From Desulfocapsa sp. (GTDB taxonomy: Bacteria; Desulfobacterota; Desulfobulbia; Desulfobulbales; Desulfocapsaceae), in the NCBI GenBank assembly GCA_030145625.1, contig JAQYVF010000007.1, forward strand, positions 22,607 to 86,606: 64,000 nucleotides of DNA, in the 5' to 3' direction. The translations under genes and the position numbers were made by a program. The notes below the pieces were generated by a model that had not been told where the DNA came from, searched no databases, and worked only from the letters and a program-made list of their open reading frames with translations. Shown in pieces: positions 1 to 64,000 of this stretch; position 1 is the stretch's first letter; each line of letters starts with the position of its first letter.

Positions 1-882
1 ATAGCCTAATTCATCGGCCTTTTCTTTTGCCTTTAGCAGTGCATTAAAATTGGAGCCGACTATTACGTTTTGGGTCTTTGTGAAAAAGTTCTGATCGGCT
101 TTTGGGGTTTCCGGGACATTACCAGCTGCACCTTCCTCGATATGCTTGAGAACGCTTGAAGGAATTTTATCTTCAAGAGAATACTTTGTAATAATTGTTT
201 TGCAATCGTTGTAGGTCATTGAATCCGGGACAGAGGGTCCTGATGCAATACTGTCAAGATCATCGCCGACAACATCGGACAGTATGAGAGTTATCAGCGT
301 AGCGGGAAAGGCTGCTCGTGCCAGCCCTCCTCCTTTAATTGCAGAAAGGTGTTTCCTGATGGCATTGATTTCATGGATAGTGGCCCCGCAGGCAAGCATG
401 ATTTTGGTTGTTTCCTGCTTGTCTTCCAGAGTAACCCCATTGACAGGTAAGGGAATAAGTGCAGATCCGCCGCCGGAGAGGAGACAGATAATCAGAGTGG
501 ACTCGTCAGCTGACTTGGCAAGTTTATAAACAGCTTGTGCGCCCTCGAAACCATTTTGATCGGGTACTGGATGGCCGGCTTCCTGAATACGTATTTTTTG
601 TAATTCTTCGAGATGACCATATTTGACGGTGATGATACCCGCGGAGATGCGTTCACCTAAAATATCCTCAATGGCTTTGGCCATTGAGGCGCCGGCTTTA
701 CCAGCACCTAAAACAAAGATTTTGTCAAATTGGCGGAGATCATAGTGCAGACCGTCAACTGTTAATGTTTCATCAGTAACGCTGCAAAGATTTTTGATTG
801 CCGGACCGGGTGCAACAGCTTGTAATCCTGCCTGGAATATTGCTTTCGCATTTTCGAATTTATTTACAAGTTGATCAGTCAT
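1..882 (-). CDS. Glycerate 2-kinase / hydroxypyruvate reductase-like protein (DUF4147-MOFRL family), N-terminal part. The C-terminus lies beyond the window start.
   Basis: Not in the ORF track because it is open at the window edge. My minus-strand translation from ATG at 880-882 reads MTDQLVNKFENAKAIFQAGLQAV...FVLGAGKAGASMAKAIEDILG...LLSGGGSALI...INAIRKHLSAIKGGGLA. These are typical blocks of the TtuD/GckA glycerate-kinase family. The frame stays open to base 1. Confidence 0.75.
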   Translation of the reverse strand, partial: MTDQLVNKFENAKAIFQAGLQAVAPGPAIKNLCSVTDETLTVDGLHYDLRQFDKIFVLGAGKAGASMAKAIEDILGERISAGIITVKYGHLEELQKIRIQEAGHPVPDQNGFEGAQAVYKLAKSADESTLIICLLSGGGSALIPLPVNGVTLEDKQETTKIMLACGATIHEINAIRKHLSAIKGGGLARAAFPATLITLILSDVVGDDLDSIASGPSVPDSMTYNDCKTIITKYSLEDKIPSSVLKHIEEGAAGNVPETPKADQNFFTKTQNVIVGSNFNALLKAKEKADELGY

Positions 883-994
883 TTTAGTTCATTCCATTTA
901 TCTGAAGAGCAAAATATAAGGCAGGGTGAGGAGCACCACTTGTGAAGAGGGAACCCCTGCAATAAATTTCAGGAGTTCCCTTTTTACGACGTTG

Positions 995-2350
995 TTAATG
1001 CGCGGGCCCCAGCATTTTTTCAGGCAACCAGGTAATGATTTCAGGAAAGATAGTACAAAGAAACAGCACTACCATAATAATCATCACAAAGGGGATAACA
1101 CCTTTAATGATATCGGACATGGTCAAACCGAGTTCAGGTGGAGCGGAGCCTTTTAACACAAAGATTGACATTGCCATGGGTGGTGTCTGAAAAGCCATCT
1201 GTAGATTAATACAGATCATCATTCCGGCCCAAAGCGGATTAAAACCTAATTCAGCAAGAATTGGAGAAAAAATCGGAACAATAATAAAGACGATGCCAAT
1301 CCACTCGATAAAGAGACCTAAGAGAAAAACGATTAACATTATCATGGCAAATGAAGCCCATTTACCACCGGGTACTGCGAGAATAAGCTGGGAAACAACT
1401 TCTCCGGAACCGGCACTCATGAAAACACCGACAAATGCATAACAAAGAGCAGCAATCATAACCACGAAAGTACTGACCCGCAGGGTTTCAAGAGAAGCGT
1501 GCTGGAGTAGCTTAAAATTGAATTTCCCATGAACGATGGCCAGCAGCATTGAGGCCAGGCAACCTACGGCAGCTGCCTCTGTTGGTGGTGCAATGCCGGA
1601 AAAAATTGTTCCCAAAACAGCAAAGATCAACAGCACTGGAGGAACCATGGCTTTGAGTAGACGCCAGAGTTTTGCCGGAGAAAAGGGCGTCATTTGATCA
1701 GCTGGGATAGCAGGGCCGAGTTCGGGCTTCAGGTAACACCTGACTATTACATAGGCAACATATGAAAATGCGAGGATAAGTCCCGGGAAAACAGCTCCCA
1801 TAAACATCTGGCCTATGGAAATACCTGCCTGAGGACCATATACAACCAGCATGATACTTGGTGGAATTAAGATTCCGAGGGTTCCTGAAGCGACAATAGT
1901 GCCGGCAGCTAAAGACTTATCATAGCCACGCTTGACCATTGGCTCCAGTGCGATCAGGGTAAGAATAGTCACTGATGCGGCAATAACACCCAGGCAAGTG
2001 GCAAGAATTGTACCAAAAACAATGGTGACAATGGCAAGCCCTCCGCGTAAGCGTCCCAACGCTTCATAAAGACTGTCATAGAGATCTTTCGTTATTCCTG
2101 AATGTTGCAGTATAACTCCCATGAAGGTGAACAAGGGGACTGCCAGGTAAGGATAGTTTAAAGAAAGGTCATAAAAACGACTGTACAGAATGTGGTAGGT
2201 TGTCGTTGGACCAAATGCCAGAATACCGACAAGAAAAGCGACGCTGCCAATAACAAAGGCAATCGGGAATCCGGTCAAAACAAGAGTAAAGACCCCCCCC
2301 AGCATGAGGAAGGCGACGAATTCAGCGCTTAAATCAAACAATTTCTTCAC
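995..2350 (-). CDS. dctM: TRAP transporter large permease subunit (DctM family)
   Basis: 451-aa polytopic membrane protein. It overlaps the upstream small-permease gene, and the order P-Q-M is typical of TRAP operons. Confidence 0.9.
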   Translation of the reverse strand: MKKLFDLSAEFVAFLMLGGVFTLVLTGFPIAFVIGSVAFLVGILAFGPTTTYHILYSRFYDLSLNYPYLAVPLFTFMGVILQHSGITKDLYDSLYEALGRLRGGLAIVTIVFGTILATCLGVIAASVTILTLIALEPMVKRGYDKSLAAGTIVASGTLGILIPPSIMLVVYGPQAGISIGQMFMGAVFPGLILAFSYVAYVIVRCYLKPELGPAIPADQMTPFSPAKLWRLLKAMVPPVLLIFAVLGTIFSGIAPPTEAAAVGCLASMLLAIVHGKFNFKLLQHASLETLRVSTFVVMIAALCYAFVGVFMSAGSGEVVSQLILAVPGGKWASFAMIMLIVFLLGLFIEWIGIVFIIVPIFSPILAELGFNPLWAGMMICINLQMAFQTPPMAMSIFVLKGSAPPELGLTMSDIIKGVIPFVMIIMVVLFLCTIFPEIITWLPEKMLGPAH

Positions 2351-2852
2351 CTCTTATGACAAAGTAGAGATCCCGAATAAATCGAGCCAGGCCTTGTAAA
2401 ATCAACAGGAAGAGGCCAATTGCAAAAATAGTCCGATAAGGAGCAGCCGGTGGATACCAGAAACTGTTAAACATAACTTCATTGATTTTCCATGCCTTGA
2501 CAGCCCAGGTTACAGATAACTTGAACATGATAATCATCAGCGGGAAAAACAGGAAAAGAGAACAGATTACATCAATGAGAGCCCGTTTACGTGGTGTTGC
2601 CCGCATATAAAAAAGATCTACTCTGGTATGAGAATCATGCAGGTAGTTGTATGAGGCACCCAGCATATAGACCACTCCGCCAGCCATACACATGGAATCG
2701 TAGGCCCAGATAGTCGGGGCGTTGAAAAAATGTCTGGCAATGGTTTCAAATGACCCAATGAGAACCAGAAGAAAAGCAAACCACTTCCCTATAGCTCCGG
2801 ATTTTTCACTCAACCAATCAATGGTGTTAAGTAGCTTTTTGAGACTGGTCAT
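2334..2852 (-). CDS. dctQ: TRAP transporter small permease subunit (DctQ family)
   Basis: 172-aa protein with about 4 TM segments, lying between the binding-protein and DctM genes. It overlaps dctM by 17 nt. Confidence 0.8.
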   Translation of the reverse strand: MTSLKKLLNTIDWLSEKSGAIGKWFAFLLVLIGSFETIARHFFNAPTIWAYDSMCMAGGVVYMLGASYNYLHDSHTRVDLFYMRATPRKRALIDVICSLFLFFPLMIIMFKLSVTWAVKAWKINEVMFNSFWYPPAAPYRTIFAIGLFLLILQGLARFIRDLYFVIRGEEIV

Positions 2853-2876
2853 ACTTTTCTCCTGGTGGATTTCAGG

Positions 2877-3932
2877 TTATTTGATAGCGTTGTACGCTTC
2901 GCCGAATTCCTTCATTGAGTTGTAAATCTCAGAAAAAATAGGTTTTTCTGATTTTGACTTTTCAGCATAGAACTTATCAGCTTCTGCAGTCAGTGCTTCT
3001 TCAATATCTTTAGGTACCTTGTATACTTCGTTGCCTGCAGCCTTAAATTTATCAACAGCTTGAACTGATTCATAAACCAGATATTCATGCTGGTTCTGAG
3101 TGTATTTGGCAACAACAGATTTGACGATTGCTTTCAGGTCATCCGGAAGTTTTGCCCAGGCTTTTTTACTTACAAAAATAACCTGAGGATCACTGGGTGC
3201 TCTGGTGGGAGAAAGATAGACATAAGGGGCGACCTCATTGAAGTGCATGTTCCAGTTGGAGGCCAGGGTTGAGTATTCAAAGGCATCAATAGTGCCTCTT
3301 TGCATTGCTTCGTAGAGCTGGCCACCTGGAATAATTACAGTAGCAGCGCCCATTCTCTTCAGGATCTCACCACCATCCCCCATACAGCGAGCTTTTAAAC
3401 CTTTTATGTCAGCAAGGGATTCGAGTTTAACTTTTGAATGAAAGAAAACCTCTGCAGGCAATGGTGACAAGGCGCCTGGAAAAGTCATAACATCATAATC
3501 GCCCATCATTTTGTTCATTAGATCAGCACCACCACCATAATCAAACCAGGTTCTTAAAGCTTCACCAGGTAATCCACCGGGACGTGAGCTAACCAAACCG
3601 GCTGCAGGCCATTTATCCAGGTTATACATTGGGCAGGTGTAACCCATTTGCAAAACGCCCTGATCAATGGCGTCAACTTCCTTATAGGCTGGAACGATAG
3701 AGCCTCCAACAAAAGGTTTGACTGTCAGGCGGCCACCTGTTGCTTCAGTGATGGCATTGCACAGTTTATCGTGAAAAATCTGGGATGGATCAGATGCTGG
3801 ACCATGCCCGGATGATTTCCAGATAATTTTACCATCCTTGGCTGCATAACTGTTTGTTCCTAAGGCAAGCATCATTGCTGATGCTGCCAATACAACAAAT
3901 AGAGTGCTTAATTTGATTTTACCAATCCCCAT
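2877..3932 (-). CDS. dctP: TRAP transporter substrate-binding protein (DctP family) with signal peptide
   Basis: 351 aa. N-terminal signal sequence MGIGKIKLSTLFVVLAASAMMLALGTNSYA. The size and position upstream of dctQM fit. Confidence 0.85.
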   Translation of the reverse strand: MGIGKIKLSTLFVVLAASAMMLALGTNSYAAKDGKIIWKSSGHGPASDPSQIFHDKLCNAITEATGGRLTVKPFVGGSIVPAYKEVDAIDQGVLQMGYTCPMYNLDKWPAAGLVSSRPGGLPGEALRTWFDYGGGADLMNKMMGDYDVMTFPGALSPLPAEVFFHSKVKLESLADIKGLKARCMGDGGEILKRMGAATVIIPGGQLYEAMQRGTIDAFEYSTLASNWNMHFNEVAPYVYLSPTRAPSDPQVIFVSKKAWAKLPDDLKAIVKSVVAKYTQNQHEYLVYESVQAVDKFKAAGNEVYKVPKDIEEALTAEADKFYAEKSKSEKPIFSEIYNSMKEFGEAYNAIK

Positions 3933-4016
3933 TTCAAATCTCCTTTGTGATATAAATGTGTCATAGCCTCATACAGACCTTTTCTCCGCACGATGTATGA
4001 CACTGTGAATAGACTG

Positions 4017-4847
4017 CTAAGCTACAAACAATGAACTGCCCGTATGATTATGGAAATAGCGTTCATCTGAAACAGCTAACTGATCCATGGCAAGTTTCCC
4101 TGTGCAGTGGGAAACACCGATTACCTTCATGCTATTCTTCTTCAAATAATTCATAGAGTTTTCGAGACTGTTTTCATTGGCTTCAACGAGATGGGTACCA
4201 CCCAACACTGCATATATTGGCCGATTGATCTGCTTGCTGGTGAAATCAAGCATGTTTTTCATGCCGGGATGTGAACATCCAAGCAAGACAATCAGCCCCT
4301 CTGTCGTATCAATGACCAGTAATATTTCATCATTAAAAGGATCTGCTTCAAATGATCCGTTTTTCAGGATCTTGAAACGTTGATTAATAACCTCATCTTC
4401 ATGAATACGTGGGAATCCGGTTATGACGTAAACATTCGGGATAAGTTCTGTGATATTCTTATAGACAAATTGATGTGTTATCTTCTGGTTAGCCAGAAAT
4501 TGTTTATCAAAATTGTTTCCGAGATACTCAGAGGAATTTTTTTTGCAGCCATATTTCTTATCAAAAAAACCCTGTCCAAGAATCAGTTTGAAATCTTTTG
4601 TGATGGTTGTGAGAGCCTGCAACCCACCGGAATGGTCATAGTGACCATGGCTTAATACAACGTAATCAAGGGAAGTCAGATCTACTCTGAGTTGTGCAGC
4701 ATTTTCTATGATCTTTCCAGACTGTCCTGTATCAAACAGGAATTTGTGATCATCTTTTTCAATAAAAAAGGAAAGTCCGTGCTCAGCGTGTAATGCATGG
4801 TGCTCGCCAGGACTATTTTCAATCAGAGTGGTTATTCTTACTGACAT
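4017..4847 (-). CDS. MBL-fold metallo-hydrolase
   Basis: Contains the HxHxDH motif (VLSHGHYDHSGG). It is the first gene of the minus-strand operon. Confidence 0.8.
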   Translation of the reverse strand: MSVRITTLIENSPGEHHALHAEHGLSFFIEKDDHKFLFDTGQSGKIIENAAQLRVDLTSLDYVVLSHGHYDHSGGLQALTTITKDFKLILGQGFFDKKYGCKKNSSEYLGNNFDKQFLANQKITHQFVYKNITELIPNVYVITGFPRIHEDEVINQRFKILKNGSFEADPFNDEILLVIDTTEGLIVLLGCSHPGMKNMLDFTSKQINRPIYAVLGGTHLVEANENSLENSMNYLKKNSMKVIGVSHCTGKLAMDQLAVSDERYFHNHTGSSLFVA

Positions 4848-4972
4848 ATTTTTTCCTTATTGAAAGACTGTTTTTTTTCAGTCTCGATTCTACTTTTTTA
4901 TAGGGGGAAAAGAATTTTTTCGAAAATAGATAATTCGAATCATCTGGCAATTTAATAACCACCCTCCAGGTG

Positions 4973-5005
4973 TCTACTTATCAGATATCCACTCATCGGA
5001 CAAGA
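4973..5005. promoter_or_regulatory. 33-nt conserved motif, copy 1 (candidate GntR-family operator) upstream of the MBL/TRAP operon
   Basis: TCTACTTATCAGATATCCACTCATCGGACAAGA matches 6153-6185 at 30 of 33 positions (hand count). It lies 126 nt upstream of the start at 4847. Confidence 0.5.
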
Positions 5006-5387
5006 TGAAAATGATTGGTGATTGATTATTATTTATACAGAGTCGGATTTATCAACGAATGCGGTTTGTGCGATCCATTTGTCTGTTCTAACCGTATGGG
5101 GAATGTTCGCGGCTGGAGTCGCTCTTGTCTGTAGAGTGGGGCGTTTGATGATGAGTTGTCAGCCATACAATGGCTTTCGTTTGGTATGCAGGATGTTAGA
5201 TCATGTTTTCAAGCAGGTCTGATGTGGACGGGTGGTAATTTGTTCTTTTTTGTAAGAGCGGTTTTGTTCGCGAGTGATGCGGGTGCGATCATCATGTCTG
5301 TTTAAGCCGTATTGGGTGTTGGGCTTGTTCGTGACTGAAATGCTCCTACCTGGATGGTGAAATTGAACTGTTGTTCCATTGAAAATG

Positions 5388-6107
5388 CTACGATTCCTTT
5401 TTTATCTGTTTTAGAATGTCATGCAGTGCATTAACAAGATGTCGAGTCATTGCATTTTCAGCACCGACTTTATCACGCTTTTTGATTGCTTCAAGTATGT
5501 CAGCGTGTTCGTGAATTGTTTTCTCAATACGGCCCGGGGTGTAAAGACTTGAGATCCAACCATTGGGTAGTGTGGTGGTCATCGATTCCATGAGGACATG
5601 GAGAGTGATATTCTTTGTCGCACCGGCGAGAATGCAGTGAAAACCACGGTCACATAGAATCATTTCATCAATATTGTCAGCTTCTGAAAACATCACAAAT
5701 TGGGCACAAACTTCTTCCATCTGCTGAATATCAACTGTATCTGCTTTCTCAGCAGCATAGCCGGCTGCCTTCGGTTCAATAATCATACGCACTTCAAAAT
5801 TATCTTTAGTCGATTGCTCATTATTTTTTAACCAGGTTGAAAATGCCTTGAACTGCTGACCATTCGCGTCAACAATATAGGTTCCTTTGCCCTGTTTGAC
5901 ACTTACCTGACCAGTTACTTCGAGCATTCTTAAAGCCTCGCGAACTGATGAGCGACTGACCTGTAATTTCTTAGTTAATTCATTTTCTGAAAATAATTTA
6001 TCGCCCGGCTTGAAACCTTCTTCGACGATCATTTCTTTGATCGCAGCTATAACACTTTCTGATAGTCGAATTTTCCTTATTGGTTTCATGTGCACCCCTT
6101 TAGACAA
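5388..6107 (-). CDS. GntR/FadR-family transcriptional regulator (winged HTH plus FCD-type C-terminal domain)
   Basis: The N-terminal segment SENELTKKLQVSRSSVREALRMLEVTG is a typical GntR wHTH. The start may instead be the internal Met at 6089. Confidence 0.85.
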   Translation of the reverse strand: MSKGVHMKPIRKIRLSESVIAAIKEMIVEEGFKPGDKLFSENELTKKLQVSRSSVREALRMLEVTGQVSVKQGKGTYIVDANGQQFKAFSTWLKNNEQSTKDNFEVRMIIEPKAAGYAAEKADTVDIQQMEEVCAQFVMFSEADNIDEMILCDRGFHCILAGATKNITLHVLMESMTTTLPNGWISSLYTPGRIEKTIHEHADILEAIKKRDKVGAENAMTRHLVNALHDILKQIKKES

Positions 6108-6152
6108 ATTTGTTCAATGGAATATTTTTGGATTTGAAATTTTACACAGCTA

Positions 6153-6185
6153 TCTACTTAGCAGATATCTACTCATCGGATAAGA
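6153..6185. promoter_or_regulatory. 33-nt conserved motif, copy 2 (candidate autoregulatory operator) upstream of gntR
   Basis: TCTACTTAGCAGATATCTACTCATCGGATAAGA contains the perfect palindrome AGATATCT. It lies 46 nt upstream of the gntR start, in the same orientation as copy 1. Confidence 0.5.
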
Positions 6186-7670
6186 AAAAAAATTGTCAGT
6201 CTATTATTTGTCTTTCCGATATAGGTAAAATCACAACAGTTCGAGTCAATTTTAATTAGGGGGTAAAAAGGGAAAGTTTTTAAGGAGGTTTTCAATGAGT
6301 CGTTTGGAACCAATATTGTTGAAATGTTGGGATAATATATAGTTATACAGCGAAAAACATACTATGTGATTGTGTATTATATGTAAATTACGAAAGGATA
6401 GGTGAGATGGAGTTCTGTGTCCATGGCTATTAAAAAGCAGACTTTAGCAAAATACTCATTCTGAGTGTGCAAGAAAAATATGTTTTGATTTATATACTAA
6501 TGATCAAATGTATGTTTTAATATCTGCTTAAATAGCTGCGGTGTTTAAACTGAGTCTTTGGGGTCTGGTAAAGGGCGCCTCGATGTTACACGTGATTTTT
6601 TGCTGGTAGAAAAATGTGACTGAAGATTTTGACGACTCTTTTCTCTATAAATGTCGCATGAAGAATGGGAAGTCAGGGTGCTTTTTTTAGTTGTCGTTTT
6701 CTGTCCTTGGTTTCTTTGCCGTATTGGTATTGTGAAAAGCCCTCTGCAGGAAATGCTCATGTTATTAAATGATATTGTCAAACAAACCAAAGAAAAGCCG
6801 ACGATTGATTGGGATGTATACTGCCAATGGAAGATTATGCATTGCGGGAGTCTGTGGGAGAGCGATGAGTCCAAACCAGTGGTATGGAAATGTTCCTGTG
6901 GGGCGGTCAATTCCTCTGTAGCAGGGGAAAAATATGGAACATGTCAGGGCTGTGGATTGGTCTATCTCGCTTTTTCCAGTTAGCGTTAGGTTCTGTTGGC
7001 GTTCAGGGATAAAATAAATTCCTCCTCATTAATGAATTACTGGCTGAATTGTCGAGGATTCTTATATAACCCAGATCCAACGCCCGGTACTTGAATTGAT
7101 GTTGCTTTATTACACGTTTTTGCATAGTTGCTTGTCACCTCGGTCGAGGGCTTTGGAGACGCGGGGCATTGTATTCCCTGAGAAATGGGGAGAGGATGAT
7201 AGGTATGAAGATTTTCTATATATGACTCCTTTTATTTCAATAGCTTTGTTAGGAGAAAATAGTATCCTGTTTAAGGAAAAAAATGTATTGTTGTTGAGTT
7301 AAAAAAAATATTCTGAGATTGGACTTTATATGGTTCCTTGGTTTGGTTGGATATAGCTTCTAACTTGGATTGTATAACAGCCAATTGAGGGTGTTTCTGT
7401 TTCATCGAGAAGAAGAAGTTTGTTGTAATGGTAATTGGTAAAAGTGGCTTGGGATTCTATTGGCAGCTGGTAGTAGCTCTTGCATGGTGCTTTTTATCTG
7501 TTTGACAGGTCTTGCAAAGTCCCTTCTAATTTAATTTACGACATGAATCTATTGTTTGTTTTTTTGTTACTGGTAACCTTGGTTGATTTCGGGATTGTTT
7601 TACAGCTACAGATGATAAATTAATATCATGTAAAATAATGCGAATTGCAGACGATGAGGAGTTGATCAAA

Positions 7671-8291
7671 ATGGACAGGCGTGATTTCTTGAAAATAACA
7701 TCGAGTACAGTTGGTTTAAGTATCCTTGGTTTAAGTAGTAGTGCTTATGCATTGTTAAATTGTAGCCCTTTTAATGGCCAAGGTGTACAACAGTGCCAAT
7801 CAGGTATTGATTCGAGGATTGTAACTGCTGCCGCTACTGGTGGTCAGCATATGTGTCAATGGTGCTGGGCTGCCTGTATAGAAATGGTTTTTAAGTATCA
7901 TGGTTTTCATATATCTCAAGAAGAAATAGTTAAACAACTTGGTGGAGATATCGAAAGATTTCCAGGTCAACCACGTCACATTCTAGCCAATTTAAATAGG
8001 GATTGGTATGATGCCAGTCATGCAAGGTTTTCTGTGTCAGGTGAGTCCTATTCTTCTAATTTAATAACCGCTTCTCGGGATTTATCTCAGAACCGGCCTT
8101 TAATTATTGGCAATATGGGGCATACAATGGTTTTGACTTCAATGAAATATGATAAAGATAATTGGGGAAACATCAACGTCATAGAAGCTGATGTAATAGA
8201 TCCCTGGTCAGGTCGAGGCCAACGAACACTATCTGCTCAGGAGTGGTTGGGAACCTCTTTCCTGGTATGCATAAGAGTCTCACGAGTCTGA
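7671..8291 (+). CDS. Tat-signal papain-like (C39-like) cysteine peptidase domain protein
   Basis: Twin-arginine motif MDRRDFLKITSS followed by a hydrophobic h-region. Candidate catalytic Cys in CQWCWAACIEMVF and His in GNMGHTMVLTS. GAGGAG lies 10 nt before the ATG at 7671; the track start at 7638 is the alternative. Confidence 0.55.
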   Translation: MDRRDFLKITSSTVGLSILGLSSSAYALLNCSPFNGQGVQQCQSGIDSRIVTAAATGGQHMCQWCWAACIEMVFKYHGFHISQEEIVKQLGGDIERFPGQPRHILANLNRDWYDASHARFSVSGESYSSNLITASRDLSQNRPLIIGNMGHTMVLTSMKYDKDNWGNINVIEADVIDPWSGRGQRTLSAQEWLGTSFLVCIRVSRV

Positions 8292-8686
8292 TTTTTCGCT
8301 TATACAGATTGTCCCGGGCATTTAATTTGTGAGCAGTCCACATCAACGAGAATAAGTAATTATCTCTAATTACTTACCAATCATCTTTAGCGTCAGGAAG
8401 TCCCTGTGATTTAGACTCCGGTGTTTGATCCGGTACTTCAATGGCTTATGGTCTGTCGATAATTCCCTTGCCGTTGTAAATTTGATCAAAAGGGCAGGCA
8501 ACTTGACCGTTAACCTGAACAAGGGGACATTCGTTCCCCTCATAGTTTCTACTATTTTCCTGAAGCACCAAAAATGATAAGAAGAAGATATTGAATGAAT
8601 AATCAAAAATAGTTTTGTCGGAATCTTGTTTGCTGCAATCAAGATCTTTCGATGAAATTAACATCCTGTTAGACAATACCGTAATT

Positions 8687-9289
8687 ATGAAAATATCTAT
8701 AATATTGGCTCACCCAGATAAAGAGAATTTTAACAATGCCATAGCTGCAACAGTTGTTGAAACGTTGAAACAAAATGGGCATAAGGTCTTGTTTCATGAT
8801 TTATATGAGGAACGATTCGACCCACTATTGCAGACGGAAGAAATCCTTAAAGATGCCACCTTACCACCTGAAATTGTAGATCATTGTCAGGAGATTTCAA
8901 CAGTAGACGGGATTGTTGTTGTCCATCCTAACTGGTGGGGTCAGCCACCGGCAATTTTAAAAGGGTGGATAGATAGAGTTATTCGTCCTGGAGTTGCATA
9001 TGAATTTCTTGAAAATGACAAAGGAGAAGGGGTTCCTAATGGTTTGTTGAAAGCAAAATCTGCCATTATTTTCAATACATCTAATACCGAGACGCAAAGA
9101 GAAAAGGATGTCTTTGGCGATCCCCTTGAAAGAATATGGGAAAACTGTATTTTTGATTTATGTGGAGTAAAGAAAGTTTCTCGGAAAATGTTTAATATCG
9201 TAGTTGTCAGCTCTGAAAAACAAAGAAAAGAGTGGTTGGAAGAGGTAAAGGAAATTGTAAGTGAATATTATCCTGTGTCAAAAGGTTAA
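8687..9289 (+). CDS. Flavodoxin-like fold NAD(P)H dehydrogenase (quinone) / FMN reductase family
   Basis: From the internal ATG: MKISIILAHPDKENFNNAIA...VVVHPNWWGQPPAILKGWIDRV, a Flavodoxin_2-type signature. The track ORF begins upstream at 8615. Confidence 0.8.
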   Translation: MKISIILAHPDKENFNNAIAATVVETLKQNGHKVLFHDLYEERFDPLLQTEEILKDATLPPEIVDHCQEISTVDGIVVVHPNWWGQPPAILKGWIDRVIRPGVAYEFLENDKGEGVPNGLLKAKSAIIFNTSNTETQREKDVFGDPLERIWENCIFDLCGVKKVSRKMFNIVVVSSEKQRKEWLEEVKEIVSEYYPVSKG

Positions 9290-9389
9290 GAACCTGTCGG
9301 ACTTAGGGAATCAAACTCGTTTCCTGCATGTTGGGTGGGCGAGTGTATGTCATTCATGATTTCATAGTCATTATGCTAGCAGGAGGAAA

Positions 9390-10532
9390 TTGGTGAACAA
9401 GTTATTTGAAGAAAGCTCAATTAACAACATGTTGCTAAAAAACAGATTTGTGCGAGCGGCGACTTGGGAAGGATTGGCGAGCACTGAGGGTGAAGTTACT
9501 CCTGAATTAGTAGAAATGATGACAATACTTGCCAAGGGCGGTGTGGGCCTGATTATAAGCAGCCATGCGTATGTATCGCCGGAAGGACAGGGAACACCTT
9601 GGCAACTTGGAGTGTATAAAGATGAACTTATTCCTCAACTCAAGGAGATGACTTCGGCTGTACATGAAAATGGCGCTAAAATCATAATACAACTTGCACA
9701 TGCAGGACAGTTTGCCGAGGAGAAATTGACAGATCGACCTGCCTTGGCCGTGTCAGATTCTGGCGATTTCTCCGAAAGACATATAAAGATAATAACAGAC
9801 GAGGATGTACAACGTATTGTAGTCTCTTATTCCCAAGCTGCCAAAAGAGCCCAGGAGGCTGGTTTTGATGGAATTGAAATTCATTCAGCACATGGCTACT
9901 TTTTAAGCCAGTTTTTATCACCGGCATTTAATAAACGGATTGATGAATATGGGGGCTCGATTGAAAACCGGACTAGAATACACCTTATGATTTATCACTC
10001 AATTCGGGAGGCGGTCGGAGATGATTATCCAATCTTAATAAAAATAAATTGCGGTGACTTTATAGCGGATGGAATAACAATTGAGGATTCTCTGTACATG
10101 GCAAAATTGTTTTCTCAAACAGGGTTCGATGCAATTGAAGTAAGTGGCGGTATAATAAGGACTGGAAAACTTTCTCCGAGTCGGCCTGGAATAAGTACTG
10201 TAGGTAAAGAGGCTTATTTTCAAGAGTATGCGTCCAGATTTAAAAAAGAAATCAGTACACCATTGATCCTGGTTGGCGGTTTGAGATCCTTTGAGGTTGC
10301 CGAAAAAATCATCTTTGATGGGATTGCCGACTATATTTCTATGAGTCGACCATTTATCAGGGACCCTGACCTGATAAATCGATGGGAAAAGGGAGATTTG
10401 CGCAAGGCAGAATGTAAATCTGACAACTTATGCTTTACTCCTGGGTTCGGAGGTAAAGGAATATATTGTGTTACCAGAGAAATCGAACAAAAGAAGACAT
10501 CCAGCCAGGATATATGCAGTCGGTTCAGTTAA
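9390..10532 (+). CDS. NADH:flavin oxidoreductase, Old Yellow Enzyme family
   Basis: OYE motifs QLAHAGQ and EIHSAHGYFLSQFLSP. AGGAGG lies upstream of the TTG/GTG start. Confidence 0.85.
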   Translation: MVNKLFEESSINNMLLKNRFVRAATWEGLASTEGEVTPELVEMMTILAKGGVGLIISSHAYVSPEGQGTPWQLGVYKDELIPQLKEMTSAVHENGAKIIIQLAHAGQFAEEKLTDRPALAVSDSGDFSERHIKIITDEDVQRIVVSYSQAAKRAQEAGFDGIEIHSAHGYFLSQFLSPAFNKRIDEYGGSIENRTRIHLMIYHSIREAVGDDYPILIKINCGDFIADGITIEDSLYMAKLFSQTGFDAIEVSGGIIRTGKLSPSRPGISTVGKEAYFQEYASRFKKEISTPLILVGGLRSFEVAEKIIFDGIADYISMSRPFIRDPDLINRWEKGDLRKAECKSDNLCFTPGFGGKGIYCVTREIEQKKTSSQDICSRFS

Positions 10533-10658
10533 TAACGATTGGATAACGTGTTTGAGGACATCAGCCTTTCAACTAGTGTCATGGCAGGTCAATGTGTCGG
10601 AATTTAGAAGAGTCGCATCTGAGATAAGCGTGAGCCCAGGGATTACCAGTTAAGACCT

Positions 10659-11336
10659 ATGGAGAGAAAATATTTATGTTGTCCCTTGTGTGCAGGAGCA
10701 GTGGGAAGCTGTCATTTCTACAGTGATCGGTATCGTGATTATTACAGGTGTCCTCACTGTGATCTGATCCATGTACTACCCTCTCAATTTCTGTCCCTTG
10801 AAGCGGAGAAGGCTGAGTATGACAAACATCAGAATTCACCGGAAGATGTCGGTTACCGCAAATTTCTCGGCCGCCTGTTCACCCCGTTGAATAATCGACT
10901 CAGACCGGCCAGTTATGGCCTGGACTTTGGTTGTGGCCCAGGCCCGACGCTCTCTCTGATGTTCGAGGAAGCGGGGCATCAGGTAGGCCTGTTTGATTCT
11001 TTCTATGCCCCGGATAAACATCCTCTCACCCTGCAATATGATTTTGTCACCGCCAGTGAGGTGGTTGAACATCTTCATGCTCCGGCTGCAGAGTTGGCGC
11101 TGCTCTGGTCAATTTTGAAACCTGGAGGGTGGCTGGGGATCATGACTAAGTTGGCTTTGGATTTAGATGCCTTTTCCCGTTGGCATTATAAGAGTGATCT
11201 TACCCATGTCTGTTTTTTTTCCAGGAAAACAATGGACTGGCTGGCTGGACAGTGGCACACGAAAATCCTGCAGGTTGACAAGGATGTTTTTCTTTTTCAA
11301 AAACCATTATGCAAGAGTACAGCTTTTCAGGTTTGA
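10659..11336 (+). CDS. Class I SAM-dependent methyltransferase with N-terminal Cys4 zinc ribbon
   Basis: CCPLC...CPHC at the N-terminus. SAM-binding motif I GLDFGCGPG. Confidence 0.8.
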   Translation: MERKYLCCPLCAGAVGSCHFYSDRYRDYYRCPHCDLIHVLPSQFLSLEAEKAEYDKHQNSPEDVGYRKFLGRLFTPLNNRLRPASYGLDFGCGPGPTLSLMFEEAGHQVGLFDSFYAPDKHPLTLQYDFVTASEVVEHLHAPAAELALLWSILKPGGWLGIMTKLALDLDAFSRWHYKSDLTHVCFFSRKTMDWLAGQWHTKILQVDKDVFLFQKPLCKSTAFQV

Positions 11337-11624
11337 ATCTTCTTTCGGCTGGTTGATGGGTATCATGTTTGCGAGTGGTTCATTGAGTTGTTTAATCTTT
11401 TTTTAACTTTTTGGGACAGAATCTGAATTCACACCAGCGTGTGAACACTCTCTATTGAGTGGTAATTTCTATTCAGTTCTGTTGAATCTTTCCACGTGGG
11501 AGATTACACTGAAGGAGTTTCGTTATTTGATTAGCTGAATTGTGGTGATAACGAGTTAACTAGATACAAAACAATTTATGTTTCATGGTTGCTGGTACCC
11601 ACGATTTATTACTGGAGACAGGAA

Positions 11625-11972
11625 ATGTTTGAGGAAAAACGAAAGTTCAAACGTATTGCAAGTGAAGTTCTTGTGAGATTCAGCGAACAGGAAGTGGACA
11701 AGGGGACACAGCAATATTTGCAAGGTGTTGCCAAGGATTGTGGTTTGAGTGGGATGTTTCTGGCCACAGATCACTTGATGTCTAAGGGGAGTGTGGTTTC
11801 ACTAAACTTCCTGTTTCTTGATGATGAACAGGAGGTGAACATCCAGGCTAAAGCGATTGTTCGCTGGATCCAACGATTTCGTAAACCAAAAGGCATGGGG
11901 CTGGAGTTTTTTGAATTTAAAGGCCTGGAAGATCGCGATTTTGAACAGTGCCTGGAACAGTTGTTACAATAA
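11625..11972 (+). CDS. PilZ domain protein (putative c-di-GMP receptor)
   Basis: RxxxR-type motif KRKFKRI and D/NxSxxG motif DCGLSGMF. I chose the internal ATG (MFEEKRKF) as the start. Confidence 0.7.
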   Translation: MFEEKRKFKRIASEVLVRFSEQEVDKGTQQYLQGVAKDCGLSGMFLATDHLMSKGSVVSLNFLFLDDEQEVNIQAKAIVRWIQRFRKPKGMGLEFFEFKGLEDRDFEQCLEQLLQ

Positions 11973-12247
11973 GAACTTAGAATCATGATTTATTGATGAT
12001 TCAGAGGCGGTTATTTATTTTAAACTCAATGTGTTATGGTTGTTTTGTTGCAACCTGTTTATGTTTTGTTTAGCAGAGGGAGATTCTCCTGGGAAAAAGC
12101 TGCATTAGTCTGTTGGAGTAAGAAGGCGACGAAATTAAGATGAAAATCAAAACAAAACCGTACACAACTATATTCATCTACTAACAAAATCTCAACAATC
12201 AGCTCCTATCCTTCCGTTCAAGAATAATAGAACAAGGAAAGGAGATT

Positions 12248-12475
12248 ATGAAACGATACATTTCGATTGAAGAGAAGGCACTTATCAAAGCGGCAAAGCT
12301 TATCTGTGACCTGAAGTCTGGCCTCTGTCCCATGAATGAACCGGGGTTTTCCGGTTGCCCCCAGAGCTGCAGTGAGGATATCCGACCCTGGCAATGTTGG
12401 GTGACTTATCTCACCACCTTTGTTCGCGATAATGAAAAAACTCAGACAAAAGCAGTATTGAGGCGAGTGGCTTAA
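12248..12475 (+). CDS. Hypothetical small Cys-rich protein
   Basis: GGAAAGGAG lies just upstream of the ATG. The protein has 75 aa and 6 Cys. I recognise no family. Confidence 0.4.
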   Translation: MKRYISIEEKALIKAAKLICDLKSGLCPMNEPGFSGCPQSCSEDIRPWQCWVTYLTTFVRDNEKTQTKAVLRRVA

Positions 12476-12701
12476 AAAAAATCAGGGAATACGTTTTTAC
12501 AAAAAGATGTGTAGCCCTTTCTTTATTTATAAAATGAAAGAATAGATTCTCACTCTTTTCTACTTTTTTTCATCTGTAACATCCTCTGCTTCAACTCTAC
12601 TTACTTCCCACATGGATTTCACCCTTTAGAAATCACAGAATTTAAGGATAGGCAAGTTTCTCCTATTTGCCAGATGCTTGGAAATGGTGTAAGGGAAGGT
12701 C

Positions 12702-14723
12702 ATGGACAGACCCCTTGAACTCATAGCACCTTACAGTGCCTCTGGTGATCAGCCAGATGCTATTGCTGCTCTAACTCGTGGCGTGGAATCGGGTGCCCGC
12801 AGCCAGGTTCTCCTTGGAGTCACAGGATCGGGAAAGACCTTTACCATGGCCTCGCTCATCGCCAAGGTGCAGCGACCAGCACTGGTTATAGCTCCTAATA
12901 AGATTCTGGCGGCACAACTTTTTTCTGAGTTTAAGGAGCTATTTCCCAATAATGCTGTGGAATATTTTGTCTCCTATTATGATTATTACCAACCCGAGGC
13001 CTATATTCCCCAGTCAGATACCTATATCGAAAAAGACTCTGCAATAAACGATGCCATTGATAAAATGCGTCATTCGGCCACACGCTCTCTTCTCACTCGC
13101 AGGGATGTACTGATCGTTGCTTCTGTTTCCTGTATCTATGGCTTGGGATCGCCCGATGAATATAAAAATATGCATCTCTTTCTCAGGTGTGATGAGGACT
13201 TTCCTCCAGAAGATGTACAGAGGCGTCTGGTCTACATGCTTTATGAACGTAATGATATTTCATTTCATCGGGGGACATTCCGCGTTCGTGGCGATGTGAT
13301 CGATATCTTTCCTGTGCATGAGGAGGATCGCTCCATCCGCATAGAGTTTTTTGGAGATACCATCGACTCCATTGCTGTTATCGATCCCTTGCGTGGCGAG
13401 GTCTTGGAACGCTTACAGAAATATACCGTTTTTCCGGGAAGTCACTTTGTTACCTCCAAGGATCGCTTGCAGACCGCGGTGGAGACCATTAAGGTGGAAT
13501 TAAAAGATCAATTAAATTACTTCCATCATGAAAATCGACTGGTGGAGTTGCAGCGCCTGGAACAACGCACCATGTTCGATCTGGAGATGATTCAAGAGCT
13601 GGGCTACTGTAACGGTATTGAAAATTATTCCAGACATCTCACCGGCAAGGATCCAGGGGTGCCCCCCCCAAATCTTCTCGATTATTTTCCTGAAGATTTT
13701 CTTCTCTTCGTTGATGAGTCACATATTGGGGTTCCTCAGTTAAACGGGATGTACAAAGGTGATCGTTCACGGAAAAAGACACTGGTCAATTTCGGCTTTC
13801 GCTTGCCATCTGCCCTTGATAATCGGCCCTTGCGTTTTGAAGAGTTTCAAGAGCGTGTGAATCAGGTGGTTTATGTTTCTGCCACTCCAGGGGCTTATGA
13901 ATTGGAACAGGCTGAAGGAAGGATAGTGGATCAGATTATTCGACCCACCGGCCTTCTTGATCCCAGGATAGAAGTGCGACCTGCCGTCAGTCAGGTTGAT
14001 GATTTGCTGGAGGAGATCCGCCTGCGTACAGAGCAGGACGAGGCTGTACTCATAACTACTCTAACCAAACGAATGGCCGAAGATCTTACCGATTATTATG
14101 AAAAACTGGATGTCAAGGTTCGCTATCTCCATTCAGATATCAAGACGCTTGAGAGAGTGGAGCTCATCCGTGATCTGCGCAATGGTGAGTATAATGTCCT
14201 TATAGGTATCAACCTCCTGCGTGAAGGCCTGGATATTCCTGAAGTTTCCCTGGTGGCTGTGCTTGATGCTGACAAGGAGGGTTTTCTGCGCTCCGATCGC
14301 TCACTGATTCAGACCTGTGGGCGAGCTGCCAGGAATGTGAGGGGCATGGTTATTCTCTATGCTGAAGTGATTACCGGTTCCATGCAGCGGACTATTGAAG
14401 AAACGGAAAGGCGGCGAAAAATTCAGGAGGAGTATAATCAGGAACATGGTATTGTCCCGCAGACGATTCGCTCCAGAGTAAAGGATTCCATGCAGCAGCA
14501 TCTCAAGGCAAGCGGCTACCAGGCCGCTGATGCTATGGAGGCTGACCTGCTTGAAGCTGCAGAAGAGCTTCCAGTCTATTACACTATCAAGGAGCTGGAG
14601 ACAGAGATTCGTAAGCTGGAGAAACAGATGCAGGAGGCTGCCAGGGAACTGGCTTTTGAAGAGGCGGCAGCACTTCGTGATAAAATTAAGGTGTTACGAA
14701 AATTGGAGATAGAAATAGGATGA
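12702..14723 (+). CDS. uvrB: Excinuclease ABC subunit B
   Basis: Walker [13 protein letters not shown], helicase motifs, and a C-terminal UVR domain ([13 protein letters not shown]). Confidence 0.97.
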
Positions 14724-15391
14724 AAGGTGGCTTCTGGTATGGAGTTTCGCTACGCGTCGTTCCTTTTGTTTTTGTGTGGTTGATCCGGATCTGGTTTGCT
14801 ACCTGCCGCATCAGGATACATGGACAGAAATATAGGGATCAGATTGATGAGAGTAAGGGGCCTGCTGTGGCAAGCTTCTGGCACTATACTATTTTCTTTA
14901 TTTTTTATTTTATGCGGAAAGAATCAGCAGTGGCCATGGTCAGTGCCAGCAAGGACGGGGAGTATATCAGTCGGGTTGCCAATAAGATGGGATTTGCAAC
15001 AGTGCGTGGTTCACGGAAAAAAGGTGGGATGCAGGCCATTAAGGGACTGATTCGTTATATGCGTGAAGGACGAAATGCCGCCATTGTGGCAGACGGTTCT
15101 CAGGGGCCGGCCAGGGTGGTTCAGGCAGGATCTATTGTTCTTTCTTCTCGTGCAGAGGCGCCTGTTTTGCCTATGCTTTGGTCCTGTAACCGTTATAAAC
15201 GATTTGGTTCCTGGGATGGCACAGTTCTGCCTTATCCCTTTTCTCGCATCGATTTTTATTACGGGGAGCCTCTGGTTGTTCCGTCAAAAATCAAGTCGGA
15301 AGAGGTGGAAAAGTATAGGCTTATTTTGGAAAAACGTCTTAACGATCTCTATGACCAGGCGTGGAAGCAGCAGGGCAGGACTGAACATTAA
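14720..15391 (+). CDS. DUF374 / lysophospholipid acyltransferase-like protein
   Basis: N-terminal TM segment, then [16 protein letters not shown]...[20 protein letters not shown], typical of DUF374. ATGA overlap with the uvrB stop. Confidence 0.7.
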
Positions 15392-15452
15392 TGGCTACCT
15401 TGCCTAATGATATTGTGTTAGCCCATTACGTTATTACTCTTATTTATAATTT

Positions 15453-16835
15453 GTGAAAATGACAAAAGGAATTGTGGTTGCCGGCCTTTCCGGCGGGTCT
15501 GGGAAGAGCGTGGTGTCCGTGGGCTTAACTGCGGCCTTGGCCCGCCAGGGAAAAGTGGTTGTCCCCTTTAAAAAAGGGCCTGACTATATTGATGCGGGCT
15601 GGTTGAAATTGGCTGCCGGAAGAAACTGTTATAATCTCGATCCCTACCTGATGAGTATGGAGAGTATCAGGGGATCTTTTCTAGAACAGAGTGCAGGGGC
15701 GGATGTAGTGATCCTTGAAGGCAATCGAGGTCTGTATGATGGTGTGAATCCCGAGGGCGGTTATTCTACAGCGGAGCTTGCCCTTACTCTTAACTTGCCT
15801 GTGCTTCTGGTGGTTAACTGTACCAAGACCACACGAACTGTTGCGGCCATGGTTCTTGGCTGTCTCAATCTGGATGACCGTATAGATATTCGAGGAGTCG
15901 TCCTGAATCAGATTGGCACCAAACGACATGAATCCATTGTCACCCAGGCGATAGAAAAGTATACGGGGGTACCCGTTCTTGGTGCTGTTCCACGTATGAA
16001 ACAAGATATCTTCCCCATGCGGCATCTGGGAGTGACTCCCCATCAGGAATATAAAGGCAGTGATGAGGCCATGGCGCTTCTGGCCAGTACTGCTGAAGAG
16101 TATATGGATCTGGATCGAATCGAGGAAATTATGGTGCCGATTGATCAGCCAAAGGCAGATCCCCTACCGAAAATACAGGGTAAAAAACTTCGTATTGGAC
16201 TGCTTATGGATGCGGCCTTTCAATTTTATTATTCTGAAAATCTGGAGGCTCTTGAACGTGGAGGGGCTGACTTAGTAGCTATTAATGCCATGGAGGAAAA
16301 GTCCCTTCCTGATCTGGATGGCTTGTATATTGGAGGTGGCTTTCCTGAGACCAGTGCCGGTGCACTGGCAGCAAATAAATCATTTCGCGATTCAGTCAAG
16401 GCTGCAGCAGCGGTAGGATTACCCATTTATGCGGAATGTGGAGGCCTGATATATCTGGGCGAGTCCATAGAACTTGAGGGGAAAGTGCATACCTTGACAG
16501 GAGTTTTTCCGGTACGGTTTGGCATGTCTAAAAAACCTCAGGCCCATGGCTATTCTATTTTTGAGGTTGATGAAAATAATCCGTTTTATCCGCTGGCATC
16601 TGAGGTTCGAGGGCATGAGTTTCGTTACTCTACTATTCTTGAATGGCTGGGAACTCCGGAAGAGTTAACTCTGAAAATGAAAAGGGGTGTGGGGTTTGTT
16701 GGAGGAAGAGACGGGTTGACCACCAAAAATGTCTTAGCGCTTTATACCCATGTTCATGCCCTGGGGACGCCGGAGTGGGCAGAAGGTTTCCTGGCCCGCT
16801 GTCGAGAGGTTAGGGAGAGAGGCCTGCGGGAATAA
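15453..16835 (+). CDS. Cobyrinate a,c-diamide synthase family amidotransferase (CbiA/CobB type; a DsrN-like siroheme amidase is an alternative)
   Basis: P-loop GLSGGSGKS. C-terminal glutamine amidotransferase domain with the nucleophile in YAECGGLIYLG. Confidence 0.85.
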   Translation: MKMTKGIVVAGLSGGSGKSVVSVGLTAALARQGKVVVPFKKGPDYIDAGWLKLAAGRNCYNLDPYLMSMESIRGSFLEQSAGADVVILEGNRGLYDGVNPEGGYSTAELALTLNLPVLLVVNCTKTTRTVAAMVLGCLNLDDRIDIRGVVLNQIGTKRHESIVTQAIEKYTGVPVLGAVPRMKQDIFPMRHLGVTPHQEYKGSDEAMALLASTAEEYMDLDRIEEIMVPIDQPKADPLPKIQGKKLRIGLLMDAAFQFYYSENLEALERGGADLVAINAMEEKSLPDLDGLYIGGGFPETSAGALAANKSFRDSVKAAAAVGLPIYAECGGLIYLGESIELEGKVHTLTGVFPVRFGMSKKPQAHGYSIFEVDENNPFYPLASEVRGHEFRYSTILEWLGTPEELTLKMKRGVGFVGGRDGLTTKNVLALYTHVHALGTPEWAEGFLARCREVRERGLRE

Positions 16836-16855
16836 AAAGGATATTTCCGCAGGCC
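16821..16855. terminator. Hairpin between convergent genes (candidate bidirectional terminator)
   Basis: GGCCTGCGGGA ... TTTCCGCAGGCC with one mismatch. It overlaps the stop of the 15453..16835 gene. Confidence 0.45.
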
Positions 16856-16865
16856 GAATATTTAT

Positions 16866-17222
16866 TCAGTTGGTTGCAGGCATGGTGCCGAGCACCTTGG
16901 CGCTGATGATCTCTTTTTCGGATTCTGAGGGTTCAGGTTTAGCCCAGTGAATAAAGGCCTCGGTGACACGCATGAAGTCGCCGTTGTCTTCTTTACACTT
17001 GGAGCAAATACTCTCTGCCTGGTCTCGGTATATGATGATTTTGGAGGCTGCTTCACCATCTTTTGCAACAGCCGCCATTTTACGGCATCCGCATTCCAAC
17101 CTGACAATTACCACACCTACGCCCTCGGGACTGCCTTCGAGGATACCCTCAACCATGGCTCTTTCATTTTTCTCTGCCACTATGGCTTGCTTTGCTATGT
17201 TTTTCTTTGATTTTTTTGCCAT
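16866..17222 (-). CDS. Hypothetical protein
   Basis: 118-aa ORF with a Lys-rich N-terminus and CGC...CSKC cysteines. I recognise no family. The plus-strand ORFs overlapping it look spurious. Confidence 0.45.
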   Translation of the reverse strand: MAKKSKKNIAKQAIVAEKNERAMVEGILEGSPEGVGVVIVRLECGCRKMAAVAKDGEAASKIIIYRDQAESICSKCKEDNGDFMRVTEAFIHWAKPEPSESEKEIISAKVLGTMPATN

Positions 17223-17521
17223 TTTATTTCTTCCGTAACGAGTAAATTATTGTATGTAAATAAGGTAACTCACTATAAGACACTTGTGTCTGTGGTCAAT
17301 GTTTTTCCTGGTTTACCCCATGATGCTTATTGAAATTGATGTCCTTTTTTTCTTTTAGATCATTGGTGGGGAAATAGATTTTTGCTTGACAAAAAACAGG
17401 AGGTGAATTAATGGATCTATACACGCAACGTGAGTTTCATTTTGGTGGAAACGCCGTTGGATATTGTAATAGTATATTATTATATATATTCATTATTTTT
17501 TATTTATTTTAGGAGGTTATT

Positions 17522-17710
17522 ATGGCTTGGGAAGTAGTTGTAGATAAAGACAAATGTTCTGGTGATGAAGAATGTGTAAACGCTTGCCCTGCACAGGTGT
17601 TAGAGATGGTAGACGGCAAGGCTGAGCCTGTTGAGATGGATGAGTGTCTCGGTTGTGAGACCTGCGTTGAGGTTTGTCCTGAGGGCGCCATCACAGTAAC
17701 TGAAGTCTAA
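17522..17710 (+). CDS. Small ferredoxin (two Fe-S cluster motifs)
   Basis: 62 aa. Motifs CSGDEECVNACP and CLGCETCVEVCP. AGGAGG lies 6 nt upstream of the ATG. Confidence 0.85.
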   Translation: MAWEVVVDKDKCSGDEECVNACPAQVLEMVDGKAEPVEMDECLGCETCVEVCPEGAITVTEV

Positions 17711-17732
17711 TCTATTTAGAACTCGGTTTGTT

Positions 17733-17767
17733 ACAAGCCCATTCCTCCTTAGGGGGAATGGGCTTGT
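17733..17767 (+). terminator. Stem-loop downstream of the ferredoxin gene
   Basis: ACAAGCCCATTCC ... GGAATGGGCTTGT forms a 13-bp perfect stem. The downstream T-tract is weak. Confidence 0.5.
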
Positions 17768-17944
17768 CGCGTTTAAAATTATGCAATATCCGGCCCTTGT
17801 AGATGCATACTATTTAAAGATGTAGGGTGTGTGCTCCACAGGAATCACTCAAAATATGGGTACAAATGGTCTTGGGTACCATGCGCACCATCAAATAGTG
17901 GTAGCTGAAGTTCATTACTCATCAGGAAATTTATTTTAAGAAAG

Positions 17945-18433
17945 ATGTTCCTAAAGACTATGTCAACGGCTGGAAATATTTCACGACTCAAACCTGGGGC
18001 TTCTCGTAGTGCTCATTTGCTTGTTTCCGCTTCCATTTGGACTGCTGTCGGCATCATGCTTATGCTGCGTGGTACTGCCTGGCTCTACTCAGTCGGTGGT
18101 TTATGGCTTTTAATCCCTGCCGTTGCCCTGGGAACTGGAAAGTCGCTTCTGGTCCTTGATAAATCTGCAAAGAAAAGCATCTACCGGATTGTTCGATTTA
18201 AGGATGGTAAGTGCCTTGGTGCAGTTTATTCGCTGAAGACCTGGCTGCTGGTTCTTCTGATGATGTCGGCAGGATGTTTGTTGCGCAATTCATCCCTGCC
18301 AAAGGAATTTCTCGGTGTGTTTTATGTGACTGTGGGCTGGGGCCTGTTTTTTTCCAGCAGGCATGCCTGGCGTACATGGCAGCGTGGGACTGATCACTTT
18401 CCTGACACCACTATTGATGGCAATAATTCATAA
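17945..18433 (+). CDS. Hypothetical membrane protein (about 4 TM)
   Basis: Hydrophobic segments are visible in the translation. I recognise no family. Confidence 0.5.
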   Translation: MFLKTMSTAGNISRLKPGASRSAHLLVSASIWTAVGIMLMLRGTAWLYSVGGLWLLIPAVALGTGKSLLVLDKSAKKSIYRIVRFKDGKCLGAVYSLKTWLLVLLMMSAGCLLRNSSLPKEFLGVFYVTVGWGLFFSSRHAWRTWQRGTDHFPDTTIDGNNS

Positions 18434-18444
18434 ACTATTCTGCC

Positions 18445-19572
18445 ATGTCTCTTACCTCATTTAATCAGATCCGTGTAAGTTCTGCAGCTCTACGTCATAA
18501 TTACCGTCTACTGCAGCAAAGGGCAGGCAACGGAGTCAGGGTGCTGGCCATGGTCAAGGCTGATGCCTATGGTCATGGGATGGAAGAGGCAGCCGATGTG
18601 TTTGCATCTGTCGGGTGTAAGGATTTCGGGGTTGCTGAGATCGGTGAGGCCGTTCGACTGCGATCCGCCGGGGTCATCGGTAATGTTTTTGTCTTTCTTG
18701 GTTTCAGGCCGGAAGAAAGCGGGTTGTTTTTTGAGTATGATATTACTCCGATCATTTATGACCTGGAAAGTGCAAAATCCCTTTCCAGAGAGGCTCTGAA
18801 GCGAGGGCAGGAGAAAGTTGTACACCTGAAAGTGGACTGCGGCATGGGGCGTCTTGGCATTCTTCCGCAGGAAGTGGAAACCTTTGTGGCGGATCTGCAA
18901 GAGCTTCCAGGAATTGTGATAGGTGGTGTCCTCAGCCATTTTCCCAAGGCTGATGAATATGATTCTCAGCATAGTTTTGAGCAGTTTAGCCGCTTTGAAG
19001 GAGTCTCTGCAAAGGCGGGAAAGGACCGTTCTCTGGTAAAGCATATTGCAAATTCCGGGGGAGTGCTCTATTTTCCCGACACCTGTTGTGATATGGTACG
19101 GGCAGGAATTTCTCTTTATGGCTATTATCCTGATGGACGAGTGGGAAGAGAGCGAGAGAAAGGGGAAAAGCTGCAGCCGGCCATGTCTTTTATTACCAGG
19201 GTCCTGCAGGTTAAAACAGTTCCTGTCGATACCGGAATAAGTTACGGCCATACCTATATTACTAAAAGGGAGACACGACTTGCTGTTCTGCCTGTGGGAT
19301 ATGAAGATGGCCTCTCTCGCAGCCTGTCCAATATAGGGAAGGTACTTATTCGTGGGAAACGTGCTGTAATCCGTGGACGTATCTGCATGAATTTATGTAT
19401 AGTGGATATCTCCGAAATAGAAGGGGTCCAGTCCGGTGATGAGGCAGTAATTCTTGGTCCTCAGGGTAACGACTGTATCAGTGGCGACGAAATCGCAGAA
19501 TGGATGAACAGTATCTCTTATGAGGTGCTTTGTCTGTTTGGAAATAATAACGAGAGAAAGTACAGAGAATGA
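18445..19572 (+). CDS. alr: Alanine racemase
   Basis: PLP-lysine motif AMVKADAYGHG. The length fits, and the C-terminal region SYEVLC is typical. Confidence 0.9.
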   Translation: MSLTSFNQIRVSSAALRHNYRLLQQRAGNGVRVLAMVKADAYGHGMEEAADVFASVGCKDFGVAEIGEAVRLRSAGVIGNVFVFLGFRPEESGLFFEYDITPIIYDLESAKSLSREALKRGQEKVVHLKVDCGMGRLGILPQEVETFVADLQELPGIVIGGVLSHFPKADEYDSQHSFEQFSRFEGVSAKAGKDRSLVKHIANSGGVLYFPDTCCDMVRAGISLYGYYPDGRVGREREKGEKLQPAMSFITRVLQVKTVPVDTGISYGHTYITKRETRLAVLPVGYEDGLSRSLSNIGKVLIRGKRAVIRGRICMNLCIVDISEIEGVQSGDEAVILGPQGNDCISGDEIAEWMNSISYEVLCLFGNNNERKYRE

Positions 19573-21236
19573 TTCGTGAAAGTCTGAAAGAGATAGTTGA
19601 TACCTGCTTTGCTCAAGGGGTAAGTGAAGGAAAATGGTCGGATGCGGCTGCCGGGAAATATTCGCTGGAGGTCCCTAAACGAGAAGGTCAAGGGGATTTT
19701 TCCACGAACATGGCCATGGTCATGGCCGGTATGGAGAAAAAAAATCCCAGGGAGATTGCAGGGGCTGTGATGGAACTGCTCGCTGCTGAAGAGAAACTCA
19801 TTGAGAAACTGGAAATTGCCGGACCCGGTTTTGTCAATATCTTCCTGAAGCCTCAGGTGTGGCAGGAGGTTCTGAAACCTATACGCAAGGCAGGAGAAAG
19901 TTTTGGCAGTTCAACGGTGGGAAATGGGAAAAGGGTCCTCGTTGAATTCGTCAGTGCTAATCCCACCGGGCCATTGAGTATTGGTCATGGACGTCAGGCT
20001 ATTCTTGGCGATGCCATTGCCAGACTCTTGGAAATTACCGGTCACGAGGTTTATCGCGAATATTATTTCAACGATGCCGGGCGGCAGATGCGCGTACTCG
20101 GAGAGTCCACCCGTGCCCGTTATCTCGAACTTCAGGGCCTCCCCTTTGTGTTCCCGGAGGATGGGTATCAGGGTGAGTATATCAAAAATATCGCTCAGGC
20201 CCTTCTTGATGAACAAGGAGATTCACTTGTTGGTCAGGAGGATGTGAAACCTTTTACCAAAAAAGCGGTGGAGCTGATATTCGCAGATATTGCAGGTACG
20301 CTTGAGCAAATGGGGGTTCGCTTTGATAATTACTATAATGAGCATACCCTTTATGATAACGGACATATCGATTCGGTGGTGAGCGAGCTCAGAGAAAAGG
20401 GGCTGGTCTACGAAAAAGATGATGCGGTATGGTTCAAGACTACTGAATTTGGGCAGGAACAGGATCGTGTTATTATCAAATCCAGTGGTGAACCTACCTA
20501 CCGCCTTCCCGATATAGCCTACCACCGGGAAAAATTTCGGCGTAATTTCGATTGGCTGGTGGATGTTTTTGGCTCTGATCATATAGCCACGGTCCCGGAT
20601 GTCCTTTCCGGGGTGGAGGCTCTGGGATATGATCCCAAGAAAGTGACAGTGGTTCTGCATCAATTCGTTACACTGACCCGTAACGGGAAGCTGGTGAAGA
20701 TGTCCACTCGAAAAGCCACCTTTATTACTGTGGATGAGTTGCTTGAGGAGGTTGGTGCCGATGTAGCCCGCTTTTACTTTATGATGCGCAAGGCAGACAG
20801 TCAGCTTGAATTTGATCTCGATCTTGCCACCAAAGAAGAGAAGGACAATCCTGTTTACTATGTACAATATGGCCACGCCCGTCTCTGTTCCATCCTGCGC
20901 CGGGCCAAGGAAATGGGACTTGACGCTGAAAAAACAGAAGAGGCAGATCTTTCTCTTCTCGTGGAAGCAGAAGAGCTGCAGCTGTTAAAGAGTATCGCAG
21001 CCTTTCCAGCAGCTATTGAAACAGCAGCCTTGGAGCTTGCTCCTCACAAGGCCATATTTTTCTTGATGGAACTTGCAGGGGAACTGCATAGCTATTATAA
21101 TAAACACAAGGTGATAGATCCTGAAAACGTACCCTTGGCAGTAACTCAAGCCCGTCTTTGCCTGGTGGCAGGTGTGCAGCAAGTTTTTAGAAATGGCTTG
21201 CTGATGCTGGGTCTCACAGCCCCCGAGAAAATGTAA
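19569..21236 (+). CDS. argS: Arginine--tRNA ligase
   Basis: HIGH-type motif ANPTGPLSIGHGR and KMSKS-type motif VKMSTRK. ATGA overlap with alr. Confidence 0.95.
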   Translation: MIRESLKEIVDTCFAQGVSEGKWSDAAAGKYSLEVPKREGQGDFSTNMAMVMAGMEKKNPREIAGAVMELLAAEEKLIEKLEIAGPGFVNIFLKPQVWQEVLKPIRKAGESFGSSTVGNGKRVLVEFVSANPTGPLSIGHGRQAILGDAIARLLEITGHEVYREYYFNDAGRQMRVLGESTRARYLELQGLPFVFPEDGYQGEYIKNIAQALLDEQGDSLVGQEDVKPFTKKAVELIFADIAGTLEQMGVRFDNYYNEHTLYDNGHIDSVVSELREKGLVYEKDDAVWFKTTEFGQEQDRVIIKSSGEPTYRLPDIAYHREKFRRNFDWLVDVFGSDHIATVPDVLSGVEALGYDPKKVTVVLHQFVTLTRNGKLVKMSTRKATFITVDELLEEVGADVARFYFMMRKADSQLEFDLDLATKEEKDNPVYYVQYGHARLCSILRRAKEMGLDAEKTEEADLSLLVEAEELQLLKSIAAFPAAIETAALELAPHKAIFFLMELAGELHSYYNKHKVIDPENVPLAVTQARLCLVAGVQQVFRNGLLMLGLTAPEKM

Positions 21237-21506
21237 CGTGGGAGATCCGAATGAGCGGCTATGGTCTTCCCATGCCGCTTGCAGTGATTACGCACCGTTG
21301 GAGCCTGCTAACTGTAATGTTTAATTTGCCTCTATATGAAACTCAGCTACGAATCAGACTTTCTTCGACTATTGTTGTGTTCCTGCCATACAATACGACT
21401 TGGTAAAAAAACCTCCGCAAATCCAAGCTAGACAGAGCCCTAATAATTTGCTGGCTGAGTTTGCTTAAGAGGCACAATGTTTAATAGATATTGCTGAATT
21501 AACCCG

Positions 21507-21764
21507 ATGGCCGCAAGAAAACGAAAAAAAGCAGTACCAAAGATCAAATTCCAAGTGACGAAAAGCGGGATAGCCGGAATTGGCGTGGTCTGCTTTTGTG
21601 TTTTCCTCTGGATGTTTCTTCTCGGAGTGTGGGCTGGGCAATCTCTGCTTTTTCCGCCGGTGAGTGCAGACCAGCTTTCACCGGTACTGTATGATAGCGG
21701 AGAAGGAAAGCAGGTACTCGATGTTATCCGCATAGAGGCGGAAAAGAAAAAGATAAAAAGTTAA
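21507..21764 (+). CDS. Hypothetical small membrane protein
   Basis: 85 aa with a basic N-terminus (AARKRKK) and one TM segment. It sits in the position after argS. No domain recognised. Confidence 0.35.
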   Translation: MAARKRKKAVPKIKFQVTKSGIAGIGVVCFCVFLWMFLLGVWAGQSLLFPPVSADQLSPVLYDSGEGKQVLDVIRIEAEKKKIKS

Positions 21765-21890
21765 AAATCCTGGCATTCCACCCAAAAAGACTTACTATAC
21801 AACACGGTGATGTTCAGCCTCTCCTCTTCAGGACCATTTGAACACTGATATATTATTGAATACTTATGCCGGTAGAGCCGGTTCCCTCCT

Positions 21891-22376
21891 ATGATACGAA
21901 ATGCCAGGATGGGGGATGTGAAGGAAATTCATTCCCTACTCAACTATTATGCCGGTAAGGGCTTGCTGCTTAGCCGGTCTTTCAGCTCTCTCTATGACCA
22001 ACTCCGAGATTTTAAGGTCTTTGCTGATGAGAGTGGTGAACTTCTTGGAGTCTGTGCTTTGCATATCAGTTGGGCTGATCTTGCTGAAATCCGTTCTCTG
22101 GCTGTTAAGGAAGGTGTTCAGGGACAGAAAATCGGGGCAAAGTTGGTGCGCAGCTGTCTTGAAGAAGCAAAAGAGTTCGGGATTTCCAATGTCTTTACCC
22201 TCACTTACCAATCCGATTTTTTTCGTAAACAGGGGTTTACTGATGCAGACAAGAGGGATCTGCCGCATAAGATCTGGAGTGACTGCTTGAATTGTAGTAA
22301 ATTTCCGGATTGTGATGAGGAGGCCCTGCAGTGCAAGGTCTTCGATGTCATTCCTGATACCGTGAGTAATGTGTAA
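21891..22376 (+). CDS. GNAT-family N-acetyltransferase (short ArgA-like amino-acid N-acetyltransferase)
   Basis: Acetyl-CoA motif RSLAVKEGVQGQKIGAKLV. It resembles the single-domain N-acetylglutamate synthases. Confidence 0.7.
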   Translation: MIRNARMGDVKEIHSLLNYYAGKGLLLSRSFSSLYDQLRDFKVFADESGELLGVCALHISWADLAEIRSLAVKEGVQGQKIGAKLVRSCLEEAKEFGISNVFTLTYQSDFFRKQGFTDADKRDLPHKIWSDCLNCSKFPDCDEEALQCKVFDVIPDTVSNV

Positions 22377-22420
22377 TAACTCTGCTCGACACTGCTTTAT
22401 AACCAAGGTGAATTCTTGAA

Positions 22421-24976
22421 ATGATAGGTAACGTACTGACGAAAGTTTTTGGAAGTAAGAATGATCGGGTGCTTAAACAAATACGCCCTCTGGTCAACAG
22501 AATTAATGAACTTGAAGATACTGTAATCTCCCTCGATGATGGACAGCTTGCGGCCAGGACCGTTGAGTTCCGGGAGCGCCTGGCCAAGGGAGAAGAACTG
22601 GATCAACTCCTTCCCGAGTCCTTTGCTACCATCCGTGAGGCTGCCAAAAGGGTGCTTGGAGAACGTCATTACGATGTTCAGTTGATTGGTGGCGTCATTC
22701 TCCATCAGGGAAAGATAGCTGAGATGAAAACCGGTGAGGGAAAGACATTGACCTCAACCCTGCCCGTCTATTTGAATGCCCTGACTGGAAAAGGGGTACA
22801 TCTGGTTACGGTTAATGACTACCTGGCTGCACGTGATGCCGATTGGATGGGACAGATCTACCGTTCACTTGGGATCAGTGTGGGCAAGATCGTTCATGAT
22901 ATGGATGATGAGCTCCGTCGTGAAGCATACGCGGCTGATGTTACTTATGGAACCAATAACGAATTCGGTTTTGATTATCTCCGCGACAATATGAAATTTG
23001 AAATGAGCGATTTCTGTCAACGTGGCTTCAATTTTGCCATCGTCGATGAGGTTGACTCTATTCTTATTGATGAGGCCAGGACACCACTCATTATTTCCGG
23101 TCCGGCAGAGATTTCCACAGAGATGTATGTCAGTGTTGATAAAATCATGTCAGCCTTTAATGTTGAAGAACATTATCTGGTGGATGAGAAATCCAAGCAG
23201 GTTGCTCTCTCCGAGGAAGGTATTAGCCTTGGAGAAAAGTTACTGGAAGTGGAAAATCTTTATGAGCCTGATGCCATTGAACAGTTGCACCATCTGAATC
23301 AGGCCTTGAAGGCCCATGTCCTTTTTAAGCGTGATGTTGATTATATCGTCAAAAACGGTGAAGTGGTTATTGTCGACGAATTTACCGGTCGAACCATGGA
23401 AGGCCGCCGTTACAGCGATGGTCTGCATCAGGCCCTGGAAGCCAAAGAAGGGGTTAAGATTGAGAAGGAAAATCAGACTCTTGCCTCGATTACCTTCCAG
23501 AACTACTTTCGAATGTATGACAAGCTGTCAGGAATGACCGGTACGGCTGATACCGAGGCTCCAGAATTTAAAAAGATCTATGATCTCGACGTTGTTATCA
23601 TGCCTACCAATATGCCCATGGTGCGTCAAGATTTCCCTGATGTTATTTATAAAAATACAAAGGCAAAATATAGGGCAATCGCTCGTGAGGTTAAGGAACT
23701 GCATGAAAAGGGGCAGCCTGTACTCGTCGGTACTATTTCCATCGATGTCTCGGAATTGATTTCCAGGATGTTGAAAAAGGAAAAGATTGAACATGAGGTG
23801 CTCAATGCTAAACAGCATGATCGTGAAGCAGAGATCGTTGCCAATGCCGGGCAGTTCGGGAAGGTGACCATTGCCACCAATATGGCTGGCCGCGGTACTG
23901 ATATTAAGCTCAGTCCTGAATCACGAGAAGCTGGTGGCTTGCATATCCTCGGTACATCGCGCCACGAATCACGACGTATCGATAATCAGTTGCGTGGTCG
24001 TTCCGGCCGTCAGGGCGATCCTGGTTCTTCTCGTTTTTTCCTTTCCCTTGAGGATGATCTTCTCCGTATTTTCGGGTCCGGCAGGATTTCCGGGATCATG
24101 GATAAGCTTGGTATGGAAGAGGATGAACCCATTGAACACAACATGATTTCCAAGGCCATTGAAAATGCTCAACGTAAGGTAGAGGGGCATAACTTTGATA
24201 TTCGTAAACACCTGCTTGAGTATGACGATGTCATGAATAAGCAGCGTGAAGTGATCTACAGGCAACGTCGTGAGTTACTCTCCGGTGAAGATTTTGTGGC
24301 AGTGGTCAAGGATATGACCGGTGATCTCGTTGATACGGTTGTGGATGAATTTGCCAATGATCGTTTGGCCTCAGAAGACTGGGACTGGCAAGGGTTCGAT
24401 GAACGGATGCTGGATCTTTTTCAAATTACTCTTGATTGGAACGATGAGGACCGAAGCGGTATGGACCGTGAAGGTTTTCGGAAAAAGATCGATGGAATGG
24501 TTGAAGAGCATTACAGTGCTCAGGAGGCCCATAATGGAGATGAGGTCCAACGACATATGGAACGGGTTATTCTTCTGCAAATGGTAGACACCCATTGGAA
24601 GGATCATCTGCTGTCCATGGATCACCTCAAGCAGGGGATTGGTCTTCGCGGTTATGGTCAGAAAAACCCGCTGGATGAATATAAGAAGGAGGGATATAAT
24701 CTCTTCTTGAATATGGTAGAGACTGTTAAGCAGCAGACTGTGTCCACCCTCATGCGTATAAGGATAGTCCATGAGGATGATGTAGAACGCCTGGAAGAGG
24801 AAAGGCGACGACAGCGCAGAGAGCTTGAACAGGTGACTATGAACAAGGGCCCGGCTGGTGAAGAGACTGTTGCAGCCAAACCGGAGAAGCGGGAAGGGGA
24901 GAAAGTTGGGCGTAATGCCTCCTGCCCCTGCGGCTCCGGTAAAAAATACAAAAAATGCTGCGGTAAGCCAAGCTGA
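22421..24976 (+). CDS. secA: Preprotein translocase ATPase SecA
   Basis: Walker [10 protein letters not shown], the DEAD-like box [15 protein letters not shown], and a C-terminal zinc-binding tail [14 protein letters not shown]. Confidence 0.97.
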
Positions 24977-24980
24977 TTAT

Positions 24981-25130
24981 AGGGTACCTTGAAAAATTAG
25001 ATTTTTTGTTCAAGATCGAGGAACAGACGAAAAAATAAGCGCAGCATATAGTTTATATGTGAGCATTAATTTTTTGACTGTGACGAAGAGTTTGGGCAAA
25101 AAGGCAATTTTTCGTGGTGGCCTATAGTCT
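24981..25130. repeat. MITE-like palindromic dispersed repeat, copy A (150 bp) in the secA 3' region
   Basis: The 5' arm 24981-25021 matches 58214-58254 at 38/41. The 3' arm 25083-25130 matches 58343-58390 at 41/48 (hand counts). The termini are inverted repeats (AGGGTACCTTGAAAAATT versus the reverse complement of AATTTTTCGTGGTGGCCT). Confidence 0.65.
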
Positions 25131-25144
25131 GTAGTTTAATATAG

Positions 25145-25195
25145 AAAAGCAAAAAGGCTATGGAGGGGGAAACCCTCCATAGCCTTTTTGCTTTT
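25145..25195. terminator. Bidirectional rho-independent terminator between secA and ppk2
   Basis: A perfect 23-bp stem, AAAAGCAAAAAGGCTATGGAGGG / CCCTCCATAGCCTTTTTGCTTTT, with a 5-nt loop. The A-tract and T-tract are built into the arms. Confidence 0.8.
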
Positions 25196-25211
25196 GTTCG
25201 AGTTGAATCTG

Positions 25212-26132
25212 TTAGCCGTGGAGGTTTTCCGGGTTCATGATGTTCTCCTCCATGTGTCTGAGTTCATCGATTCCGGAGACTATGATCTCAGGATCGTACT
25301 CCAGGTAGCGTTTTGGAAGTTTTCCTTCATACTCCATATTGGAGAGGAGGAATTTCATGCAGTTTATACGTGCTTTTTTCTTTACATCCGAACGGATAAT
25401 CGTCCAGGGGGCCATGGTTCGGTTTGTCTCAGACAGCATTTGAAACTTGCGCACCGAGTATTGGTCCCAGTATTCCTGGGCCAGATTGTCCACCGGGGAG
25501 AGTTTGTATTGTTTGAGCGGATCTTCTTTTCTGGAATCAAAGCGTTCCTTTTGGACATCTTTGGATACCGAGAAGTAGAACTTGAAAAGTTTAATCCCGT
25601 CTTTGACCATTAACTCTTCCAGCAGTGGGGCGTCTTTCAGGAAGCGTTTATTTTGTTCATCGGTACAGAATCCCATGACCGGTTCTACCATGGCCCTGTT
25701 GTACCAGCTTCGATCAAAGATCACGAGTTCTCCGGCCGCAGGCAGGTGTGGCGTGTAACGCTGGAAGTACCATTGGGTTATCTCGGTTTCATTGGGCTTG
25801 GTCAGGGCAACTACTCGAGTGTTCCTGGGGTTGAGATTGGTTGTGATTCGTTTGATGGTCCCGCCCTTACCGGCAGCGTCCCGGCCTTCAAAGATAGCCA
25901 GTAAACGGTCGCCATTGGCTTTCATGTGCCGCTGCAGTTTCATGAGTTCGATCTGCAGGAGTTTGAGTTCTCTTTCATAGGCGATGTGCCAGTTTTTTAC
26001 CCAGATAGCTTTTTTGCCTTTGGATTCTTTCTTTTTTTCGTTTTTCAGGGCAGTGCCTTCCAGCAGTTTGAATTCTATTGCCTCGATTTCTTTCAGTGAT
26101 TGTTTGCTTTTCTTACCATTTTTTTCTGACAT
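25212..26132 (-). CDS. ppk2: Polyphosphate kinase 2 (single-domain PPK2)
   Basis: Walker A-like FEGRDAAGKGGTIKRI and the lid region DRSWYNRAMVEPVMGF. Confidence 0.9.
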   Translation of the reverse strand: MSEKNGKKSKQSLKEIEAIEFKLLEGTALKNEKKKESKGKKAIWVKNWHIAYERELKLLQIELMKLQRHMKANGDRLLAIFEGRDAAGKGGTIKRITTNLNPRNTRVVALTKPNETEITQWYFQRYTPHLPAAGELVIFDRSWYNRAMVEPVMGFCTDEQNKRFLKDAPLLEELMVKDGIKLFKFYFSVSKDVQKERFDSRKEDPLKQYKLSPVDNLAQEYWDQYSVRKFQMLSETNRTMAPWTIIRSDVKKKARINCMKFLLSNMEYEGKLPKRYLEYDPEIIVSGIDELRHMEENIMNPENLHG

Positions 26133-26156
26133 GACTAATTCCTCGGAAAGGGGAGC

Positions 26157-27128
26157 TCAACTCAATGGTGCTCCATATTGTTTTTTCTCTTGTTTCATTA
26201 ACTTTAATTCGCGATTTCCTGCGATAACGATTTGCGGATTGACTTTAAAATCGAGTTTTCTGCTACGTCCGCGGTATTTAACGGAGTTGAGAATCAGTTT
26301 CATGGTCTCTCGGCGTGCCAAATGTTTATCATCGGAGCGGACAACCCACCATTTGGATTCTCTGGTGTGCGTCTTCTGGAGGAGGACTTTTTTCTTTTCA
26401 GTGAATTCGTCCCAGAGTTCCTGGGCCTGAAGATCCACCTCGCTGAGTTTCCATTGACGTAATGGGTCATTTTTTCTTCTTTCAAAACGTCGTGATTGTT
26501 CTTCCTTGGTAACGGAAAAATAGAGTTTGAGGAGGATGGTACGGCCGGCATCAAGGATAAAGTTTTGTTCATAGGCGGTAACTTTCTTCAAAAAACGGCG
26601 ATATTGGTCTTTCGAGCAAAAACCCATAACCGGTTCCACCATGGCACGATTATACCAGCTTCTGTCAAAAAGGACGATCTCACCGGCATGGGGGAAACGT
26701 TCAATATAACGTTTCATGTGTAGTTCGGTCTTCTGGGTTTCTGTGGGTTTGCCCAGGGCTTCTACACGATACCGTTTTTCATTCATATAGCGGGCAACCC
26801 TGCGGATGGTTCCACCCTTACCCGAGGCATCACGTCCATCAAAAAGGATGATCATTTTTTTGCCGGTTTTCTCAAGATGGGACTGCATTTTAATGAGTTC
26901 TGCCTGGTATGGCTTTAATTCTTCAGAATTGTAATATTTAAGTAGTGCTGCCTCGACAATCTCTTCTTTGTGACGTTCCTTCAGTACAGAGAGAATCTTG
27001 CGGCTTTTTTCGTCGGGTGGCTGGGAATGGAATTCCGCATCAAGTTTGTCGACAAACTTGCGGATAATGGCCGTGGTACCTTTGGGCTCAAAATCCATTG
27101 GGCTACTTTTTTTCTTCCTTGCTGTCAT
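26157..27128 (-). CDS. ppk2: Polyphosphate kinase 2 (second, tandem paralogue)
   Basis: FDGRDASGKGGTIRRV and DRSWYNRAMVEPVMGF. It is clearly paralogous to 25212..26132. Confidence 0.9.
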   Translation of the reverse strand: MTARKKKSSPMDFEPKGTTAIIRKFVDKLDAEFHSQPPDEKSRKILSVLKERHKEEIVEAALLKYYNSEELKPYQAELIKMQSHLEKTGKKMIILFDGRDASGKGGTIRRVARYMNEKRYRVEALGKPTETQKTELHMKRYIERFPHAGEIVLFDRSWYNRAMVEPVMGFCSKDQYRRFLKKVTAYEQNFILDAGRTILLKLYFSVTKEEQSRRFERRKNDPLRQWKLSEVDLQAQELWDEFTEKKKVLLQKTHTRESKWWVVRSDDKHLARRETMKLILNSVKYRGRSRKLDFKVNPQIVIAGNRELKLMKQEKKQYGAPLS

Positions 27129-27399
27129 GATGATTCCTTTTGATAAATATTTTCATATACGAATTAATAATAGCAGTAACAACCCTGCAACTGCAAATAT
27201 TAATGGAATTTTCTATCTGAATTTAACTGCATGGTAAATTTTATGAATGTTGTCCCGCTCTAAGGCCTGGAGCAGGAGGTCTACCGACTGCCTGATGTGA
27301 TACAAATAGGCCTGTACGGTTTTGTTGTCTGACTCTTCAATGGCTGGAGCGAAGAAGTTATCGTGACTATATGAGAAAAGAAAGGAGTTCATATGATCA

Positions 27400-28905
27400 T
27401 CACAGAAGAGGGCCAATGATAAGCGCAGAATTTTCAAAGAATTTTTCAAGATAAGTACGCTGGGACATGACCTCGAGATTCAGGGGGAGGGATTGGGATT
27501 CATAACGACTTTGTACTTGGCGGAGTTCTGTCGTGAAGGAACGGTTATAGATAAAGAGAGTGGCCTCAAAGTTGAGCCAGAAACTTCGCATATCCAGGTT
27601 TACAGAGCCAAAAAGGGCGAATTCATCATCTACGGTTATGGTTTTGGAGTGCAGCAATCCCCCTGAAAAAAGTTTGATGGATACTCCGCTGGCAGCTAGA
27701 GTTTCATATCTGGCTCGACTGGCGTAGTGTACAAGTTTCGAGTCATTAATTTCCGGAACGATGATGCGGACATCGACTCCTCGCTGGGCGGCAGATTGGA
27801 GTGCAGTAAGCAGTGATTCATCAGGGACAAAATAGGGAGTGGTCAGGGTGATATTTTTCCGTGCTGCATAGATGGTGGTCAGGAGGAGGTTGTGAATAGC
27901 TTCCGGGGTAAAATCGGGTCCGGACGGGACCAGTTGTACAGGGATATCACCGGCAAAGGGCTGTGGGCGGACGTCAGCTATGGAACGTACGTGCTCAATG
28001 TCTTCTTCCAGGGAGCGTGAAGTTGCTTTTTCAGCATCTGTCTCCATAAACCAGTCACTGATAAAGGTGCCGGCAATGGATTCGACCACTGGTCCCTTGA
28101 TGCGAACCATGATATCCACCCATTGTCCTACTCCGGAGTCTTGTTTGAAAAATCCGGGGTCAACCATATTCTGACTTCCGGTATAGGCAATTCTGCCGTC
28201 TATCACGACAATTTTTCGATGGTTTCTGATGTCTATTCTGACGAAAAGGGCCTTGAAAAATCCGGCAGGCAGGGCGGCCAGTACTTTGATTCCAGCTCCA
28301 CGCAGTTCTTTGACCTTTTTCCCCCTTAAAAAATCTTTGCTGCCTATGGCGTCCACCAGAATGCGGCAGGTAACTCCTCTCTTCTTTGCCATGATCAAAG
28401 CGGCAATAACTTCATCGGCAGTACCACCTTCCTGCCAGATGTAGAATTGGAGGTGACAACTGTTTCTGGCTGCATCAATATCTCTGATGATGGCGCGCAT
28501 GATTTTTTCTGGTTCTTCGATGAGTTCCAGACTATTTCCGTCAAGGGTCGGGATACCGATGAGGGTATCTGCCTGGCGATGAATGGGTTCCAGAGCAGGG
28601 TTGAGCTTGGACCAGTCTATCGGTGCATTGTTTCTCATTGATGAGAGCCAGTTGTGATAGTGTTCAAGGGAATTTCTGGTTCGAGAGGCCCTGGTTTCGC
28701 CAATCCTGTTTTCCCCGAAAAAAAGATAGACAATGGCGCCAAGAAAGGGAAGAAGGAGGATAACAATAAGCCATGCAAGGGTGACGCCGTACTGACGTTG
28801 GCGCATGATTACCCGGATGGAGAGCCCCAAACGAATAGCAAGGTCTGCCAGGGGGAGGAGGTAGGGGAGAATAGTTGCGCTCCAGTGGTAAGTCTCTGCT
28901 GTCAT
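27400..28905 (-). CDS. cls: Cardiolipin synthase (PLD superfamily)
   Basis: Two N-terminal TM segments and two HKD motifs (HRKIVVIDG and HSKTITVDD). Confidence 0.9.
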   Translation of the reverse strand: MTAETYHWSATILPYLLPLADLAIRLGLSIRVIMRQRQYGVTLAWLIVILLLPFLGAIVYLFFGENRIGETRASRTRNSLEHYHNWLSSMRNNAPIDWSKLNPALEPIHRQADTLIGIPTLDGNSLELIEEPEKIMRAIIRDIDAARNSCHLQFYIWQEGGTADEVIAALIMAKKRGVTCRILVDAIGSKDFLRGKKVKELRGAGIKVLAALPAGFFKALFVRIDIRNHRKIVVIDGRIAYTGSQNMVDPGFFKQDSGVGQWVDIMVRIKGPVVESIAGTFISDWFMETDAEKATSRSLEEDIEHVRSIADVRPQPFAGDIPVQLVPSGPDFTPEAIHNLLLTTIYAARKNITLTTPYFVPDESLLTALQSAAQRGVDVRIIVPEINDSKLVHYASRARYETLAASGVSIKLFSGGLLHSKTITVDDEFALFGSVNLDMRSFWLNFEATLFIYNRSFTTELRQVQSRYESQSLPLNLEVMSQRTYLEKFFENSALIIGPLL

Positions 28906-29319
28906 TTGATCAGATCCGGGGAAGATGAAAAAAAGTTTTTTGCATATATTTATCCAGTTTACACGGGGGGAATGAAATGTAAAAGATCTAATTTTTCACT
29001 GGCATAATCACTCCTGAGGATGGTAGAAAGAGAATTCTTGTCAGTTCTTGACTCCCCAGTTACATAAGTTTTCCACATACTGGGGGGGGTGAAGACTACG
29101 CTTACCTGTTTTGGGGATGATCTTTGCGTTATGTGAAAAAATATCTCCAAAATACAACAAGATGTATGCAAGGGTTTTTCTTACAGGATACCTGTGCTAC
29201 AATTTTCCACATGCCTCGAAGTATCATCGATAACTGTCGATATCGAATTCGTTTGTCTGATCTTTGAGCGAAAAACTTAATTTTTTACGGTCTCTTATTT
29301 TAGATAGGGAAAAGAAAAA

Positions 29320-30504
29320 ATGAATATTAAAGGATTCTCAGCTTCTGCAGTTGCCGCAGGGATTCGTTATGCCGAGAGACTGGATCTCGGTCTTATATAT
29401 AGTGACACCCCAGCTGTTACGGCTGGAGTGTTCACCAGGAATCAGGTCAAGGCCGCACCGGTTATCGTTGATATGGAACGGCTTAAACAGGGCCTTGCTC
29501 AGGCTATACTTGTCAACAGCGGCAGTGCCAATGCCTGTACCGGTTCCAAGGGGATGGAAGCAGCGTTGGCCACCAGCTTACTCCTCTCTTCCAGCCTAGA
29601 TATCCCGAATGAAATGGTTCTTCTCTCTTCTACCGGAGTTATTGGAGAACAGTTGAACGTTGATGCCTTCACCGCATCCATGGACAGACTGGTGGAAGGG
29701 CTTGATAAAGAGAAGTTTGAAGAAGTGGCCCAGGCCATTATGACCACTGATACGGTCTCTAAAACAGTCTATAAAACTGTGATTATTGGTGATCACGAGG
29801 TCAATTTCATGGGAATGGCCAAGGGTGCCGGCATGATTATGCCCAATATGGCCACCATGCTTTCCTTTGTGGTCACAGATGCTCAAATCGGTTTCCCGGT
29901 ACTGCAGGAGTCGCTCCGTCAGGCTGCGGACAGAACCTTTAATCGAATTACTGTGGATGGAGATACCAGTACCAATGATATGGTCCTGGTGATGGCCAAT
30001 GGAACCGCCTCTAATGAGTGGATTGATGAGGATAATGTCGTTGGTTGTCAGGCCTTTAAAGATACTTTGGAAGGTGTGCTCAAGGAGCTGGCCTTGAAGA
30101 TAATCAGTGACGGTGAAGGCGCAACCAAGTGTGTTACCATACGGGTCTGCGGGGCAAAAGAAGAGGCGGCAGCAGAACAGATGGCACGAACCGTTGCCAA
30201 TTCAAACCTGGTAAAGACAGCTTTTTTCGGGGAGGATGCTAACTGGGGGCGAATTATTGCCGCCATGGGACGTTCCGGGGTACGTTTTCATCCGGATCGT
30301 GTAGATATCGCCTTTGATAAGGTTGTGCTGGTGAGAGATGGACTGGCTGTTGGCCAAGAGGCAGAGGCTGCAGCTACAGAGATCTTGAAACAGAAAAATA
30401 TAAGCGTGTGTATCGATCTCAAGGATGGCGCAGGATGTGAAGAAGTCTATACCTGTGACTTTTCTCTCGATTACGTAAAGATTAACGCTGATTATCGCTC
30501 TTAG
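29320..30504 (+). CDS. argJ: Bifunctional ornithine acetyltransferase / N-acetylglutamate synthase
   Basis: Autoprocessing site PNMATMLSFVVTDA. The C-terminus ends ...INADYRS. Confidence 0.93.
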   Translation: MNIKGFSASAVAAGIRYAERLDLGLIYSDTPAVTAGVFTRNQVKAAPVIVDMERLKQGLAQAILVNSGSANACTGSKGMEAALATSLLLSSSLDIPNEMVLLSSTGVIGEQLNVDAFTASMDRLVEGLDKEKFEEVAQAIMTTDTVSKTVYKTVIIGDHEVNFMGMAKGAGMIMPNMATMLSFVVTDAQIGFPVLQESLRQAADRTFNRITVDGDTSTNDMVLVMANGTASNEWIDEDNVVGCQAFKDTLEGVLKELALKIISDGEGATKCVTIRVCGAKEEAAAEQMARTVANSNLVKTAFFGEDANWGRIIAAMGRSGVRFHPDRVDIAFDKVVLVRDGLAVGQEAEAAATEILKQKNISVCIDLKDGAGCEEVYTCDFSLDYVKINADYRS

Positions 30505-30510
30505 GGAGAC

Positions 30511-32094
30511 TTGCTGATGAGTCTGCTTCAGGTTTCATTTGCTTTTGCTTCAGACATAACCCCCACTTTTTTGTTGGATACTGTGAGAGCAACCGGTGTC
30601 GTTGTTGAGCAGGAAGTTTTGGAAGACCAGTTTCAGTATCTGGATACTTTCAATTGGCAACTCTATAGCCAAGGCAGGGTCTGTAAACGTCGAGGCACTG
30701 ATCAATATACGCTTTCCGATTTCGCAGGATTGGATGTGCAGGAAGGAACCGGTCCTGACACCCTTGTTCCTCTGGCGAGGGAATTTATCTCTACTTCGTT
30801 GGGCCGGGAAATGGAGCCCCTTCTCGGAATACGGGCTTTGATTCCTTGTGTCGATGTAGAGCGGGAAAAACATTTTTTTCATCTCTTGAATAAGGATGAA
30901 AAGATAATCATGCGTCTTTGTCTCGAACTGAATAGCTGTACTTATAAAGGAAGAGTGCAGGAGACGGGAGGCTGTATTCGACTTTACGGGTTGCGGGGGT
31001 ATGAAAAAATCTATCATCGACTCCGACAGATGTTTATTGAAAAGGGCTTGCCTGAAAGTTGTGGCGAGGATTTTCTCCTTCAGCAGGCATTGGCGGTAAG
31101 AAAACGGCGACCGCTTGATTACAGTTCGAAATTCAGTGTTACCCTGGATGACCGGGAAAACATCAGTGAAGCTGCCAGGGATATCTTCCTTATCCTTGCA
31201 GGCAATATGGCTGAGAATCTTCCCGGAGTTATGCAGGATTGGGATATTGAATTTCTTCATGAATTCCGGGTTGCTCTACGCAGGAGCCGTTCTCTCCTTT
31301 CTTCATTGAAAAAAATGATGCCTGCAGATGAGTGTGGTGAGATGCTGGAAGGACTCAAGGCTATTGGTACGGCAACCGGACCACTACGTGATCTTGATGT
31401 GTATCTCCTGGAACAGGGTGCCTTTCAGGCCCTACTACCCGAGAGCCTTCATCGGGGGTTGAAAGAATTTTTTGCAAGTCTTGCCTCAGCTCGTGAGCAG
31501 GAGTTTGAGAAACTCATACAGACCTTGCAGTCTCCTGACTATGAACTGTTCATGAGTCAGTGGTTGGATTTTGTTCACAACCGTCTATGTACCCTGACAG
31601 GTGGCAAAGGAAAACAACCATGTCGTTATGCAGCGGCAAAATTTATCAGAAAACGACTGGAGAAGATTCTTCTCGCCGGAGGAGCCATAAGCGAACAGTC
31701 TCCGGATGAGGAACTGCATAGCCTTCGTATTCAGTGCAAGAAGCTTCGCTACCTTCTGGAGTTTTATCGTTCCCTTTTTCCGGATAAGGCCATGGCTGCC
31801 TGTATACAAAAGCTGAAAAAACTCCAGGATAACCTGGGAAATTTCAATGATCTCTCTGTACAGCAGGAGGTGCTGGGGCATTATCGTGAGCACCTGACTC
31901 CAGGGTCAAAGAAAAACATGCATATTGCAGCTGCCCTTGGCGGACTGATCACCCATCTGCAAAGTGATCAGCAGAAGGTCCGGAAAAAATTCGGCAAGAC
32001 CTACTCCCATTTCGCCACTGCGGAACACAGGACCCTTTTTCAAAATATGCTGGACGCTCCAGTTTCTTGCGAAAAAAAAGGAGAAACGAAATGA
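30511..32094 (+). CDS. CHAD domain protein with N-terminal CYTH-like domain
   Basis: CHAD helices with conserved His/Arg: FLHEFRVALRRSRSLL and LHSLRIQCKKLRYLLEFY. The N-terminal region has a CYTH-like strand (QYLDTFNWQL) but I see no ExExK motif. Confidence 0.75.
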   Translation: MLMSLLQVSFAFASDITPTFLLDTVRATGVVVEQEVLEDQFQYLDTFNWQLYSQGRVCKRRGTDQYTLSDFAGLDVQEGTGPDTLVPLAREFISTSLGREMEPLLGIRALIPCVDVEREKHFFHLLNKDEKIIMRLCLELNSCTYKGRVQETGGCIRLYGLRGYEKIYHRLRQMFIEKGLPESCGEDFLLQQALAVRKRRPLDYSSKFSVTLDDRENISEAARDIFLILAGNMAENLPGVMQDWDIEFLHEFRVALRRSRSLLSSLKKMMPADECGEMLEGLKAIGTATGPLRDLDVYLLEQGAFQALLPESLHRGLKEFFASLASAREQEFEKLIQTLQSPDYELFMSQWLDFVHNRLCTLTGGKGKQPCRYAAAKFIRKRLEKILLAGGAISEQSPDEELHSLRIQCKKLRYLLEFYRSLFPDKAMAACIQKLKKLQDNLGNFNDLSVQQEVLGHYREHLTPGSKKNMHIAAALGGLITHLQSDQQKVRKKFGKTYSHFATAEHRTLFQNMLDAPVSCEKKGETK

Positions 32095-32825
32095 ACAGTA
32101 TTGCAGTGTATTCAAGTAAGGGCGGGGTTGGTAAAACTGCAGCTGCCGTTAATCTCTCCTATGCCTGTTCGCTCAGAGGGAAAAAGACTCTGCTCTGTGA
32201 TATGGATCCCCAGGGTGCTGCCGGATTTTATTATCGAATTCGGCCTAAATCCAAATTTAACAGGAAAAGATTCCTCAAGGGTAAACTTCACTCCTATATT
32301 CGGGAAACGGATTATCCAAATCTTGATTTGCTTCCCACTCATTTTTCCTTCAGGAATCTGGATCTGGCTCTTGATAGGGAGGGGAGTGGAGAATTGAAGC
32401 GTATTTTTTCAGGACTTGCAGATGACTATGACTATCTGATCCTTGATTGTCCGCCCAATATGACACTGCTTTCGGAAAATCTTATCATGGCCGCAGACAA
32501 GGTTGTTACCCCCGTTGTCCCCTCAACTCTTTCTATCCTTGCATTGGCGCAACTGGTAAAGTTTTTTGACAAAATAAGTGCAGATCGAAAAAAACTCCAT
32601 GCCTTCTTTTCCATGGTTGAGCGTCGGAAAAATATGCATGGTGATACGATAAAACGCTTTGGCAAAAAAAAGGTTTTTTATCGGACTCTTGTCCCCTATC
32701 TGGCTGATGTTGAAAAAATGGGGATTACCCGCCAGCCTGTGGCTGCCACAAAACCCGAATCGCCGGCTGCCGAGGCATATGACAGATTATGGCTGGAGAT
32801 CTGGAAAAGCCTGTTTAGGAAATAA
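32091..32825 (+). CDS. ParA/MinD-family ATPase (orphan ParA-like)
   Basis: Deviant Walker A SSKGGVGKT. GGAG lies upstream. The ATG at 32091 overlaps the CHAD stop (ATGA). The track start at 32067 is less likely. Confidence 0.85.
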   Translation: MNSIAVYSSKGGVGKTAAAVNLSYACSLRGKKTLLCDMDPQGAAGFYYRIRPKSKFNRKRFLKGKLHSYIRETDYPNLDLLPTHFSFRNLDLALDREGSGELKRIFSGLADDYDYLILDCPPNMTLLSENLIMAADKVVTPVVPSTLSILALAQLVKFFDKISADRKKLHAFFSMVERRKNMHGDTIKRFGKKKVFYRTLVPYLADVEKMGITRQPVAATKPESPAAEAYDRLWLEIWKSLFRK

Positions 32826-32846
32826 GACATTTCTCTTCAATACCCA

Positions 32847-34019
32847 ATGGGGCAGAACTCGCTTTCCCGTGCCTTTGCCGGCCTGTTATTTCTTGCAGGT
32901 CTGTTTTTTCTTAATTTTACCTCACGGGTTATTTTTTCTCCCCTGCTTCCTTTTATAGAACAGGAAATGGGTCTTGATCATGCCCAGGCCGGTTCGTTTT
33001 TTCTTTTTATCTCTGCAGGCTATTTTTTTTCCATTCTTTCCTCTGGATTCGTTTCTGCCAGGATTGGCCATAAGCTGACCATTGTTTTTTCGGCCATTGC
33101 CTCAGGAATGGTCCTTCTCAGCCTTGGATTTTGCGGCAGTCTGCTTACCCTGCGTCTTGTTCTTTTCTGTCTTGGTCTGGCGGCCGGTCTCTATCTTCCC
33201 TCCGGTTTGGTAACCATCTCAAGACTCGTTGCTCCTGCTTACCTGGCCAGAGGGATGGCCATTCATGAAATTGCTCCTAATCTCGGTTTTGTGGCTGCTC
33301 CGTTGCTCTGTGATATGCTGCTTACTTTTGTTACCTGGCAGAAGGTCCTGGCCTGGTTAGGTGTTGTCTTGATAGCAACCGGAGTTGCATACGGTTTGAG
33401 CTCGCATGGAAGCAGGGAAAGGGGGAAGGCACCTGATCTTTCGGCCTCAGGATCTCTGCTTCGTATGGGTACATTCTGGGGTATGTGTATTCTCTTTTCT
33501 CTGGGTATCTGTTCAACCCTTGGCATTTATGCCATGGCTCCACTTTTCCTGGTAAATGATCATGGAATGGATCCCAGTCAGGCTAACAGTCTCTTGGCCT
33601 TTTCCCGGATAGCATCAATTTTCATGCCACTGCTTGGTGGTTGGATTGGTGACCGTTTCGGCAATCAGAGGGTTCTGGGCGCTGTTCTTTTGATCACCGG
33701 TATGTTAACTGCATTGATGGCCATGGTTCCAAATGGGATCTGGTTGATAGTCTGTGTGGCGGCTCAACCACTCTTTGCCGTCTGTTTTTTTCCTTCAGGC
33801 TTTGCTCTACTTTCAAAACTTGGTCCACCTGAGTATGGAAATCTGGCTGTGTCTCTCTGTATCCCCCTTGCCTTTCTCCTGGGCGGAGGCGTTATGCCGA
33901 CGCTCATCGGGATGATCGGCGATGTTGCTTCCATAAGTTCTGGCTTTATCCTTGCCGGAGTCGCCATGACCCTGGGAGGATGTTTCTCTTTTTTAATTCC
34001 TTCCCGGGAAGAAAACTGA
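32847..34019 (+). CDS. MFS transporter
   Basis: 390 aa and about 12 TM segments in a typical MFS arrangement. Confidence 0.8.
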   Translation: MGQNSLSRAFAGLLFLAGLFFLNFTSRVIFSPLLPFIEQEMGLDHAQAGSFFLFISAGYFFSILSSGFVSARIGHKLTIVFSAIASGMVLLSLGFCGSLLTLRLVLFCLGLAAGLYLPSGLVTISRLVAPAYLARGMAIHEIAPNLGFVAAPLLCDMLLTFVTWQKVLAWLGVVLIATGVAYGLSSHGSRERGKAPDLSASGSLLRMGTFWGMCILFSLGICSTLGIYAMAPLFLVNDHGMDPSQANSLLAFSRIASIFMPLLGGWIGDRFGNQRVLGAVLLITGMLTALMAMVPNGIWLIVCVAAQPLFAVCFFPSGFALLSKLGPPEYGNLAVSLCIPLAFLLGGGVMPTLIGMIGDVASISSGFILAGVAMTLGGCFSFLIPSREEN

Positions 34020-34231
34020 CGGGTGGATATTGTGTATTGCTTCTCTTTAGGAATATCAATTCAAGGTTGAAGGGAGGGGGTACAGAGTGCAGTTGCTGTC
34101 GTTTTGACCTGTTTGGATAAAAAGCACAAGGTGTTGCATCTGGATCGTGTTCTTCCTACATTCAGTTTTCAATCTCTTCGTTGAGTATCTGCCCAGGTAT
34201 TGCAAAACAGAACAGTCTCTTTTTTTCTCCC

Positions 34232-35533
34232 TCAGTTGGAATTCTCCAACAGTTTATCAAGTTCTGTTGCTTCCAGAAGGGGCCTGATGGTGGTTCCGGT
34301 CTCTGGGGTGCCTGGGATGAGCAGGCGAACTGTATCCCGGTCTGCTGTTTGTAAATTCCTTGATGATCCTGTTGCCCAGATGATGGTGGTCTGTCGAGAA
34401 AGTCTATAGATAAGTCTCTTGAACTCCTGGAGGCTGGCGTGGTTCAGCCCTTTTTCCGGTTCATCCAATAGCAGGATGGGCTCCGGAGTAGTGTTTTGCA
34501 GAGAGGCCTGTAAAAAAAGGCAGATAGTTACCAGCCATCTCCAGGAACTCCCGGCCTGGCTCAAGGGGAGTTTTCGCCCCCTTGTGCTTTTTTGATAAAA
34601 GGTCAGGGTGTCGCCATCTAAAGTATGGGTGACTCTGGCAGTGGGGGCAGGTGACAGTCCCTGCACTTTCTCATTTAAGGCCTCAAGAAAGTGGGTTATC
34701 CGCTCCGGCGGAATGGATGAATCGTGGTCAATGAGCTGGTGTGCCAGGCAATAGTCTGAAGATCCATTAATTGTGGAGGGAGGATGCTGCTGTTGTGCAA
34801 GGAGGCGGCTTACAGAGAGGGGCGAATTGAGCAACAGCTTAGGGGTAAGATACAGAAAAGACGGCAACCGGGTAGATACGACTTCTTTTGCTGTCTGGAT
34901 ACGTTGGCAACGATACACGGAATGGAGGGTTTTGTTGAAGAGATCGATCTCCTTTTCAGTAAGGTGTGGCTGTATGGCAGTGAGCCAATTCCCCAGGAGA
35001 TGCATGGTTTTTCCCTTGATCCGGTCTGTGGCTGCCAGGTGTGTGAGATGGTGGAATTGAGTCTTGAGGGCAGATGCTACTGATTGGTCAGCAATGCTAT
35101 GGTTGAGACCTGCAACTGCATCGGCAATTTCGCTCCATCGTGGAGAAGAGGCGATCTCTACAAAGGAGATCCAGCGTGACCAGTCAAGTCGGCGTCCCAC
35201 CTCAATTTTATCGGTTTCGATAAGGATGGGCTCAATTTCTGCCAGCTTGCCTCGTATCTCGTTATTGCCTTCGAAAATGGCAAGGGCGGCGGTTTTTTTT
35301 CTGGGGTTTATCTTTCTTTTATACCCCTTGGTAAAAAAGTAATCGGGAAAGTTGGCAAAAGGATTGTCAAGCTGCTGCAGAGGGTGGGGGTTGATCGATT
35401 GCAGGATACGGAAAAGAGGAGTTTTCCCAGATCCGCAAGGGCCGGAAAATATAGTGAGATGCGGGGAAAACTCAAACCAGCCGCTGTTTTTGATGATCTG
35501 ATGCCCACATATTTTTGCCTTGATAATATGCAT
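34232..35533 (-). CDS. ABC/SMC-type (AAA_15/21-like) ATPase, orphan
   Basis: Walker A GPCGSGKT near the N-terminus, a signature-like LSQAGSSWRW, and Walker B/D-loop ILLLDEPEKGL near the C-terminus. Confidence 0.6.
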   Translation of the reverse strand: MHIIKAKICGHQIIKNSGWFEFSPHLTIFSGPCGSGKTPLFRILQSINPHPLQQLDNPFANFPDYFFTKGYKRKINPRKKTAALAIFEGNNEIRGKLAEIEPILIETDKIEVGRRLDWSRWISFVEIASSPRWSEIADAVAGLNHSIADQSVASALKTQFHHLTHLAATDRIKGKTMHLLGNWLTAIQPHLTEKEIDLFNKTLHSVYRCQRIQTAKEVVSTRLPSFLYLTPKLLLNSPLSVSRLLAQQQHPPSTINGSSDYCLAHQLIDHDSSIPPERITHFLEALNEKVQGLSPAPTARVTHTLDGDTLTFYQKSTRGRKLPLSQAGSSWRWLVTICLFLQASLQNTTPEPILLLDEPEKGLNHASLQEFKRLIYRLSRQTTIIWATGSSRNLQTADRDTVRLLIPGTPETGTTIRPLLEATELDKLLENSN

Positions 35534-35856
35534 ACCGTACCCTCTTTAGGCAGTGTGATGAGATATGCTTGTTAGATAGAGATAGGTTCGTCTGACCTCG
35601 TCTTTATTAGAAACATAAACATCATCCGAGGAGAAAAATAGACAGAAGTAGAAAAAGCAGGTTGGCGCATTGGCTTTTTAGGAGTGGAAGAATTTCTTCG
35701 ATACCCAATCAGACGGTTGCCAGTGATAGGTTTATGTCTTGTGTTTCAGTATGTTATCTGCTTCTGTCTCCTTGGTTTCAAACCGCACCTGTTTGCTCCC
35801 GGAGCCTTTCTGGAAAATTAACCTATTGATTGTGTTAAGAAGTGATACAATTGCAT

Positions 35857-35884
35857 TTGAAAAGTATTGATCTTTACATATAAT
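35857..35884 (+). promoter_or_regulatory. Candidate sigma70 promoter for apbE-nqr
   Basis: TTGAAA-N16-TATAAT, about 60 nt upstream of the apbE start. Confidence 0.3.
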
Positions 35885-35945
35885 AACCGTTAACAATTAT
35901 TCCACATCCGCACAGTGCAGTTCAATCTCCGCCAAGGACATTTTC

Positions 35946-36968
35946 ATGGAGTTCATGACAAGAAAACCCGTCAATCTTAATCGACGCAGATTTATGCAGA
36001 TTGTAGCTGTTGCAGGTACAGCTGCAGGCTGTTGGAAGCTTGGTCTTTTTGGGGCAGGAAAATCGTTACAGAAGGTTCGCAGAAGCCAACCTATCATGGG
36101 TACTGTATTAAACCTTACAGTCTATGGACAGGATCGGGACGCTTGCGAAGAGGCTCTTGTAAATACCATAGGAAAGATGATGATGCTTGAGACTCATCTG
36201 AGCAGGCACATGGCAGAAAGCGAGCTTGCGGAATTGAACAGGAATAGCCTTCTTGTTAATCCAAGTGCAGATCTTTTAACTGTTTTGCGCCTGGCTGAAA
36301 ATATCAGTAAAACAACATCTGGTGCCTTTGATGTGACGGTACTCCCACTTCTGCAGATGCATGAGTCAATTCGTGGCGAAAATGATCATCCCGATGAGCA
36401 GGATCTGATGACTGCCAGAGGGCTTGTCGGGTATGAAGATGTATATCTTAGTGAGGAAAGAGTGCATCTTGCAAAAGAGGGTATGGGGATCTCTTTGGAT
36501 GGGATTGGCAAAGGGTATATCGTTGACCAAGGCGTTTCCGTATTACGAACACACGGATTTAATAATGTCTATGTGGAGGCTGGAGGAGATTTGATGGTCT
36601 CCGGTCGGAAGGACAATAACTCCCCCTGGTGTATCGGGCTCCGTCCTCCTCGACCACAACAAAACAAACCTGTTGTCATTGAAGTGAGCAACAAGGCGGT
36701 AGCCACCTCCGGTGATTATCTCCAGGCCTTCACACCTGATCTGAAACATCACCATATTCTCCATCCGACAAGTGGTTTTTCCCCGCAGGAACTGGCAAGT
36801 TGTACCATAACAGCTCCCACTGTTGCACTGGCCGATGGCTTGGCCACAGCTGTCATGGTTATGGGAAAGGATGACGGTCTTGATCTCATCCAGTCCATGC
36901 AAGGCTGTGAAGGGTACGTTGTTGATAAACAACTCAAGCACTCCAATACTGCCGGTTTCTTCACTTGA
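35946..36968 (+). CDS. apbE: FAD:protein FMN transferase (ApbE family) with Tat-type signal
   Basis: NRRRFMQIVAVAGTAAG signal and ApbE blocks (MGTVLNLTV, GAFDVTV, LDGIGKGY, ATSGDY). It lies directly upstream of nqrA. Confidence 0.85.
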   Translation: MEFMTRKPVNLNRRRFMQIVAVAGTAAGCWKLGLFGAGKSLQKVRRSQPIMGTVLNLTVYGQDRDACEEALVNTIGKMMMLETHLSRHMAESELAELNRNSLLVNPSADLLTVLRLAENISKTTSGAFDVTVLPLLQMHESIRGENDHPDEQDLMTARGLVGYEDVYLSEERVHLAKEGMGISLDGIGKGYIVDQGVSVLRTHGFNNVYVEAGGDLMVSGRKDNNSPWCIGLRPPRPQQNKPVVIEVSNKAVATSGDYLQAFTPDLKHHHILHPTSGFSPQELASCTITAPTVALADGLATAVMVMGKDDGLDLIQSMQGCEGYVVDKQLKHSNTAGFFT

Positions 36969-36969
36969 T

Positions 36970-38319
36970 ATGAAAACATTTCAGATAAACAAAGGGTTGG
37001 ACATCCCCATTTCAGGCTCTCCTGAGCAAAAGGTGCGAGAGGGGCAGGCGGTCAGTCAAGTTGCCCTGATTGGTGACGATTATATCGGTATGAAACCGAC
37101 GATGCAGGTTAAAGTGGGAGATCGGGTTCAAACGGGTCAGCTGCTCTTTGTCGATAAAAAAAATAAGGGAGTCAAATTTACTTCTCCGGGGTGTGGCACA
37201 GTCGTGGCCATAAATCGAGGGGAAAAACGAAAGTTTGAATCACTTGTTATTGAACTGGCCGGAGAAGAAAGTATCTGCTTTCTTTCTCCTGCTGGCCGTT
37301 CCTTGGGAAATATGGAGTCGGAAGATGTCCGCAACCTGCTCATTGACTCCGGGATGTGGACCAGTTTTCGTACCCGTCCCTATGGTAAGATTCCAGCGGT
37401 TGATTCCATCCCAAACTCGCTTTTTATTACCGCTATCGATACCTCTCCTCTAGCTGCAGATCCGCAGCTCATTATTGCCAGGTATGAAAAGGAGTATCAA
37501 CTGGGCTTGAGGTTGCTGCGCCAATTATTTTCCGTTCCAATTTACTACTGCAGCGGGATGGATAAATTGCTACCGGCCGAAGAGCTGTATAGTATTGATT
37601 ACTCTGTCTTTCATGGCCCCCATCCTGCTGGCCTGCCTTCAACCCATATTCATTTCATAGATCCTGTACATGAAATGAAAAGTGTCTGGCATATCGGTTA
37701 TCAGGACATTATTGGAATTGGTCACTTGTTCAAAAACGGTTATCTGCTCACGGAAAAGATAGTCTCTCTGGCTGGTCCGGCACTATCTAACCCGTCTTTG
37801 GTTATTACCCGGGTAGGCGCCTGCCTCCCTGAACTCTGTCAACAAGATCTTCTTGGGGAGGAGGTAAGAATTCTCTCCGGGTCAGTCCTTGATGGCCGTA
37901 AGGCAAGTGGCAATTATACCTTTCTTGGCCGGTATCATAATCAGGTATCAGTGTTAGAAGATGACAGTGGTCGAGCCTTTTTCAATTGGGCTAAACCCGG
38001 AAAGGATCGTTTCTCCATCAAATCTGTTTTCATATCAGTACTCAAGAAACATCTGCGCTTTCCCATGAATACAGCACTCTGGGGTGGGAGAAGGGCAATA
38101 TATCCTCTCGGTACTTATGAGCAGGTTATGCCCCTGGATATCATAGCAACAGCATTGTTGAAGGCACTCTCTACCGGGGACACGGAAAAAGCAATAGACC
38201 TCGGCTGTCTTGAGTTGGTTGAAGAGGATCTGGCGCTCTGCGCTTTTGTCTGTCCCGGGAAAAATGAATTCGGTACTGTTTTGCGTCAGGTGCTGACAAC
38301 CATTGAGCTTGGCGGTTAA
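36970..38319 (+). CDS. nqrA: Na+-translocating NADH:quinone oxidoreductase subunit A
   Basis: The internal ATG gives MKTFQINKGLDIPISGSP, a canonical NqrA N-terminus. The track ORF starts upstream, inside apbE. Confidence 0.9.
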   Translation: MKTFQINKGLDIPISGSPEQKVREGQAVSQVALIGDDYIGMKPTMQVKVGDRVQTGQLLFVDKKNKGVKFTSPGCGTVVAINRGEKRKFESLVIELAGEESICFLSPAGRSLGNMESEDVRNLLIDSGMWTSFRTRPYGKIPAVDSIPNSLFITAIDTSPLAADPQLIIARYEKEYQLGLRLLRQLFSVPIYYCSGMDKLLPAEELYSIDYSVFHGPHPAGLPSTHIHFIDPVHEMKSVWHIGYQDIIGIGHLFKNGYLLTEKIVSLAGPALSNPSLVITRVGACLPELCQQDLLGEEVRILSGSVLDGRKASGNYTFLGRYHNQVSVLEDDSGRAFFNWAKPGKDRFSIKSVFISVLKKHLRFPMNTALWGGRRAIYPLGTYEQVMPLDIIATALLKALSTGDTEKAIDLGCLELVEEDLALCAFVCPGKNEFGTVLRQVLTTIELGG

Positions 38320-38355
38320 CCAGCAGAGCTAACACGCGAAGGTGATAAGTTAATC

Positions 38356-39564
38356 ATGAAACCACTGAGTAAAATCTTTGAAGATGCTGGGCGTTACTTT
38401 GAAAAGGGTGGGCGTTTTGAGCAATACTACCCGCTGTATGAGGCCTTTGATTCCTTCCTGTTCGGCAGCAATCAAACCACCAATACGGCACCCCATGTCC
38501 GGGATTCTATAGACCTGAAGCGGATAATGACCACGGTGATTATTGCTCTGCTTCCCTGTGTGCTGATGGCAATGTGGAACACCGGGTATCAGGCTAATTC
38601 CGCCCTCCAGCTCATGGGACTTTCCGGGCCCGATGGCTGGCGAGGGACGCTCATGGCCTTTGTCGGTTGCGATCCGGAAAGTCTGTTTGCCAATTTCTTC
38701 CATGGGGCACTGTACTTTTTACCGGTCTATTTCGTTACCCTTGTTGTTGGCTCTCTCTGGGAGGGTTTGTTTAATCTGATCCGTGGCCATGAATTTTCCG
38801 AGGCCTTTCTGGTTACCAGTCTGCTCTTTACCCTGACTCTGCCGCCGTCCATTCCCCTCTGGCAGGTTGCCATTGGTATCAGTTTTGGTGTCATCTTTGC
38901 GAAAGAGGTTTTTGGCGGAGTTGGCCGCAATTTTATGAATCCTGCTCTTGTTTCCAGGGCGTTTATCTTTTTTGCCTATCCGGCACAGATGTCCGGCGAC
39001 CAGGTCTGGACTGCTGTGGATGGTATAAGCGGTGCCACCGCCCTCAGTCAATTTGCTGGGGCCGGACCGGGAGGGCTTATGGATTCTGTCTCCGTTACCT
39101 GGCTCCAATCTTTTCTTGGCACGGTACCTGGTTCCATGGGTGAGACTTCCACGCTTGCCTGTCTCTTTGGGGCCTTTATCCTGCTTATTACCGGTATAGC
39201 CTCCTGGCGAATTATGCTGTCGATGTTGCTGGGTGGGCTAATCTGCAGTAGTTTTTTCTGGCTTCAGGGAAGTGGTGTCAATCCCATGTATAATATTCCG
39301 CCTCACTGGCATCTGGTAGTGGGAGGATTTGCCTTCGGCCTGGTTTTTATGGCAACTGATCCGGTATCAGCCGCCCATACCCCGATGGGACAATGGCTCT
39401 TTGGACTGCTGGTTGGGGGGCTTGCCATTCTCATTCGTGTGGCCAATCCCGCCTACGCTGAAGGTGTTATGCTGGCCATTCTCCTGGGCAACGTCTTTGC
39501 TCCTCTGTTCGATTATTTTGCTATCCAGGCCAATATAAAGAGGAGGAGGTTACGTCATGGCTGA
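38356..39564 (+). CDS. nqrB: Na+-NQR subunit B
   Basis: Polytopic protein with the FMN-attachment motif DGISGATAL. Confidence 0.92.
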   Translation: MKPLSKIFEDAGRYFEKGGRFEQYYPLYEAFDSFLFGSNQTTNTAPHVRDSIDLKRIMTTVIIALLPCVLMAMWNTGYQANSALQLMGLSGPDGWRGTLMAFVGCDPESLFANFFHGALYFLPVYFVTLVVGSLWEGLFNLIRGHEFSEAFLVTSLLFTLTLPPSIPLWQVAIGISFGVIFAKEVFGGVGRNFMNPALVSRAFIFFAYPAQMSGDQVWTAVDGISGATALSQFAGAGPGGLMDSVSVTWLQSFLGTVPGSMGETSTLACLFGAFILLITGIASWRIMLSMLLGGLICSSFFWLQGSGVNPMYNIPPHWHLVVGGFAFGLVFMATDPVSAAHTPMGQWLFGLLVGGLAILIRVANPAYAEGVMLAILLGNVFAPLFDYFAIQANIKRRRLRHG

Positions 39565-40342
39565 AGAATCTGCTGCCAAACCTTTTTATTCAGCTCTTAT
39601 CCTCGCCTTTGTCTGTTCACTCTTGGTTGCCGGTGCCGCAGTAGGTTTGCGCCCCAGGCAGGAGGCCAATCGACTGCAGGATCAGAAAAAGAATATTCTC
39701 TATGCAGCCGGGCTTTATGAAGAAGGCAGGAGTGTAGAAGAGCTGTTCACTCCCATTGAGACACGGATTGTGGAACTGGCGACAGGACGATATATGCCTG
39801 AAGATCAGATAAATCCGCTGTCCTACAAGCAACTGAAAGCAGCACTCACGGAATCAGCCGGGCACCCTCTGGACTCCAAAGTAGATATTGCTGGAATTCG
39901 TCGTCTTGAAAAATACTCTCTTGTTTACCTGGTCAAAAAGGACGAGCAGCTTATACAGATTGTTCTGCCTGTTCGTGGGAAGGGACTTTGGTCAACTATG
40001 TACGCCTACGTCGCAATTGATGGAGACTTAAGCACCGTTCGCGGGGTCTCTTTTTACGAGCATGGTGAAACACCGGGACTTGGCGGTGAAATAGAAAATC
40101 GAAGATGGGAGGATGGCTGGCAGGGGAAAAAACTCTATACACCAGACGGCGAGATGGCGCTGAAGGTGGTCAAGGGAAAGGTCAGCGAGACCGGAGATCA
40201 GGCCTTGTACCAGATTGATGGTCTTTCCGGTGCAACGCTTACTGCCAAGGGTGTGAGTAATCTGCTGGAATTCTGGTTTGGAGATCATGGCTTCAAGCCC
40301 TATTTTACCCAATTGCAAAAGAAGGACAATCCCAATGGCTGA
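39557..40342 (+). CDS. nqrC: Na+-NQR subunit C
   Basis: Single N-terminal TM segment and the FMN-attachment motif [12 protein letters not shown]. Confidence 0.9.
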
Positions 40343-40958
40343 GACCAGAATGGAGCTGTTTGTACGGCCGATTTTCAAACGTAATCCTATAGCCTTGCTG
40401 GTTCTTGGAATCTGTTCTTCCTTAGCCGTTACCGGACAGATGACCACTGCCTTTGTCATGTCTGTTTGTGTGACGCTGGTGGTCGCCTTTTCCAGTCTGA
40501 TAATCTCCATAGTCCGTTTCCAGATTCCCGGCAGCGTTCGTATTGGTATCCAGATTACGGTTATTGCAACTCTGGTTATCCTGGTGGACCAAATTCTTAA
40601 GGCTTATTACTTTGAACTCTCCAAACAGTTATCTGTCTATGTCGGTCTGATCATCACCAACTGTATCGTAATGGGTCGAGCCGAAGGCTATGCCATGAGC
40701 AATCCACCCATCTCCAGTTTTATTGACGGCATTGGTAACGGTCTCGGCTACGGGGTTATTTTGATGGCAGTGGCCTTTGTCAGAGAACTTCTGGGAGCAG
40801 GTACCCTGTTTGGTTTCGAAGTTCTGCCGTTGACAAGTAATGGCGGTTGGTATGTGCGAAATGGATTACTGGTACTCCCTGCCAGTGCCTTTTTTCTCAT
40901 AGCGCTGCTTATCTGGTTTCTGCGAAGCATTGACCCTGATCAACAGGAGAAAAGCTGA
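40335..40958 (+). CDS. nqrD: Na+-NQR subunit D
   Basis: The internal ATG gives [33 protein letters not shown], typical of the NqrD/RnfE family. Confidence 0.92.
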
Positions 40959-41566
40959 TGGCCCATTACCTTGATATCATTTTTCGGTCCATATTTCTGG
41001 AAAATCTTCCCTTGAGCTTCTTCTTGGGGATGTGCACGTTTCTGGCCATTTCCAAACAGGTAAAAACAGCCACCGGACTGGGTGCAGCAGTGTTGGTTAT
41101 CATGGTCATTACCGTTCCCATTAATAATTTGATTCTTAATCACTTGCTCAAGCCGGGAGGTCTTGCCTGGGCAGGTCAGCCGGACCTTGATCTTACCTTT
41201 CTTGGCTTGCTCACCTATATTGCCGTTATCGCGGGCGTTGTTCAGATACTGGAAATGGTACTCGATCGGTTTGTACCTGCTTTGTACAACAGCCTGGGGA
41301 TTTTTTTGCCGCTTCTCACTGTCAACTGTGCAATATTTGGCGGCAGCCTTTTTATGGTGGAACGTGATTATAGTTTTGGCGAGAGTGTGGCCTACGGTTT
41401 TGGTGCCGGGGGGGGCTTTTTTCTGGCGGTGGTCTGTCTTGCCGGAATACGGGAACGACTTGAATATGCCAATCCGCCTGCAGGGCTTCGTGGCCTCGGT
41501 CTCACCTTTATTACCACCGGCCTCATTGCCATTGCCTTTATGGGGCTGGCAGGCATGAATATTTGA
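40958..41566 (+). CDS. nqrE: Na+-NQR subunit E
   Basis: NqrE/RnfA-type sequence [11 protein letters not shown]...[11 protein letters not shown]. Confidence 0.92.
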
Positions 41567-41610
41567 GATGTCTTGGGAAATTACAATAACAGCACCAAAA
41601 GGCCAGGAAA

Positions 41611-42831
41611 ATGAATGAAATTTATTATGGGGTGCTTTGTTTTTTAGGTATCCAGTTGATCCTGGTCACTCTCATTGTTATCGCCAAAAAGACACTTTTA
41701 CCTGGCGGTGAAATCACCATTGAAATTAATCAAAAAAAACGGGTTGTTGCACAGCCTGGTGGTAAACTGCTGACGACTCTGGCCGAGCGGGGCATAATTC
41801 TTTCCTCGGCCTGTGGGGGGGGAGGAAGTTGTGGTCAGTGTCGATGTGTGGTGAAGGAGGGAGGTGGCAGTATCCTGCCCACCGAAAGATCGCTGATCAA
41901 TAAAAGGGAGGCAAAAAACGGCATGAGACTCTCCTGTCAGGTCCCGGTTAAACGTGATTTGCAGATCGAAGTACCACAGGAAATGCTGGAGGCAAAAAAA
42001 TACCATTGTACTGTCCGTTCCAACAAAAATGTGGCGACTTTTATTAAGGAGCTTGTTTTAGAACTTGCTGAGGGAGAGGAGGTCAATTTCAGGGCCGGTG
42101 GCTATATCCAGATTGAGGTACCGCCCCACACCCTTGAATATGCCAATTTCGATATAGATGAACGCTTCCTTGCTGATTGGACCAAATTTAAGATGTTTCA
42201 ATATAAATCTCATGTCCACACTCCTGTGAGCAGGGCATATTCAATGGCCAACTATCCAGGAGAAAAAAGGATAATTAAGCTGAATGTACGCATTGCAAGT
42301 CCCCCTCCGGGGAGTGATGCGGTTATACCACCGGGGCAGGTCTCCTCCTATGTTTTCAACCTTTGCCCTGGTGACGATGTCATCATAGCAGGTCCCTTTG
42401 GTGAATTCTTTATGGATGAGAGCGATTCCGAGGTGATGCTCATTGGTGGTGGAGCTGGAATGGCACCTTTGCGCAGTCATATTTTTGATCTTTTTAAGGG
42501 GCAACAAACTACGCGTAAAGTTTCTTTCTGGTATGGCGGTCGAAGCCTGGGGGAAGTTTTTTATGATGATGAATTTGAGGAACTGGCAAGAAAGCACACC
42601 AATTTTTCTTTTCATCTCGCTCTCTCCGACCCGCAGCCTGAAGATAGGTGGCAGGGGGCCGTCGGTTTTATTCACCTCGTGGTCTTTGATCAGTATCTCA
42701 AAGATCATCCGGAGCCTGAAGACATAAATTATTATCTTTGCGGGCCACCTATGATGAACAAGGCTATATTGGAAATGCTTGAAAATCTTGGCGTTGAAAA
42801 AGAAAACATACACGCTGATAACTTCGGTTAA
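41611..42831 (+). CDS. nqrF: Na+-NQR subunit F
   Basis: N-terminal TM segment, 2Fe-2S motif [12 protein letters not shown], and the FAD/NADH domain ([17 protein letters not shown]). Confidence 0.93.
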
Positions 42832-42869
42832 GTGGCCTACAGATATTGTAGGATAATTATGGGGTTGCG

Positions 42870-43073
42870 ATGACTGGCTTGGCAATTATATTTTTAATAT
42901 CCTTGGTTGTTACTTTTTTCCTCTTTCTGGCTACCGCTGTGCTTATTAGCTACTGTAAGAAAAAAGAGGGGAGGACACGTCACGGGCTTACCGGTATGTG
43001 TCATCAGAGCGGTGGACAAATGTGCAGCAGCTGCAGTTCGCAGATACAGTCAATCCCTGACGCAGAAGAGTGA
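42870..43073 (+). CDS. nqrM: Small Cys-rich membrane protein, probable (Na+)-NQR maturation factor NqrM
   Basis: One TM segment followed by MCHQSGGQMCSSCSS. It lies immediately after nqrF, as nqrM does in Vibrio-type loci. Confidence 0.5.
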   Translation: MTGLAIIFLISLVVTFFLFLATAVLISYCKKKEGRTRHGLTGMCHQSGGQMCSSCSSQIQSIPDAEE

Positions 43074-43186
43074 CCTTTCTCTTTTTTGTCACTTTTTTGA
43101 AAAAAATGCTATTCTTGAGCAGTTATACTCTTTCAATATAAATATTATTGCGTTCTTTTAATCTTTTTTAGAAAAATTATAGTGTA

Positions 43187-43396
43187 ATGGCTGGTCGTCC
43201 AAACTGTATACAATGTGTTCATTATTTTGTTACCCATAAGCATGCCAAGCCCCATGGCTGTAGAGGGTTGGGGTTTAAGTCTGCTCACAATCCTGCAGCA
43301 GTGGTGTTTGCGTCTTCAGGGATAGAATGTCAGCTCTTTGTTTTAAAAAAGAAGAAGAATGACTCAGGTGGCTCCAGAGGTGGGGTGATTGCTTGA
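43187..43396 (+). CDS. Hypothetical small protein (Cys/His-rich N-terminus)
   Basis: 69-aa ORF with CIQC...HGC. No family recognised. Confidence 0.35.
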   Translation: MAGRPNCIQCVHYFVTHKHAKPHGCRGLGFKSAHNPAAVVFASSGIECQLFVLKKKKNDSGGSRGGVIA

Positions 43397-43451
43397 ATAT
43401 GTCCTTTGAGGATACATGAAACCATTGCGGGTGCCGTAAAGGATAATATAA

Positions 43452-43655
43452 ATGCCTTATGTGAATATTAAAGTGACAAGGGAAGGTGTGACAGCCGAAC
43501 AAAAATCTGAACTGATTGAAGGGGTAACTGCATTATTACAAAAAGTTCTGAATAAAAATCCAGCAACAACTGTAGTTGTTATAGATGAGATTGATACTGA
43601 TAATTGGGGCATAGCTGGTGAACAGGTAACGTTACGTCGGAATAGAGGAGAATAA
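43452..43655 (+). CDS. 4-oxalocrotonate tautomerase family protein
   Basis: MPYVNIKVTREG with the catalytic Pro1. The 67-aa size is typical. Confidence 0.8.
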   Translation: MPYVNIKVTREGVTAEQKSELIEGVTALLQKVLNKNPATTVVVIDEIDTDNWGIAGEQVTLRRNRGE

Positions 43656-43728
43656 TGCTTATTTTAGGAAGTTATCAGCAAAATATGTTGGTAACCGGTA
43701 TGGTAATAACTTCTGGAGGCGGCCGAGT

Positions 43729-44982
43729 ATGAAATTATCGCTTTTTGGAGAACAGTTCACCAGCGGCGCAGGTATTCTCAGCTTGATGGACGATCTTGGC
43801 AATGCCTTGGCTACTGGTGGGGATGACATGATCATGATGGGTGGCGGTAATCCGGGACATGTCCCTGGTTTTCAAGAGGTAATGCAGAAACGACTGCAGG
43901 CCCTTGCTGCTGATACGGAATCGTTTCAAAAACTCATCGGCATTTATGATCCGCCTCAGGGGGAGAAGGATTTCGGAGGGGCACTTGTAAAACTTCTACG
44001 CCGTGAATATGGCTGGGATCTTGGTCCTGAGAATATCTGTCTTACCAATGGCAGTCAGGCAGGTTTTTTTCTTCTCTTTAATATGTTCGCGGGCCCATAT
44101 CGGGAAGGTGAAAGCAAAAAGATACGTCTTCCCTTAGCGCCGGAATATATAGGGTATGCCGATCTTGGCCATGGCGATGACTTTTTCATCTCAAGTAGAC
44201 CCCGTATTGAGTTTCTGGAAGATCGGCTTTTTAAATATCATGTGGATTTTGCCAATCTGGACATAGGGGAAGAAACCGGTGCTATCTGCGTTTCACGGCC
44301 GACCAATCCTACTGGCAATGTGCTGACCGATGAGGAAATCGCAGCCCTTGATATTCTTGCCCGCAAGCATGATGTGCCCCTGATTTTGGATAACGCCTAT
44401 GGTGTACCATTTCCAGGCATAATCTATACTGAGGCCAAGCCTGTCTGGAATGAGAATATCATTGTCTGCCTTTCTCTATCTAAACTTGGTCTGCCTGCAA
44501 CCAGGACAGGAATTATTGTCGCCCGTAAAGAGATAATCAAGGCGGTATCCGGAATGAACGCTATCATGAACCTTGCTACAGGAAGTTTTGGGGCAATGCT
44601 AGCCCAGGAAATGGTGGCCAGCGGGGAGGTTCTGAACCTTAGTCGGGACGTGATCAGGCCATTTTATCAAAATAAAATGGAAAAGGCTGTTGCCCTGTTT
44701 CAGAAGGAATTGGAAGGCACGCCTTTCAGGATTCACAAACCGGAAGGGGCAATGTTTCTCTGGCTTTGGTTCGAAGATCTCCCTATCACCAGCCATAACC
44801 TGTATGAAAGATTGAAAGCAAGAAATGTCCTGGTGGTATCCGGGCATTTCTTTTTCCCCGGTTTGGAACATCCGTGGGATCACTGTAATGAATGCATCCG
44901 GGTGACCTATTCCCAGGATGAAGAACAGGTAGCAAAGGGGATCAAAATTATTGCAGAGGAAGTTAAAAAGGCTTATTCCTGA
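43729..44982 (+). CDS. avtA: Valine--pyruvate aminotransferase-like PLP enzyme
   Basis: An AvtA-like N-terminus (FGEQFTSGAGILSLMDDLG) and the PLP-lysine region LSLSKLGLPATRTG. Confidence 0.8.
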   Translation: MKLSLFGEQFTSGAGILSLMDDLGNALATGGDDMIMMGGGNPGHVPGFQEVMQKRLQALAADTESFQKLIGIYDPPQGEKDFGGALVKLLRREYGWDLGPENICLTNGSQAGFFLLFNMFAGPYREGESKKIRLPLAPEYIGYADLGHGDDFFISSRPRIEFLEDRLFKYHVDFANLDIGEETGAICVSRPTNPTGNVLTDEEIAALDILARKHDVPLILDNAYGVPFPGIIYTEAKPVWNENIIVCLSLSKLGLPATRTGIIVARKEIIKAVSGMNAIMNLATGSFGAMLAQEMVASGEVLNLSRDVIRPFYQNKMEKAVALFQKELEGTPFRIHKPEGAMFLWLWFEDLPITSHNLYERLKARNVLVVSGHFFFPGLEHPWDHCNECIRVTYSQDEEQVAKGIKIIAEEVKKAYS

Positions 44983-45034
44983 TCTTAAAGCACTATTGCG
45001 CAAAAGAGGATTGTCCGTGCAGAGTAGAAAGAAA

Positions 45035-46735
45035 ATGATTGGACTGTTGTGTGGGATCTCGCTTCTCTGGTCAGGCATGGTCCAGGCGAAGTGTCTGGAA
45101 GGTGATTGTCGAAACGGATCCGGTATCTTTGTTAATGATGATGGCCGACGTTATAACGGTCAATTTAAAGATGGACGACTTCATGGCAAGGGTGTACTCA
45201 CTTTTCCAGATGGAACCGAGTATAGAGGAGAGCTAAGCCAGGGGAAATATAGTGGAAAAGGAATCCTTGTTAGCCCGGACGGTCGAAGATATGAGGGCGA
45301 ATTTCGTGATAACGTCATCGACGGAAAAGGAATGCTACTTTTCAAAGATGGGGCGAAGTACACAGGTGAATTTGTTCTTGGCCGCTATCATGGAACAGGA
45401 ACGCTGAGTTATCCCGATGGTCGACATTACCAGGGGGAATTCAGGAGTAATCTGATTGAAGGACAGGGCAAGCTGCTCTATTCGGATGGAACCTGGTTCG
45501 AGGGAGAGTTTCACAACGGTAAGCCTGCAGGCAGAGGAGTAAAAACGTATCCCGACGGAAGTAGGTATACAGGTGACTTTTACCGAGGGCAACGCCAGGG
45601 GCAAGGGTTGTGGGAAGGAGCTGATAACAATCGTTATGATGGGTATTTTAATAGAGATGCCTATAACGGTGAGGGCATTCTCCTCTATGGTGATGGTAGA
45701 AAGTACAGTGGAGAGTTTCTCGATAATTTCAGGCATGGGGAAGGGGAATTACGCTATGTCGATAAGACCCGCTATGTAGGGCAGTTTAATCGCGGCAAGA
45801 AGGAAGGGAATGGTATTCTCTATTATCCTGATTCCAGTCGTTACGAGGGAGAGTTCTATCAGGATAAACGGCATGGTCATGGAAAACATTTCTATGCCGA
45901 CGGTTCCCGTTATGAGGGTACCTTTCGTGATGGAAAAGCCAATGGGCAGGGGATTCTAATTGGTGCCGATGGACGAAAATTCAGTGGAGAGTTTTTAGAC
46001 GGCAAACCTGTTAAAAATGAGGAATCTCATGAAGAGATTGCTCAGGTCCGGGAAGTGGAAGAGCAGAAGCCGGTAGCAGTGACCAAAAAGGCGGAGACAT
46101 CCCTGTCGCCAGTAGTGAAAAAGCATATCCTCCATCAGGGACGAGTGTGCGATGCAGGCAATAAGAAACCGCTGGATGGAAGGGTCGAGTTCCTCTATCC
46201 CAATGGAATGCTGTATAAGGGTGAGATGAAAAATGGTCTCATGGATGGAAACGGGAGGATCGAATACGCCAGTGGTGATGTTTACGAAGGAGACATCCGG
46301 AAAGGAAAACTTCATGGTACCGGGATCTATGAATACAGTAATGGACGCAGGTATGAGGGAACTTTTGTTCAGGGAAAAAAAGAAGGGACGGGAATATTCA
46401 GTTACGCTGATGGCTCCCGTTATGCCGGTGGTTTGAAAAATGATCATTTCTCCGGTGAGGGAAGCTATTTTTTCAGTGACGGAAGTCATTATCAAGGTCA
46501 TTTTAAGACAGGGCGTTTTGAGGGCAGGGGGAAGCTCACCTATGCAGATGGCAGTGTTATCACCGGAGAGTTTCGTGATGACATGCCCCATGGTAAGGCT
46601 CAGCTTCTTTCAGCAGACGGCAGTCGTTATGAGGGAAGATTTGCAAAAGGACGGAGAAACGGCTTCGGTAAGCTGGTTCTGGCCAATGGGAAGGTGTATG
46701 AAGGGCAATTTCGGGATGATGAGTTTGTCCCTTGA
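45035..46735 (+). CDS. MORN-repeat protein with signal peptide
   Basis: Signal MIGLLCGISLLWSGMVQA. There are 13 plus 8 YxGxFxxGxxxGxG repeats (hand count), split by a charged linker (NEESHEEIAQVREVEEQKP). The track start at 44951 overlaps avtA. Confidence 0.8.
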   Translation: MIGLLCGISLLWSGMVQAKCLEGDCRNGSGIFVNDDGRRYNGQFKDGRLHGKGVLTFPDGTEYRGELSQGKYSGKGILVSPDGRRYEGEFRDNVIDGKGMLLFKDGAKYTGEFVLGRYHGTGTLSYPDGRHYQGEFRSNLIEGQGKLLYSDGTWFEGEFHNGKPAGRGVKTYPDGSRYTGDFYRGQRQGQGLWEGADNNRYDGYFNRDAYNGEGILLYGDGRKYSGEFLDNFRHGEGELRYVDKTRYVGQFNRGKKEGNGILYYPDSSRYEGEFYQDKRHGHGKHFYADGSRYEGTFRDGKANGQGILIGADGRKFSGEFLDGKPVKNEESHEEIAQVREVEEQKPVAVTKKAETSLSPVVKKHILHQGRVCDAGNKKPLDGRVEFLYPNGMLYKGEMKNGLMDGNGRIEYASGDVYEGDIRKGKLHGTGIYEYSNGRRYEGTFVQGKKEGTGIFSYADGSRYAGGLKNDHFSGEGSYFFSDGSHYQGHFKTGRFEGRGKLTYADGSVITGEFRDDMPHGKAQLLSADGSRYEGRFAKGRRNGFGKLVLANGKVYEGQFRDDEFVP

Positions 46736-46758
46736 GCTTTATCCTCAGGAGATAAATA

Positions 46759-47151
46759 ATGCGTTGGAGTTATAAGACAGTCCGCTTTGGTTTGAAAAAA
46801 GAGGGGCTACTTGGAAGTGCCTTTCTTGATGAATCTGAAATTGAGTTTTCACTAAATGAATTCGGGAAGTCGGGTTGGGAACTGGTCTCCTTTATGGAGG
46901 TTCAGGATGGATTGATAGGGGTTTTTAAACAGCCCCTTAATCAAGGATTGGCGCCTTTGGAGGGGGATTTTTCTGAAGAAGAGCCGGTAGAAGCCATACA
47001 ACCCAGCAAGGTTCTCCCGACTATCAGTACGAGTGTACCTGTTTCACCGGAGGATGAGAGGGATGGAAGAGATCAGGTACCTAAGAATGATCCGGAGCAG
47101 GATGATGGAGAATCGGATGATACTGATGTCGGCTCTATCCGTATTGAATAA
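46759..47151 (+). CDS. DUF4177-like protein with acidic C-terminal tail
   Basis: MRWSYKTVRF...LNEFGKSGWELVSF resembles DUF4177. Confidence 0.55.
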   Translation: MRWSYKTVRFGLKKEGLLGSAFLDESEIEFSLNEFGKSGWELVSFMEVQDGLIGVFKQPLNQGLAPLEGDFSEEEPVEAIQPSKVLPTISTSVPVSPEDERDGRDQVPKNDPEQDDGESDDTDVGSIRIE

Positions 47152-47217
47152 GATCATCCATTGCGAAGCGGTAAAGGAACGCCGACTTCTTCCGGTTGTC
47201 TGTTACGAGTGATAAGT

Positions 47218-48402
47218 ATGCTGAAAGAAAGTGGATATCAACAGATGGTCGGAGCCGAACTCTTCGAGTGGATGCGGAAGATTCGTCGACACCTCCATCA
47301 AAGTCCGGAATTATCTTTCCAGGAATTCAAGACTGCCGCTTATATTTGTGAAAAACTGAGTGAACTTGGTATCAGTTCGCAACCTGGGGTAGCTGGTACC
47401 GGTGTCATTGCGGAAATCGGCCCTGCAGAAAGCGACTGGATCATCGGGCTTCGTGCTGATATGGATTCACTTCCCATTGTGGAACGCACCGGTTTGCCAT
47501 TTGCCTCTACAGTGGCTGGAAGAATGCATGCCTGTGGGCATGACGGTCATATGGCCATGCTCCTTGGGGCTGCAGCAATATTGAGGAAAATGGATCTCAC
47601 TGGCCGGGTCAGATTTATTTTTCAACCTGCTGAGGAGAGTGGCAACGGTGCTGAAAAAATGGTCGAAGAAGGGGCTGTTGAGGGACTGGATGCTATTTTT
47701 GGAGGGCACATAGATACCCACTATTGCACGGGAAACATGACTGTGGATGAAGGTATTATCTGTGCCTATGCCGATCCCTTTACCATCAGGTTAAAGGGAA
47801 GCAGTGGTCATGCTGCCAGACCCCATGAAGCCAAGGATAGTATTGTGGCTGCAGCGGGCCTGATCACAGCCCTGCAATCGCTGGTCAGCAGAGAGGTTGA
47901 TCCCAACCAGGCCGCAGTGGTTACAGTCGGTCGTGTGCAGGCCGGCGAGACACATAATGTCATTGCGGAAGAGGCTACCCTTGAAGGAACTATCCGCTCT
48001 ACCCATCCCGAGGCTCGCAGCAGACTGCTGACCGGTTTAGAGAGAATGGTCCTTGGGATTTCTTCCCTTTATGCCGTTACTGCTGAGCTGGAATTTCCAG
48101 ACTTTCTGCCGGCAGTGTGCAACAGTGCTTCAGCGGCGGAAGTGGCCCGTAAGGCTGCCGCTGCGGTGATTTCTAAAGAAAATATTCTCTCTCAGGGACC
48201 ATCCAGTCTTGGGGGGGAGGACTTTTCTTTTTATCTTCAGCGGGTTAATGGTTGTCTGGTCCGTTTTGGGGCAAATGTCTCTGCCGAGACAGGTCCTGCC
48301 CATAGTTCTACCTTTGACTTTGATGAAGCAGTTCTGGCTATTGGCGCTGCCTGGTATGCCCAGGTTGTCCTGGCTTTTTCACAGGAGAGAGTGTCGTTAT
48401 AA
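47218..48402 (+). CDS. M20-family amidohydrolase (N-acyl-L-amino acid amidohydrolase / hippurate hydrolase type)
   Basis: Metal-binding blocks MHACGHDGH and FQPAEESGNGA. I chose the internal ATG at 47218 as the start. Confidence 0.85.
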   Translation: MLKESGYQQMVGAELFEWMRKIRRHLHQSPELSFQEFKTAAYICEKLSELGISSQPGVAGTGVIAEIGPAESDWIIGLRADMDSLPIVERTGLPFASTVAGRMHACGHDGHMAMLLGAAAILRKMDLTGRVRFIFQPAEESGNGAEKMVEEGAVEGLDAIFGGHIDTHYCTGNMTVDEGIICAYADPFTIRLKGSSGHAARPHEAKDSIVAAAGLITALQSLVSREVDPNQAAVVTVGRVQAGETHNVIAEEATLEGTIRSTHPEARSRLLTGLERMVLGISSLYAVTAELEFPDFLPAVCNSASAAEVARKAAAAVISKENILSQGPSSLGGEDFSFYLQRVNGCLVRFGANVSAETGPAHSSTFDFDEAVLAIGAAWYAQVVLAFSQERVSL

Positions 48403-48471
48403 TTCAAGGTGGCCTTAAGACCCCTCGCAAATTTCTAATTGTTCATGGTACCCTTTAACTAAGGAGTCTCG

Positions 48472-49605
48472 ATGAGGCCCGGTGAAAAAGACACGCCGTT
48501 GCTATTTACTTCAAGTCCCTCCTATACACTGGGAGTGGAACTTGAATTTCAGACGTTGGATAAGGAAAGCCTGAACCTCGCTCCTTTGGCTCCAGTCCTT
48601 CTCGATACTGCCCCAGCTATCCTCAGGCCTCGAATTACCCATGAATGGATACGATCCATCCTGGAAATCCGCACAGGTATCTGTTGTTCTGTTCGAGACG
48701 TTGAAAATGATCTGCTGCAGACCTGCGCATTGGCAGAGGAACTTGCCGAGGAGAATCACTGCCTCCTCTATGCTGCATCGCTTCACCCCTTTGCCAGATC
48801 TGAAGATCAGGTGCTGACCAAGGATGAACGCTATGAGCGAATTATGGCTGAATTGCAGATTGTCGGTCGTCGCTTTATCTCACAGGGATTCCACGTCCAT
48901 GTTGGGATGGTTGACGGAGATACAGCCATTAGGGTCTGTGATAGGATTCAACCTTATCTCCCGCTCTTCCTGGCACTTTCTGCATCTTCTCCTTTCTTTC
49001 ATGGAGAAGATACCGGACTCATGTCTTACAGGACAAAACTGTTTGAGGCCCTGCCTCTTGCCGGAATTTATGAGCAGCTCAGAGATTGGGAAAATTTTCT
49101 TGATGAGATGAATATGCTCAAAGAGGCAGGGGTGATAGAATCTATCAAGGATTTGTGGTGGGATGCCAGGCCTCATCCAGGGTTTGGTACTCTGGAAATC
49201 AGGGCCTGCGATCTACCCACTCGCTTTGGCGATATTCTTGGACTCACTGCTCTGATTCAATGTTTTGTTGCGGCCCTTGCCGAGTCGCCACCACAAACGA
49301 TGACCTGTAGTCAGCAATTCCTTCGTTGTAATAAATGGCAGGCCGTGCGCTATGGTCTTGATGGAACTTTTATTGATCCATTAGGGCTTCTTGGAGGAGG
49401 AAGGATGCAACTGCGTGAGGCAGTAAGGCGTCTGATTGTGGAGGTTCAGCCCTTGGTCCAACGCTTTGGCTCAGAGCGATATATCGGCATGTTGGACAGG
49501 ATCCTGGAAACCGGAACGGGTGCTGATTGTCAACGCCGAGCGTATGCAGAGCATAGGGATTTTAGAAAAGTCATCCAGCAATTACATCGAGAGTTCTGGC
49601 AATGA
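48472..49605 (+). CDS. ybdK: Carboxylate-amine ligase YbdK (glutamate-cysteine ligase family 2)
   Basis: YTLGVELEFQTLD and GFHVHVGM are typical GCS2 blocks. Confidence 0.85.
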   Translation: MRPGEKDTPLLFTSSPSYTLGVELEFQTLDKESLNLAPLAPVLLDTAPAILRPRITHEWIRSILEIRTGICCSVRDVENDLLQTCALAEELAEENHCLLYAASLHPFARSEDQVLTKDERYERIMAELQIVGRRFISQGFHVHVGMVDGDTAIRVCDRIQPYLPLFLALSASSPFFHGEDTGLMSYRTKLFEALPLAGIYEQLRDWENFLDEMNMLKEAGVIESIKDLWWDARPHPGFGTLEIRACDLPTRFGDILGLTALIQCFVAALAESPPQTMTCSQQFLRCNKWQAVRYGLDGTFIDPLGLLGGGRMQLREAVRRLIVEVQPLVQRFGSERYIGMLDRILETGTGADCQRRAYAEHRDFRKVIQQLHREFWQ

Positions 49606-49707
49606 GTACCTGCCGATGATTGTTTGAAAGCAACGTGTTTGAGCGTAAAAAATGCTTTGCCGCAGAACAATTACATTCTGATATTCTAAATTGTTTTCTA
49701 TAGAGAT

Positions 49708-51249
49708 ATGAAAAATCACAAATATACGAAGTCCATAGCGGCTACTGGGCATCCCCTGGTCAGTAAGGCAGCGGCATCTGTTCTGCATGCAGGAGGAAAT
49801 GCCTTTGATGCTGTTGTGGCTGCAGGTTTTGCTTCAAGTGCAGTGGAACCAGCCCTCAATAGTCTAGGTGGAGGCGGGTTCCTGCTTGGTCATTCAGCTG
49901 GAAAGGGGCAGAATCTGTTTTTCGATTTTTTTGTAGATACGCCGGGACTTGGAACAAATCGTTCGGTTGTGGAACCGCATTTTTTTCCTGTAACCGTACA
50001 GTTCTCCGGGTCACAACAGGATTTTAATGTGGGCTTAGGTTCCGTGGCCGTACCTGGAACTCTGAAAGGCTTGCTGCATATTCATCGCCAACTTGGATTC
50101 ATGGATCTTGCGGAAGTGGTTGCTCCTGCCATTAAACTAGCCAGGGAACACAGGCTGAATAGTAAACAGGCCTATTTTCTGAAACTTCTTTATCCTATCA
50201 TGACCCTCTTTCCTGAAGGACGATTAATTTATGAACCGGATGGAGATTACCTGCAGGAAGATGATCTGTTGCACAATCGGCTTTTGGCAGCTTTTCTTGA
50301 AGAAATAGTTGTAGATAAGGGAGAAAGTTTTTACCGCGGTGAGATAGCAGCGCGGATTGGAGAGGATATGGCGGAGAACTATGGGATTCTCACCCGAAAT
50401 GACCTTGGCGCCTATGAGGTCAGAGAGCGCACTCCCCTGGCCGTTTCTTTTCGTGACTATCAGCTACTCACTTCTCCGCAGCCATCCATGGGAGGTTCGT
50501 TGGTGGGTCTTTCTTTGTCTCTGCTTTCCCGCGAAAATTCTCCTGATTTCGATTTTGGTTCAGCAGAGTATCTTCTCCATACCACGGGATTGATGCAGGA
50601 GGTGGAACGGATACGAAAATCAGGTTTCATGACTCCAGCGGATCTGGAGTCTTTTTTACAAAACAATGTAATCGGGACTCAAGCAGTGGAGAATATAAGA
50701 CTCTTTTCCAGGGGGACTACTCACATTTCCGTAGCTGATAAGGATGGAAATTGTGCTGCGATGACATGTTCCAACGGAGAAGGTTCCGGTTACTTTGCGC
50801 CTAATAGTGGTGTGATGTTGAATAATATGATGGGTGAGGATGACCTGCATCCAAATGGCTTTCATTCCAGTCCCCCAGGTCAGCGCGTTGGTTCGATGAT
50901 GTCACCTTCTCTGCTGGTCAAGGATGGTGATGTCTGCCTGGTCATTGGCAGCGGTGGGTCTAAAAGAATTAGAATTGCTGTGAGCCAGGTTCTGACCCAA
51001 GTTGTGGATTTTGGAAGATCGATTCAGGAGGCTGTTAGCGCTCCTCGCCTGTATTGGGATGGTGAAAAGGTTCAACTGGAACCCGGCTTTTCTTCGGAGG
51101 CGGTTAATCACTTGCGGCAAAAGGTAGATGTCAATGAATGGGAAGCTCGTGGAGTCTATTTCGGTGGGGTACATGCTGTAATACCCGGAGTGGGAGGCGC
51201 CGGAGATCCTCGCCGGGGAGGTGCTGTGGAAGTGGTGAGCGCTCTTTGA
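49708..51249 (+). CDS. ggt: Gamma-glutamyltransferase
   Basis: Autoprocessing and nucleophile region SRGTTHISVADKDGN, plus a C-terminal GGA...DPRRGG block. Confidence 0.88.
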   Translation: MKNHKYTKSIAATGHPLVSKAAASVLHAGGNAFDAVVAAGFASSAVEPALNSLGGGGFLLGHSAGKGQNLFFDFFVDTPGLGTNRSVVEPHFFPVTVQFSGSQQDFNVGLGSVAVPGTLKGLLHIHRQLGFMDLAEVVAPAIKLAREHRLNSKQAYFLKLLYPIMTLFPEGRLIYEPDGDYLQEDDLLHNRLLAAFLEEIVVDKGESFYRGEIAARIGEDMAENYGILTRNDLGAYEVRERTPLAVSFRDYQLLTSPQPSMGGSLVGLSLSLLSRENSPDFDFGSAEYLLHTTGLMQEVERIRKSGFMTPADLESFLQNNVIGTQAVENIRLFSRGTTHISVADKDGNCAAMTCSNGEGSGYFAPNSGVMLNNMMGEDDLHPNGFHSSPPGQRVGSMMSPSLLVKDGDVCLVIGSGGSKRIRIAVSQVLTQVVDFGRSIQEAVSAPRLYWDGEKVQLEPGFSSEAVNHLRQKVDVNEWEARGVYFGGVHAVIPGVGGAGDPRRGGAVEVVSAL

Positions 51250-51303
51250 TCCGTAGCTTGTCACCTAAGTAGTTGTTAATGGGAGCTATTCCCTTGGCTT
51301 GGG

Positions 51304-51320
51304 TGGGTAGAAAATACCCA
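51304..51320. promoter_or_regulatory. Palindrome TGGGTA-GAAAA-TACCCA (candidate enhancer/UAS for the sigma54 activator)
   Basis: Perfect 6-bp arms, about 120-135 nt upstream of the sigma54-type promoter at 51439. The same GGGTA-N5-TACCC architecture occurs at 52638-52652. An extra GGGTA half-site lies at 51336-51340. Confidence 0.4.
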
Positions 51321-51438
51321 TGCCTTTCTCTGGGCGGGTAAAAAAGAAACACTTTTAGTGGGGAATTGTTCTCGTCTGTGTGAGTGACATGCTCTTAACA
51401 TGCAGTAATTCAACGAAATGTTGTGTTCGCTCGTTTTG

Positions 51439-51454
51439 TGGCACGCTTGTTGTA
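51439..51454 (+). promoter_or_regulatory. Sigma54-type promoter P1 (TGGCAC-N5-TTGT)
   Basis: TGGCACGCTTGTTGTA has correct GG-to-minus-12 spacing, but the -12 element reads GT instead of GC. It is 15/17 identical to P2. Confidence 0.45.
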
Positions 51455-51464
51455 AGATAAAGAC

Positions 51465-51541
51465 AAAGGAAAATGTAACTTCATTTTTTCTTCCCCTCCC
51501 AAGGCCCCTCTGAACTTGTTCAGAGGGGCCTTCCCTTTTTG
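51465..51541 (+). ncRNA. Candidate sigma54-dependent small RNA (promoter plus terminator unit without an ORF)
   Basis: It lies between P1 and a strong terminator. The only ATG is followed directly by TAA. It contains TTCTTCCCCTCCC (51488-51500), an anti-Shine-Dalgarno-like stretch. The 5' end is predicted only. Confidence 0.4.
51501..51541 (+). terminator. Rho-independent terminator
   Basis: AAGGCCCCTCTGAAC-TT-GTTCAGAGGGGCCTT forms a 15-bp perfect stem and is followed by CCCTTTTTG. Confidence 0.75.
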
Positions 51542-51871
51542 TCTGTAAAAATTCTTATGCTCCATGTCGCTAGGTTACTTGAGTGAGGTAGAAAACTTGT
51601 CGGTTAGATTTATCTGGCAGGTTTCATATTCTTTAGCTTTCCATGGCATTATTCCAACGTAGGCGTGAAATTAGCCGATCTTTATATCCCTTTTCTTTAT
51701 ATCACTCCACCTTTTTACCAGTTGGTTTGGGACTTCCTTGTTTCTTCTCATTATTTTATACGACAATTTTGTCGACAGAAACCATTAAATGTCGAATTAT
51801 AGCATTTTTCAGTGTTGAGGGTGTGTAGGAAAACCCACTGAAAACACTTTGCATATCGATTTTTATGAGCC

Positions 51872-51887
51872 TGGCATGCTTCTTGTA
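51872..51887 (+). promoter_or_regulatory. Sigma54-type promoter P2 upstream of 52027..52401
   Basis: TGGCATGCTTCTTGTA. A degenerate palindrome GGGTGTGTAGGAAAACCCA lies at 51818-51837. Confidence 0.45.
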
Positions 51888-52026
51888 ATACCTTTGGTCA
51901 TAATAACTGTCTGACAGCAAGCAACCTCTCAATGTGAGATGACAAAAGAATGACTATAGAATCCGACACAGGAAAAACAAACTATCTTCCCACAAGGGAA
52001 GTTTTATTTAACAGGAGGCATTTTTT

Positions 52027-52401
52027 ATGAAACGTTCAATCAAGATTGTGAAAACACTTGTTATGGCAGGAGTTCTCAGCATGTTGTCTTTTCCGGTTAT
52101 GGCAGGAAATGGCAATGGTCCTTGTGATGGTAGCGCAGACGGCATTGGCAATGGTTCAGGTATGGGAGACTGCTTTAATGCTGTCTTTACCATGGATGCT
52201 GATCTTCTTGCGCGAGGTGGCAATGGTGGTGGCGGGGGTGGCGGTGGTAATGGTGGCGGTGGTAATGGCGGTGGCGGTAATCGAGGTGGCGGAGGTAATG
52301 GTGCTGATGGCAGTGATGGTGGTTATGGTGATGGAACTGGTGACAGACCGCAAGATGGCACTGGGGTCGGACCTGGGACAGGCGACTGCATTAACACTTA
52401 A
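52027..52401 (+). CDS. Secreted Gly/Asn/Asp-rich low-complexity protein with three Cys (GPCDG, GMGDC, GTGDC)
   Basis: Sec signal MKRSIKIVKTLVMAGVLSMLSFPVMA. AGGAGG lies 9 nt upstream. The mature part is dominated by GGN repeats (GGNGGGGGGGGNGGGGNGGGGNRGGGGNG). Confidence 0.6.
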   Translation: MKRSIKIVKTLVMAGVLSMLSFPVMAGNGNGPCDGSADGIGNGSGMGDCFNAVFTMDADLLARGGNGGGGGGGGNGGGGNGGGGNRGGGGNGADGSDGGYGDGTGDRPQDGTGVGPGTGDCINT

Positions 52402-52637
52402 TGGCTGGCCAATCCTGGATTACAGGATATTGCACGAAGAAGGGATTTTCTCTTCTTCGTGCAATATGCCAATTCTTCTGGTGAACAAAAGAATTTCTGA
52501 ATACCATTCAGACGTAGCAAAACAAGAAATAATAAGGGTGACACGTGATATCTCACAAGTATTCCATTGCCGCAAAGCCATTCCCGTGTAGGCTGGAATC
52601 CAGAGTATTTGGAAAGATCTCTCTTGATTCCCTTCAA

Positions 52638-52652
52638 GGGTAATTTTTACCC
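52638..52652. promoter_or_regulatory. Palindrome GGGTA-ATTTT-TACCC (candidate UAS)
   Basis: Perfect 5-bp arms with a 5-nt spacer, about 117-130 nt upstream of sigma54 promoter P3. Confidence 0.4.
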
Positions 52653-52768
52653 GAATTCTGGTTGGTTGTAGAAAAAAGATACACTTGTGTGGATTATGCA
52701 TATAGCAGCTGCTTGATTTAGAATTATAAAATTTCATTATATGCATCTGTTGCATATTCTATGTTTTG

Positions 52769-52784
52769 TGGCATGCTCTTTGCT
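52769..52784 (+). promoter_or_regulatory. Sigma54 promoter P3 (TGGCAT-N5-TTGC) upstream of the ZraP-like gene
   Basis: TGGCATGCTCTTTGCT has consensus GG/GC spacing. It lies about 65 nt upstream of the ATG at 52848. Confidence 0.7.
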
Positions 52785-52847
52785 AGATTTTAATGTAAGA
52801 GACTGATAGAAGCGATTTATTTCCAAAAAACAACAAGGAGACTTGTG

Positions 52848-53303
52848 ATGAGAAAAGTATTTGCAGGAGTGGCTTTGGTCTTAATTATAGGATTCACCGG
52901 ATTTTATCAAGCATCTGCCAATTGGGGGCAGGGGAGGATGATGGGTGGGTGTTCAACAGATTGTCCTCAGAATAGAGGCTTGAGTAGTGCTCCTATGGAT
53001 GCCGAAACCACTGCGAAGTTTGAAAAGTTTTTCGACGAAACTCTTGATCTACGTAAACAGATTGTTGTTAAGCGTGCAGAAAAACAAGCATTGATGCGTG
53101 CGGAAGAACCGGATTCTGCTACTGTCGGAAAGGTAACCGGGGAATTGTTTGATCTCCGCAATATTATGCGATCAAAGGCTAAGGCAGCAGGGCTGCAGGG
53201 CGTTGGTGGAATGGGTTGTCGCAGTGGTAATTGTGATGGATCTGGTTCTTCCAATTGCGGCAGAGGCATGAGGGGTGGACAAGGTATGATGAAAATGCAG
53301 TAA
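52848..53303 (+). CDS. Periplasmic Spy/CpxP/ZraP-family protein (heavy-metal / envelope-stress chaperone-like) with Gly/Cys/Met-rich tail
   Basis: Signal peptide, then a helical core KRAEKQALMRAEEPDSATVGKVTGELFDLRN that parallels ZraP, and a tail GGMGCRSGNCDGSGSSNCGRGMRGGQGMMKMQ. AAGGAG lies 7 nt upstream of the ATG. Confidence 0.7.
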   Translation: MRKVFAGVALVLIIGFTGFYQASANWGQGRMMGGCSTDCPQNRGLSSAPMDAETTAKFEKFFDETLDLRKQIVVKRAEKQALMRAEEPDSATVGKVTGELFDLRNIMRSKAKAAGLQGVGGMGCRSGNCDGSGSSNCGRGMRGGQGMMKMQ

Positions 53304-53343
53304 TTTTTTTTCTTTTTTCAAGGTGGCCTTCACTTCCTTTTGA

Positions 53344-53375
53344 AACCCGACAGGCTTTTCCTGGCGGGTTTTTTT
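53344..53375 (+). terminator. Rho-independent terminator after the ZraP-like gene
   Basis: AACCCGACAGG-CTTTTC-CCTGGCGGGTT followed by TTTTT. Confidence 0.7.
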
Positions 53376-53656
53376 GTAGCTGGTTCTCTGCTCGATCTTT
53401 TTGTTGACCTGAGATCTGATAGCCGGTGTTGATTGTAAAGGGTAACTGTCTGACATTATGGTGAGATAAATTTTAGGTGACAAGTGTGGAATTATGAGTG
53501 GCAAGTGGTTTTGCTGGTAAAAATGACCATCTTTTTGATAGGATAAGCAGAGTTGAATTTAGTCCTCATGCTTGAGGGTATCTTGCAAGAAGTATGATCA
53601 AGCCGGTGACAATCTAGCAGACTGAAAATTTTAACCTGAGGTTAGGGTAAGTTACT

Positions 53657-54496
53657 ATGAGTATACGTAAAATCACATCATTGACAATGTTGATAACCTT
53701 TGTTTTAGAGGTGATTACTTCTGTTGTCCTTTATATTGTTCCACATGGCCGGGTGGCTTACTGGGCTGATTGGCATCTGTTTGGTTTGAGTAAAACCGAG
53801 TGGGCCAATCAACATATCAATCTTGGCGTACTTTTTTTCCTCGCTGCTTTTGTTCACGTTTTCTTCAATTGGAGACCGATAGTTGCATATCTAAAAAACA
53901 GGGCCAAAGAGGTGAGAATTGTCACTGTATCCTTTAATGTTGCCTTGTTGTTCTCACTGGTGGTAGCTGTTGGAACCTATTTTGAGGTACCACCCATGAG
54001 TACTGTTATTCATTTCAGTAACTCGATCAAGGATAATGCTTCAAAGGTATACGGGGAACCCCCTTATGGTCATGCAGAACTTTCTTCTCTGAAGCTTTTC
54101 ACAAAGAAACTGGGTCTTGATCTTGAACAAAGTATTACGCTTCTTGAGCATGCAGGGATTGTTGTGGAGGACAGCTCCATGACTTTGAAAGATATTTCTT
54201 CTGCCAATAATCTGCCTCCACAAAAGATTTATTCTTTAATTGAGGCTGCAAAAGTGGAAGAGACATTAGGGGGGGGAGTGGTTTTTCCCGACTCGCCCAT
54301 GCCGGGTTTTGGTAATAAGACTATGGCGGAGATCTGTGCCGAATTTAATCTTCATTTTCCTATGATCAAACAGGGATTTGCTGAAAAAGGTGTTCAGATA
54401 AAAGCTGAGCAGACTATTAAGGAAATAGCTGCTGCACACGATACTGAAGGTATAGCAATTTTTAATCTTTTGCATGGAATTGTTACAGGGGATTAG
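53657..54496 (+). CDS. DUF4405-like membrane protein with soluble C-terminal extension
   Basis: N-terminal TM helices with conserved His (IVPHGRVAYWADWH, FVHVFFNWRP). The C-terminal half, about 130 aa, is soluble. Confidence 0.55.
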   Translation: MSIRKITSLTMLITFVLEVITSVVLYIVPHGRVAYWADWHLFGLSKTEWANQHINLGVLFFLAAFVHVFFNWRPIVAYLKNRAKEVRIVTVSFNVALLFSLVVAVGTYFEVPPMSTVIHFSNSIKDNASKVYGEPPYGHAELSSLKLFTKKLGLDLEQSITLLEHAGIVVEDSSMTLKDISSANNLPPQKIYSLIEAAKVEETLGGGVVFPDSPMPGFGNKTMAEICAEFNLHFPMIKQGFAEKGVQIKAEQTIKEIAAAHDTEGIAIFNLLHGIVTGD

Positions 54497-54505
54497 ATTG
54501 TTTTC

Positions 54506-55042
54506 ATGATGAATATACAGAAAATTTCTTTTATTTTGATACTGCTGCTCGGTGTATTTCCAGCCAGAGGTTATGCTGAATTTCTCTATGGGCAAGTGGT
54601 TGAGGTCAATAGAGATGCGCAAGAGTTTGTACTCGTCTCTCTTTCGCCAGATAAAGAAGATACAGATTTGTCAGGAAATACTGCTCGAATCAGGGTGAAG
54701 GCTATGGGTGCAATGTTGCCCCAATCCGAGGAAGGAGATTCTTTTTTACCCGGATGTGTACAGGTAGGCAAAAGAGTGAGGGTTTGGGGGGAAACACCTG
54801 CTTCAGGAGCATCTTTTCTGGCAACAGATGTTCGTGGTTGTGGAGGGATGGGGTGTAGTGATCCCACAGGCGTCCGATCTCGACTCCAAAAAGACAAAAA
54901 ACGTAACTATTGGAATCAAGGCACAGACAGCAGTGATGTTGATGGAGGTGGCAGTACGGGTAGAGGGAATGGGCGTGGCAACGGAGGTGGCGGTGGCGGT
55001 AGCGGTAACGGTGGTGGTGGTGGTGGAGGGCGTGGCCGATGA
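54506..55042 (+). CDS. Secreted protein with CGGMGC motif and Gly/Asn/Arg-rich C-terminal tail
   Basis: Signal MMNIQKISFILILLLGVFPARGYA and tail GRGNGRGNGGGGGGSGNGGGGGGGRGR. The stop overlaps the kinase start (ATGA). Confidence 0.6.
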   Translation: MMNIQKISFILILLLGVFPARGYAEFLYGQVVEVNRDAQEFVLVSLSPDKEDTDLSGNTARIRVKAMGAMLPQSEEGDSFLPGCVQVGKRVRVWGETPASGASFLATDVRGCGGMGCSDPTGVRSRLQKDKKRNYWNQGTDSSDVDGGGSTGRGNGRGNGGGGGGSGNGGGGGGGRGR

Positions 55043-56595
55043 GCTCACTCCCAAGCTGGAAGAGTAATTTAATCGTTTTTATTTTATTAACATTGCTGGT
55101 TGTTTCATATTTTTTTTATGAGCAACAGAGTATCACAAAAAGTTATCAGCACCATTCTCGTGTACATTCTGAGATCCTTGCAGCTGTTGTGGAACTCAAT
55201 ATTCGCAATGCCTATCTGACTCGTGATACCATAGAAACACTTTTAACGGGTAGTTTGGCAAACAGTGGTCGTTTTGTTGCCTACCTTAATGATATCGATC
55301 CGTTTTCAGCAGGCGAACTCGCCGCCTTTGCAAGAGAAGCTGGACTTGCCGGCATAGGTATTCATGATTTGAAAAACGATCTGCTGGTGAGTGGACCGCA
55401 GGGTTGGCTTCCGGCAGCAGGACAGATTGGTCATTCGGCCAATGAAGGACTCAAGTATCTGCCGGAGCAAGAGCTCTATCTTTACACTCTGTGCACTTCT
55501 TCATCCTGCATACTTGTGGGGCTGGATACAGGTGAAATTGAAAAGATGCTAGATGATGTCAGTGTTGAACGACTTCTCGGCCTGTTAAGTAATCTGGCTG
55601 GAATTGCCTATGTAAATATTGTAACGGCAGAAGGCTCTCACCCATCTGTTGCAGAATATTCCAGTTTCTCTTCTAGCTCATCTGGAGGTGTGGTTGTAGA
55701 GACCATCCTCAATTTCCAAGAGAAGGATATTGTAGTTGGCCTGTATGCAGATCTTTTTTTTGAACGAATGACACAGCTTCGGAGAAGATTTGGTGTCTTT
55801 TTTTCTCTACTTTTTCTTGCTGGCATTCTCTCTTCCTGGTGGCTTTATCGTGTACAGCGGCAGCGGCTTGAAGATGCAAGAGATTTTGAAAGAAGGATGG
55901 CGCGTCAGCATGAGGCTGCAGCCTTAGGAAGAACCACGGTTACAATAACCCATGAAATGCGGAACCCTCTTAATGCCATAGGAATAGGGCTGCAACGTCT
56001 TGAACTTGAGGCCGCTGAACTCAGTTCAGAACACCGGGGCCTGGTGACAGGGATGAGAGAAGCGGTCAGTCGTACTAATGGAATTATTTCCCGTTTGCGT
56101 CAATATGTGCATTCCTTTGAGTTGGCTTATCAGGAAATTTGTCTGGTAGACCTCCTTGGCTCCCTGGTTAATCTCTACGCTCAGCAGTGTAAGACACAGG
56201 GGATTGAGGTGCAGATTAGAGGAGAAAAAAATTGTGTTGTTCAGGGAGATAAAAATTTATTGGGAGAGGTTTTTGAAAATCTCGTAAAAAATGGAATAGA
56301 GGCCCAGCCTGATGGCGGCTATTTGGACATTGATGTAACAATGAAGGAGCAGGAGTGTGTTGTTTTGCTGCGAAACGGTGGTCAGCTTCCCGATACAAAG
56401 AAACAGGTATTACTTCTGGAACCTTTTTTCACCACCAAGGCCAAGGGAACCGGTCTCGGCCTTGCTATCAGTAAGAAGATTGTGGACGCCCATGGCGGAA
56501 GATTAGAGTTACAGGTAGATAGAGATGAGCAGGTTTTTCGAGTGGTGGTTACGTTGTTGAGGCGACCAAGTCACATGAAGTCTTTGAAAACTTGA
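55039..56595 (+). CDS. Sensor histidine kinase (two TM segments with a periplasmic sensing region, ZraS-like architecture)
   Basis: H-box ITHEMRNPLNAI, N-box FENLVKNGIEA and G-box GTGLGLAISKKIV. Confidence 0.85.
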   Translation: MSSLPSWKSNLIVFILLTLLVVSYFFYEQQSITKSYQHHSRVHSEILAAVVELNIRNAYLTRDTIETLLTGSLANSGRFVAYLNDIDPFSAGELAAFAREAGLAGIGIHDLKNDLLVSGPQGWLPAAGQIGHSANEGLKYLPEQELYLYTLCTSSSCILVGLDTGEIEKMLDDVSVERLLGLLSNLAGIAYVNIVTAEGSHPSVAEYSSFSSSSSGGVVVETILNFQEKDIVVGLYADLFFERMTQLRRRFGVFFSLLFLAGILSSWWLYRVQRQRLEDARDFERRMARQHEAAALGRTTVTITHEMRNPLNAIGIGLQRLELEAAELSSEHRGLVTGMREAVSRTNGIISRLRQYVHSFELAYQEICLVDLLGSLVNLYAQQCKTQGIEVQIRGEKNCVVQGDKNLLGEVFENLVKNGIEAQPDGGYLDIDVTMKEQECVVLLRNGGQLPDTKKQVLLLEPFFTTKAKGTGLGLAISKKIVDAHGGRLELQVDRDEQVFRVVVTLLRRPSHMKSLKT

Positions 56596-56607
56596 AGGAC
56601 TAGGAGC

Positions 56608-57945
56608 GTGATGAAGATACTGATTGTTGATGATGAAGAAATGCAACGGGATATGCTGGGGGGATTTCTTAAGAACAAGGGTTATGATGTTCTAACCGCA
56701 GCAGGGGGAAGAGAGGCGTTGCAGATTTTTTCCAGGGAACCTGTCCAACTGGTCCTGGTCGATCATCGCATGGATGGAATGAACGGTGATGAGCTGCTGG
56801 AAAAAATGAAAGAGATTTCTCCTCTGCTGCGGGCCATCATGATCACAGCTTTTGGTTCGGTTACCACTGCCGTTCGTGTTATGCAGCTCGGTGCAGATGA
56901 TTTCCTGGAGAAGCCGGTGGATCTTTCTGTCTTGTTACAGAAGATTGAACAGATAGAACAGAACCTGGCTGTGAATGAGGAGGCGGAGGAGGTTGCAGAA
57001 TCTCTAGAAATAGCAAAGGTCCCCTTTGATATAATTGGTTCGAGTAAGGCCATGCATGAGGTGCTTTCCCTTGGACATCGTATTGCGCCAACTGACTGGA
57101 CTGCTCTTATCCGTGGAGAAACAGGTACCGGTAAGGAATTGGTAGCCAAAATGATTCACCTTCTGAGTCCACGTAAACAGGGGCTTTTTGTGGAAGTAAA
57201 TTGCGCTGCTATTCCAGAGAACCTGTTTGAGTCTGAGCTCTTTGGTCATGAAAAAGGTGCTTTTACCGGAGCCTCAACCACAAGGCGCGGTCGTTTTGAA
57301 CAGGCTCGGGGAGGGACTATTTTTCTTGATGAGGTTGGGGAGCTTCCTCTGCAGTTGCAGGCCAAGTTGCTCAGAACTTTACAGGAAAAGAAGATCAGCA
57401 GGGTTGGAAGTGAAAAAGAGATTTCTGTGGATATTCGTGTTTTGTCGGCAACAAATCGTGATCTGAAAAAGATGGTTGAAAAAGGAACATTTCGTGAAGA
57501 TCTCTATTTTCGATTGAATGTCCTGGAAATTATCGTCCCACCTCTGCGCGAGAGGCGTTCTGATATTCCTGAACTTGGGGAATTTTTTCTAAGTAAGCAC
57601 TGCGGTGCCCGCAAGGTGAGTATCTCCAGTGATGCCATGAATCAGCTGGTGAAATATGATTTCCCTGGAAATGTGAGGGAACTTGAACATTTATTGCAAC
57701 GTCTTATCACTTTGGTGCGTGGTAAGGTTATTCGCTTTGAAGATCTCCCTCCAGAAGTTCGTGATAAACAGGTGAGTGGAGGAAAACTCAGTCAGCGGCT
57801 TGCAGAGGTTGAAAAGAAGATGCTGGTCCATGCCCTGGAAGAACATGATTGGGTGCAGACCAGAGCTGCAGAGTCCCTGGGTATCAGTGAGAGAGTCTTG
57901 CGATATAAGATGGGGAAGGCTGGAATTGATCGTGGAAATGGTTAA
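56608..57945 (+). CDS. Sigma54-dependent response regulator (NtrC/ZraR family: REC, AAA+ and Fis-type HTH)
   Basis: REC domain (ILIVDDEE...VDHRMDGMNG), Walker A GETGTGKE, the GAFTGA loop (EKGAFTGA), and a C-terminal HTH AAESLGISERVLRYKM. Confidence 0.92.
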   Translation: MMKILIVDDEEMQRDMLGGFLKNKGYDVLTAAGGREALQIFSREPVQLVLVDHRMDGMNGDELLEKMKEISPLLRAIMITAFGSVTTAVRVMQLGADDFLEKPVDLSVLLQKIEQIEQNLAVNEEAEEVAESLEIAKVPFDIIGSSKAMHEVLSLGHRIAPTDWTALIRGETGTGKELVAKMIHLLSPRKQGLFVEVNCAAIPENLFESELFGHEKGAFTGASTTRRGRFEQARGGTIFLDEVGELPLQLQAKLLRTLQEKKISRVGSEKEISVDIRVLSATNRDLKKMVEKGTFREDLYFRLNVLEIIVPPLRERRSDIPELGEFFLSKHCGARKVSISSDAMNQLVKYDFPGNVRELEHLLQRLITLVRGKVIRFEDLPPEVRDKQVSGGKLSQRLAEVEKKMLVHALEEHDWVQTRAAESLGISERVLRYKMGKAGIDRGNG

Positions 57946-58040
57946 AGGGTATTGTTTTGATGCTTTTGTGGATGGCCCCACGTGGAGTGTCGTGAAGCGT
58001 CATGCGGCACAATATGTTGTGTTTTGTTGATGGCATGTCC

Positions 58041-58067
58041 TTGACATAAATGTGTTGATCGTATAAT
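58041..58067 (+). promoter_or_regulatory. Candidate sigma70 promoter of the riboswitch transcript
   Basis: Consensus hexamers TTGACA and TATAAT, but with only a 15-nt spacer. The -10 hexamer ends 11 nt before riboswitch P1. Confidence 0.45.
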
Positions 58068-58078
58068 GTGAAATTGTG

Positions 58079-58464
58079 TTCAGGTGTCTGTAACAGGACT
58101 GAAAAGGGAACTTCGTGAGAATCGAAGACGGGCCCGCCGCTGTAACCGAGGACAAATCCTGCATCCATGCCACTGACAGCATTTTAATGCCTTGGAAATG
58201 AATTGTTAATTCTAGGGTACCTTGAAAAATTAGAATTTTAGTTCAAAATCGAGGCATGAGAGAAATTTTACCGTAGGCGCCCCGCAGGAAGTGCCCTTGG
58301 GGTGCATATATTTGATATTCCGAGGATAAAATTTTTCTCATAACGAAGAGTTTGGGCGAAAAGGCAATTTTGCAAGGTGACCTCTATTCTATCGAGGGCA
58401 AAAGAAATCCTGATCGGGAAGGCGCAGAGGGAGATTGATTCGGAAGTCAGAAGACCTGCCTGAA
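58079..58464 (+). promoter_or_regulatory. Cobalamin riboswitch-like leader, interrupted by the 177-bp repeat at 58214-58390
   Basis: Conserved core strings appear in order: GGTGTC, AAAAGGGAAC, CGTGAGAATCG, ACGGGCCCGCCGCTGTAA, GCCACTG, then (after the insert) CGGGAAGGC and the B12 box AAGTCAGAAGACCTGCC. P1 can form between TTCAGG (58079-84) and CCTGAA (58459-64). Confidence 0.7.
58214..58390. repeat. MITE-like palindromic dispersed repeat, copy B (177 bp) inside the riboswitch
   Basis: It shares both arms with copy A (24981-25130). Terminal inverted repeats are AGGGTACCTTGAAAAATT and the reverse complement of AATTTTGCAAGGTGACCT. The internal GC stem is GCGCCCC...GGGGTGC. Confidence 0.65.
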
Positions 58465-58529
58465 AACTGAAGTGATTGTCGTCGAGGAATATCGACAATC
58501 AACTGATCTTGTGGATAGAAAAGGGAAAT

Positions 58530-58568
58530 CCCCGGGTCTGAATTTTTTTTCGGCTTGGGGTTTTTTTT
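58530..58568 (+). terminator. Candidate intrinsic terminator (riboswitch expression platform)
   Basis: CCCCGGGTC ... GGCTTGGGG gives a 9-bp stem including G-U pairs, followed by TTTTTTTT. Confidence 0.45.
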
Positions 58569-58645
58569 GCTCCGGGTCATTGCCGGACTGTTGGCTATTT
58601 ACATGCTGTGCAGACAACAGTCCCTTACCTGAGGAGGGTATAACA

Positions 58646-58738
58646 ATGGTTTTACGTGAACGGAGTTTGACTAAGATGGTTTTATGGCGTGTAACAGACT
58701 GGGATTCGTTTCAGCTAGTCATGCGTCACTTGTTGTAA
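58646..58738 (+). CDS. Possible 30-aa small ORF downstream of the riboswitch
   Basis: GAGGAGGG lies 7 nt upstream of the ATG. It translates to MVLRERSLTKMVLWRVTDWDSFQLVMRHLL. No homology recognised, so this is very tentative. Confidence 0.2.
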   Translation: MVLRERSLTKMVLWRVTDWDSFQLVMRHLL

Positions 58739-58744
58739 AATCAG

Positions 58745-58777
58745 GGCCAAGTCTGCATTTTAGGTGCAGACTTGGCC
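58745..58777. terminator. Bidirectional hairpin at the 3' end of feoB
   Basis: GGCCAAGTCTGCA-TTTTAGG-TGCAGACTTGGCC forms a 13-bp perfect stem. Confidence 0.65.
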
Positions 58778-58787
58778 TCCTGTATTT

Positions 58788-61007
58788 TTATCCCAGTAGA
58801 TTGCCTATCTGAAAAACAAGAAAGGCCGCGAGAAAGGCAAAAACAGTATTAAAGGCCATGGAGAAAAAGGCCCACTTCCAGGAACCTGCTTCTTTGGCAA
58901 TACAGACCACGGTGACAAAGCAGGGGGCGTAAAACATGATGAAAATCAATACGGCTACCGCCACGACACTATTCCAATGCGGGTCTCTGACCAGTCGTTC
59001 TCCAAGTGAATCAGATGCATCAACTTCCACTTCACCCATTGAGTAAGCAGTCCCTAGAGTGGAGATAATTACCTCTTTTGCTGCAAATCCTCCAAGTAGT
59101 GCGATATTTGTCCGCCAGTCGAATCCGGCAAGGCTTGAGACCGGCTCAAGAAAGGTTCCGATTTTACCGGCAATTGAGTATCGCAAACCGGCTCCGGATT
59201 CTTCCTGATCAATGATTGTCAGCTCTGCTTTCAGTTGTTTCCCTTTTTTCGACAGTTCCCCTGTTTCCTGATTATAAGCGAGAAGTTCTGATCTGATTGA
59301 TTCAGGATAGCTCTGGCTTATTGCAGTCCGTTTTGCTGAAAAATTATCCTGTTGGGATTCCGGAAGGCCGGGATAGGTCATTAGTGCCCAGAGAATAATG
59401 GAGATTCCAAGAATGACGGTTCCCGCCTTCTTGATATATTGCCAGGTACGCTCCCAGGTATGGATGACCAGTCCTCTCAGTGTGGGGAAACGGTAGGGCG
59501 GCAGTTCCATGACAAAGGGTGTTGCTTCTCCCTTGAGTACCGTCATACGCAGGAACTTTGCAACCACAAGGGCAACAAACCAGGCCAACATGGTAAAAAG
59601 GAACATGTAGAGGGCCTGATGATCGGTAAAAAATGCACCGATAAGCAGAACCAGAACAGGAACCTTTGCCCCACAGTTCATAAAGGGAACCGTGAGCAGT
59701 GTGGCCATGCGTTCTTTGGGGGAACGAAGGGTCCTTGTTGCCATGACTCCGGGAACTGCACAACCGCCGGCTATTCCACCGGATACAATAAAAGGCATTA
59801 CCGAGGAACCGTGCAGGCCGAAAATACGAAAAATGCGGTCCATCATAAACGCTACGCGAGCCAGATAACCGGAATCTTCAAGGATAGCAATGCCAAAAAA
59901 CATAAACATAATAAGGGGAACAAAACCGAGAACACCACCAACGCCATCAATAACACCTGAGATGAGCATGGATTTAAGCGGACCGTCGGGAAGAGTCGTA
60001 TCAGCTATTCCACCCATCCAACCGAAAAGAGATTCCATCCAGGAAACCGGCAGTTCACTCCAGGAAAAGGTGAACTGGTAAAGGCCAAAGAGGATGAGCA
60101 GCATGATAACCGGACCAATGAGGCGATTGGTGAGAACTTTGTCAATTTTATCTGAAGTGTAGAGACGATCAATATCAAATTTATGGGTAAGGACTCCCTG
60201 GCGGATAATGGATTTTATAAAGCCATAACGATGGTCGGCAATCATCGATTCCGGATACACCTCCATGGTCTTGAGCAGGTGGTCTGAAATAGCCCCCACC
60301 ATCTGTTCGAGTTTTTGGGCGATGACTGGATCAGCTTTCTGTCCAAGGGTCAGAATCTGATCATCATGCTCAAGGTATTTAATGCCTGTGTAATGGGGAG
60401 GATAGGTACTGCTGAGAAATGAAGAATCAGAAATGATGGAGACGATCTTCATGAGGACCTCATCAAGATCGTCTCCGTAGGAAATATCCTTTGGATTCCA
60501 TATCTTTTCAGATTGAGCCACTTCAATGGCCTGCTTGATTAACTCTTCTGTCCCTTGACCCGACCTGGCAATGATGGGCACAACCTGAACACCGAGGAGT
60601 TCTGCCAATTTCTCACAGCGAACCGTTATCCCACGATCTTTTGCCACATCAATCATGTTCAGGGCAATAATCAGAGGAACTCCCATTTCGAGAAACTGGG
60701 TTGTGAGATACAGGTTTCTTTCTAAATTAGAGGCATCAACAATGTTTATGACAACGTCGGGCCGGTTGTTGGTGAGAAAATCTCTACTTACTATTTCCTC
60801 TACTGAATAGGCAGTCAGCGAATAGGTACCGGGGAGGTCGGTAATAGTAACTTTTTGGTCTTTATAAGTGAAATGTCCTCTTTTGTGATCTACCGTAATT
60901 CCAGGGTAATTTCCTACATGCTGTCTGGATCCGGTAAGTTCGTTGAAGAGGGTGGTCTTGCCGGCGTTAGGATTGCCGGCCAGTGCCATGGTAATGGGTT
61001 TTTTCAT
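58788..61007 (-). CDS. feoB: Ferrous iron transporter FeoB
   Basis: N-terminal G-domain GNPNAGKTTLFN, DLPGTYSL and NMIDVA. The C-terminal part is a polytopic permease. Confidence 0.95.
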   Translation of the reverse strand: MKKPITMALAGNPNAGKTTLFNELTGSRQHVGNYPGITVDHKRGHFTYKDQKVTITDLPGTYSLTAYSVEEIVSRDFLTNNRPDVVINIVDASNLERNLYLTTQFLEMGVPLIIALNMIDVAKDRGITVRCEKLAELLGVQVVPIIARSGQGTEELIKQAIEVAQSEKIWNPKDISYGDDLDEVLMKIVSIISDSSFLSSTYPPHYTGIKYLEHDDQILTLGQKADPVIAQKLEQMVGAISDHLLKTMEVYPESMIADHRYGFIKSIIRQGVLTHKFDIDRLYTSDKIDKVLTNRLIGPVIMLLILFGLYQFTFSWSELPVSWMESLFGWMGGIADTTLPDGPLKSMLISGVIDGVGGVLGFVPLIMFMFFGIAILEDSGYLARVAFMMDRIFRIFGLHGSSVMPFIVSGGIAGGCAVPGVMATRTLRSPKERMATLLTVPFMNCGAKVPVLVLLIGAFFTDHQALYMFLFTMLAWFVALVVAKFLRMTVLKGEATPFVMELPPYRFPTLRGLVIHTWERTWQYIKKAGTVILGISIILWALMTYPGLPESQQDNFSAKRTAISQSYPESIRSELLAYNQETGELSKKGKQLKAELTIIDQEESGAGLRYSIAGKIGTFLEPVSSLAGFDWRTNIALLGGFAAKEVIISTLGTAYSMGEVEVDASDSLGERLVRDPHWNSVVAVAVLIFIMFYAPCFVTVVCIAKEAGSWKWAFFSMAFNTVFAFLAAFLVFQIGNLLG

Positions 61008-61123
61008 CGGTATCTAAGGTCGTGAAAGAGGGGATTGAGAGAATGGGTTAAAAACTGCAGAGAATTATATTGTCTGTATTTTGATACAAATTATATTGTC
61101 TGTTTTTAAGTGAGGGGCTGATG

Positions 61124-61318
61124 TTATTTCTCCTTTTTACTCAGGTCGTGCTCGATGGACCGGCTATCACATGATGCTTCTCCGCAACCGGAACAGCTGC
61201 ATCCACAAGAAATCTGCTGCGCTGGATCTGTTGCCTGGCGAAATTGCCGGTAGAACCTTTTTCCAATAAAAAAGAGAGCAATGCTTATAATAAGTATAAC
61301 AATTCCAATCTGCCACAT
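61124..61318 (-). CDS. FeoB-associated Cys-rich membrane protein
   Basis: One TM segment followed by SCGCSCSGCGEASC. It lies between feoA and feoB. Confidence 0.6.
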   Translation of the reverse strand: MWQIGIVILIISIALFFIGKRFYRQFRQATDPAQQISCGCSCSGCGEASCDSRSIEHDLSKKEK

Positions 61319-61399
61319 AAATTTTCCTATTGTTAGGGTGTCCTAAGATGGGGGCCCCAAAAAAAAGACAGCTTACATCTTAAACGCTGTCTTCGGATT

Positions 61400-61711
61400 T
61401 TATACTGATTGTACGATAATATTGCTGCTTGTTGTATGGTCCAGGCTTAATGTGCCACCCTGGATTTTCAATAGGCATTGCGAACCCTTCTTTGGACAGA
61501 TTATTTCTGCCTCTTCACCAGCCAGTACACCAAGAGAGGCCATTCTGGCACAGAGCTTTCTGTCACCGGTGATCTTGCAGATCTTCACCTTCCCTGCGTG
61601 ACAGGTTTCTGAGAGAGGGCCATGCTGTCCAACGCAATGTTGGGAGACGGTACACTGTTGTACTTTTTTGGCTAAGCAACGACATTTTTTATTCAAGTCC
61701 TTCAGGGTCAT
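61400..61711 (-). CDS. feoA: FeoA-domain protein with Cys-rich N-terminal extension
   Basis: C-terminal FeoA SH3-like domain (ITGDRKLCARMASLGVLAGEEAEII...LSL). AAGGAGAG lies upstream of the ATG at 61711 (MTLKDL). The track start at 61732 is less likely. Confidence 0.75.
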   Translation of the reverse strand: MTLKDLNKKCRCLAKKVQQCTVSQHCVGQHGPLSETCHAGKVKICKITGDRKLCARMASLGVLAGEEAEIICPKKGSQCLLKIQGGTLSLDHTTSSNIIVQSV

Positions 61712-61939
61712 ATCACTCTCCTTAGTAAACAATGTTTAGGTACACCAAACTTTATGGACTGTCAACAGATTTATCAAGGTCCTTGTGTCTTTTTTTAGAA
61801 TTTTTTTGGAATGTTAGGTGGGAACATAACGGAGTTGCTGATTAAGTTTCTTGTGTTTAGAAAGCATATCAGTCACTATAATTCTATCGGAGAGAAAGGA
61901 ATTCGAGAAAAGAGATCTTTTGTTGTCTTGTTTCATGAA

Positions 61940-61971
61940 TACTCAAAGAGATAAGCGTAACTCTTTGAGTA
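61940..61971. promoter_or_regulatory. Perfect 11-bp inverted repeat in the feoA/CDF divergent intergenic region
   Basis: TACTCAAAGAG-N10-CTCTTTGAGTA, about 47 nt upstream of the CDF start. It could be an operator or a leader hairpin. Confidence 0.35.
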
Positions 61972-62017
61972 ACTTTTCACAGGCTAGATACGTTGCAATC
62001 GTTGGAGGTTCATATCT

Positions 62018-63241
62018 GTGAAGGAGAAGAGAGTTACTGCGGCATCATCAACGCTACGTGATGATGCCATGCCTCATAAACAATCTCAAAGAAAATTGGC
62101 TGCCGCCAGAAAACAGGCAGCTATTTCCATTTTACTGAACCTTTTTCTTGCACTCGGCAAGGGAATAGCCGGGATTCTGTCCGGTTCTGCTGCTCTGCTT
62201 GGTGATGCTATCCATTCCGCCACCGATGTCTTTGCCTCAGTTGCCGTATTCGTCGGTATTTGGGTGGCAGGACATGAGCACCCTTCCTTTCCGTATGGAC
62301 TCTATAAGGCAGAAACAGTTGCCGCTTTGATTACCTCCATTGCAGTTATTCTTGCCGGTTATGAGATAGGACGACAGGCAATATTCGGTGTTTCCGGACT
62401 TCCTGATGTTAGAATTGCTTTACCTGTTGCCAGCATTTCTCTTGTGATTGCTCTGGGGTTTGGAATTTTTCAGTTACGTGCCGGGAAGAGATTGGATTCC
62501 CCTGCACTTATCGCAGATGCCCGTGACTACCTTGCCGATTCCCTCTCCACCGCCGTGGTGCTCATCAGTCTGCTGGTTGTTCCCTTAGGCTATAACGTGG
62601 ATCGACTCGCAGCCGGGATTGTATGTCTCTTTGTTTTTTATGCAGGTGGACAGCTGTTTATTGGAGCCTTGAAAGATCTCCTGGATGCCTCAATCGATAG
62701 AGAGACAGAACGAGAAATAATAGGTTTTGTGGAGGAACACCCAAGAATCATACGTGTTAAAAAATGTTTCAGCAGAAAGGCAGGAGGTCGTTTTCTGCTG
62801 GACATGGATGTGGTTCTGCACACACCTTCCCATAAAGTGGCAGATCTGGTTGCAGATCGTTTAGAAAAAGAATTGTTACACCGTTATCCCAGGCTTATTC
62901 TTGCCCGTATCCGGCCCCATTATTCTCCGGGACAGTTTATACGAAGAGTCACTCCGGTGGAAAGCCCTAAAGGAGAATTAAGTTTTCATCTTGCTACCGC
63001 CCCATGGTTTCTCGTTGAAGTCATGCTAACTGAGACCAGAGAAGTAAAAAGGCGCCAGTTTGTAGAAAATCGGTATAAAGATGCGAAAAAGAGAAAAGGA
63101 CTGTTGGTTGGACGCTTGTTGCTGAAATTGAAACCGGACGAGGTTGTGGCAGAGGATAAGGAGAGTGTCGCGGTAATATTACTCAAAGAAGCAGGAGTTG
63201 ATATGGTTCAGCCTTCTTCGCTAACCTCAACGATGATATGA
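62018..63241 (+). CDS. Cation diffusion facilitator (CDF) transporter fused to a C-terminal NifX/NifB-like (dinitrogenase FeMo-cofactor-binding fold) domain
   Basis: CDF TM motifs (HSATDVFAS, DARDYLADSLS) and a cytoplasmic domain. An extra ~110 aa follows, FHLATAPWFLVEV...VAVILLKEAGVDMV, resembling NifX_NifB-type domains. Confidence 0.75.
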   Translation: MKEKRVTAASSTLRDDAMPHKQSQRKLAAARKQAAISILLNLFLALGKGIAGILSGSAALLGDAIHSATDVFASVAVFVGIWVAGHEHPSFPYGLYKAETVAALITSIAVILAGYEIGRQAIFGVSGLPDVRIALPVASISLVIALGFGIFQLRAGKRLDSPALIADARDYLADSLSTAVVLISLLVVPLGYNVDRLAAGIVCLFVFYAGGQLFIGALKDLLDASIDRETEREIIGFVEEHPRIIRVKKCFSRKAGGRFLLDMDVVLHTPSHKVADLVADRLEKELLHRYPRLILARIRPHYSPGQFIRRVTPVESPKGELSFHLATAPWFLVEVMLTETREVKRRQFVENRYKDAKKRKGLLVGRLLLKLKPDEVVAEDKESVAVILLKEAGVDMVQPSSLTSTMI

Positions 63242-63450
63242 TCAGCCTCGTTGTTACGCAGGGTCAGTGTTCCCCCCATGACTCGTAAGGCTACAGGATC
63301 ATAGAGTGGTGCCCGCCCTTGAATGGTGATTTTAGTACCTGGAACAATACCCATCTCTCGAATTCTTCTCCCCAGCTCACCGCTGACCTTAACGGCCTTG
63401 ATAATGCCGGACTGGTTTTTTTTCATCAGTCGCAGATTTACTTCTACCAT
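63208..63450 (-). CDS. feoA: FeoA family protein (stand-alone)
   Basis: IKAVKVSGELGRRIREMGIVPGTKITI...LTLRNNEADHIIV. Its 3' end overlaps the CDF gene by 34 nt in convergent orientation. Confidence 0.75.
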   Translation of the reverse strand: MVEVNLRLMKKNQSGIIKAVKVSGELGRRIREMGIVPGTKITIQGRAPLYDPVALRVMGGTLTLRNNEADHIIVEVSEEG

Positions 63451-63825
63451 GCTCTCTCCATCCCGTAAAAAAAGGCTACTGGCCCGAATTGACAGGGGTC
63501 TTCAAGGTTACATATTTTAGACTACGTTCTTCAAACGTTTTCGGGATCAGGTATTATTGATCAAGGGCGTTATAGTCCTGTCCTACTCCTCTGTCAAGGA
63601 GCTTCGAGAGTTGCCGGATAATACTCTCTTCTGCTTGTTTTTAGTACCAGTCTTGCCTTGTTCTGCAAAGATTATCATTGGATTTTATTTAATCTGCCGG
63701 GGTTTCAGATTGATGCTTCGCTTGCTACGATACTTTTCAGATTTGCATTTCTTTCTTTTTCTAGTATTAATCCAATGAGGTGTCGCTGACTTACCTCAAC
63801 TATTTATCTGCAGGATTATTCCATT

Positions 63826-64000
63826 ATGTCAAAACACTTCAAATTCACTCGAATGGAACTCGCGGGCTCGCTCGGAGATCTAGGTACGTTGCTTCCGCTG
63901 GCGGTTGGCATGATTATGATCAACAATCTTAATCCTGTTGGAATCTTTATTGGTGTGGGATTGTTTTATGTTTTCTCTGGTCTCTACTTTAAAGTGACCT
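63826..64000 (+). CDS. Putative sulfate/molybdate transporter (MOT1/SulP-like), N-terminal fragment running off the window
   Basis: My translation from ATG 63826 reads MSKHFKFTRMELAGSLGDLGTLLPLAVGMIMIN.... The ELxGxxGDLGTxLPL block is typical of MOT1-type transporters. Confidence 0.55.
   Translation, partial: MSKHFKFTRMELAGSLGDLGTLLPLAVGMIMINNLNPVGIFIGVGLFYVFSGLYFKVT

Follow-up and report, generated by a model that had tools for sequence, protein, structure and literature searches.

The segment of the 64-kb stretch of DNA analysed here (the window) that is listed in the table contains six confirmed open reading frames (the second starting at 52845 or 52848, giving 151-152 aa), together with three sigma-54 promoters, two types of enhancer and a small RNA gene, so that the sigma-54 regulatory and secretory locus described in an earlier, sequence-only reading is borne out with all its reading frames and promoters. 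The last four reading frames are packed as an operon, as that reading had it, with intergenic gaps of 9 nt and 12 nt and with the stop codon of the second gene sharing 4 nt (ATGA) with the start of the kinase gene. Pfam profiles recognize DUF4405, HisKA+HATPase_c and Response_reg+Sigma54_activat+HTH_8 among the encoded proteins. The three small proteins (p1, the ZraP-like protein and the OB-fold protein p4) are predicted to be exported by their N-terminal features, a basic N-region followed by a single hydrophobic stretch of 19-26 residues, with putative cleavage sites VMA/G, ASA/N and GYA/E.

Table. Features of the locus, in window coordinates; L numbers denote related loci.
Feature	Position	Strand	Remarks
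Type-A enhancer 5' of sRNA promoter	51305..51352	+	palindrome GGGTAGAAAATACCC (51305-51319), second box GGGTAAAAAAGAAACAC (51336-51352)
Sigma-54 promoter of sRNA	51439..51454	+	TGGCACGCTTGTTGTA; conserved in L001, L007, L009 and 7 further metagenome loci
Candidate trans-acting sRNA, about 77 nt	51465..51541	+	5' end inferred from promoter position
Intrinsic terminator of sRNA	51501-51532	+	confirmed
Type-B enhancer	51760..51796	+	palindrome CGACAATTTTGTCG, followed 16 nt further on by a TGTCGA half-site; lies 111 nt 5' of the 51872 promoter
Sigma-54 promoter of p1 gene	51872..51887	+	TGGCATGCTTCTTGTA; identical copy in L001
Gly/Asn/Asp-rich two-Cys protein p1, predicted secreted, 124 aa	52027..52401	+	family alignment A4
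Type-A enhancer 5' of ZraP-like promoter	52638..52684	+	palindrome GGGTAATTTTTACCC (52638-52652), second box GTAGAAAAAAGATACAC (52668-52684)
Sigma-54 promoter of ZraP-like gene	52769..52784	+	TGGCATGCTCTTTGCT; motif match, kept in relatives
ZraP/CpxP/Spy-family periplasmic protein, 151 aa	52848..53303	+	helical core, Gly/Met/Cys tail
Decayed type-B enhancer and sigma-54 promoter	53392..53539	+	TCGATCTTTTTGTTGA (53392-53407), TGACCATCTTTTTGAT (53524-53539); upstream of operon
DUF4405 membrane protein, 279 aa	53657..54496	+	Pfam DUF4405, 61 bits
OB-fold accessory protein p4, predicted secreted, 178 aa	54506..55042	+	stop overlaps kinase start
Two-TM sensor histidine kinase, 518 aa	55039..56595	+	HisKA, HATPase_c
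NtrC-class sigma-54 response regulator, 445 aa	56608..57945	+	receiver, AAA+ with GAFTGA, Fis-type HTH (WVQTRAAESLGISERVLRYKM)

The first protein of the operon has three transmembrane helices with invariant His53 and His67 spaced 14 residues apart in the second (alignment A7, covering the family of 2445 proteins; an AF2 model was also made). Its C-terminal domain, which consists of two small helical repeats, contains the invariant motif YGEPPYGHAELS and is predicted to lie in the periplasm, gave no match in a structural search. Heme b binding has been demonstrated for a DUF4405 protein and FezC, and DUF4405 proteins have been proposed to be transmembrane electron carriers (PMC11334425); furthermore, ferrosome clusters repeatedly contain DUF4405 and DUF2202 (PMC11334425; bioRxiv 10.1101/2020.01.10.902569). 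By analogy, the protein of the window may bind heme. The adjacent p4 consists of a signal peptide, a five-stranded barrel, the segment RGC-x4-C-SDPTGVRSRL containing the family hallmark DPTGVRxRL, a helix and, last, a Gly-rich disordered tail with GGGGGGGRGR at its end; its Cys residues are not kept family-wide. Its sequence matched nothing in Pfam and PDB, and its AF2 model (pLDDT 63.7, moderate confidence only) retrieved with Foldseek the OB folds of RPA14/Ten1, CcmE and CusF. In the kinase, transmembrane segments at residues about 4-30 and 251-270 enclose a periplasmic domain of about 220 aa in which no family was recognized in PDB and Pfam and no conserved Cys/His cluster was found. The regulator is the only sigma-54 activator of the window.

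This cassette of DUF4405 protein, secreted OB-fold protein, histidine kinase and sigma-54 regulator recurs in 19 loci of Desulfobulbales and Desulfobacterales, with hosts including Desulfocapsa, Desulfobulbus and Desulfobulbaceae MAGs, Desulfolithobacter dissulfuricans, Desulfobacterales and Desulfocicer niacini. OB-fold protein, kinase and regulator are found in every locus whose contig reaches that far, and the OB-fold gene, for which no annotation exists, lies directly 5' of the kinase gene in all 19 distinct loci at 32-86% protein identity; DUF4405 is encoded in 16 of them (missing from L019, L020 and L021). Members of the p1 family adjoin the cassette in nine loci (L001, L003, L004, L007, L009, L010, L019, L020, L039) and share the operon with the OB-fold, kinase and regulator genes in L019, L020 and L039. 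The block constitutes a conserved signalling system, as yet without a name, of sulfur-cycling Desulfobacterota, with a ZraP-like stress gene and a new sRNA alongside, for which the earlier label of an undescribed envelope system is fair.

The promoter consensus TGGCAYG-N4-TTGYW has just three matches in the entire window, those proposed earlier, where 0.12 are expected by chance and none of 100 shuffled sequences contained at least three; all three promoters are kept in relatives. They are served by two unrelated enhancers. In 18 of the 19 cassette loci, distant ones included, the type-B motif, TCGACA-N2-4-TGTCGA, precedes sigma-54 promoters by about 100 nt; the exception is L004, which has no exact site. 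The regulators of all loci with this enhancer share 61-95% identity with that of the window and have a nearly invariant HTH, and this co-occurrence suggests that the local regulator binds the type-B motif. The enhancer stands directly 5' of the cassette itself in L003, L005, L006, L009, L013, L015, L016, L017, L019, L020, L021 and L039, and p1-family genes are under it in the window, L001, L003, L007, L009 and L010. Other outputs are a secreted ferritin-like DUF2202 protein (195 bits; L005, L009, L010, L013, L019, L021), an EF-hand protein in L017 and a DxDxDG-type protein (DADGDGICD) in L005. In the window the sole exact match, and only intact copy, feeds the p1 promoter, which has counterparts in L003, L007, L009, L010 and L039, and the p1 gene is predicted to be a direct target of the local regulator. 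Upstream of the operon, L006, L007 and L009 retain TCGACAttttTGTCGA...TGTCGAA and TGGCCTGCTTTTTGAT, whereas in the window and L001 both elements are substituted and about 90 nt deleted (alignment A9); judging by this alignment, the autoregulatory enhancer and promoter of the operon are lost in these two.

The p1 family is a real, unannotated group of secreted Gly/Asn/Asp-rich two-Cys proteins, conserved and syntenic; the window's member matched nothing in Pfam and NCBIfam. A Sec-type signal is followed by GxGxG(D/N) repeats and the motif GxGTGDC(L/I/F)N; next come a hydrophobic segment, xFxxDxxLLARGG, and poly(GGN), with DGTGxGPGTGDC(I/L)N at the C terminus. The protein is probably disordered.

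The other enhancer, type A (GGGTA-N5-TACCC), is found at both the sRNA promoter and the ZraP-like promoter, at almost equal distance (about 134 and 131 nt upstream, respectively). It is retained at the ZraP-like gene in L001, L006, L007 and L009 and at the sRNA gene in L001, L007, L009 and the metagenome sRNA loci, with a GAGTA-N5-TACTC variant in L028. As its geometry is that of the intergenic repeats GAGTAAAAATGACTC at zraP/zraS in E. coli, a separate activator, encoded elsewhere, probably controls the ZraP homologue and the sRNA. The ZraP-like gene is monocistronic, with a hairpin and T-run at 53346-53375 after it, and its product is a true member of the family to which the earlier reading had likened it: it scores 31.9 bits with NCBIfam ZraP and 28.1 bits with Pfam Metal_resist (below the cutoff of 29.2), shares 33% identity over 63 aa with E. 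coli ZraP (E = 2e-11) and matches Salmonella ZraP, PDB 3LAY (E = 8e-7).

Two sigma-54 regulons probably lie side by side, rather than the single expanded Zra system of the earlier reading, in which adjacent ZraS/ZraR equivalents would fire all three promoters and GMG(D)C would be a thiolate/thioether metal site common to the secreted proteins. That a ZraP homologue adjoins genes for a kinase and a sigma-54 regulator, as it does in E. coli, that the best NCBIfam match of the kinase is ZraS and that all three promoters cluster here speak for such a system, which we nevertheless consider improbable. The promoters are divided between the two enhancers, and the regulator family follows the TCGACA/TGTCGA motif, absent from the ZraP-like promoter, even at loci without a ZraP gene, ZraP-like orthologues being confined to the closest clade (L001, L006, L007, L009). 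Nor do the kinase and regulator pass as ZraS and ZraR: likeness to ZraS is limited to the cytoplasmic transmitter (residues 237-491), with an unrelated sensor domain, and the regulator, at 43% identity to E. coli ZraR, has a different recognition helix in its HTH. The GMG(D)C string does occur literally once in each of the three secreted proteins, but its Met is unconserved in all three families and the shared site is not supported. GMGD?C is found in one of 23 p1-family members, the usual form being GTGDC. In the p4 family it is carried by 4 of 15 close members and by 2 of 24 in the broad set, others having CRGKGC or CRGGGC or lacking Cys altogether; the five ZraP-like orthologues vary at the motif (GGKGC, GAMGR, CGKGW), and in the window's ZraP-like protein the GMGC stretch simply falls, on alignment, in the Gly/Met/Cys tail already known from Salmonella ZraP (PDB 3LAY).

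Gene families, synteny, promoters and the two enhancer motifs with their distribution are established here, and we are rather confident of the architecture, namely the cassette, its enhancer, p1 as output and two separate regulons. In the mechanism that we propose, the secreted OB-fold protein, translationally coupled to the kinase and bearing the DPTGVRxRL hallmark and a Gly/Arg tail, would assist the periplasmic input of the kinase, as in most lineages would the three-helix DUF4405 protein, probably as a dimer with two b-type hemes. The kinase would phosphorylate the NtrC-class activator, which would recognize TCGACA-N2-4-TGTCGA, together with the TGTCGA half-site, some 100 nt 5' of sigma-54 promoters. 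The only intact site in this genome would drive p1, in which two GxGTGDC motifs are conserved; the outputs of this enhancer in relatives would be p1, DUF2202 ferritin-like, EF-hand or DxDxDG-type proteins or the cassette. Physiologically, the system would most likely sense a disturbance of divalent metals and/or redox state in the periplasm and induce cation-buffering or iron-handling periplasmic proteins. The metal/redox nature of the signal, suggested by the output proteins and a weak link to ferrosome clusters, is tentative and somewhat doubtful, and the whole, an accessory-assisted envelope sensor inducing periplasmic cation/redox-handling proteins next to a separate ZraP/sRNA regulon, stands at about an even chance.

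The same architecture might respond to periplasmic oxidant or redox state instead of metal load, with the diheme DUF4405 protein reporting or relaying the state of the quinone pool or periplasm to the kinase and also passing electrons to the rubrerythrin-like DUF2202 di-iron protein, and the Cys-containing Gly-rich protein acting as a thiol redox buffer. The heme b binding and proposed electron transfer of DUF4405 proteins (PMC11334425), the invariant histidine pair, the place of DUF2202 in a ferritin/rubrerythrin-like group (with a weak Rubrerythrin match), a rhodanese and a rubrerythrin-like gene next to L017 and the strictly anaerobic hosts are consistent with this. It is rather unlikely, as three loci dispense with DUF4405, EF-hand and DxDxDG outputs suggest cations over oxidants, and thioredoxin-like, peroxidase or Dsb genes are absent from the loci. 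Less probable still, p1 might be a structural or matrix protein, likened to Gly-rich sulfur-globule proteins, that coats or nucleates deposits of mineral or sulfur in the periplasm or outside the cell; the cassette would then control the formation of these deposits. Its Gly content of 35%, its repeats and Sec-type signal, a duplicated p1 module in L007, cationic Gly/Arg tails on all secreted partners and the sulfur-disproportionating hosts Desulfocapsa and Desulfolithobacter would fit; however, p1 is homologous neither to sulfur-globule proteins nor to any structural family, is encoded by a small single-copy gene with a stress-type sigma-54 promoter and has relatives in Desulfobacterales not known for such deposits. 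That the p1 reading frame is a chance product of GGT/GGC-rich repetitive DNA is effectively refuted already: several frames are open over the repeat (e.g. 52058-52591) and the frame gave no self-match in the protein collection, but it has a strong RBS (AGGAGG), a signal peptide, its own conserved promoter and enhancer, and about 25 homologues with the same ordered non-repetitive motifs and exact C-terminal end, kept beside the cassette across orders despite diverged DNA and many synonymous changes (37 synonymous and 33 nonsynonymous codons against L009).

Beside the cassette, the ZraP homologue and the sRNA, with its anti-Shine-Dalgarno-like stretch, would probably form an envelope-stress pair of chaperone and sRNA under the activator encoded elsewhere. 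The sRNA does not behave as a cassette member, since in some contigs with contiguous ggt, sRNA, riboswitch and feoB it is present with its type-A enhancer while the block is absent, although the cassette could sit elsewhere in those genomes. The promoter-terminator RNA unit at 51.4 kb pointed out earlier is a genuine, conserved RNA gene, which matched no Rfam family: a weak A/U hairpin at the 5' end is followed by the C/U-rich stretch CUUCCCCUCCC, invariant and single-stranded, and by the terminator. The RNA folds at -30.5 kcal/mol (z = -5.08) and has 11 distinct homologues with an invariant core and compensatory changes at 5 terminator pairs.

The four-gene cassette of the window, encoding a DUF4405 membrane protein, a small, predicted secreted protein with a putative OB fold (the OB protein, p4), a two-TM histidine kinase and a sigma-54 response regulator, can tentatively be read as an unrecognised periplasmic sensor of several components, widespread in Desulfobacterota. 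In this possible reading, the OB protein and a diheme DUF4405 protein work with the kinase and the sigma-54 regulator, and the dedicated outputs, namely disordered Gly/Asn/Asp-rich two-Cys proteins (p1 and its relatives), secreted DUF2202 ferritin-like proteins and EF-hand-like proteins, make up a new pathway by which anaerobic sulfur-cycling bacteria maintain periplasmic metal/iron-redox homeostasis, akin in mechanism to ferrosome iron handling, with a separate sigma-54 sRNA/ZraP arm interleaved in the island. Two-component systems assisted by an accessory protein, envelope-stress regulons under sigma-54 and sRNAs dependent on sigma-54 are known kinds of system. Undescribed so far are the OB/DPTGVRxRL and p1 families, the enhancer, the DUF4405/DUF2202 coupling and the sRNA; literature searches yielded no study of them, and the database names are all 'hypothetical'.

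In 19 of 19 distinct loci examined, the OB gene lies directly upstream of a kinase gene orthologous to that of the window, usually overlapping it. While a word-indexed search found 15 relatives of p4, an exhaustive profile search retrieved 265 clusters at 50% identity (121 at E <= 1e-10), whose members have in common a signal peptide, a ~90-residue beta-barrel, DPTGVRxRL as their hallmark and a Gly/Arg-rich tail, with G95, D119, G122 and R126 invariant. Only in the Desulfocapsa-like subfamily does the C-x4-C seen in the window protein, and with it CGGMGC, occur. Sequence-profile searches of Pfam and PDB gave no match for p4. The AlphaFold (AF2) model shows a five-stranded barrel with a helix, with a pLDDT of 74-89 in most strand blocks and a mean of only 63.7, and is matched by Foldseek to the OB folds of RPA14, Ten1 and the periplasmic CcmE and CusF (E = 5e-5 to 5e-3, target-normalised TM ~0.5).

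Several two-component systems employ a secreted or periplasmic accessory sensor, such as CpxP-CpxA, HbpS-SenS-SenR of Streptomyces, TorT-TorS and YgiW(BOF)-QseBC, where YgiW is a periplasmic OB-fold protein encoded in one operon with the two-component system. The p4 system resembles them in that a small exported protein is encoded with a membrane kinase which it presumably modulates, but p4 is unrelated to these proteins in sequence, displays its own hallmark DPTGVRxRL and Gly/Arg tail, and goes together with a sigma-54 regulator and, in many cases, with a membrane protein of heme type. With CusF and other periplasmic OB metallochaperones, p4 would share a small periplasmic barrel, CusF being among the Foldseek matches; the match is weak, however (E = 5e-3), the Met/His/Trp Cu(I) ligands are missing, the Cys residues are not conserved family-wide and the partner of the gene is a kinase, not an efflux pump. 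The kinase periplasmic domain shows no significant Pfam, NCBIfam or PDB sequence match and no conserved metal ligands or Cys-His cluster in the sensor domain, which fits sensing via partner proteins.

A second candidate partner is the DUF4405 protein (PF14358, 61.4 bits versus a cutoff of 26.7), which has three TM helices and belongs to a large 279-aa subfamily with 2445 matches. His53 and His67 of TM2, spaced 14 residues apart, do not vary among 25 homologues, and in the same alignment the motif YGEPPYGHAELS after TM3 is invariant as well. The helical C-terminal domain, made up of two repeats, is predicted to be periplasmic by the positive-inside rule; this half of the protein has no significant Pfam, NCBIfam or PDB sequence match, and Foldseek returned nothing at E <= 0.001 for a model with a pTM of only 0.30. 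Heme b binding has been shown for an Oscillospiraceae DUF4405 protein and for the three-TM, presumably dimeric FezC (PMC11334425), by analogy with which the window protein would bind heme b via homodimerisation. DUF4405 and DUF2202 proteins are both recurrent in ferrosome clusters (bioRxiv 10.1101/2020.01.10.902569), and the likeness to fez clusters consists in the co-occurrence of these two families and in a FezC-like DUF4405 part with three TM helices and two His in one helix. On the other hand, the proteins here show signal-peptide/periplasmic topology instead of the organelle-targeting R-rich N-terminus and are connected with a two-component system. Neither FezA nor FezB (a P1B-6 ATPase) nor any other P1B-ATPase is present in the window locus or the related loci, only the accessory families DUF4405 and DUF2202 being common.

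With respect to the layout of the locus, all six open reading frames named in the sequence-only reading were recovered (Table), as was the tight packing of the operon, with gaps of 9 and 12 nt and a p4 stop codon overlapping the kinase start (ATGA). Its three sigma-54 promoters also stand: TGGCAYG-N4-TTGYW has three matches in 64 kb versus 0.12 by chance, and all three predicted -24/-12 promoters, which have enhancers at -111, -131 and -134 and are conserved in relatives, fit a TGGCAC-N5-TTGC-like sequence with GG-N10-G(C/T) spacing, a gene downstream and an enhancer lying 80-150 nt upstream; two of them have GT instead of GC as their -12 element. The proposed profile searches confirmed DUF4405, HisKA/HATPase_c and Response_reg/Sigma54_activat/HTH_8 and gave a borderline Metal_resist/ZraP match, while p1 and p4 had no match in Pfam or NCBIfam.

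Table. Coordinates of features in the window and in related loci (L numbers)
Feature	Locus	Coordinates	Strand
GCS2 and gamma-glutamyltranspeptidase genes	window	48472-51249	
Minus-strand ORF (rejected)	window	51410-51565	-
Sigma-54 promoter, sRNA	window	51439	
sRNA	window	51465-51541	
Strong intrinsic terminator	window	51501-51532	
Putative variable island	window	~51550-58050	
Sigma-54 promoter, p1	window	51872	
p1 leader hairpin	window	51986-52001	
p1	window	52027-52401	
Sigma-54 promoter, ZraP-like gene	window	52769	
ZraP-like protein, Gly/Arg-tailed	window	52845/52848-53303	
Type B enhancer remnant	window	53392-53407	
Sigma-54 promoter remnant	window	53524-53539	
DUF4405 protein	window	53657-54496	
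OB protein (p4), Gly/Arg-tailed	window	54506-55042	
Histidine kinase	window	55039-56595	
Regulator	window	56608-57945	
Cobalamin riboswitch	window	58065-58460	+
Insertion in riboswitch	window	58215-58379	
Downstream flank with feoB	window	58788-63241	
Cobalamin riboswitch	L001	13580-13818	
Cobalamin riboswitch	L006	5648-5844	
Cobalamin riboswitch	L007	11611-11844	
Cobalamin riboswitch	L009	11563-11761	
Cobalamin riboswitch	L027	266-452	
Cobalamin riboswitch	L028	1969-2155	-
Gly/Arg-tailed protein	L009	3523-4263	
Gly/Arg-tailed protein	L013	3288-4115	
Gly/Arg-tailed protein	L017	9496-9843	-
Gly/Arg-tailed protein	L019	4054-4401	
Gly/Arg-tailed protein	L019	5211-5930	
Degenerate repeats	L014	6551-6718	

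The promoters fall into two groups according to their enhancers. The p1 promoter is preceded, at a distance of approximately 110 nt, by CGACAATTTTGTCG with a TGTCGA half-site (type B, TCGACA-N2-4-TGTCGA), the sole exact copy in the window. In 18 of the 19 cassette loci this palindrome is found ~100 nt upstream of a sigma-54 promoter, which serves either the cassette itself or a gene for p1, for a secreted ferritin-like protein (DUF2202), for an EF-hand protein in L017 or for a DADGDGICD-repeat protein in L005. The regulators of these loci are 61-95% identical to the window regulator and have the HTH WVQTRAAExLGISERVLRYKM in common, whereas E. coli ZraR shows 43% identity and the recognition helix ITRKTLLAKL. 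From this co-occurrence of motif and regulator family we infer that the type B motif is the site of the local regulator, which fits an NtrC-class sigma-54 enhancer-binding response regulator with receiver, GAFTGA-containing AAA+ and Fis-type HTH domains (Response_reg 97 bits, Sigma54_activat 245 bits, HTH_8 52 bits; Pfam). The sRNA and ZraP-like promoters carry instead GGGTA-N5-TACCC (type A) and a second box at -134 and -131, respectively, the palindrome of the latter promoter being GGGTAATTTTTACCC and both its boxes being conserved. In geometry, the type A boxes are similar to GAGTAAAAATGACTC, inverted repeats that stand between zraP and zraS in E. coli and that we take to be ZraR sites; the D. 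vulgaris sigma-54 regulome/DAP-chip literature offered no usable sequence, either of a matching motif or of a ZraR site. The cassette operon itself has no intact sigma-54 promoter or type B enhancer in the window, only decayed remnants of both, which are intact in L006, L007 and L009. As these elements are mutated in the window and L001, with a deletion of ~90 nt, the cassette seems to be no longer autoregulated in this lineage. In L014, degenerate ~9-nt repeats (CCAGAAGCC/CCAGAAACC) stand between the type B enhancer and the cassette at the expected place of the promoter, and no sigma-54 promoter was detected in this stretch.

The p1 proteins form a real family, as judged from their alignment: a Sec-type signal ending PAMA|GNG is followed by GxGxG(D/N) repeats, GPGTGDC(L/I)N, a hydrophobic xFxxDxxLLARGG, poly(GGN) and the exact end DGTGNGPGTGDC(I/L)N. 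Copies adjoin the cassette in the window, L001, L003, L004, L007 (with a duplicated module), L009 and L010 and lie within the OB-kinase-regulator operon in the distant genomes L019, L020 and L039; together with the frequent synonymous differences in the DNA of the family, this argues that p1 is a core partner of the cassette and not a chance ORF. The reading of p1 as a spurious low-complexity ORF is rejected on the same family alignment, synonymous changes and retention beside the cassette. The alternative that p1 is an EF-hand/DxDxDG or Excalibur calcium-binding protein, examined as a D-x-[DNS]-x-[DNS]-G loop plus profile match, has in its favour a sole loop resemblance, DGTGNG inside DGTGNGPGTGDC of most family members; it is rejected, since neither p1 nor its homologues have a Pfam match, and searches of NCBIfam and PDB sequences with p1 likewise gave nothing significant. 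The true EF-hand protein of L017 and the DADGDGICD protein of L005 are outputs alternative to p1. Only two Cys are conserved in the p1 family, and the GMGDC of the window reads GTGDC nearly everywhere else. The earlier proposal of GMG(D)C as a common site of three secreted proteins is not borne out, the Met being conserved in none of the families.

What most of the secreted proteins of both regulons do have is a cationic Gly/Arg(/Met)-rich C-terminal tail (GGGGGGGRGR, GRGKGRGMGRRS, KRGRGRGMAR, GQGRGRRGGRWAN) on otherwise unrelated OB, DUF2202, EF-hand, ZraP-like and 115-aa helical proteins; in its place, the p1 family ends ...GTGDC(I/L)N. In the ~130-nt leader of p1, directly 5' of the Shine-Dalgarno sequence, a small conserved hairpin (CTTCCCACAAGGGAAG then TTTTATTT), kept in L001 via a C-to-U change that yields a G-U pair, could be an attenuator or translational control element.

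The sequence-only reading had taken the whole as one expanded Zra-like locus, and the likeness to ZraPSR lies in the following: a ZraP-family periplasmic protein, a sigma-54 promoter, upstream tandem/inverted G(A/G)GTA-N5-TAC(T/C)C-type boxes, and a two-TM kinase and NtrC-class regulator encoded close by. The ZraP-like protein is a genuine ZraP homologue, being 33% identical to E. coli ZraP across the helical core (BLASTP, E = 2e-11) and matching Salmonella ZraP (PDB 3LAY, E = 8e-7) in an alignment that pairs its GMGC...C tail with the known Gly/Met/Cys tail. Against Pfam PF13801 it scores 28.1 bits, slightly short of the 29.2-bit cutoff; for its L006 orthologue there is an unmarked precomputed PF13801 match with an E-value of at most 1e-5. 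As the NCBIfam ZraP score of 31.9 is far under the equivalog cutoff of 200, the protein is a homologue and not an orthologue; its own orthologues are found in the closest relatives only (L001, L006, L007, L009). No LTxxQ string occurs anywhere in its sequence, MDAET standing at the LTSEQ of E. coli ZraP, and it differs from the Zra protein also in the lack of a His-rich tail. Further differences are that the genes are tandem in the window but divergent in E. coli and Salmonella, that the operon carries two additional genes (DUF4405 and OB), that Gly/Asn/Asp-rich proteins of a family missing from Zra are the main output, that the kinase sensor domain is not related to that of ZraS, and that the family of the adjoining regulator is tied to another enhancer and has a different recognition helix. 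The adjoining kinase is rejected as ZraS because it aligns with ZraS over residues 237-491 only (NCBIfam 135 versus a cutoff of 479), and the regulator as a ZraR controlling zraP because of its NCBIfam score (370 versus 760), its HTH and the absence of its family's enhancer from the ZraP-like promoter. With respect to annotation, a kinase and regulator beside a ZraP homologue should not be called ZraSR from position alone.

In the two-arm mechanism proposed instead, the OB protein and, where present, a DUF4405 dimer would condition the periplasmic domain of the kinase, and the phosphorylated regulator would bind the TCGACA/TGTCGA enhancer to activate the sigma-54 promoters of secreted proteins, which are by type cation-binding (EF-hand, DxDxDG), ferritin-like (DUF2202) or acidic, Gly-rich and two-Cys (p1). 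To judge from these outputs and from the link to heme and ferritin, the system may serve divalent-metal and/or redox homeostasis in the periplasm. With the autoregulatory elements decayed, the operon of the window and L001 is presumably expressed constitutively from some other promoter, p1 being the only local output. The second arm, the ZraP-like gene and the sRNA, is probably driven by a ZraR-type activator encoded elsewhere; neither a second sigma-54 activator nor a DUF2202 gene was found in the window. The locus would give a first functional context to OB/DPTGVRxRL proteins, p1-type proteins and the 279-aa DUF4405 subfamily (>2400 proteins), and the ferritin-like DUF2202 proteins would gain a defined regulator together with its DNA motif. 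With a concrete enhancer, a set of promoters and two cultured hosts, Desulfolithobacter dissulfuricans and Desulfocicer niacini, there is a handle for studying how periplasmic metals or redox stress are sensed and buffered in strict anaerobes living with sulfide.

The stretch that holds p1, the ZraP-like gene and the cassette appears to behave as a variable island. In L025, L027/L035 and L028, the gene order is gcs2-ggt-sRNA-(cobalamin riboswitch)-feoB, with p1, ZraP and the cassette all absent, so that the 6.5-kb block is an insertion/deletion polymorphism between sRNA and riboswitch; the L009 version also holds a DUF2202 gene. Flanked in the window by the genes of glutamate-cysteine ligase family 2 (GCS2) and gamma-glutamyltranspeptidase upstream and by feoB downstream, where feoA and a cation-diffusion-facilitator gene are also predicted by synteny with L001 and L006, the block sits in a thiol and iron/metal-homeostasis neighbourhood, which is common to the closest relatives only.

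The sRNA would be older than the block and independent of it. Judged by its own promoter and terminator, conserved non-coding body and covariation-supported structure, the 51.4-kb RNA qualifies as a putative trans-acting sRNA: the core ACUUCAUUUUUUCUUCCCCUCCC is invariant in 11 sequences, five terminator pairs show compensatory changes and the fold of the window copy has z = -5.1. Scanning metagenomes for the core gave seven further distinct homologues, each with sigma-54 promoter, type A boxes and terminator. Rfam holds no family for it, giving sub-threshold noise only, and no target emerged within the window, the best TIR duplex (-14.7 kcal/mol) lying within background (1% tail -19.3). A minus-strand ORF across the same region was rejected as a true gene, because its Shine-Dalgarno sequence and ATG are the mere complement of the sRNA seed and its frame is not conserved, being broken by a 5-nt indel in L009. 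Like GlmY/GlmZ, Qrr, CrcZ and NrsZ, the sRNA is a short RNA with a -24/-12 promoter, upstream activator site, intrinsic terminator and invariant single-stranded seed, but neither in sequence nor by Rfam is it related to these sigma-54 sRNAs, its seed is an anti-Shine-Dalgarno C/U run and it occurs in Desulfobulbales beside ggt. It adds a sigma-54-dependent anti-SD sRNA to a phylum with almost none characterised.

The cobalamin riboswitch has on one side the regulator gene, or the sRNA in block-free genomes, and on the other feoB, which is convergent and turns its 3' end to it. It has no ORF downstream, and an antisense or non-coding transcript that runs into feoB may be under its control. While the copies in relatives score 100-120 bits, the window copy reaches 35.9 bits, because an insertion of ~165 nt splits the aptamer.

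What the first reader, a model, noticed from the sequence alone, without database searches (positions are those of the whole stretch)
58041..58777. Cobalamin riboswitch split by a MITE-like insertion and lacking a recognisable cargo gene
What the sequence shows:
- Downstream of a TTGACA-N15-TATAAT promoter, the plus strand carries the ordered conserved strings of the cobalamin riboswitch class: AAAAGGGAAC, GTGAGAATCG, ACGGGCCCGCCGCTGTAA and GCCACTG.
- The remaining strings, CGGGAAGGC and the B12 box AAGTCAGAAGACCTGCC, appear only about 250-290 nt later.
- The gap contains a 177-bp palindromic repeat whose second copy sits after secA.
- P1 (TTCAGG / CCTGAA) closes the whole structure.
- Flanking segments CAGCATTT (58168-58175, directly after GCCACTGA) and AAATCCTG (58404-58411) can pair with one mismatch. 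The insertion would then sit in a peripheral hairpin loop and might be tolerated.

The B12 box is followed by a 9-bp hairpin (58473-58501) and a terminator-like hairpin plus T8 (58530-58568). After that there is only a 30-codon ORF with a strong RBS before the convergent feoB terminator. No transporter or cobalamin enzyme gene is present.

Established knowledge: B12 riboswitches that control noncoding or antisense RNAs exist (Listeria AspocR and Rli55, Enterococcus EutX).

Inference, three options: this is a riboswitch-controlled ncRNA or small peptide, a riboswitch-controlled antisense transcript entering feoB, or a decaying relic.
Basis: partly seen in the sequence, partly recalled or inferred. 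Interest (0 to 1): 0.7.

Follow-up and report, generated by a model that had tools for sequence, protein, structure and literature searches.

The report
MITE-split B12 riboswitch controlling a micro-protein
A genuine vitamin-B12 riboswitch has been split by a small mobile element landing in one of its outer loops, and what it controls is not "nothing" but a conserved, unannotated 30-amino-acid protein that in related bacteria is the first gene of the B12-import operon.

Summary
Window 58079-58464 (+) is a cobalamin riboswitch (RF00174) cut in two by a 168-bp MITE (58215-58382, flanked by TCTA).

- Rfam scores only the 5' half (37.1 bits) and mis-aligns it.
- Ten related Desulfocapsa/Desulfobulbales genomes carry the uninterrupted orthologue (105-121 bits).
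- Metagenome locus L086 is a natural empty site (103.7 bits).
- In a sequence-profile proxy, excision turns two hits (110 and 44.9 bits) into one of 156.5-156.8 bits.
- The predicted fold keeps every aptamer helix; the MITE forms its own hairpin on the apical loop of the P6 extension.

The "no cargo" reading is wrong in substance. The 30-codon ORF (58646-58738) is conserved, has a strong SD, and evolves as a coding sequence (dN/dS about 0.2). Of 41 loci that encode it, 39 have RF00174 ending 129-299 nt upstream. Between the two lies a conserved intrinsic terminator with compensatory changes.

In at least seven of those loci the ORF overlaps the start of a TonB-dependent receptor gene. In L107, L108 and L111 the operon continues with tonB and btuFCD-like genes. 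The family has no Pfam, NCBIfam or PDB relative.

The antisense-into-feoB and decaying-relic readings are not supported. Whether the split aptamer still senses B12 cannot be decided in silico.

The parts
58041..58067 (+). Sigma-70-type promoter: TTGACA 58041-46, 15-nt spacer, TATAAT 58062-67 (or TAATGT 58064-69 with a 17-nt spacer)
   Evidence: Read directly. TTGACA is conserved at the same distance in the orthologues printed. The consensus scan does not list it because it only accepts spacers of 16-18 nt.
58079..58210 (+). Cobalamin riboswitch aptamer, 5' part: P1 5' strand TTCAGG, P2, core AAAAGGGAAC, the GTGAGAATC hairpin, L5 GGGCCCGCC, GCCACTG 58169-75, and the 5' arm of the extended P6-extension hairpin
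   Evidence: RF00174 at 37.1 bits. 58075-58173 is identical to L086 and 98% identical to L001. Covered by the nhmmer hit to profile positions 9-131, 110 bits.
58211..58214 (.). Target-site duplication TCTA, left copy (alternative: ATTCTA 58209-14)
   Evidence: The secA-side copy has TATA/TATA in the same position.
58215..58382 (.). 168-bp MITE-like palindromic element: imperfect terminal inverted repeats GGGTACCTTGAAAAATT / AATTTTGCAAGGTGACC, no ORF, and a nested GC-rich hairpin module at 58264-58305
   Evidence: Absent from the empty-site relative L086 and from 10 orthologous riboswitches. Folds alone at -58.2 kcal/mol (z = -4.0 for 58200-58400). Family copies at window 24982-25122 and in L024, L009, L016 and L018.
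58383..58386 (.). Target-site duplication TCTA, right copy (alternative: ATTCTA 58386-91)
58387..58464 (+). Aptamer, 3' part: 3' arm of the P6-extension hairpin, CGGGAAGGC 58415-23, B12 box 58444-60, P1 3' strand CCTGAA 58459-64
   Evidence: Aligns column for column with the 3' halves of full-length RF00174 hits. nhmmer hit to profile 122-181, 44.9 bits.
58471..58504 (+). Conserved expression-platform hairpin: variable stem, conserved loop GUCG[UCA]GGAAUAUC; possible P13/kissing-loop partner
   Evidence: -11.7 kcal/mol. 7 pairs, all with compensatory changes in at least one of 16 orthologues.
58508..58536 (+). Candidate antiterminator: CTTGTGGAT 58508-16 pairing with ATCCCCGGG 58528-36, the 5' arm of the terminator
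   Evidence: 95.9% of cells pair in 16 orthologues, but there is almost no covariation. This is an inference.
58523..58568 (+). Leader intrinsic terminator: A-tract, stem CCCCGGGTCTGAA / TTCGGCTTGGGG, T8
   Evidence: -19.6 kcal/mol. Present in every orthologue, with compensatory changes (for example AU:8 / GC:6 at one pair).
58631..58638 (+). Shine-Dalgarno sequence GAGGAGGG, 7 nt before the ATG
   Evidence: A GGAGG-type SD is present in all homologous loci.
58646..58738 (+). 30-codon ORF MVLRERSLTKMVLWRVTDWDSFQLVMRHLL: the conserved cargo, an unannotated small-protein family
   Evidence: 27 distinct orthologous ORFs; dN/dS about 0.2; third-position entropy 1.28 against 0.83 and 0.65; the other frames are closed in 23-24 of 27.
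58744..58790 (.). Bidirectional terminator shared with convergent feoB (58788-61007, minus strand)
   Evidence: 16-bp stem found on both strands; -27.7 kcal/mol.
24978..25126 (.). Second MITE copy (24982-25122) with TATA/TATA flanks, 6 nt after the secA stop codon

Best explanation
This is an RF00174 cobalamin riboswitch that works as a transcription-termination OFF switch for a stand-alone 30-amino-acid protein gene.

Proposed mechanism:
1. A sigma-70-type promoter at 58041 starts a leader whose aptamer (58079-58464) senses B12.
2. With B12 bound, the conserved intrinsic terminator (58523-58568) forms and the transcript stops.
3. Without B12, an alternative pairing that uses the terminator's 5' arm lets RNA polymerase read into the SD and ORF (58631-58738). 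The transcript then ends at the terminator shared with convergent feoB.

So the micro-protein is made when B12 is scarce. In sister lineages the same ORF is translationally coupled to the first gene of a btuB-tonB-btuFCD-type operon. It therefore belongs to the B12-scavenging regulon, probably as a trans-acting small protein.

In this genome a 168-bp MITE has inserted, with a TCTA duplication, into the apical loop of the already long P6-extension hairpin. Because the element is a self-folding palindrome, it most likely forms its own hairpin and leaves the aptamer core able to fold.

What is shown: the riboswitch identity, the insertion and empty site, the conservation and coding nature of the ORF, its riboswitch linkage, and the conserved terminator.

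What is inferred: OFF polarity, the antiterminator, retention of B12 sensing despite the MITE, and the protein's role.
For: Riboswitch identity:
- RF00174 at 37.1 bits in the window.
- Uninterrupted orthologues at 105-121 bits in ten related genomes, nine of them at the same site next to the feoB 3' end.
- A G-C to A-U compensatory change (CCGG/CCGG to CCGA/UCGG) keeps a helix paired in the window and in L086.

Insertion:
- L086 has the same extended hairpin without the element and scores 103.7 bits.
- There are flanking direct repeats and terminal inverted repeats, and family copies occur in other Desulfobulbales genomes.
- The nhmmer profile gives two hits on the intact sequence (110 and 44.9 bits) and one hit of 156.5-156.8 bits after excision, against 159.3 for L086.
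- The MFE fold of 58075-58470 keeps exactly the aptamer pairs of the excised sequence, with the MITE as a separate branch.

Cargo:
- The 30-aa ORF is conserved in all nine feoB-linked orthologous loci.
- A peptide-only metagenome search gave 26 loci. 24 have RF00174 on the same strand ending 129-299 nt upstream.
- Five further loci found through the protein database all have it too.
- Coding signature: dN/dS about 0.2, third-position variability highest, other frames closed.
- It is followed by, and overlaps, a TonB-dependent receptor gene in L094, L095, L099, L107, L108, L109 and L111. TonB, BtuF-like, FecCD and ABC genes follow in L107, L108 and L111.
- A homologous riboswitch in L009 directly precedes a TonB-dependent receptor plus a BtuF-like gene.

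Platform:
- The terminator and the upstream hairpin are conserved, with compensatory changes.
Against: - No experiment bears on any of this: ligand binding, transcription and translation are all untested.
- The CM itself could not be run on the excised sequence.
- The MITE adds 168 nt between the two aptamer halves. This could upset co-transcriptional folding kinetics.
- The window's copy of the MITE contains a GC-rich hairpin followed by AUAUAUUUGA, which the scan flags as terminator-like (58291-58305). It could stop transcription inside the aptamer.
- The antiterminator has pairing potential but essentially no covariation support.
- The protein has no detectable relatives of known function.
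- Its helical hydrophobic moment is unremarkable.
- Two homologues, L105 and L106, have no riboswitch.
Confidence: 0.78

Rival explanations
1. The riboswitch identity and cargo are as above, but in this genome the MITE has broken regulation. Either the aptamer cannot assemble in time, so the platform stays in its default read-through state and the micro-protein is made constitutively. Or the element's internal GC hairpin plus U-rich tail terminates transcription, so the gene is silenced. On this reading it is a freshly disabled switch, not yet decayed.
For: - The two aptamer halves are 168 nt further apart than in the empty-site relative.
- There is a terminator-like site inside the MITE at 58291-58305.
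- The leader terminator stem in the window has more G-U pairs than its relatives.
- The aptamer core is equally intact in L086, so its intactness here does not prove selection after the insertion.
Against: - The MFE fold keeps all aptamer helices, with the MITE as an independent hairpin.
- The site is the apical loop of a hairpin that is already hypervariable in length. L086 carries a 62-nt loop and still scores 103.7 bits. L002 tolerates a 30-nt insertion elsewhere.
- The two MITE copies in the window are only about 68% identical. This argues against very recent activity, yet the ORF, SD, terminator and every conserved aptamer nucleotide are intact.
Confidence: 0.3
2. The 30-codon ORF is only a cis-acting leader or upstream ORF. 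Its translation serves to load ribosomes onto the downstream btuB-type gene, as with the uORFs of the M. tuberculosis B12 riboswitches. The stand-alone copy in Desulfocapsa-like genomes would then be a leftover with no function of its own.
For: - In L094, L095, L107-L109 and L111 the ORF's stop overlaps the receptor gene's start by 4-10 nt, which is typical of translational coupling.
- The C-terminal extensions of those long forms are not conserved.
- Kipkorir et al. 2024 (PMC11260477) describe B12-riboswitch-controlled uORFs that are needed for expression of the downstream gene.
Against: - The amino-acid sequence of the 30-residue core is conserved across lineages (invariant E5, T9, K10, D18-W19-D20, Q23, R27, L30), with dN/dS about 0.2. 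A mere ribosome-loading ORF needs no specific sequence.
- In at least nine Desulfocapsa-type genomes, and in several other contexts, the ORF has its own terminator and no downstream gene on the same strand, yet it keeps its riboswitch, SD, length and sequence.
- Riboswitch-less stand-alone homologues exist (L105, L106).
Confidence: 0.2
3. The riboswitch controls a non-coding RNA or an antisense transcript running into feoB, of the AspocR/Rli55/EutX type. The ORF would be incidental.
For: - The unit is convergent with feoB in the window and in nine related genomes.
Against: - The region shows codon-phased substitution, and the alternative frames are closed.
- Every copy has a strong SD at the right spacing.
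- A 16-bp GC-rich bidirectional terminator lies between the ORF and feoB.
- The same unit is found next to unrelated convergent genes (FAD oxidoreductase, Ppx/GppA, Fe-S protein) or heading btuB-type operons.
- No Rfam family matches the region.
Confidence: 0.04

Closest known systems
Cobalamin riboswitch, Rfam RF00174 (for example the E. coli/Salmonella btuB leader and transcription-terminating B12 riboswitches of other bacteria)
   Same: - All conserved core strings, the B12 box and the P1 closure are present.
- Orthologues score 100-121 bits.
- It is followed by an intrinsic terminator.
- In sister lineages it controls a TonB-dependent receptor/btuFCD-type operon, the canonical cargo.
   Different: - Here the aptamer is physically interrupted by a 168-bp mobile element in the P6-extension apical loop.
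- The only gene under its control is a 30-codon ORF.
B12-riboswitch-controlled uORFs of Mycobacterium tuberculosis metE and ppe2 (Kipkorir et al. 2024, PMC11260477)
   Same: - A short translated ORF lies between or within a B12 riboswitch and the main gene.
- In the long-form relatives the stop and start overlap, which suggests coupling or reinitiation.
   Different: - No sequence relationship was seen.
- The present ORF has a conserved amino-acid sequence across genera.
- In the window and many relatives it stands alone with its own terminator, so it cannot act only in cis.
Riboswitch-regulated non-coding RNAs (Listeria AspocR and Rli55, Enterococcus EutX)
   Same: A B12 riboswitch without a conventional enzyme or transporter gene downstream; a short transcript whose length depends on B12.
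   Different: Those products are non-coding and act by antisense pairing or protein sequestration. Here the product region is a protein-coding ORF by substitution pattern, SD and frame conservation.
Bacterial MITEs / palindromic intergenic repeats (for example Correia, RUP, ERIC elements; from own knowledge)
   Same: Size of about 140-170 bp, terminal inverted repeats, short target duplication, no coding capacity, multiple diverged copies in intergenic sites of several genomes, and transcription as part of host RNAs.
   Different: - It is inserted inside a riboswitch aptamer. Two literature searches found no described case.
- The family itself is unnamed, and its transposase partner is unknown.

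Membership tests
Cobalamin riboswitch (RF00174) | Covariance-model score at or above the gathering threshold (31.5 bits) | tested here: met
   37.1 bits for 58060-58180, but the alignment is truncated and mis-registered because of the insert. Uninterrupted orthologues score 105-121 bits. The empty-site relative scores 103.7 bits.
Cobalamin riboswitch (RF00174) | Full-length contiguous match once the insert is removed | tested here: inconclusive
   The CM cannot be run on an edited sequence with these tools. The proxy is an nhmmer profile of 24 orthologues: two hits on the intact sequence (110 and 44.9 bits), one hit of 156.5-156.8 bits after excision, and 159.3 bits for L086.
Cobalamin riboswitch (RF00174) | B12 box and conserved core strings in order, closed by P1 | tested here: met
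   AAGTCAGAAGACCTGCC 58444-60; GCCACTG 58169-75; CGGGAAGGC 58415-23; TTCAGG 58079-84 pairing with CCTGAA 58459-64. All align with the orthologues' Rfam-annotated columns, and all helices are present in the MFE fold.
Cobalamin riboswitch (RF00174) | Binds a cobalamin and changes expression | not testable with these tools
   Needs in-line probing or ITC, and Term-seq or reporter assays.
MITE (non-autonomous transposable element) | Terminal inverted repeats, small size, no ORF | tested here: met
   168 bp; TIR GGGTACCTTGAAAAATT / AATTTTGCAAGGTGACC; near-perfect palindrome at -58.2 kcal/mol. No ORF of 80 aa or more lies within it.
MITE (non-autonomous transposable element) | Target-site duplication and an empty site in a relative | tested here: met
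   TCTA/TCTA here and TATA/TATA at the secA-side copy. L086 has the same hairpin loop without the element. The length of the duplication (2, 4 or 6 bp) is not settled.
MITE (non-autonomous transposable element) | Multiple dispersed copies | tested here: met
   Two copies in the window. Copies also occur in L024 (Desulfofustis glycolicus), L009, L016 (Desulfosediminicola flagellatus) and L018/L096.
MITE (non-autonomous transposable element) | Cognate autonomous element/transposase with matching ends | not tested
   No search for a parent IS element was made.
Riboswitch-controlled ncRNA (AspocR/Rli55/EutX type) | The regulated product is non-coding | tested here: not met
   The product region has a conserved SD, start codon and 30-codon frame; dN/dS about 0.2; other frames closed.
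Riboswitch-coupled leader/uORF (M. tuberculosis metE/ppe2 type) | The short ORF is immediately upstream of, or overlapping, the regulated main gene | tested here: not met
   In the window the ORF is followed by a terminator and convergent feoB. The feature is met in relatives L094, L095, L107-L109 and L111.
Any described protein family for the 30-aa product | Significant match in Pfam, NCBIfam or PDB | tested here: not met
   No hit passed threshold. Database members are named only 'hypothetical protein'. Gene callers mostly miss it: only 3 true hits among 1.84 billion representative proteins.

The most novel reading that the evidence does not exclude
The 30-residue protein (core ..E.S.TK..L...KDWDSFQ..MR..L) is a previously unrecognised, trans-acting component of the B12-starvation response in Desulfobulbales. 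It might, for example, modulate TonB-dependent B12 uptake or a B12-dependent enzyme. It has been kept under its own cobalamin riboswitch even after separating from the btuB-tonB-btuFCD-type operon. In addition, the window shows a natural riboswitch that still works with a 168-nt mobile element folded out of a peripheral aptamer loop.
Probability: 0.4. Interest if true: 0.75.

Novelty: new variant of a known kind. Interest (0 to 1): 0.64.

Why it matters
Three points.

1. It resolves an apparently orphan riboswitch. The cargo is a micro-protein that annotation pipelines miss, which warns against reading "no gene downstream" as ncRNA or relic.

2. It defines a small-protein family with a strong regulatory signature. 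39 of 41 loci sit behind a B12 riboswitch, and in several lineages the ORF heads the B12 import operon. That gives a concrete, testable candidate for an unknown player in cobalamin scavenging in sulfur-cycling Desulfobulbales.

3. A MITE inside an aptamer, with an empty-site relative available, is a ready-made natural experiment. It can show how much extra RNA a riboswitch's peripheral loop tolerates, and how mobile elements can rewire or break RNA sensors.

Tried and rejected
- **CM on the excised sequence.** Not possible. I used the natural empty site and an nhmmer proxy instead.
- **The search for homologous proteins with the 30-aa alignment.** I later searched with a 45-aa family member.
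- **Exact look-up of the window's peptide.** Not on record.
- **Pfam, NCBIfam and PDB searches of the peptide.** Only chance-level matches: Knl1_RWD_C at E 0.11, and an 11-residue DWDSFQ string in actin-like protein 6A at E 0.18.
- **phmmer against 1.84 billion representatives.** 5 hits at E up to 0.001, of which only 3 are true family members (37, 65 and 30 aa). The other two are a 5183-aa protein and a 516-aa repeat protein, judged spurious.
- **Simple amphipathic helix idea.** The AF2 single-sequence model is one helix (pLDDT 88.9). The hydrophobic moment is 0.10, below the shuffle mean of 0.21, so this was not pursued.
- **Antiterminator formed by the B12 box pairing with the terminator's 5' arm.** It looks possible in Desulfocapsa-type leaders but is not maintained in the L094/L095 type (read). 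Dropped in favour of the CTTGTGGAT / ATCCCCGGG hairpin, which itself lacks covariation.
- **Kissing-loop partner of L5.** Two G[UCA]GGA motifs are candidates. Unresolved.
- **L089 contig break inside the riboswitch as a sign of a shared MITE.** The contig starts in the loop but shows no MITE sequence, so it is uninformative.
- **L105 and L106.** Searched for any weak riboswitch at E up to 1. None found.
- **Literature.** No paper was found on this peptide, on a MITE inside a riboswitch, or on riboswitches in Desulfocapsa.
Full report
**1. What is in the window**

- A TTGACA (58041-46) / TATAAT (58062-67) promoter.
- P1 5' strand TTCAGG (58079-84).
- The ordered cobalamin-riboswitch core strings up to GCCACTG (58169-75).
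- About 240 nt later, CGGGAAGGC (58415-23), the B12 box AAGTCAGAAGACCTGCC (58444-60) and the P1 3' strand CCTGAA (58459-64).

Rfam's RF00174 is the only family above threshold in the whole 64-kb window: 58060-58180, 37.1 bits against a gathering score of 31.5. The printed alignment shows that this hit is a makeshift. It skips 68 model positions and uses AAAUCCUGC as a stand-in B12 box.

CAGCATTT is at 58177-84 and AAATCCTG at 58405-12.

**2. The insert is a MITE, and a relative shows the empty site**

The gap holds a 168-bp near-palindrome (58215-58382).
- It has terminal inverted repeats GGGTACCTTGAAAAATT / AATTTTGCAAGGTGACC.
- It is flanked by TCTA on both sides.
- A second, diverged copy (24982-25122, flanked by TATA/TATA) lies 6 nt after the stop of a bona fide SecA gene.
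- Further copies occur in Desulfofustis glycolicus, Desulfosediminicola flagellatus and other Desulfobulbales loci.

I anchored on FeoB to fetch 80 related genomic loci. The best match was an uncultured Desulfocapsa genome at 87% amino-acid identity.
- Ten of these loci carry an uninterrupted, homologous RF00174 riboswitch scoring 105-121 bits.
- Nine of the ten are at the same place, convergent with the feoB 3' end.

Metagenome locus L086 is closer still. Its aptamer 5' half is identical to window 58075-58173. It has the same unusually long P6-extension hairpin and no MITE, and it scores 103.7 bits with a 62-nt loop. That is a natural empty site.

The CM cannot be run on an edited sequence here, so I used a proxy: an nhmmer profile of 24 orthologous aptamers, leaving L086 out.

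| Sequence | Hits | Bits |
|---|---|---|
| Intact window | two (profile 9-131 and 122-181) | 110 and 44.9 |
| Window after excision | one contiguous | 156.5-156.8 |
| L086 | one contiguous | 159.3 |

ViennaRNA's MFE fold of 58075-58470 keeps exactly the aptamer pairs of the excised sequence. The MITE forms a separate hairpin on the apical loop. A G-C to A-U compensatory change (CCGG/CCGG to CCGA/UCGG) in the window and L086 relative to L001 shows the aptamer evolving as a structure.

**3. The cargo is a conserved 30-residue protein**

In all nine feoB-linked orthologous loci the riboswitch is followed by a 30-codon ORF with a GGAGG-type SD. Examples are the window's MVLRERSLTKMVLWRVTDWDSFQLVMRHLL, L027's MVIREKSITKIVLLQVKDWDSFQLLMRHFL and L021's MRISERSMTKIVLSQVKDWDSFQRILRFLL. 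Invariant residues are E5, T9, K10, D18, W19, D20, Q23, R27 and L30.

Coding evidence from 27 distinct ORFs:
- Entropy by codon position is 0.83 / 0.65 / 1.28.
- Median dN/dS is 0.20.
- The two other frames contain stops in 23-24 of the 27 sequences.

Linkage to the riboswitch:
- A metagenome scan using only the peptide found 26 loci.
- 24 of them have RF00174 on the same strand, ending 129-299 nt before the ATG. One is cut by a contig end. L101 has a second riboswitch just after the ORF.
- Five more loci reached through the protein database all have the riboswitch, at 102-119.5 bits.
- In total, 39 of 41 loci encoding the peptide carry the riboswitch. Some loci are the same organism sampled twice.
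- The two exceptions, L105 and L106, are 27-aa homologues in a low-GC organism with no riboswitch even at E up to 1.

Context gives the functional lead.
- In L094, L095, L099, L107, L108, L109 and L111 a 45-48-aa form of the ORF overlaps the start of a TonB-dependent receptor gene.
- That gene is followed by TonB or ExbB-ExbD-TonB, a BtuF-like binding protein, a FecCD permease and an ABC ATPase.
- The extra C-terminal residues of these long forms are not conserved.
- In L009 a homologous riboswitch directly precedes a TonB-dependent receptor and a BtuF-like gene, without the peptide.
- Elsewhere the ORF stands alone, convergent with unrelated genes: feoB, an FAD oxidoreductase, Ppx/GppA, an Fe-S protein, or a Gate-domain protein next to CbiK.

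The family has no Pfam, NCBIfam or PDB relative. It is mostly missed by gene callers. Where it is called, it is named only "hypothetical protein". A single-sequence AlphaFold model is one helix (pLDDT 88.9), but the hydrophobic moment is unremarkable. I draw no structural conclusion.

**4. How it most likely works**

Between the aptamer and the ORF every orthologue has the same platform:
- a hairpin with a covarying stem and a conserved loop (window 58471-58504);
- a conserved single-stranded stretch, CUGAUCUUGUGGAUA;
- an intrinsic terminator with compensatory changes and a U-tract (window 58523-58568, -19.6 kcal/mol).

This is the layout of a transcription-termination switch. By analogy with almost all cobalamin riboswitches (established knowledge), B12 binding should favour the terminator, making it an OFF switch. 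The micro-protein would then be made under B12 scarcity, together with the uptake operon in the lineages where the two are fused.

A candidate antiterminator (58508-16 pairing with 58528-36) can form in 95.9% of cells across 16 orthologues but has almost no covariation. It is an inference.

The ORF's transcript ends at a 16-bp bidirectional terminator shared with feoB. This argues against antisense action on feoB.

**5. Is the split switch still working?**

This cannot be decided in silico.

For tolerance:
- The site is the apical loop of a hairpin that already varies from about 20 to 62 nt among relatives.
- The element self-folds.
- All functional parts are intact even though the two MITE copies in the window are only about 68% alike.

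Against:
- The extra 168 nt delays completion of the aptamer.
- The window's copy carries a nested GC hairpin followed by a U-rich stretch, which the scan flags as terminator-like (58291-58305).

I put about 0.55-0.6 on retained B12 control.

**6. Comparison and verdict**

- It is a member of RF00174 by score, motifs and orthology. Ligand binding is untested.
- The insert meets the MITE criteria that could be tested: inverted repeats, target duplication, an empty site and multiple copies.
- It is not a riboswitch-controlled ncRNA of the AspocR/Rli55/EutX kind, because the product region is coding.
- In the window it is not a uORF of the M. tuberculosis metE/ppe2 kind (PMC11260477), because no downstream gene exists on that strand. 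The long-form relatives do resemble that arrangement.

Literature searches found no description of this peptide or of a MITE inside a riboswitch.

Overall this is a known riboswitch class in a new configuration. Its cargo is a stand-alone, conserved, unannotated micro-protein tied to B12 uptake, and a mobile element sits in the aptamer. I rate it a new variant of a known kind, of moderate to high interest.

Noticed in passing
L018 about 10391-10536 (minus strand); the same in L096 3178-3323: In Candidatus Desulfatifera sulfidica a MITE of the same family is inserted in the same transcription unit but at a different point, between the leader terminator and the SD of the 30-aa ORF. This is an independent hit on the same small locus.
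   Followed up: partly
window 58264-58305; L002 4159-4188; L037 about 1378-1415: The window's MITE copy carries a nested GC-rich hairpin module (GGCGCCCCGCAGGAAGTGCCCTTGGGGTGC) that the other copies of the family lack. The same module occurs inside other palindromic repeats in two related genomes. With its AUAUAUUUGA tail it is flagged as terminator-like.
   Followed up: partly
L101 820-1518: The arrangement is riboswitch, then the 31-aa ORF, then a second full RF00174 riboswitch (1340-1518, cut by the contig end). The micro-protein unit therefore sits directly in front of another B12-regulated unit.
   Followed up: no
L105 3998-4081; L106 476-559: 27-aa homologues (MEQTFCKITIFLITDWDSFQKAMRKCL) occur in a low-GC organism between a HIT-family gene and pgk/tpiA. 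They have their own terminator and no riboswitch, even at E up to 1.
   Followed up: partly
L002 10497-10712 (also L082 1-216): This orthologous aptamer has a 30-nt extra hairpin (AGCCCGGTAAACGAGAAGTAAGCTGGGATT) between P2 and the AAAAGGGAAC core and still scores 110 bits. It is another tolerated insertion in this riboswitch lineage.
   Followed up: no
window 52845-57945: A ZraP/ZraSR-like unit lies upstream: a Metal_resist (PF13801) periplasmic protein, a DUF4405 protein, a 178-aa ORF, a histidine kinase and a sigma-54-dependent response regulator. In L086 the Metal_resist-like gene lies only about 650 nt from the riboswitch, so the intervening four genes are specific to the window's lineage or were lost in L086.
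   Followed up: partly
window 45458-46578: Four diverged 59-nt direct repeats (61-71% identity) lie inside the 594-aa ORF 44951-46735, probably encoding a protein repeat (MORN-like?). A similar repeat protein lies upstream of the riboswitch in L088.
   Followed up: no
L110 6001-8543: A stand-alone 48-aa family member with its riboswitch (119.5 bits) lies convergent with a Gate-domain (PF07670) membrane protein gene and next to a CbiK cobaltochelatase gene.
   Followed up: no
protein cluster 4 (P0014, 1002 aa): A 1002-aa gene call clusters with the 45-aa peptides. It may be a frame-fused call of the peptide plus the TonB-dependent receptor, or a real fusion.
   Followed up: no
L027 4921-4993: A borderline c-di-GMP-I riboswitch hit (35.2 bits against a gathering score of 35) about 3 kb from feoB in a Desulfocapsa MAG.
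   Followed up: no
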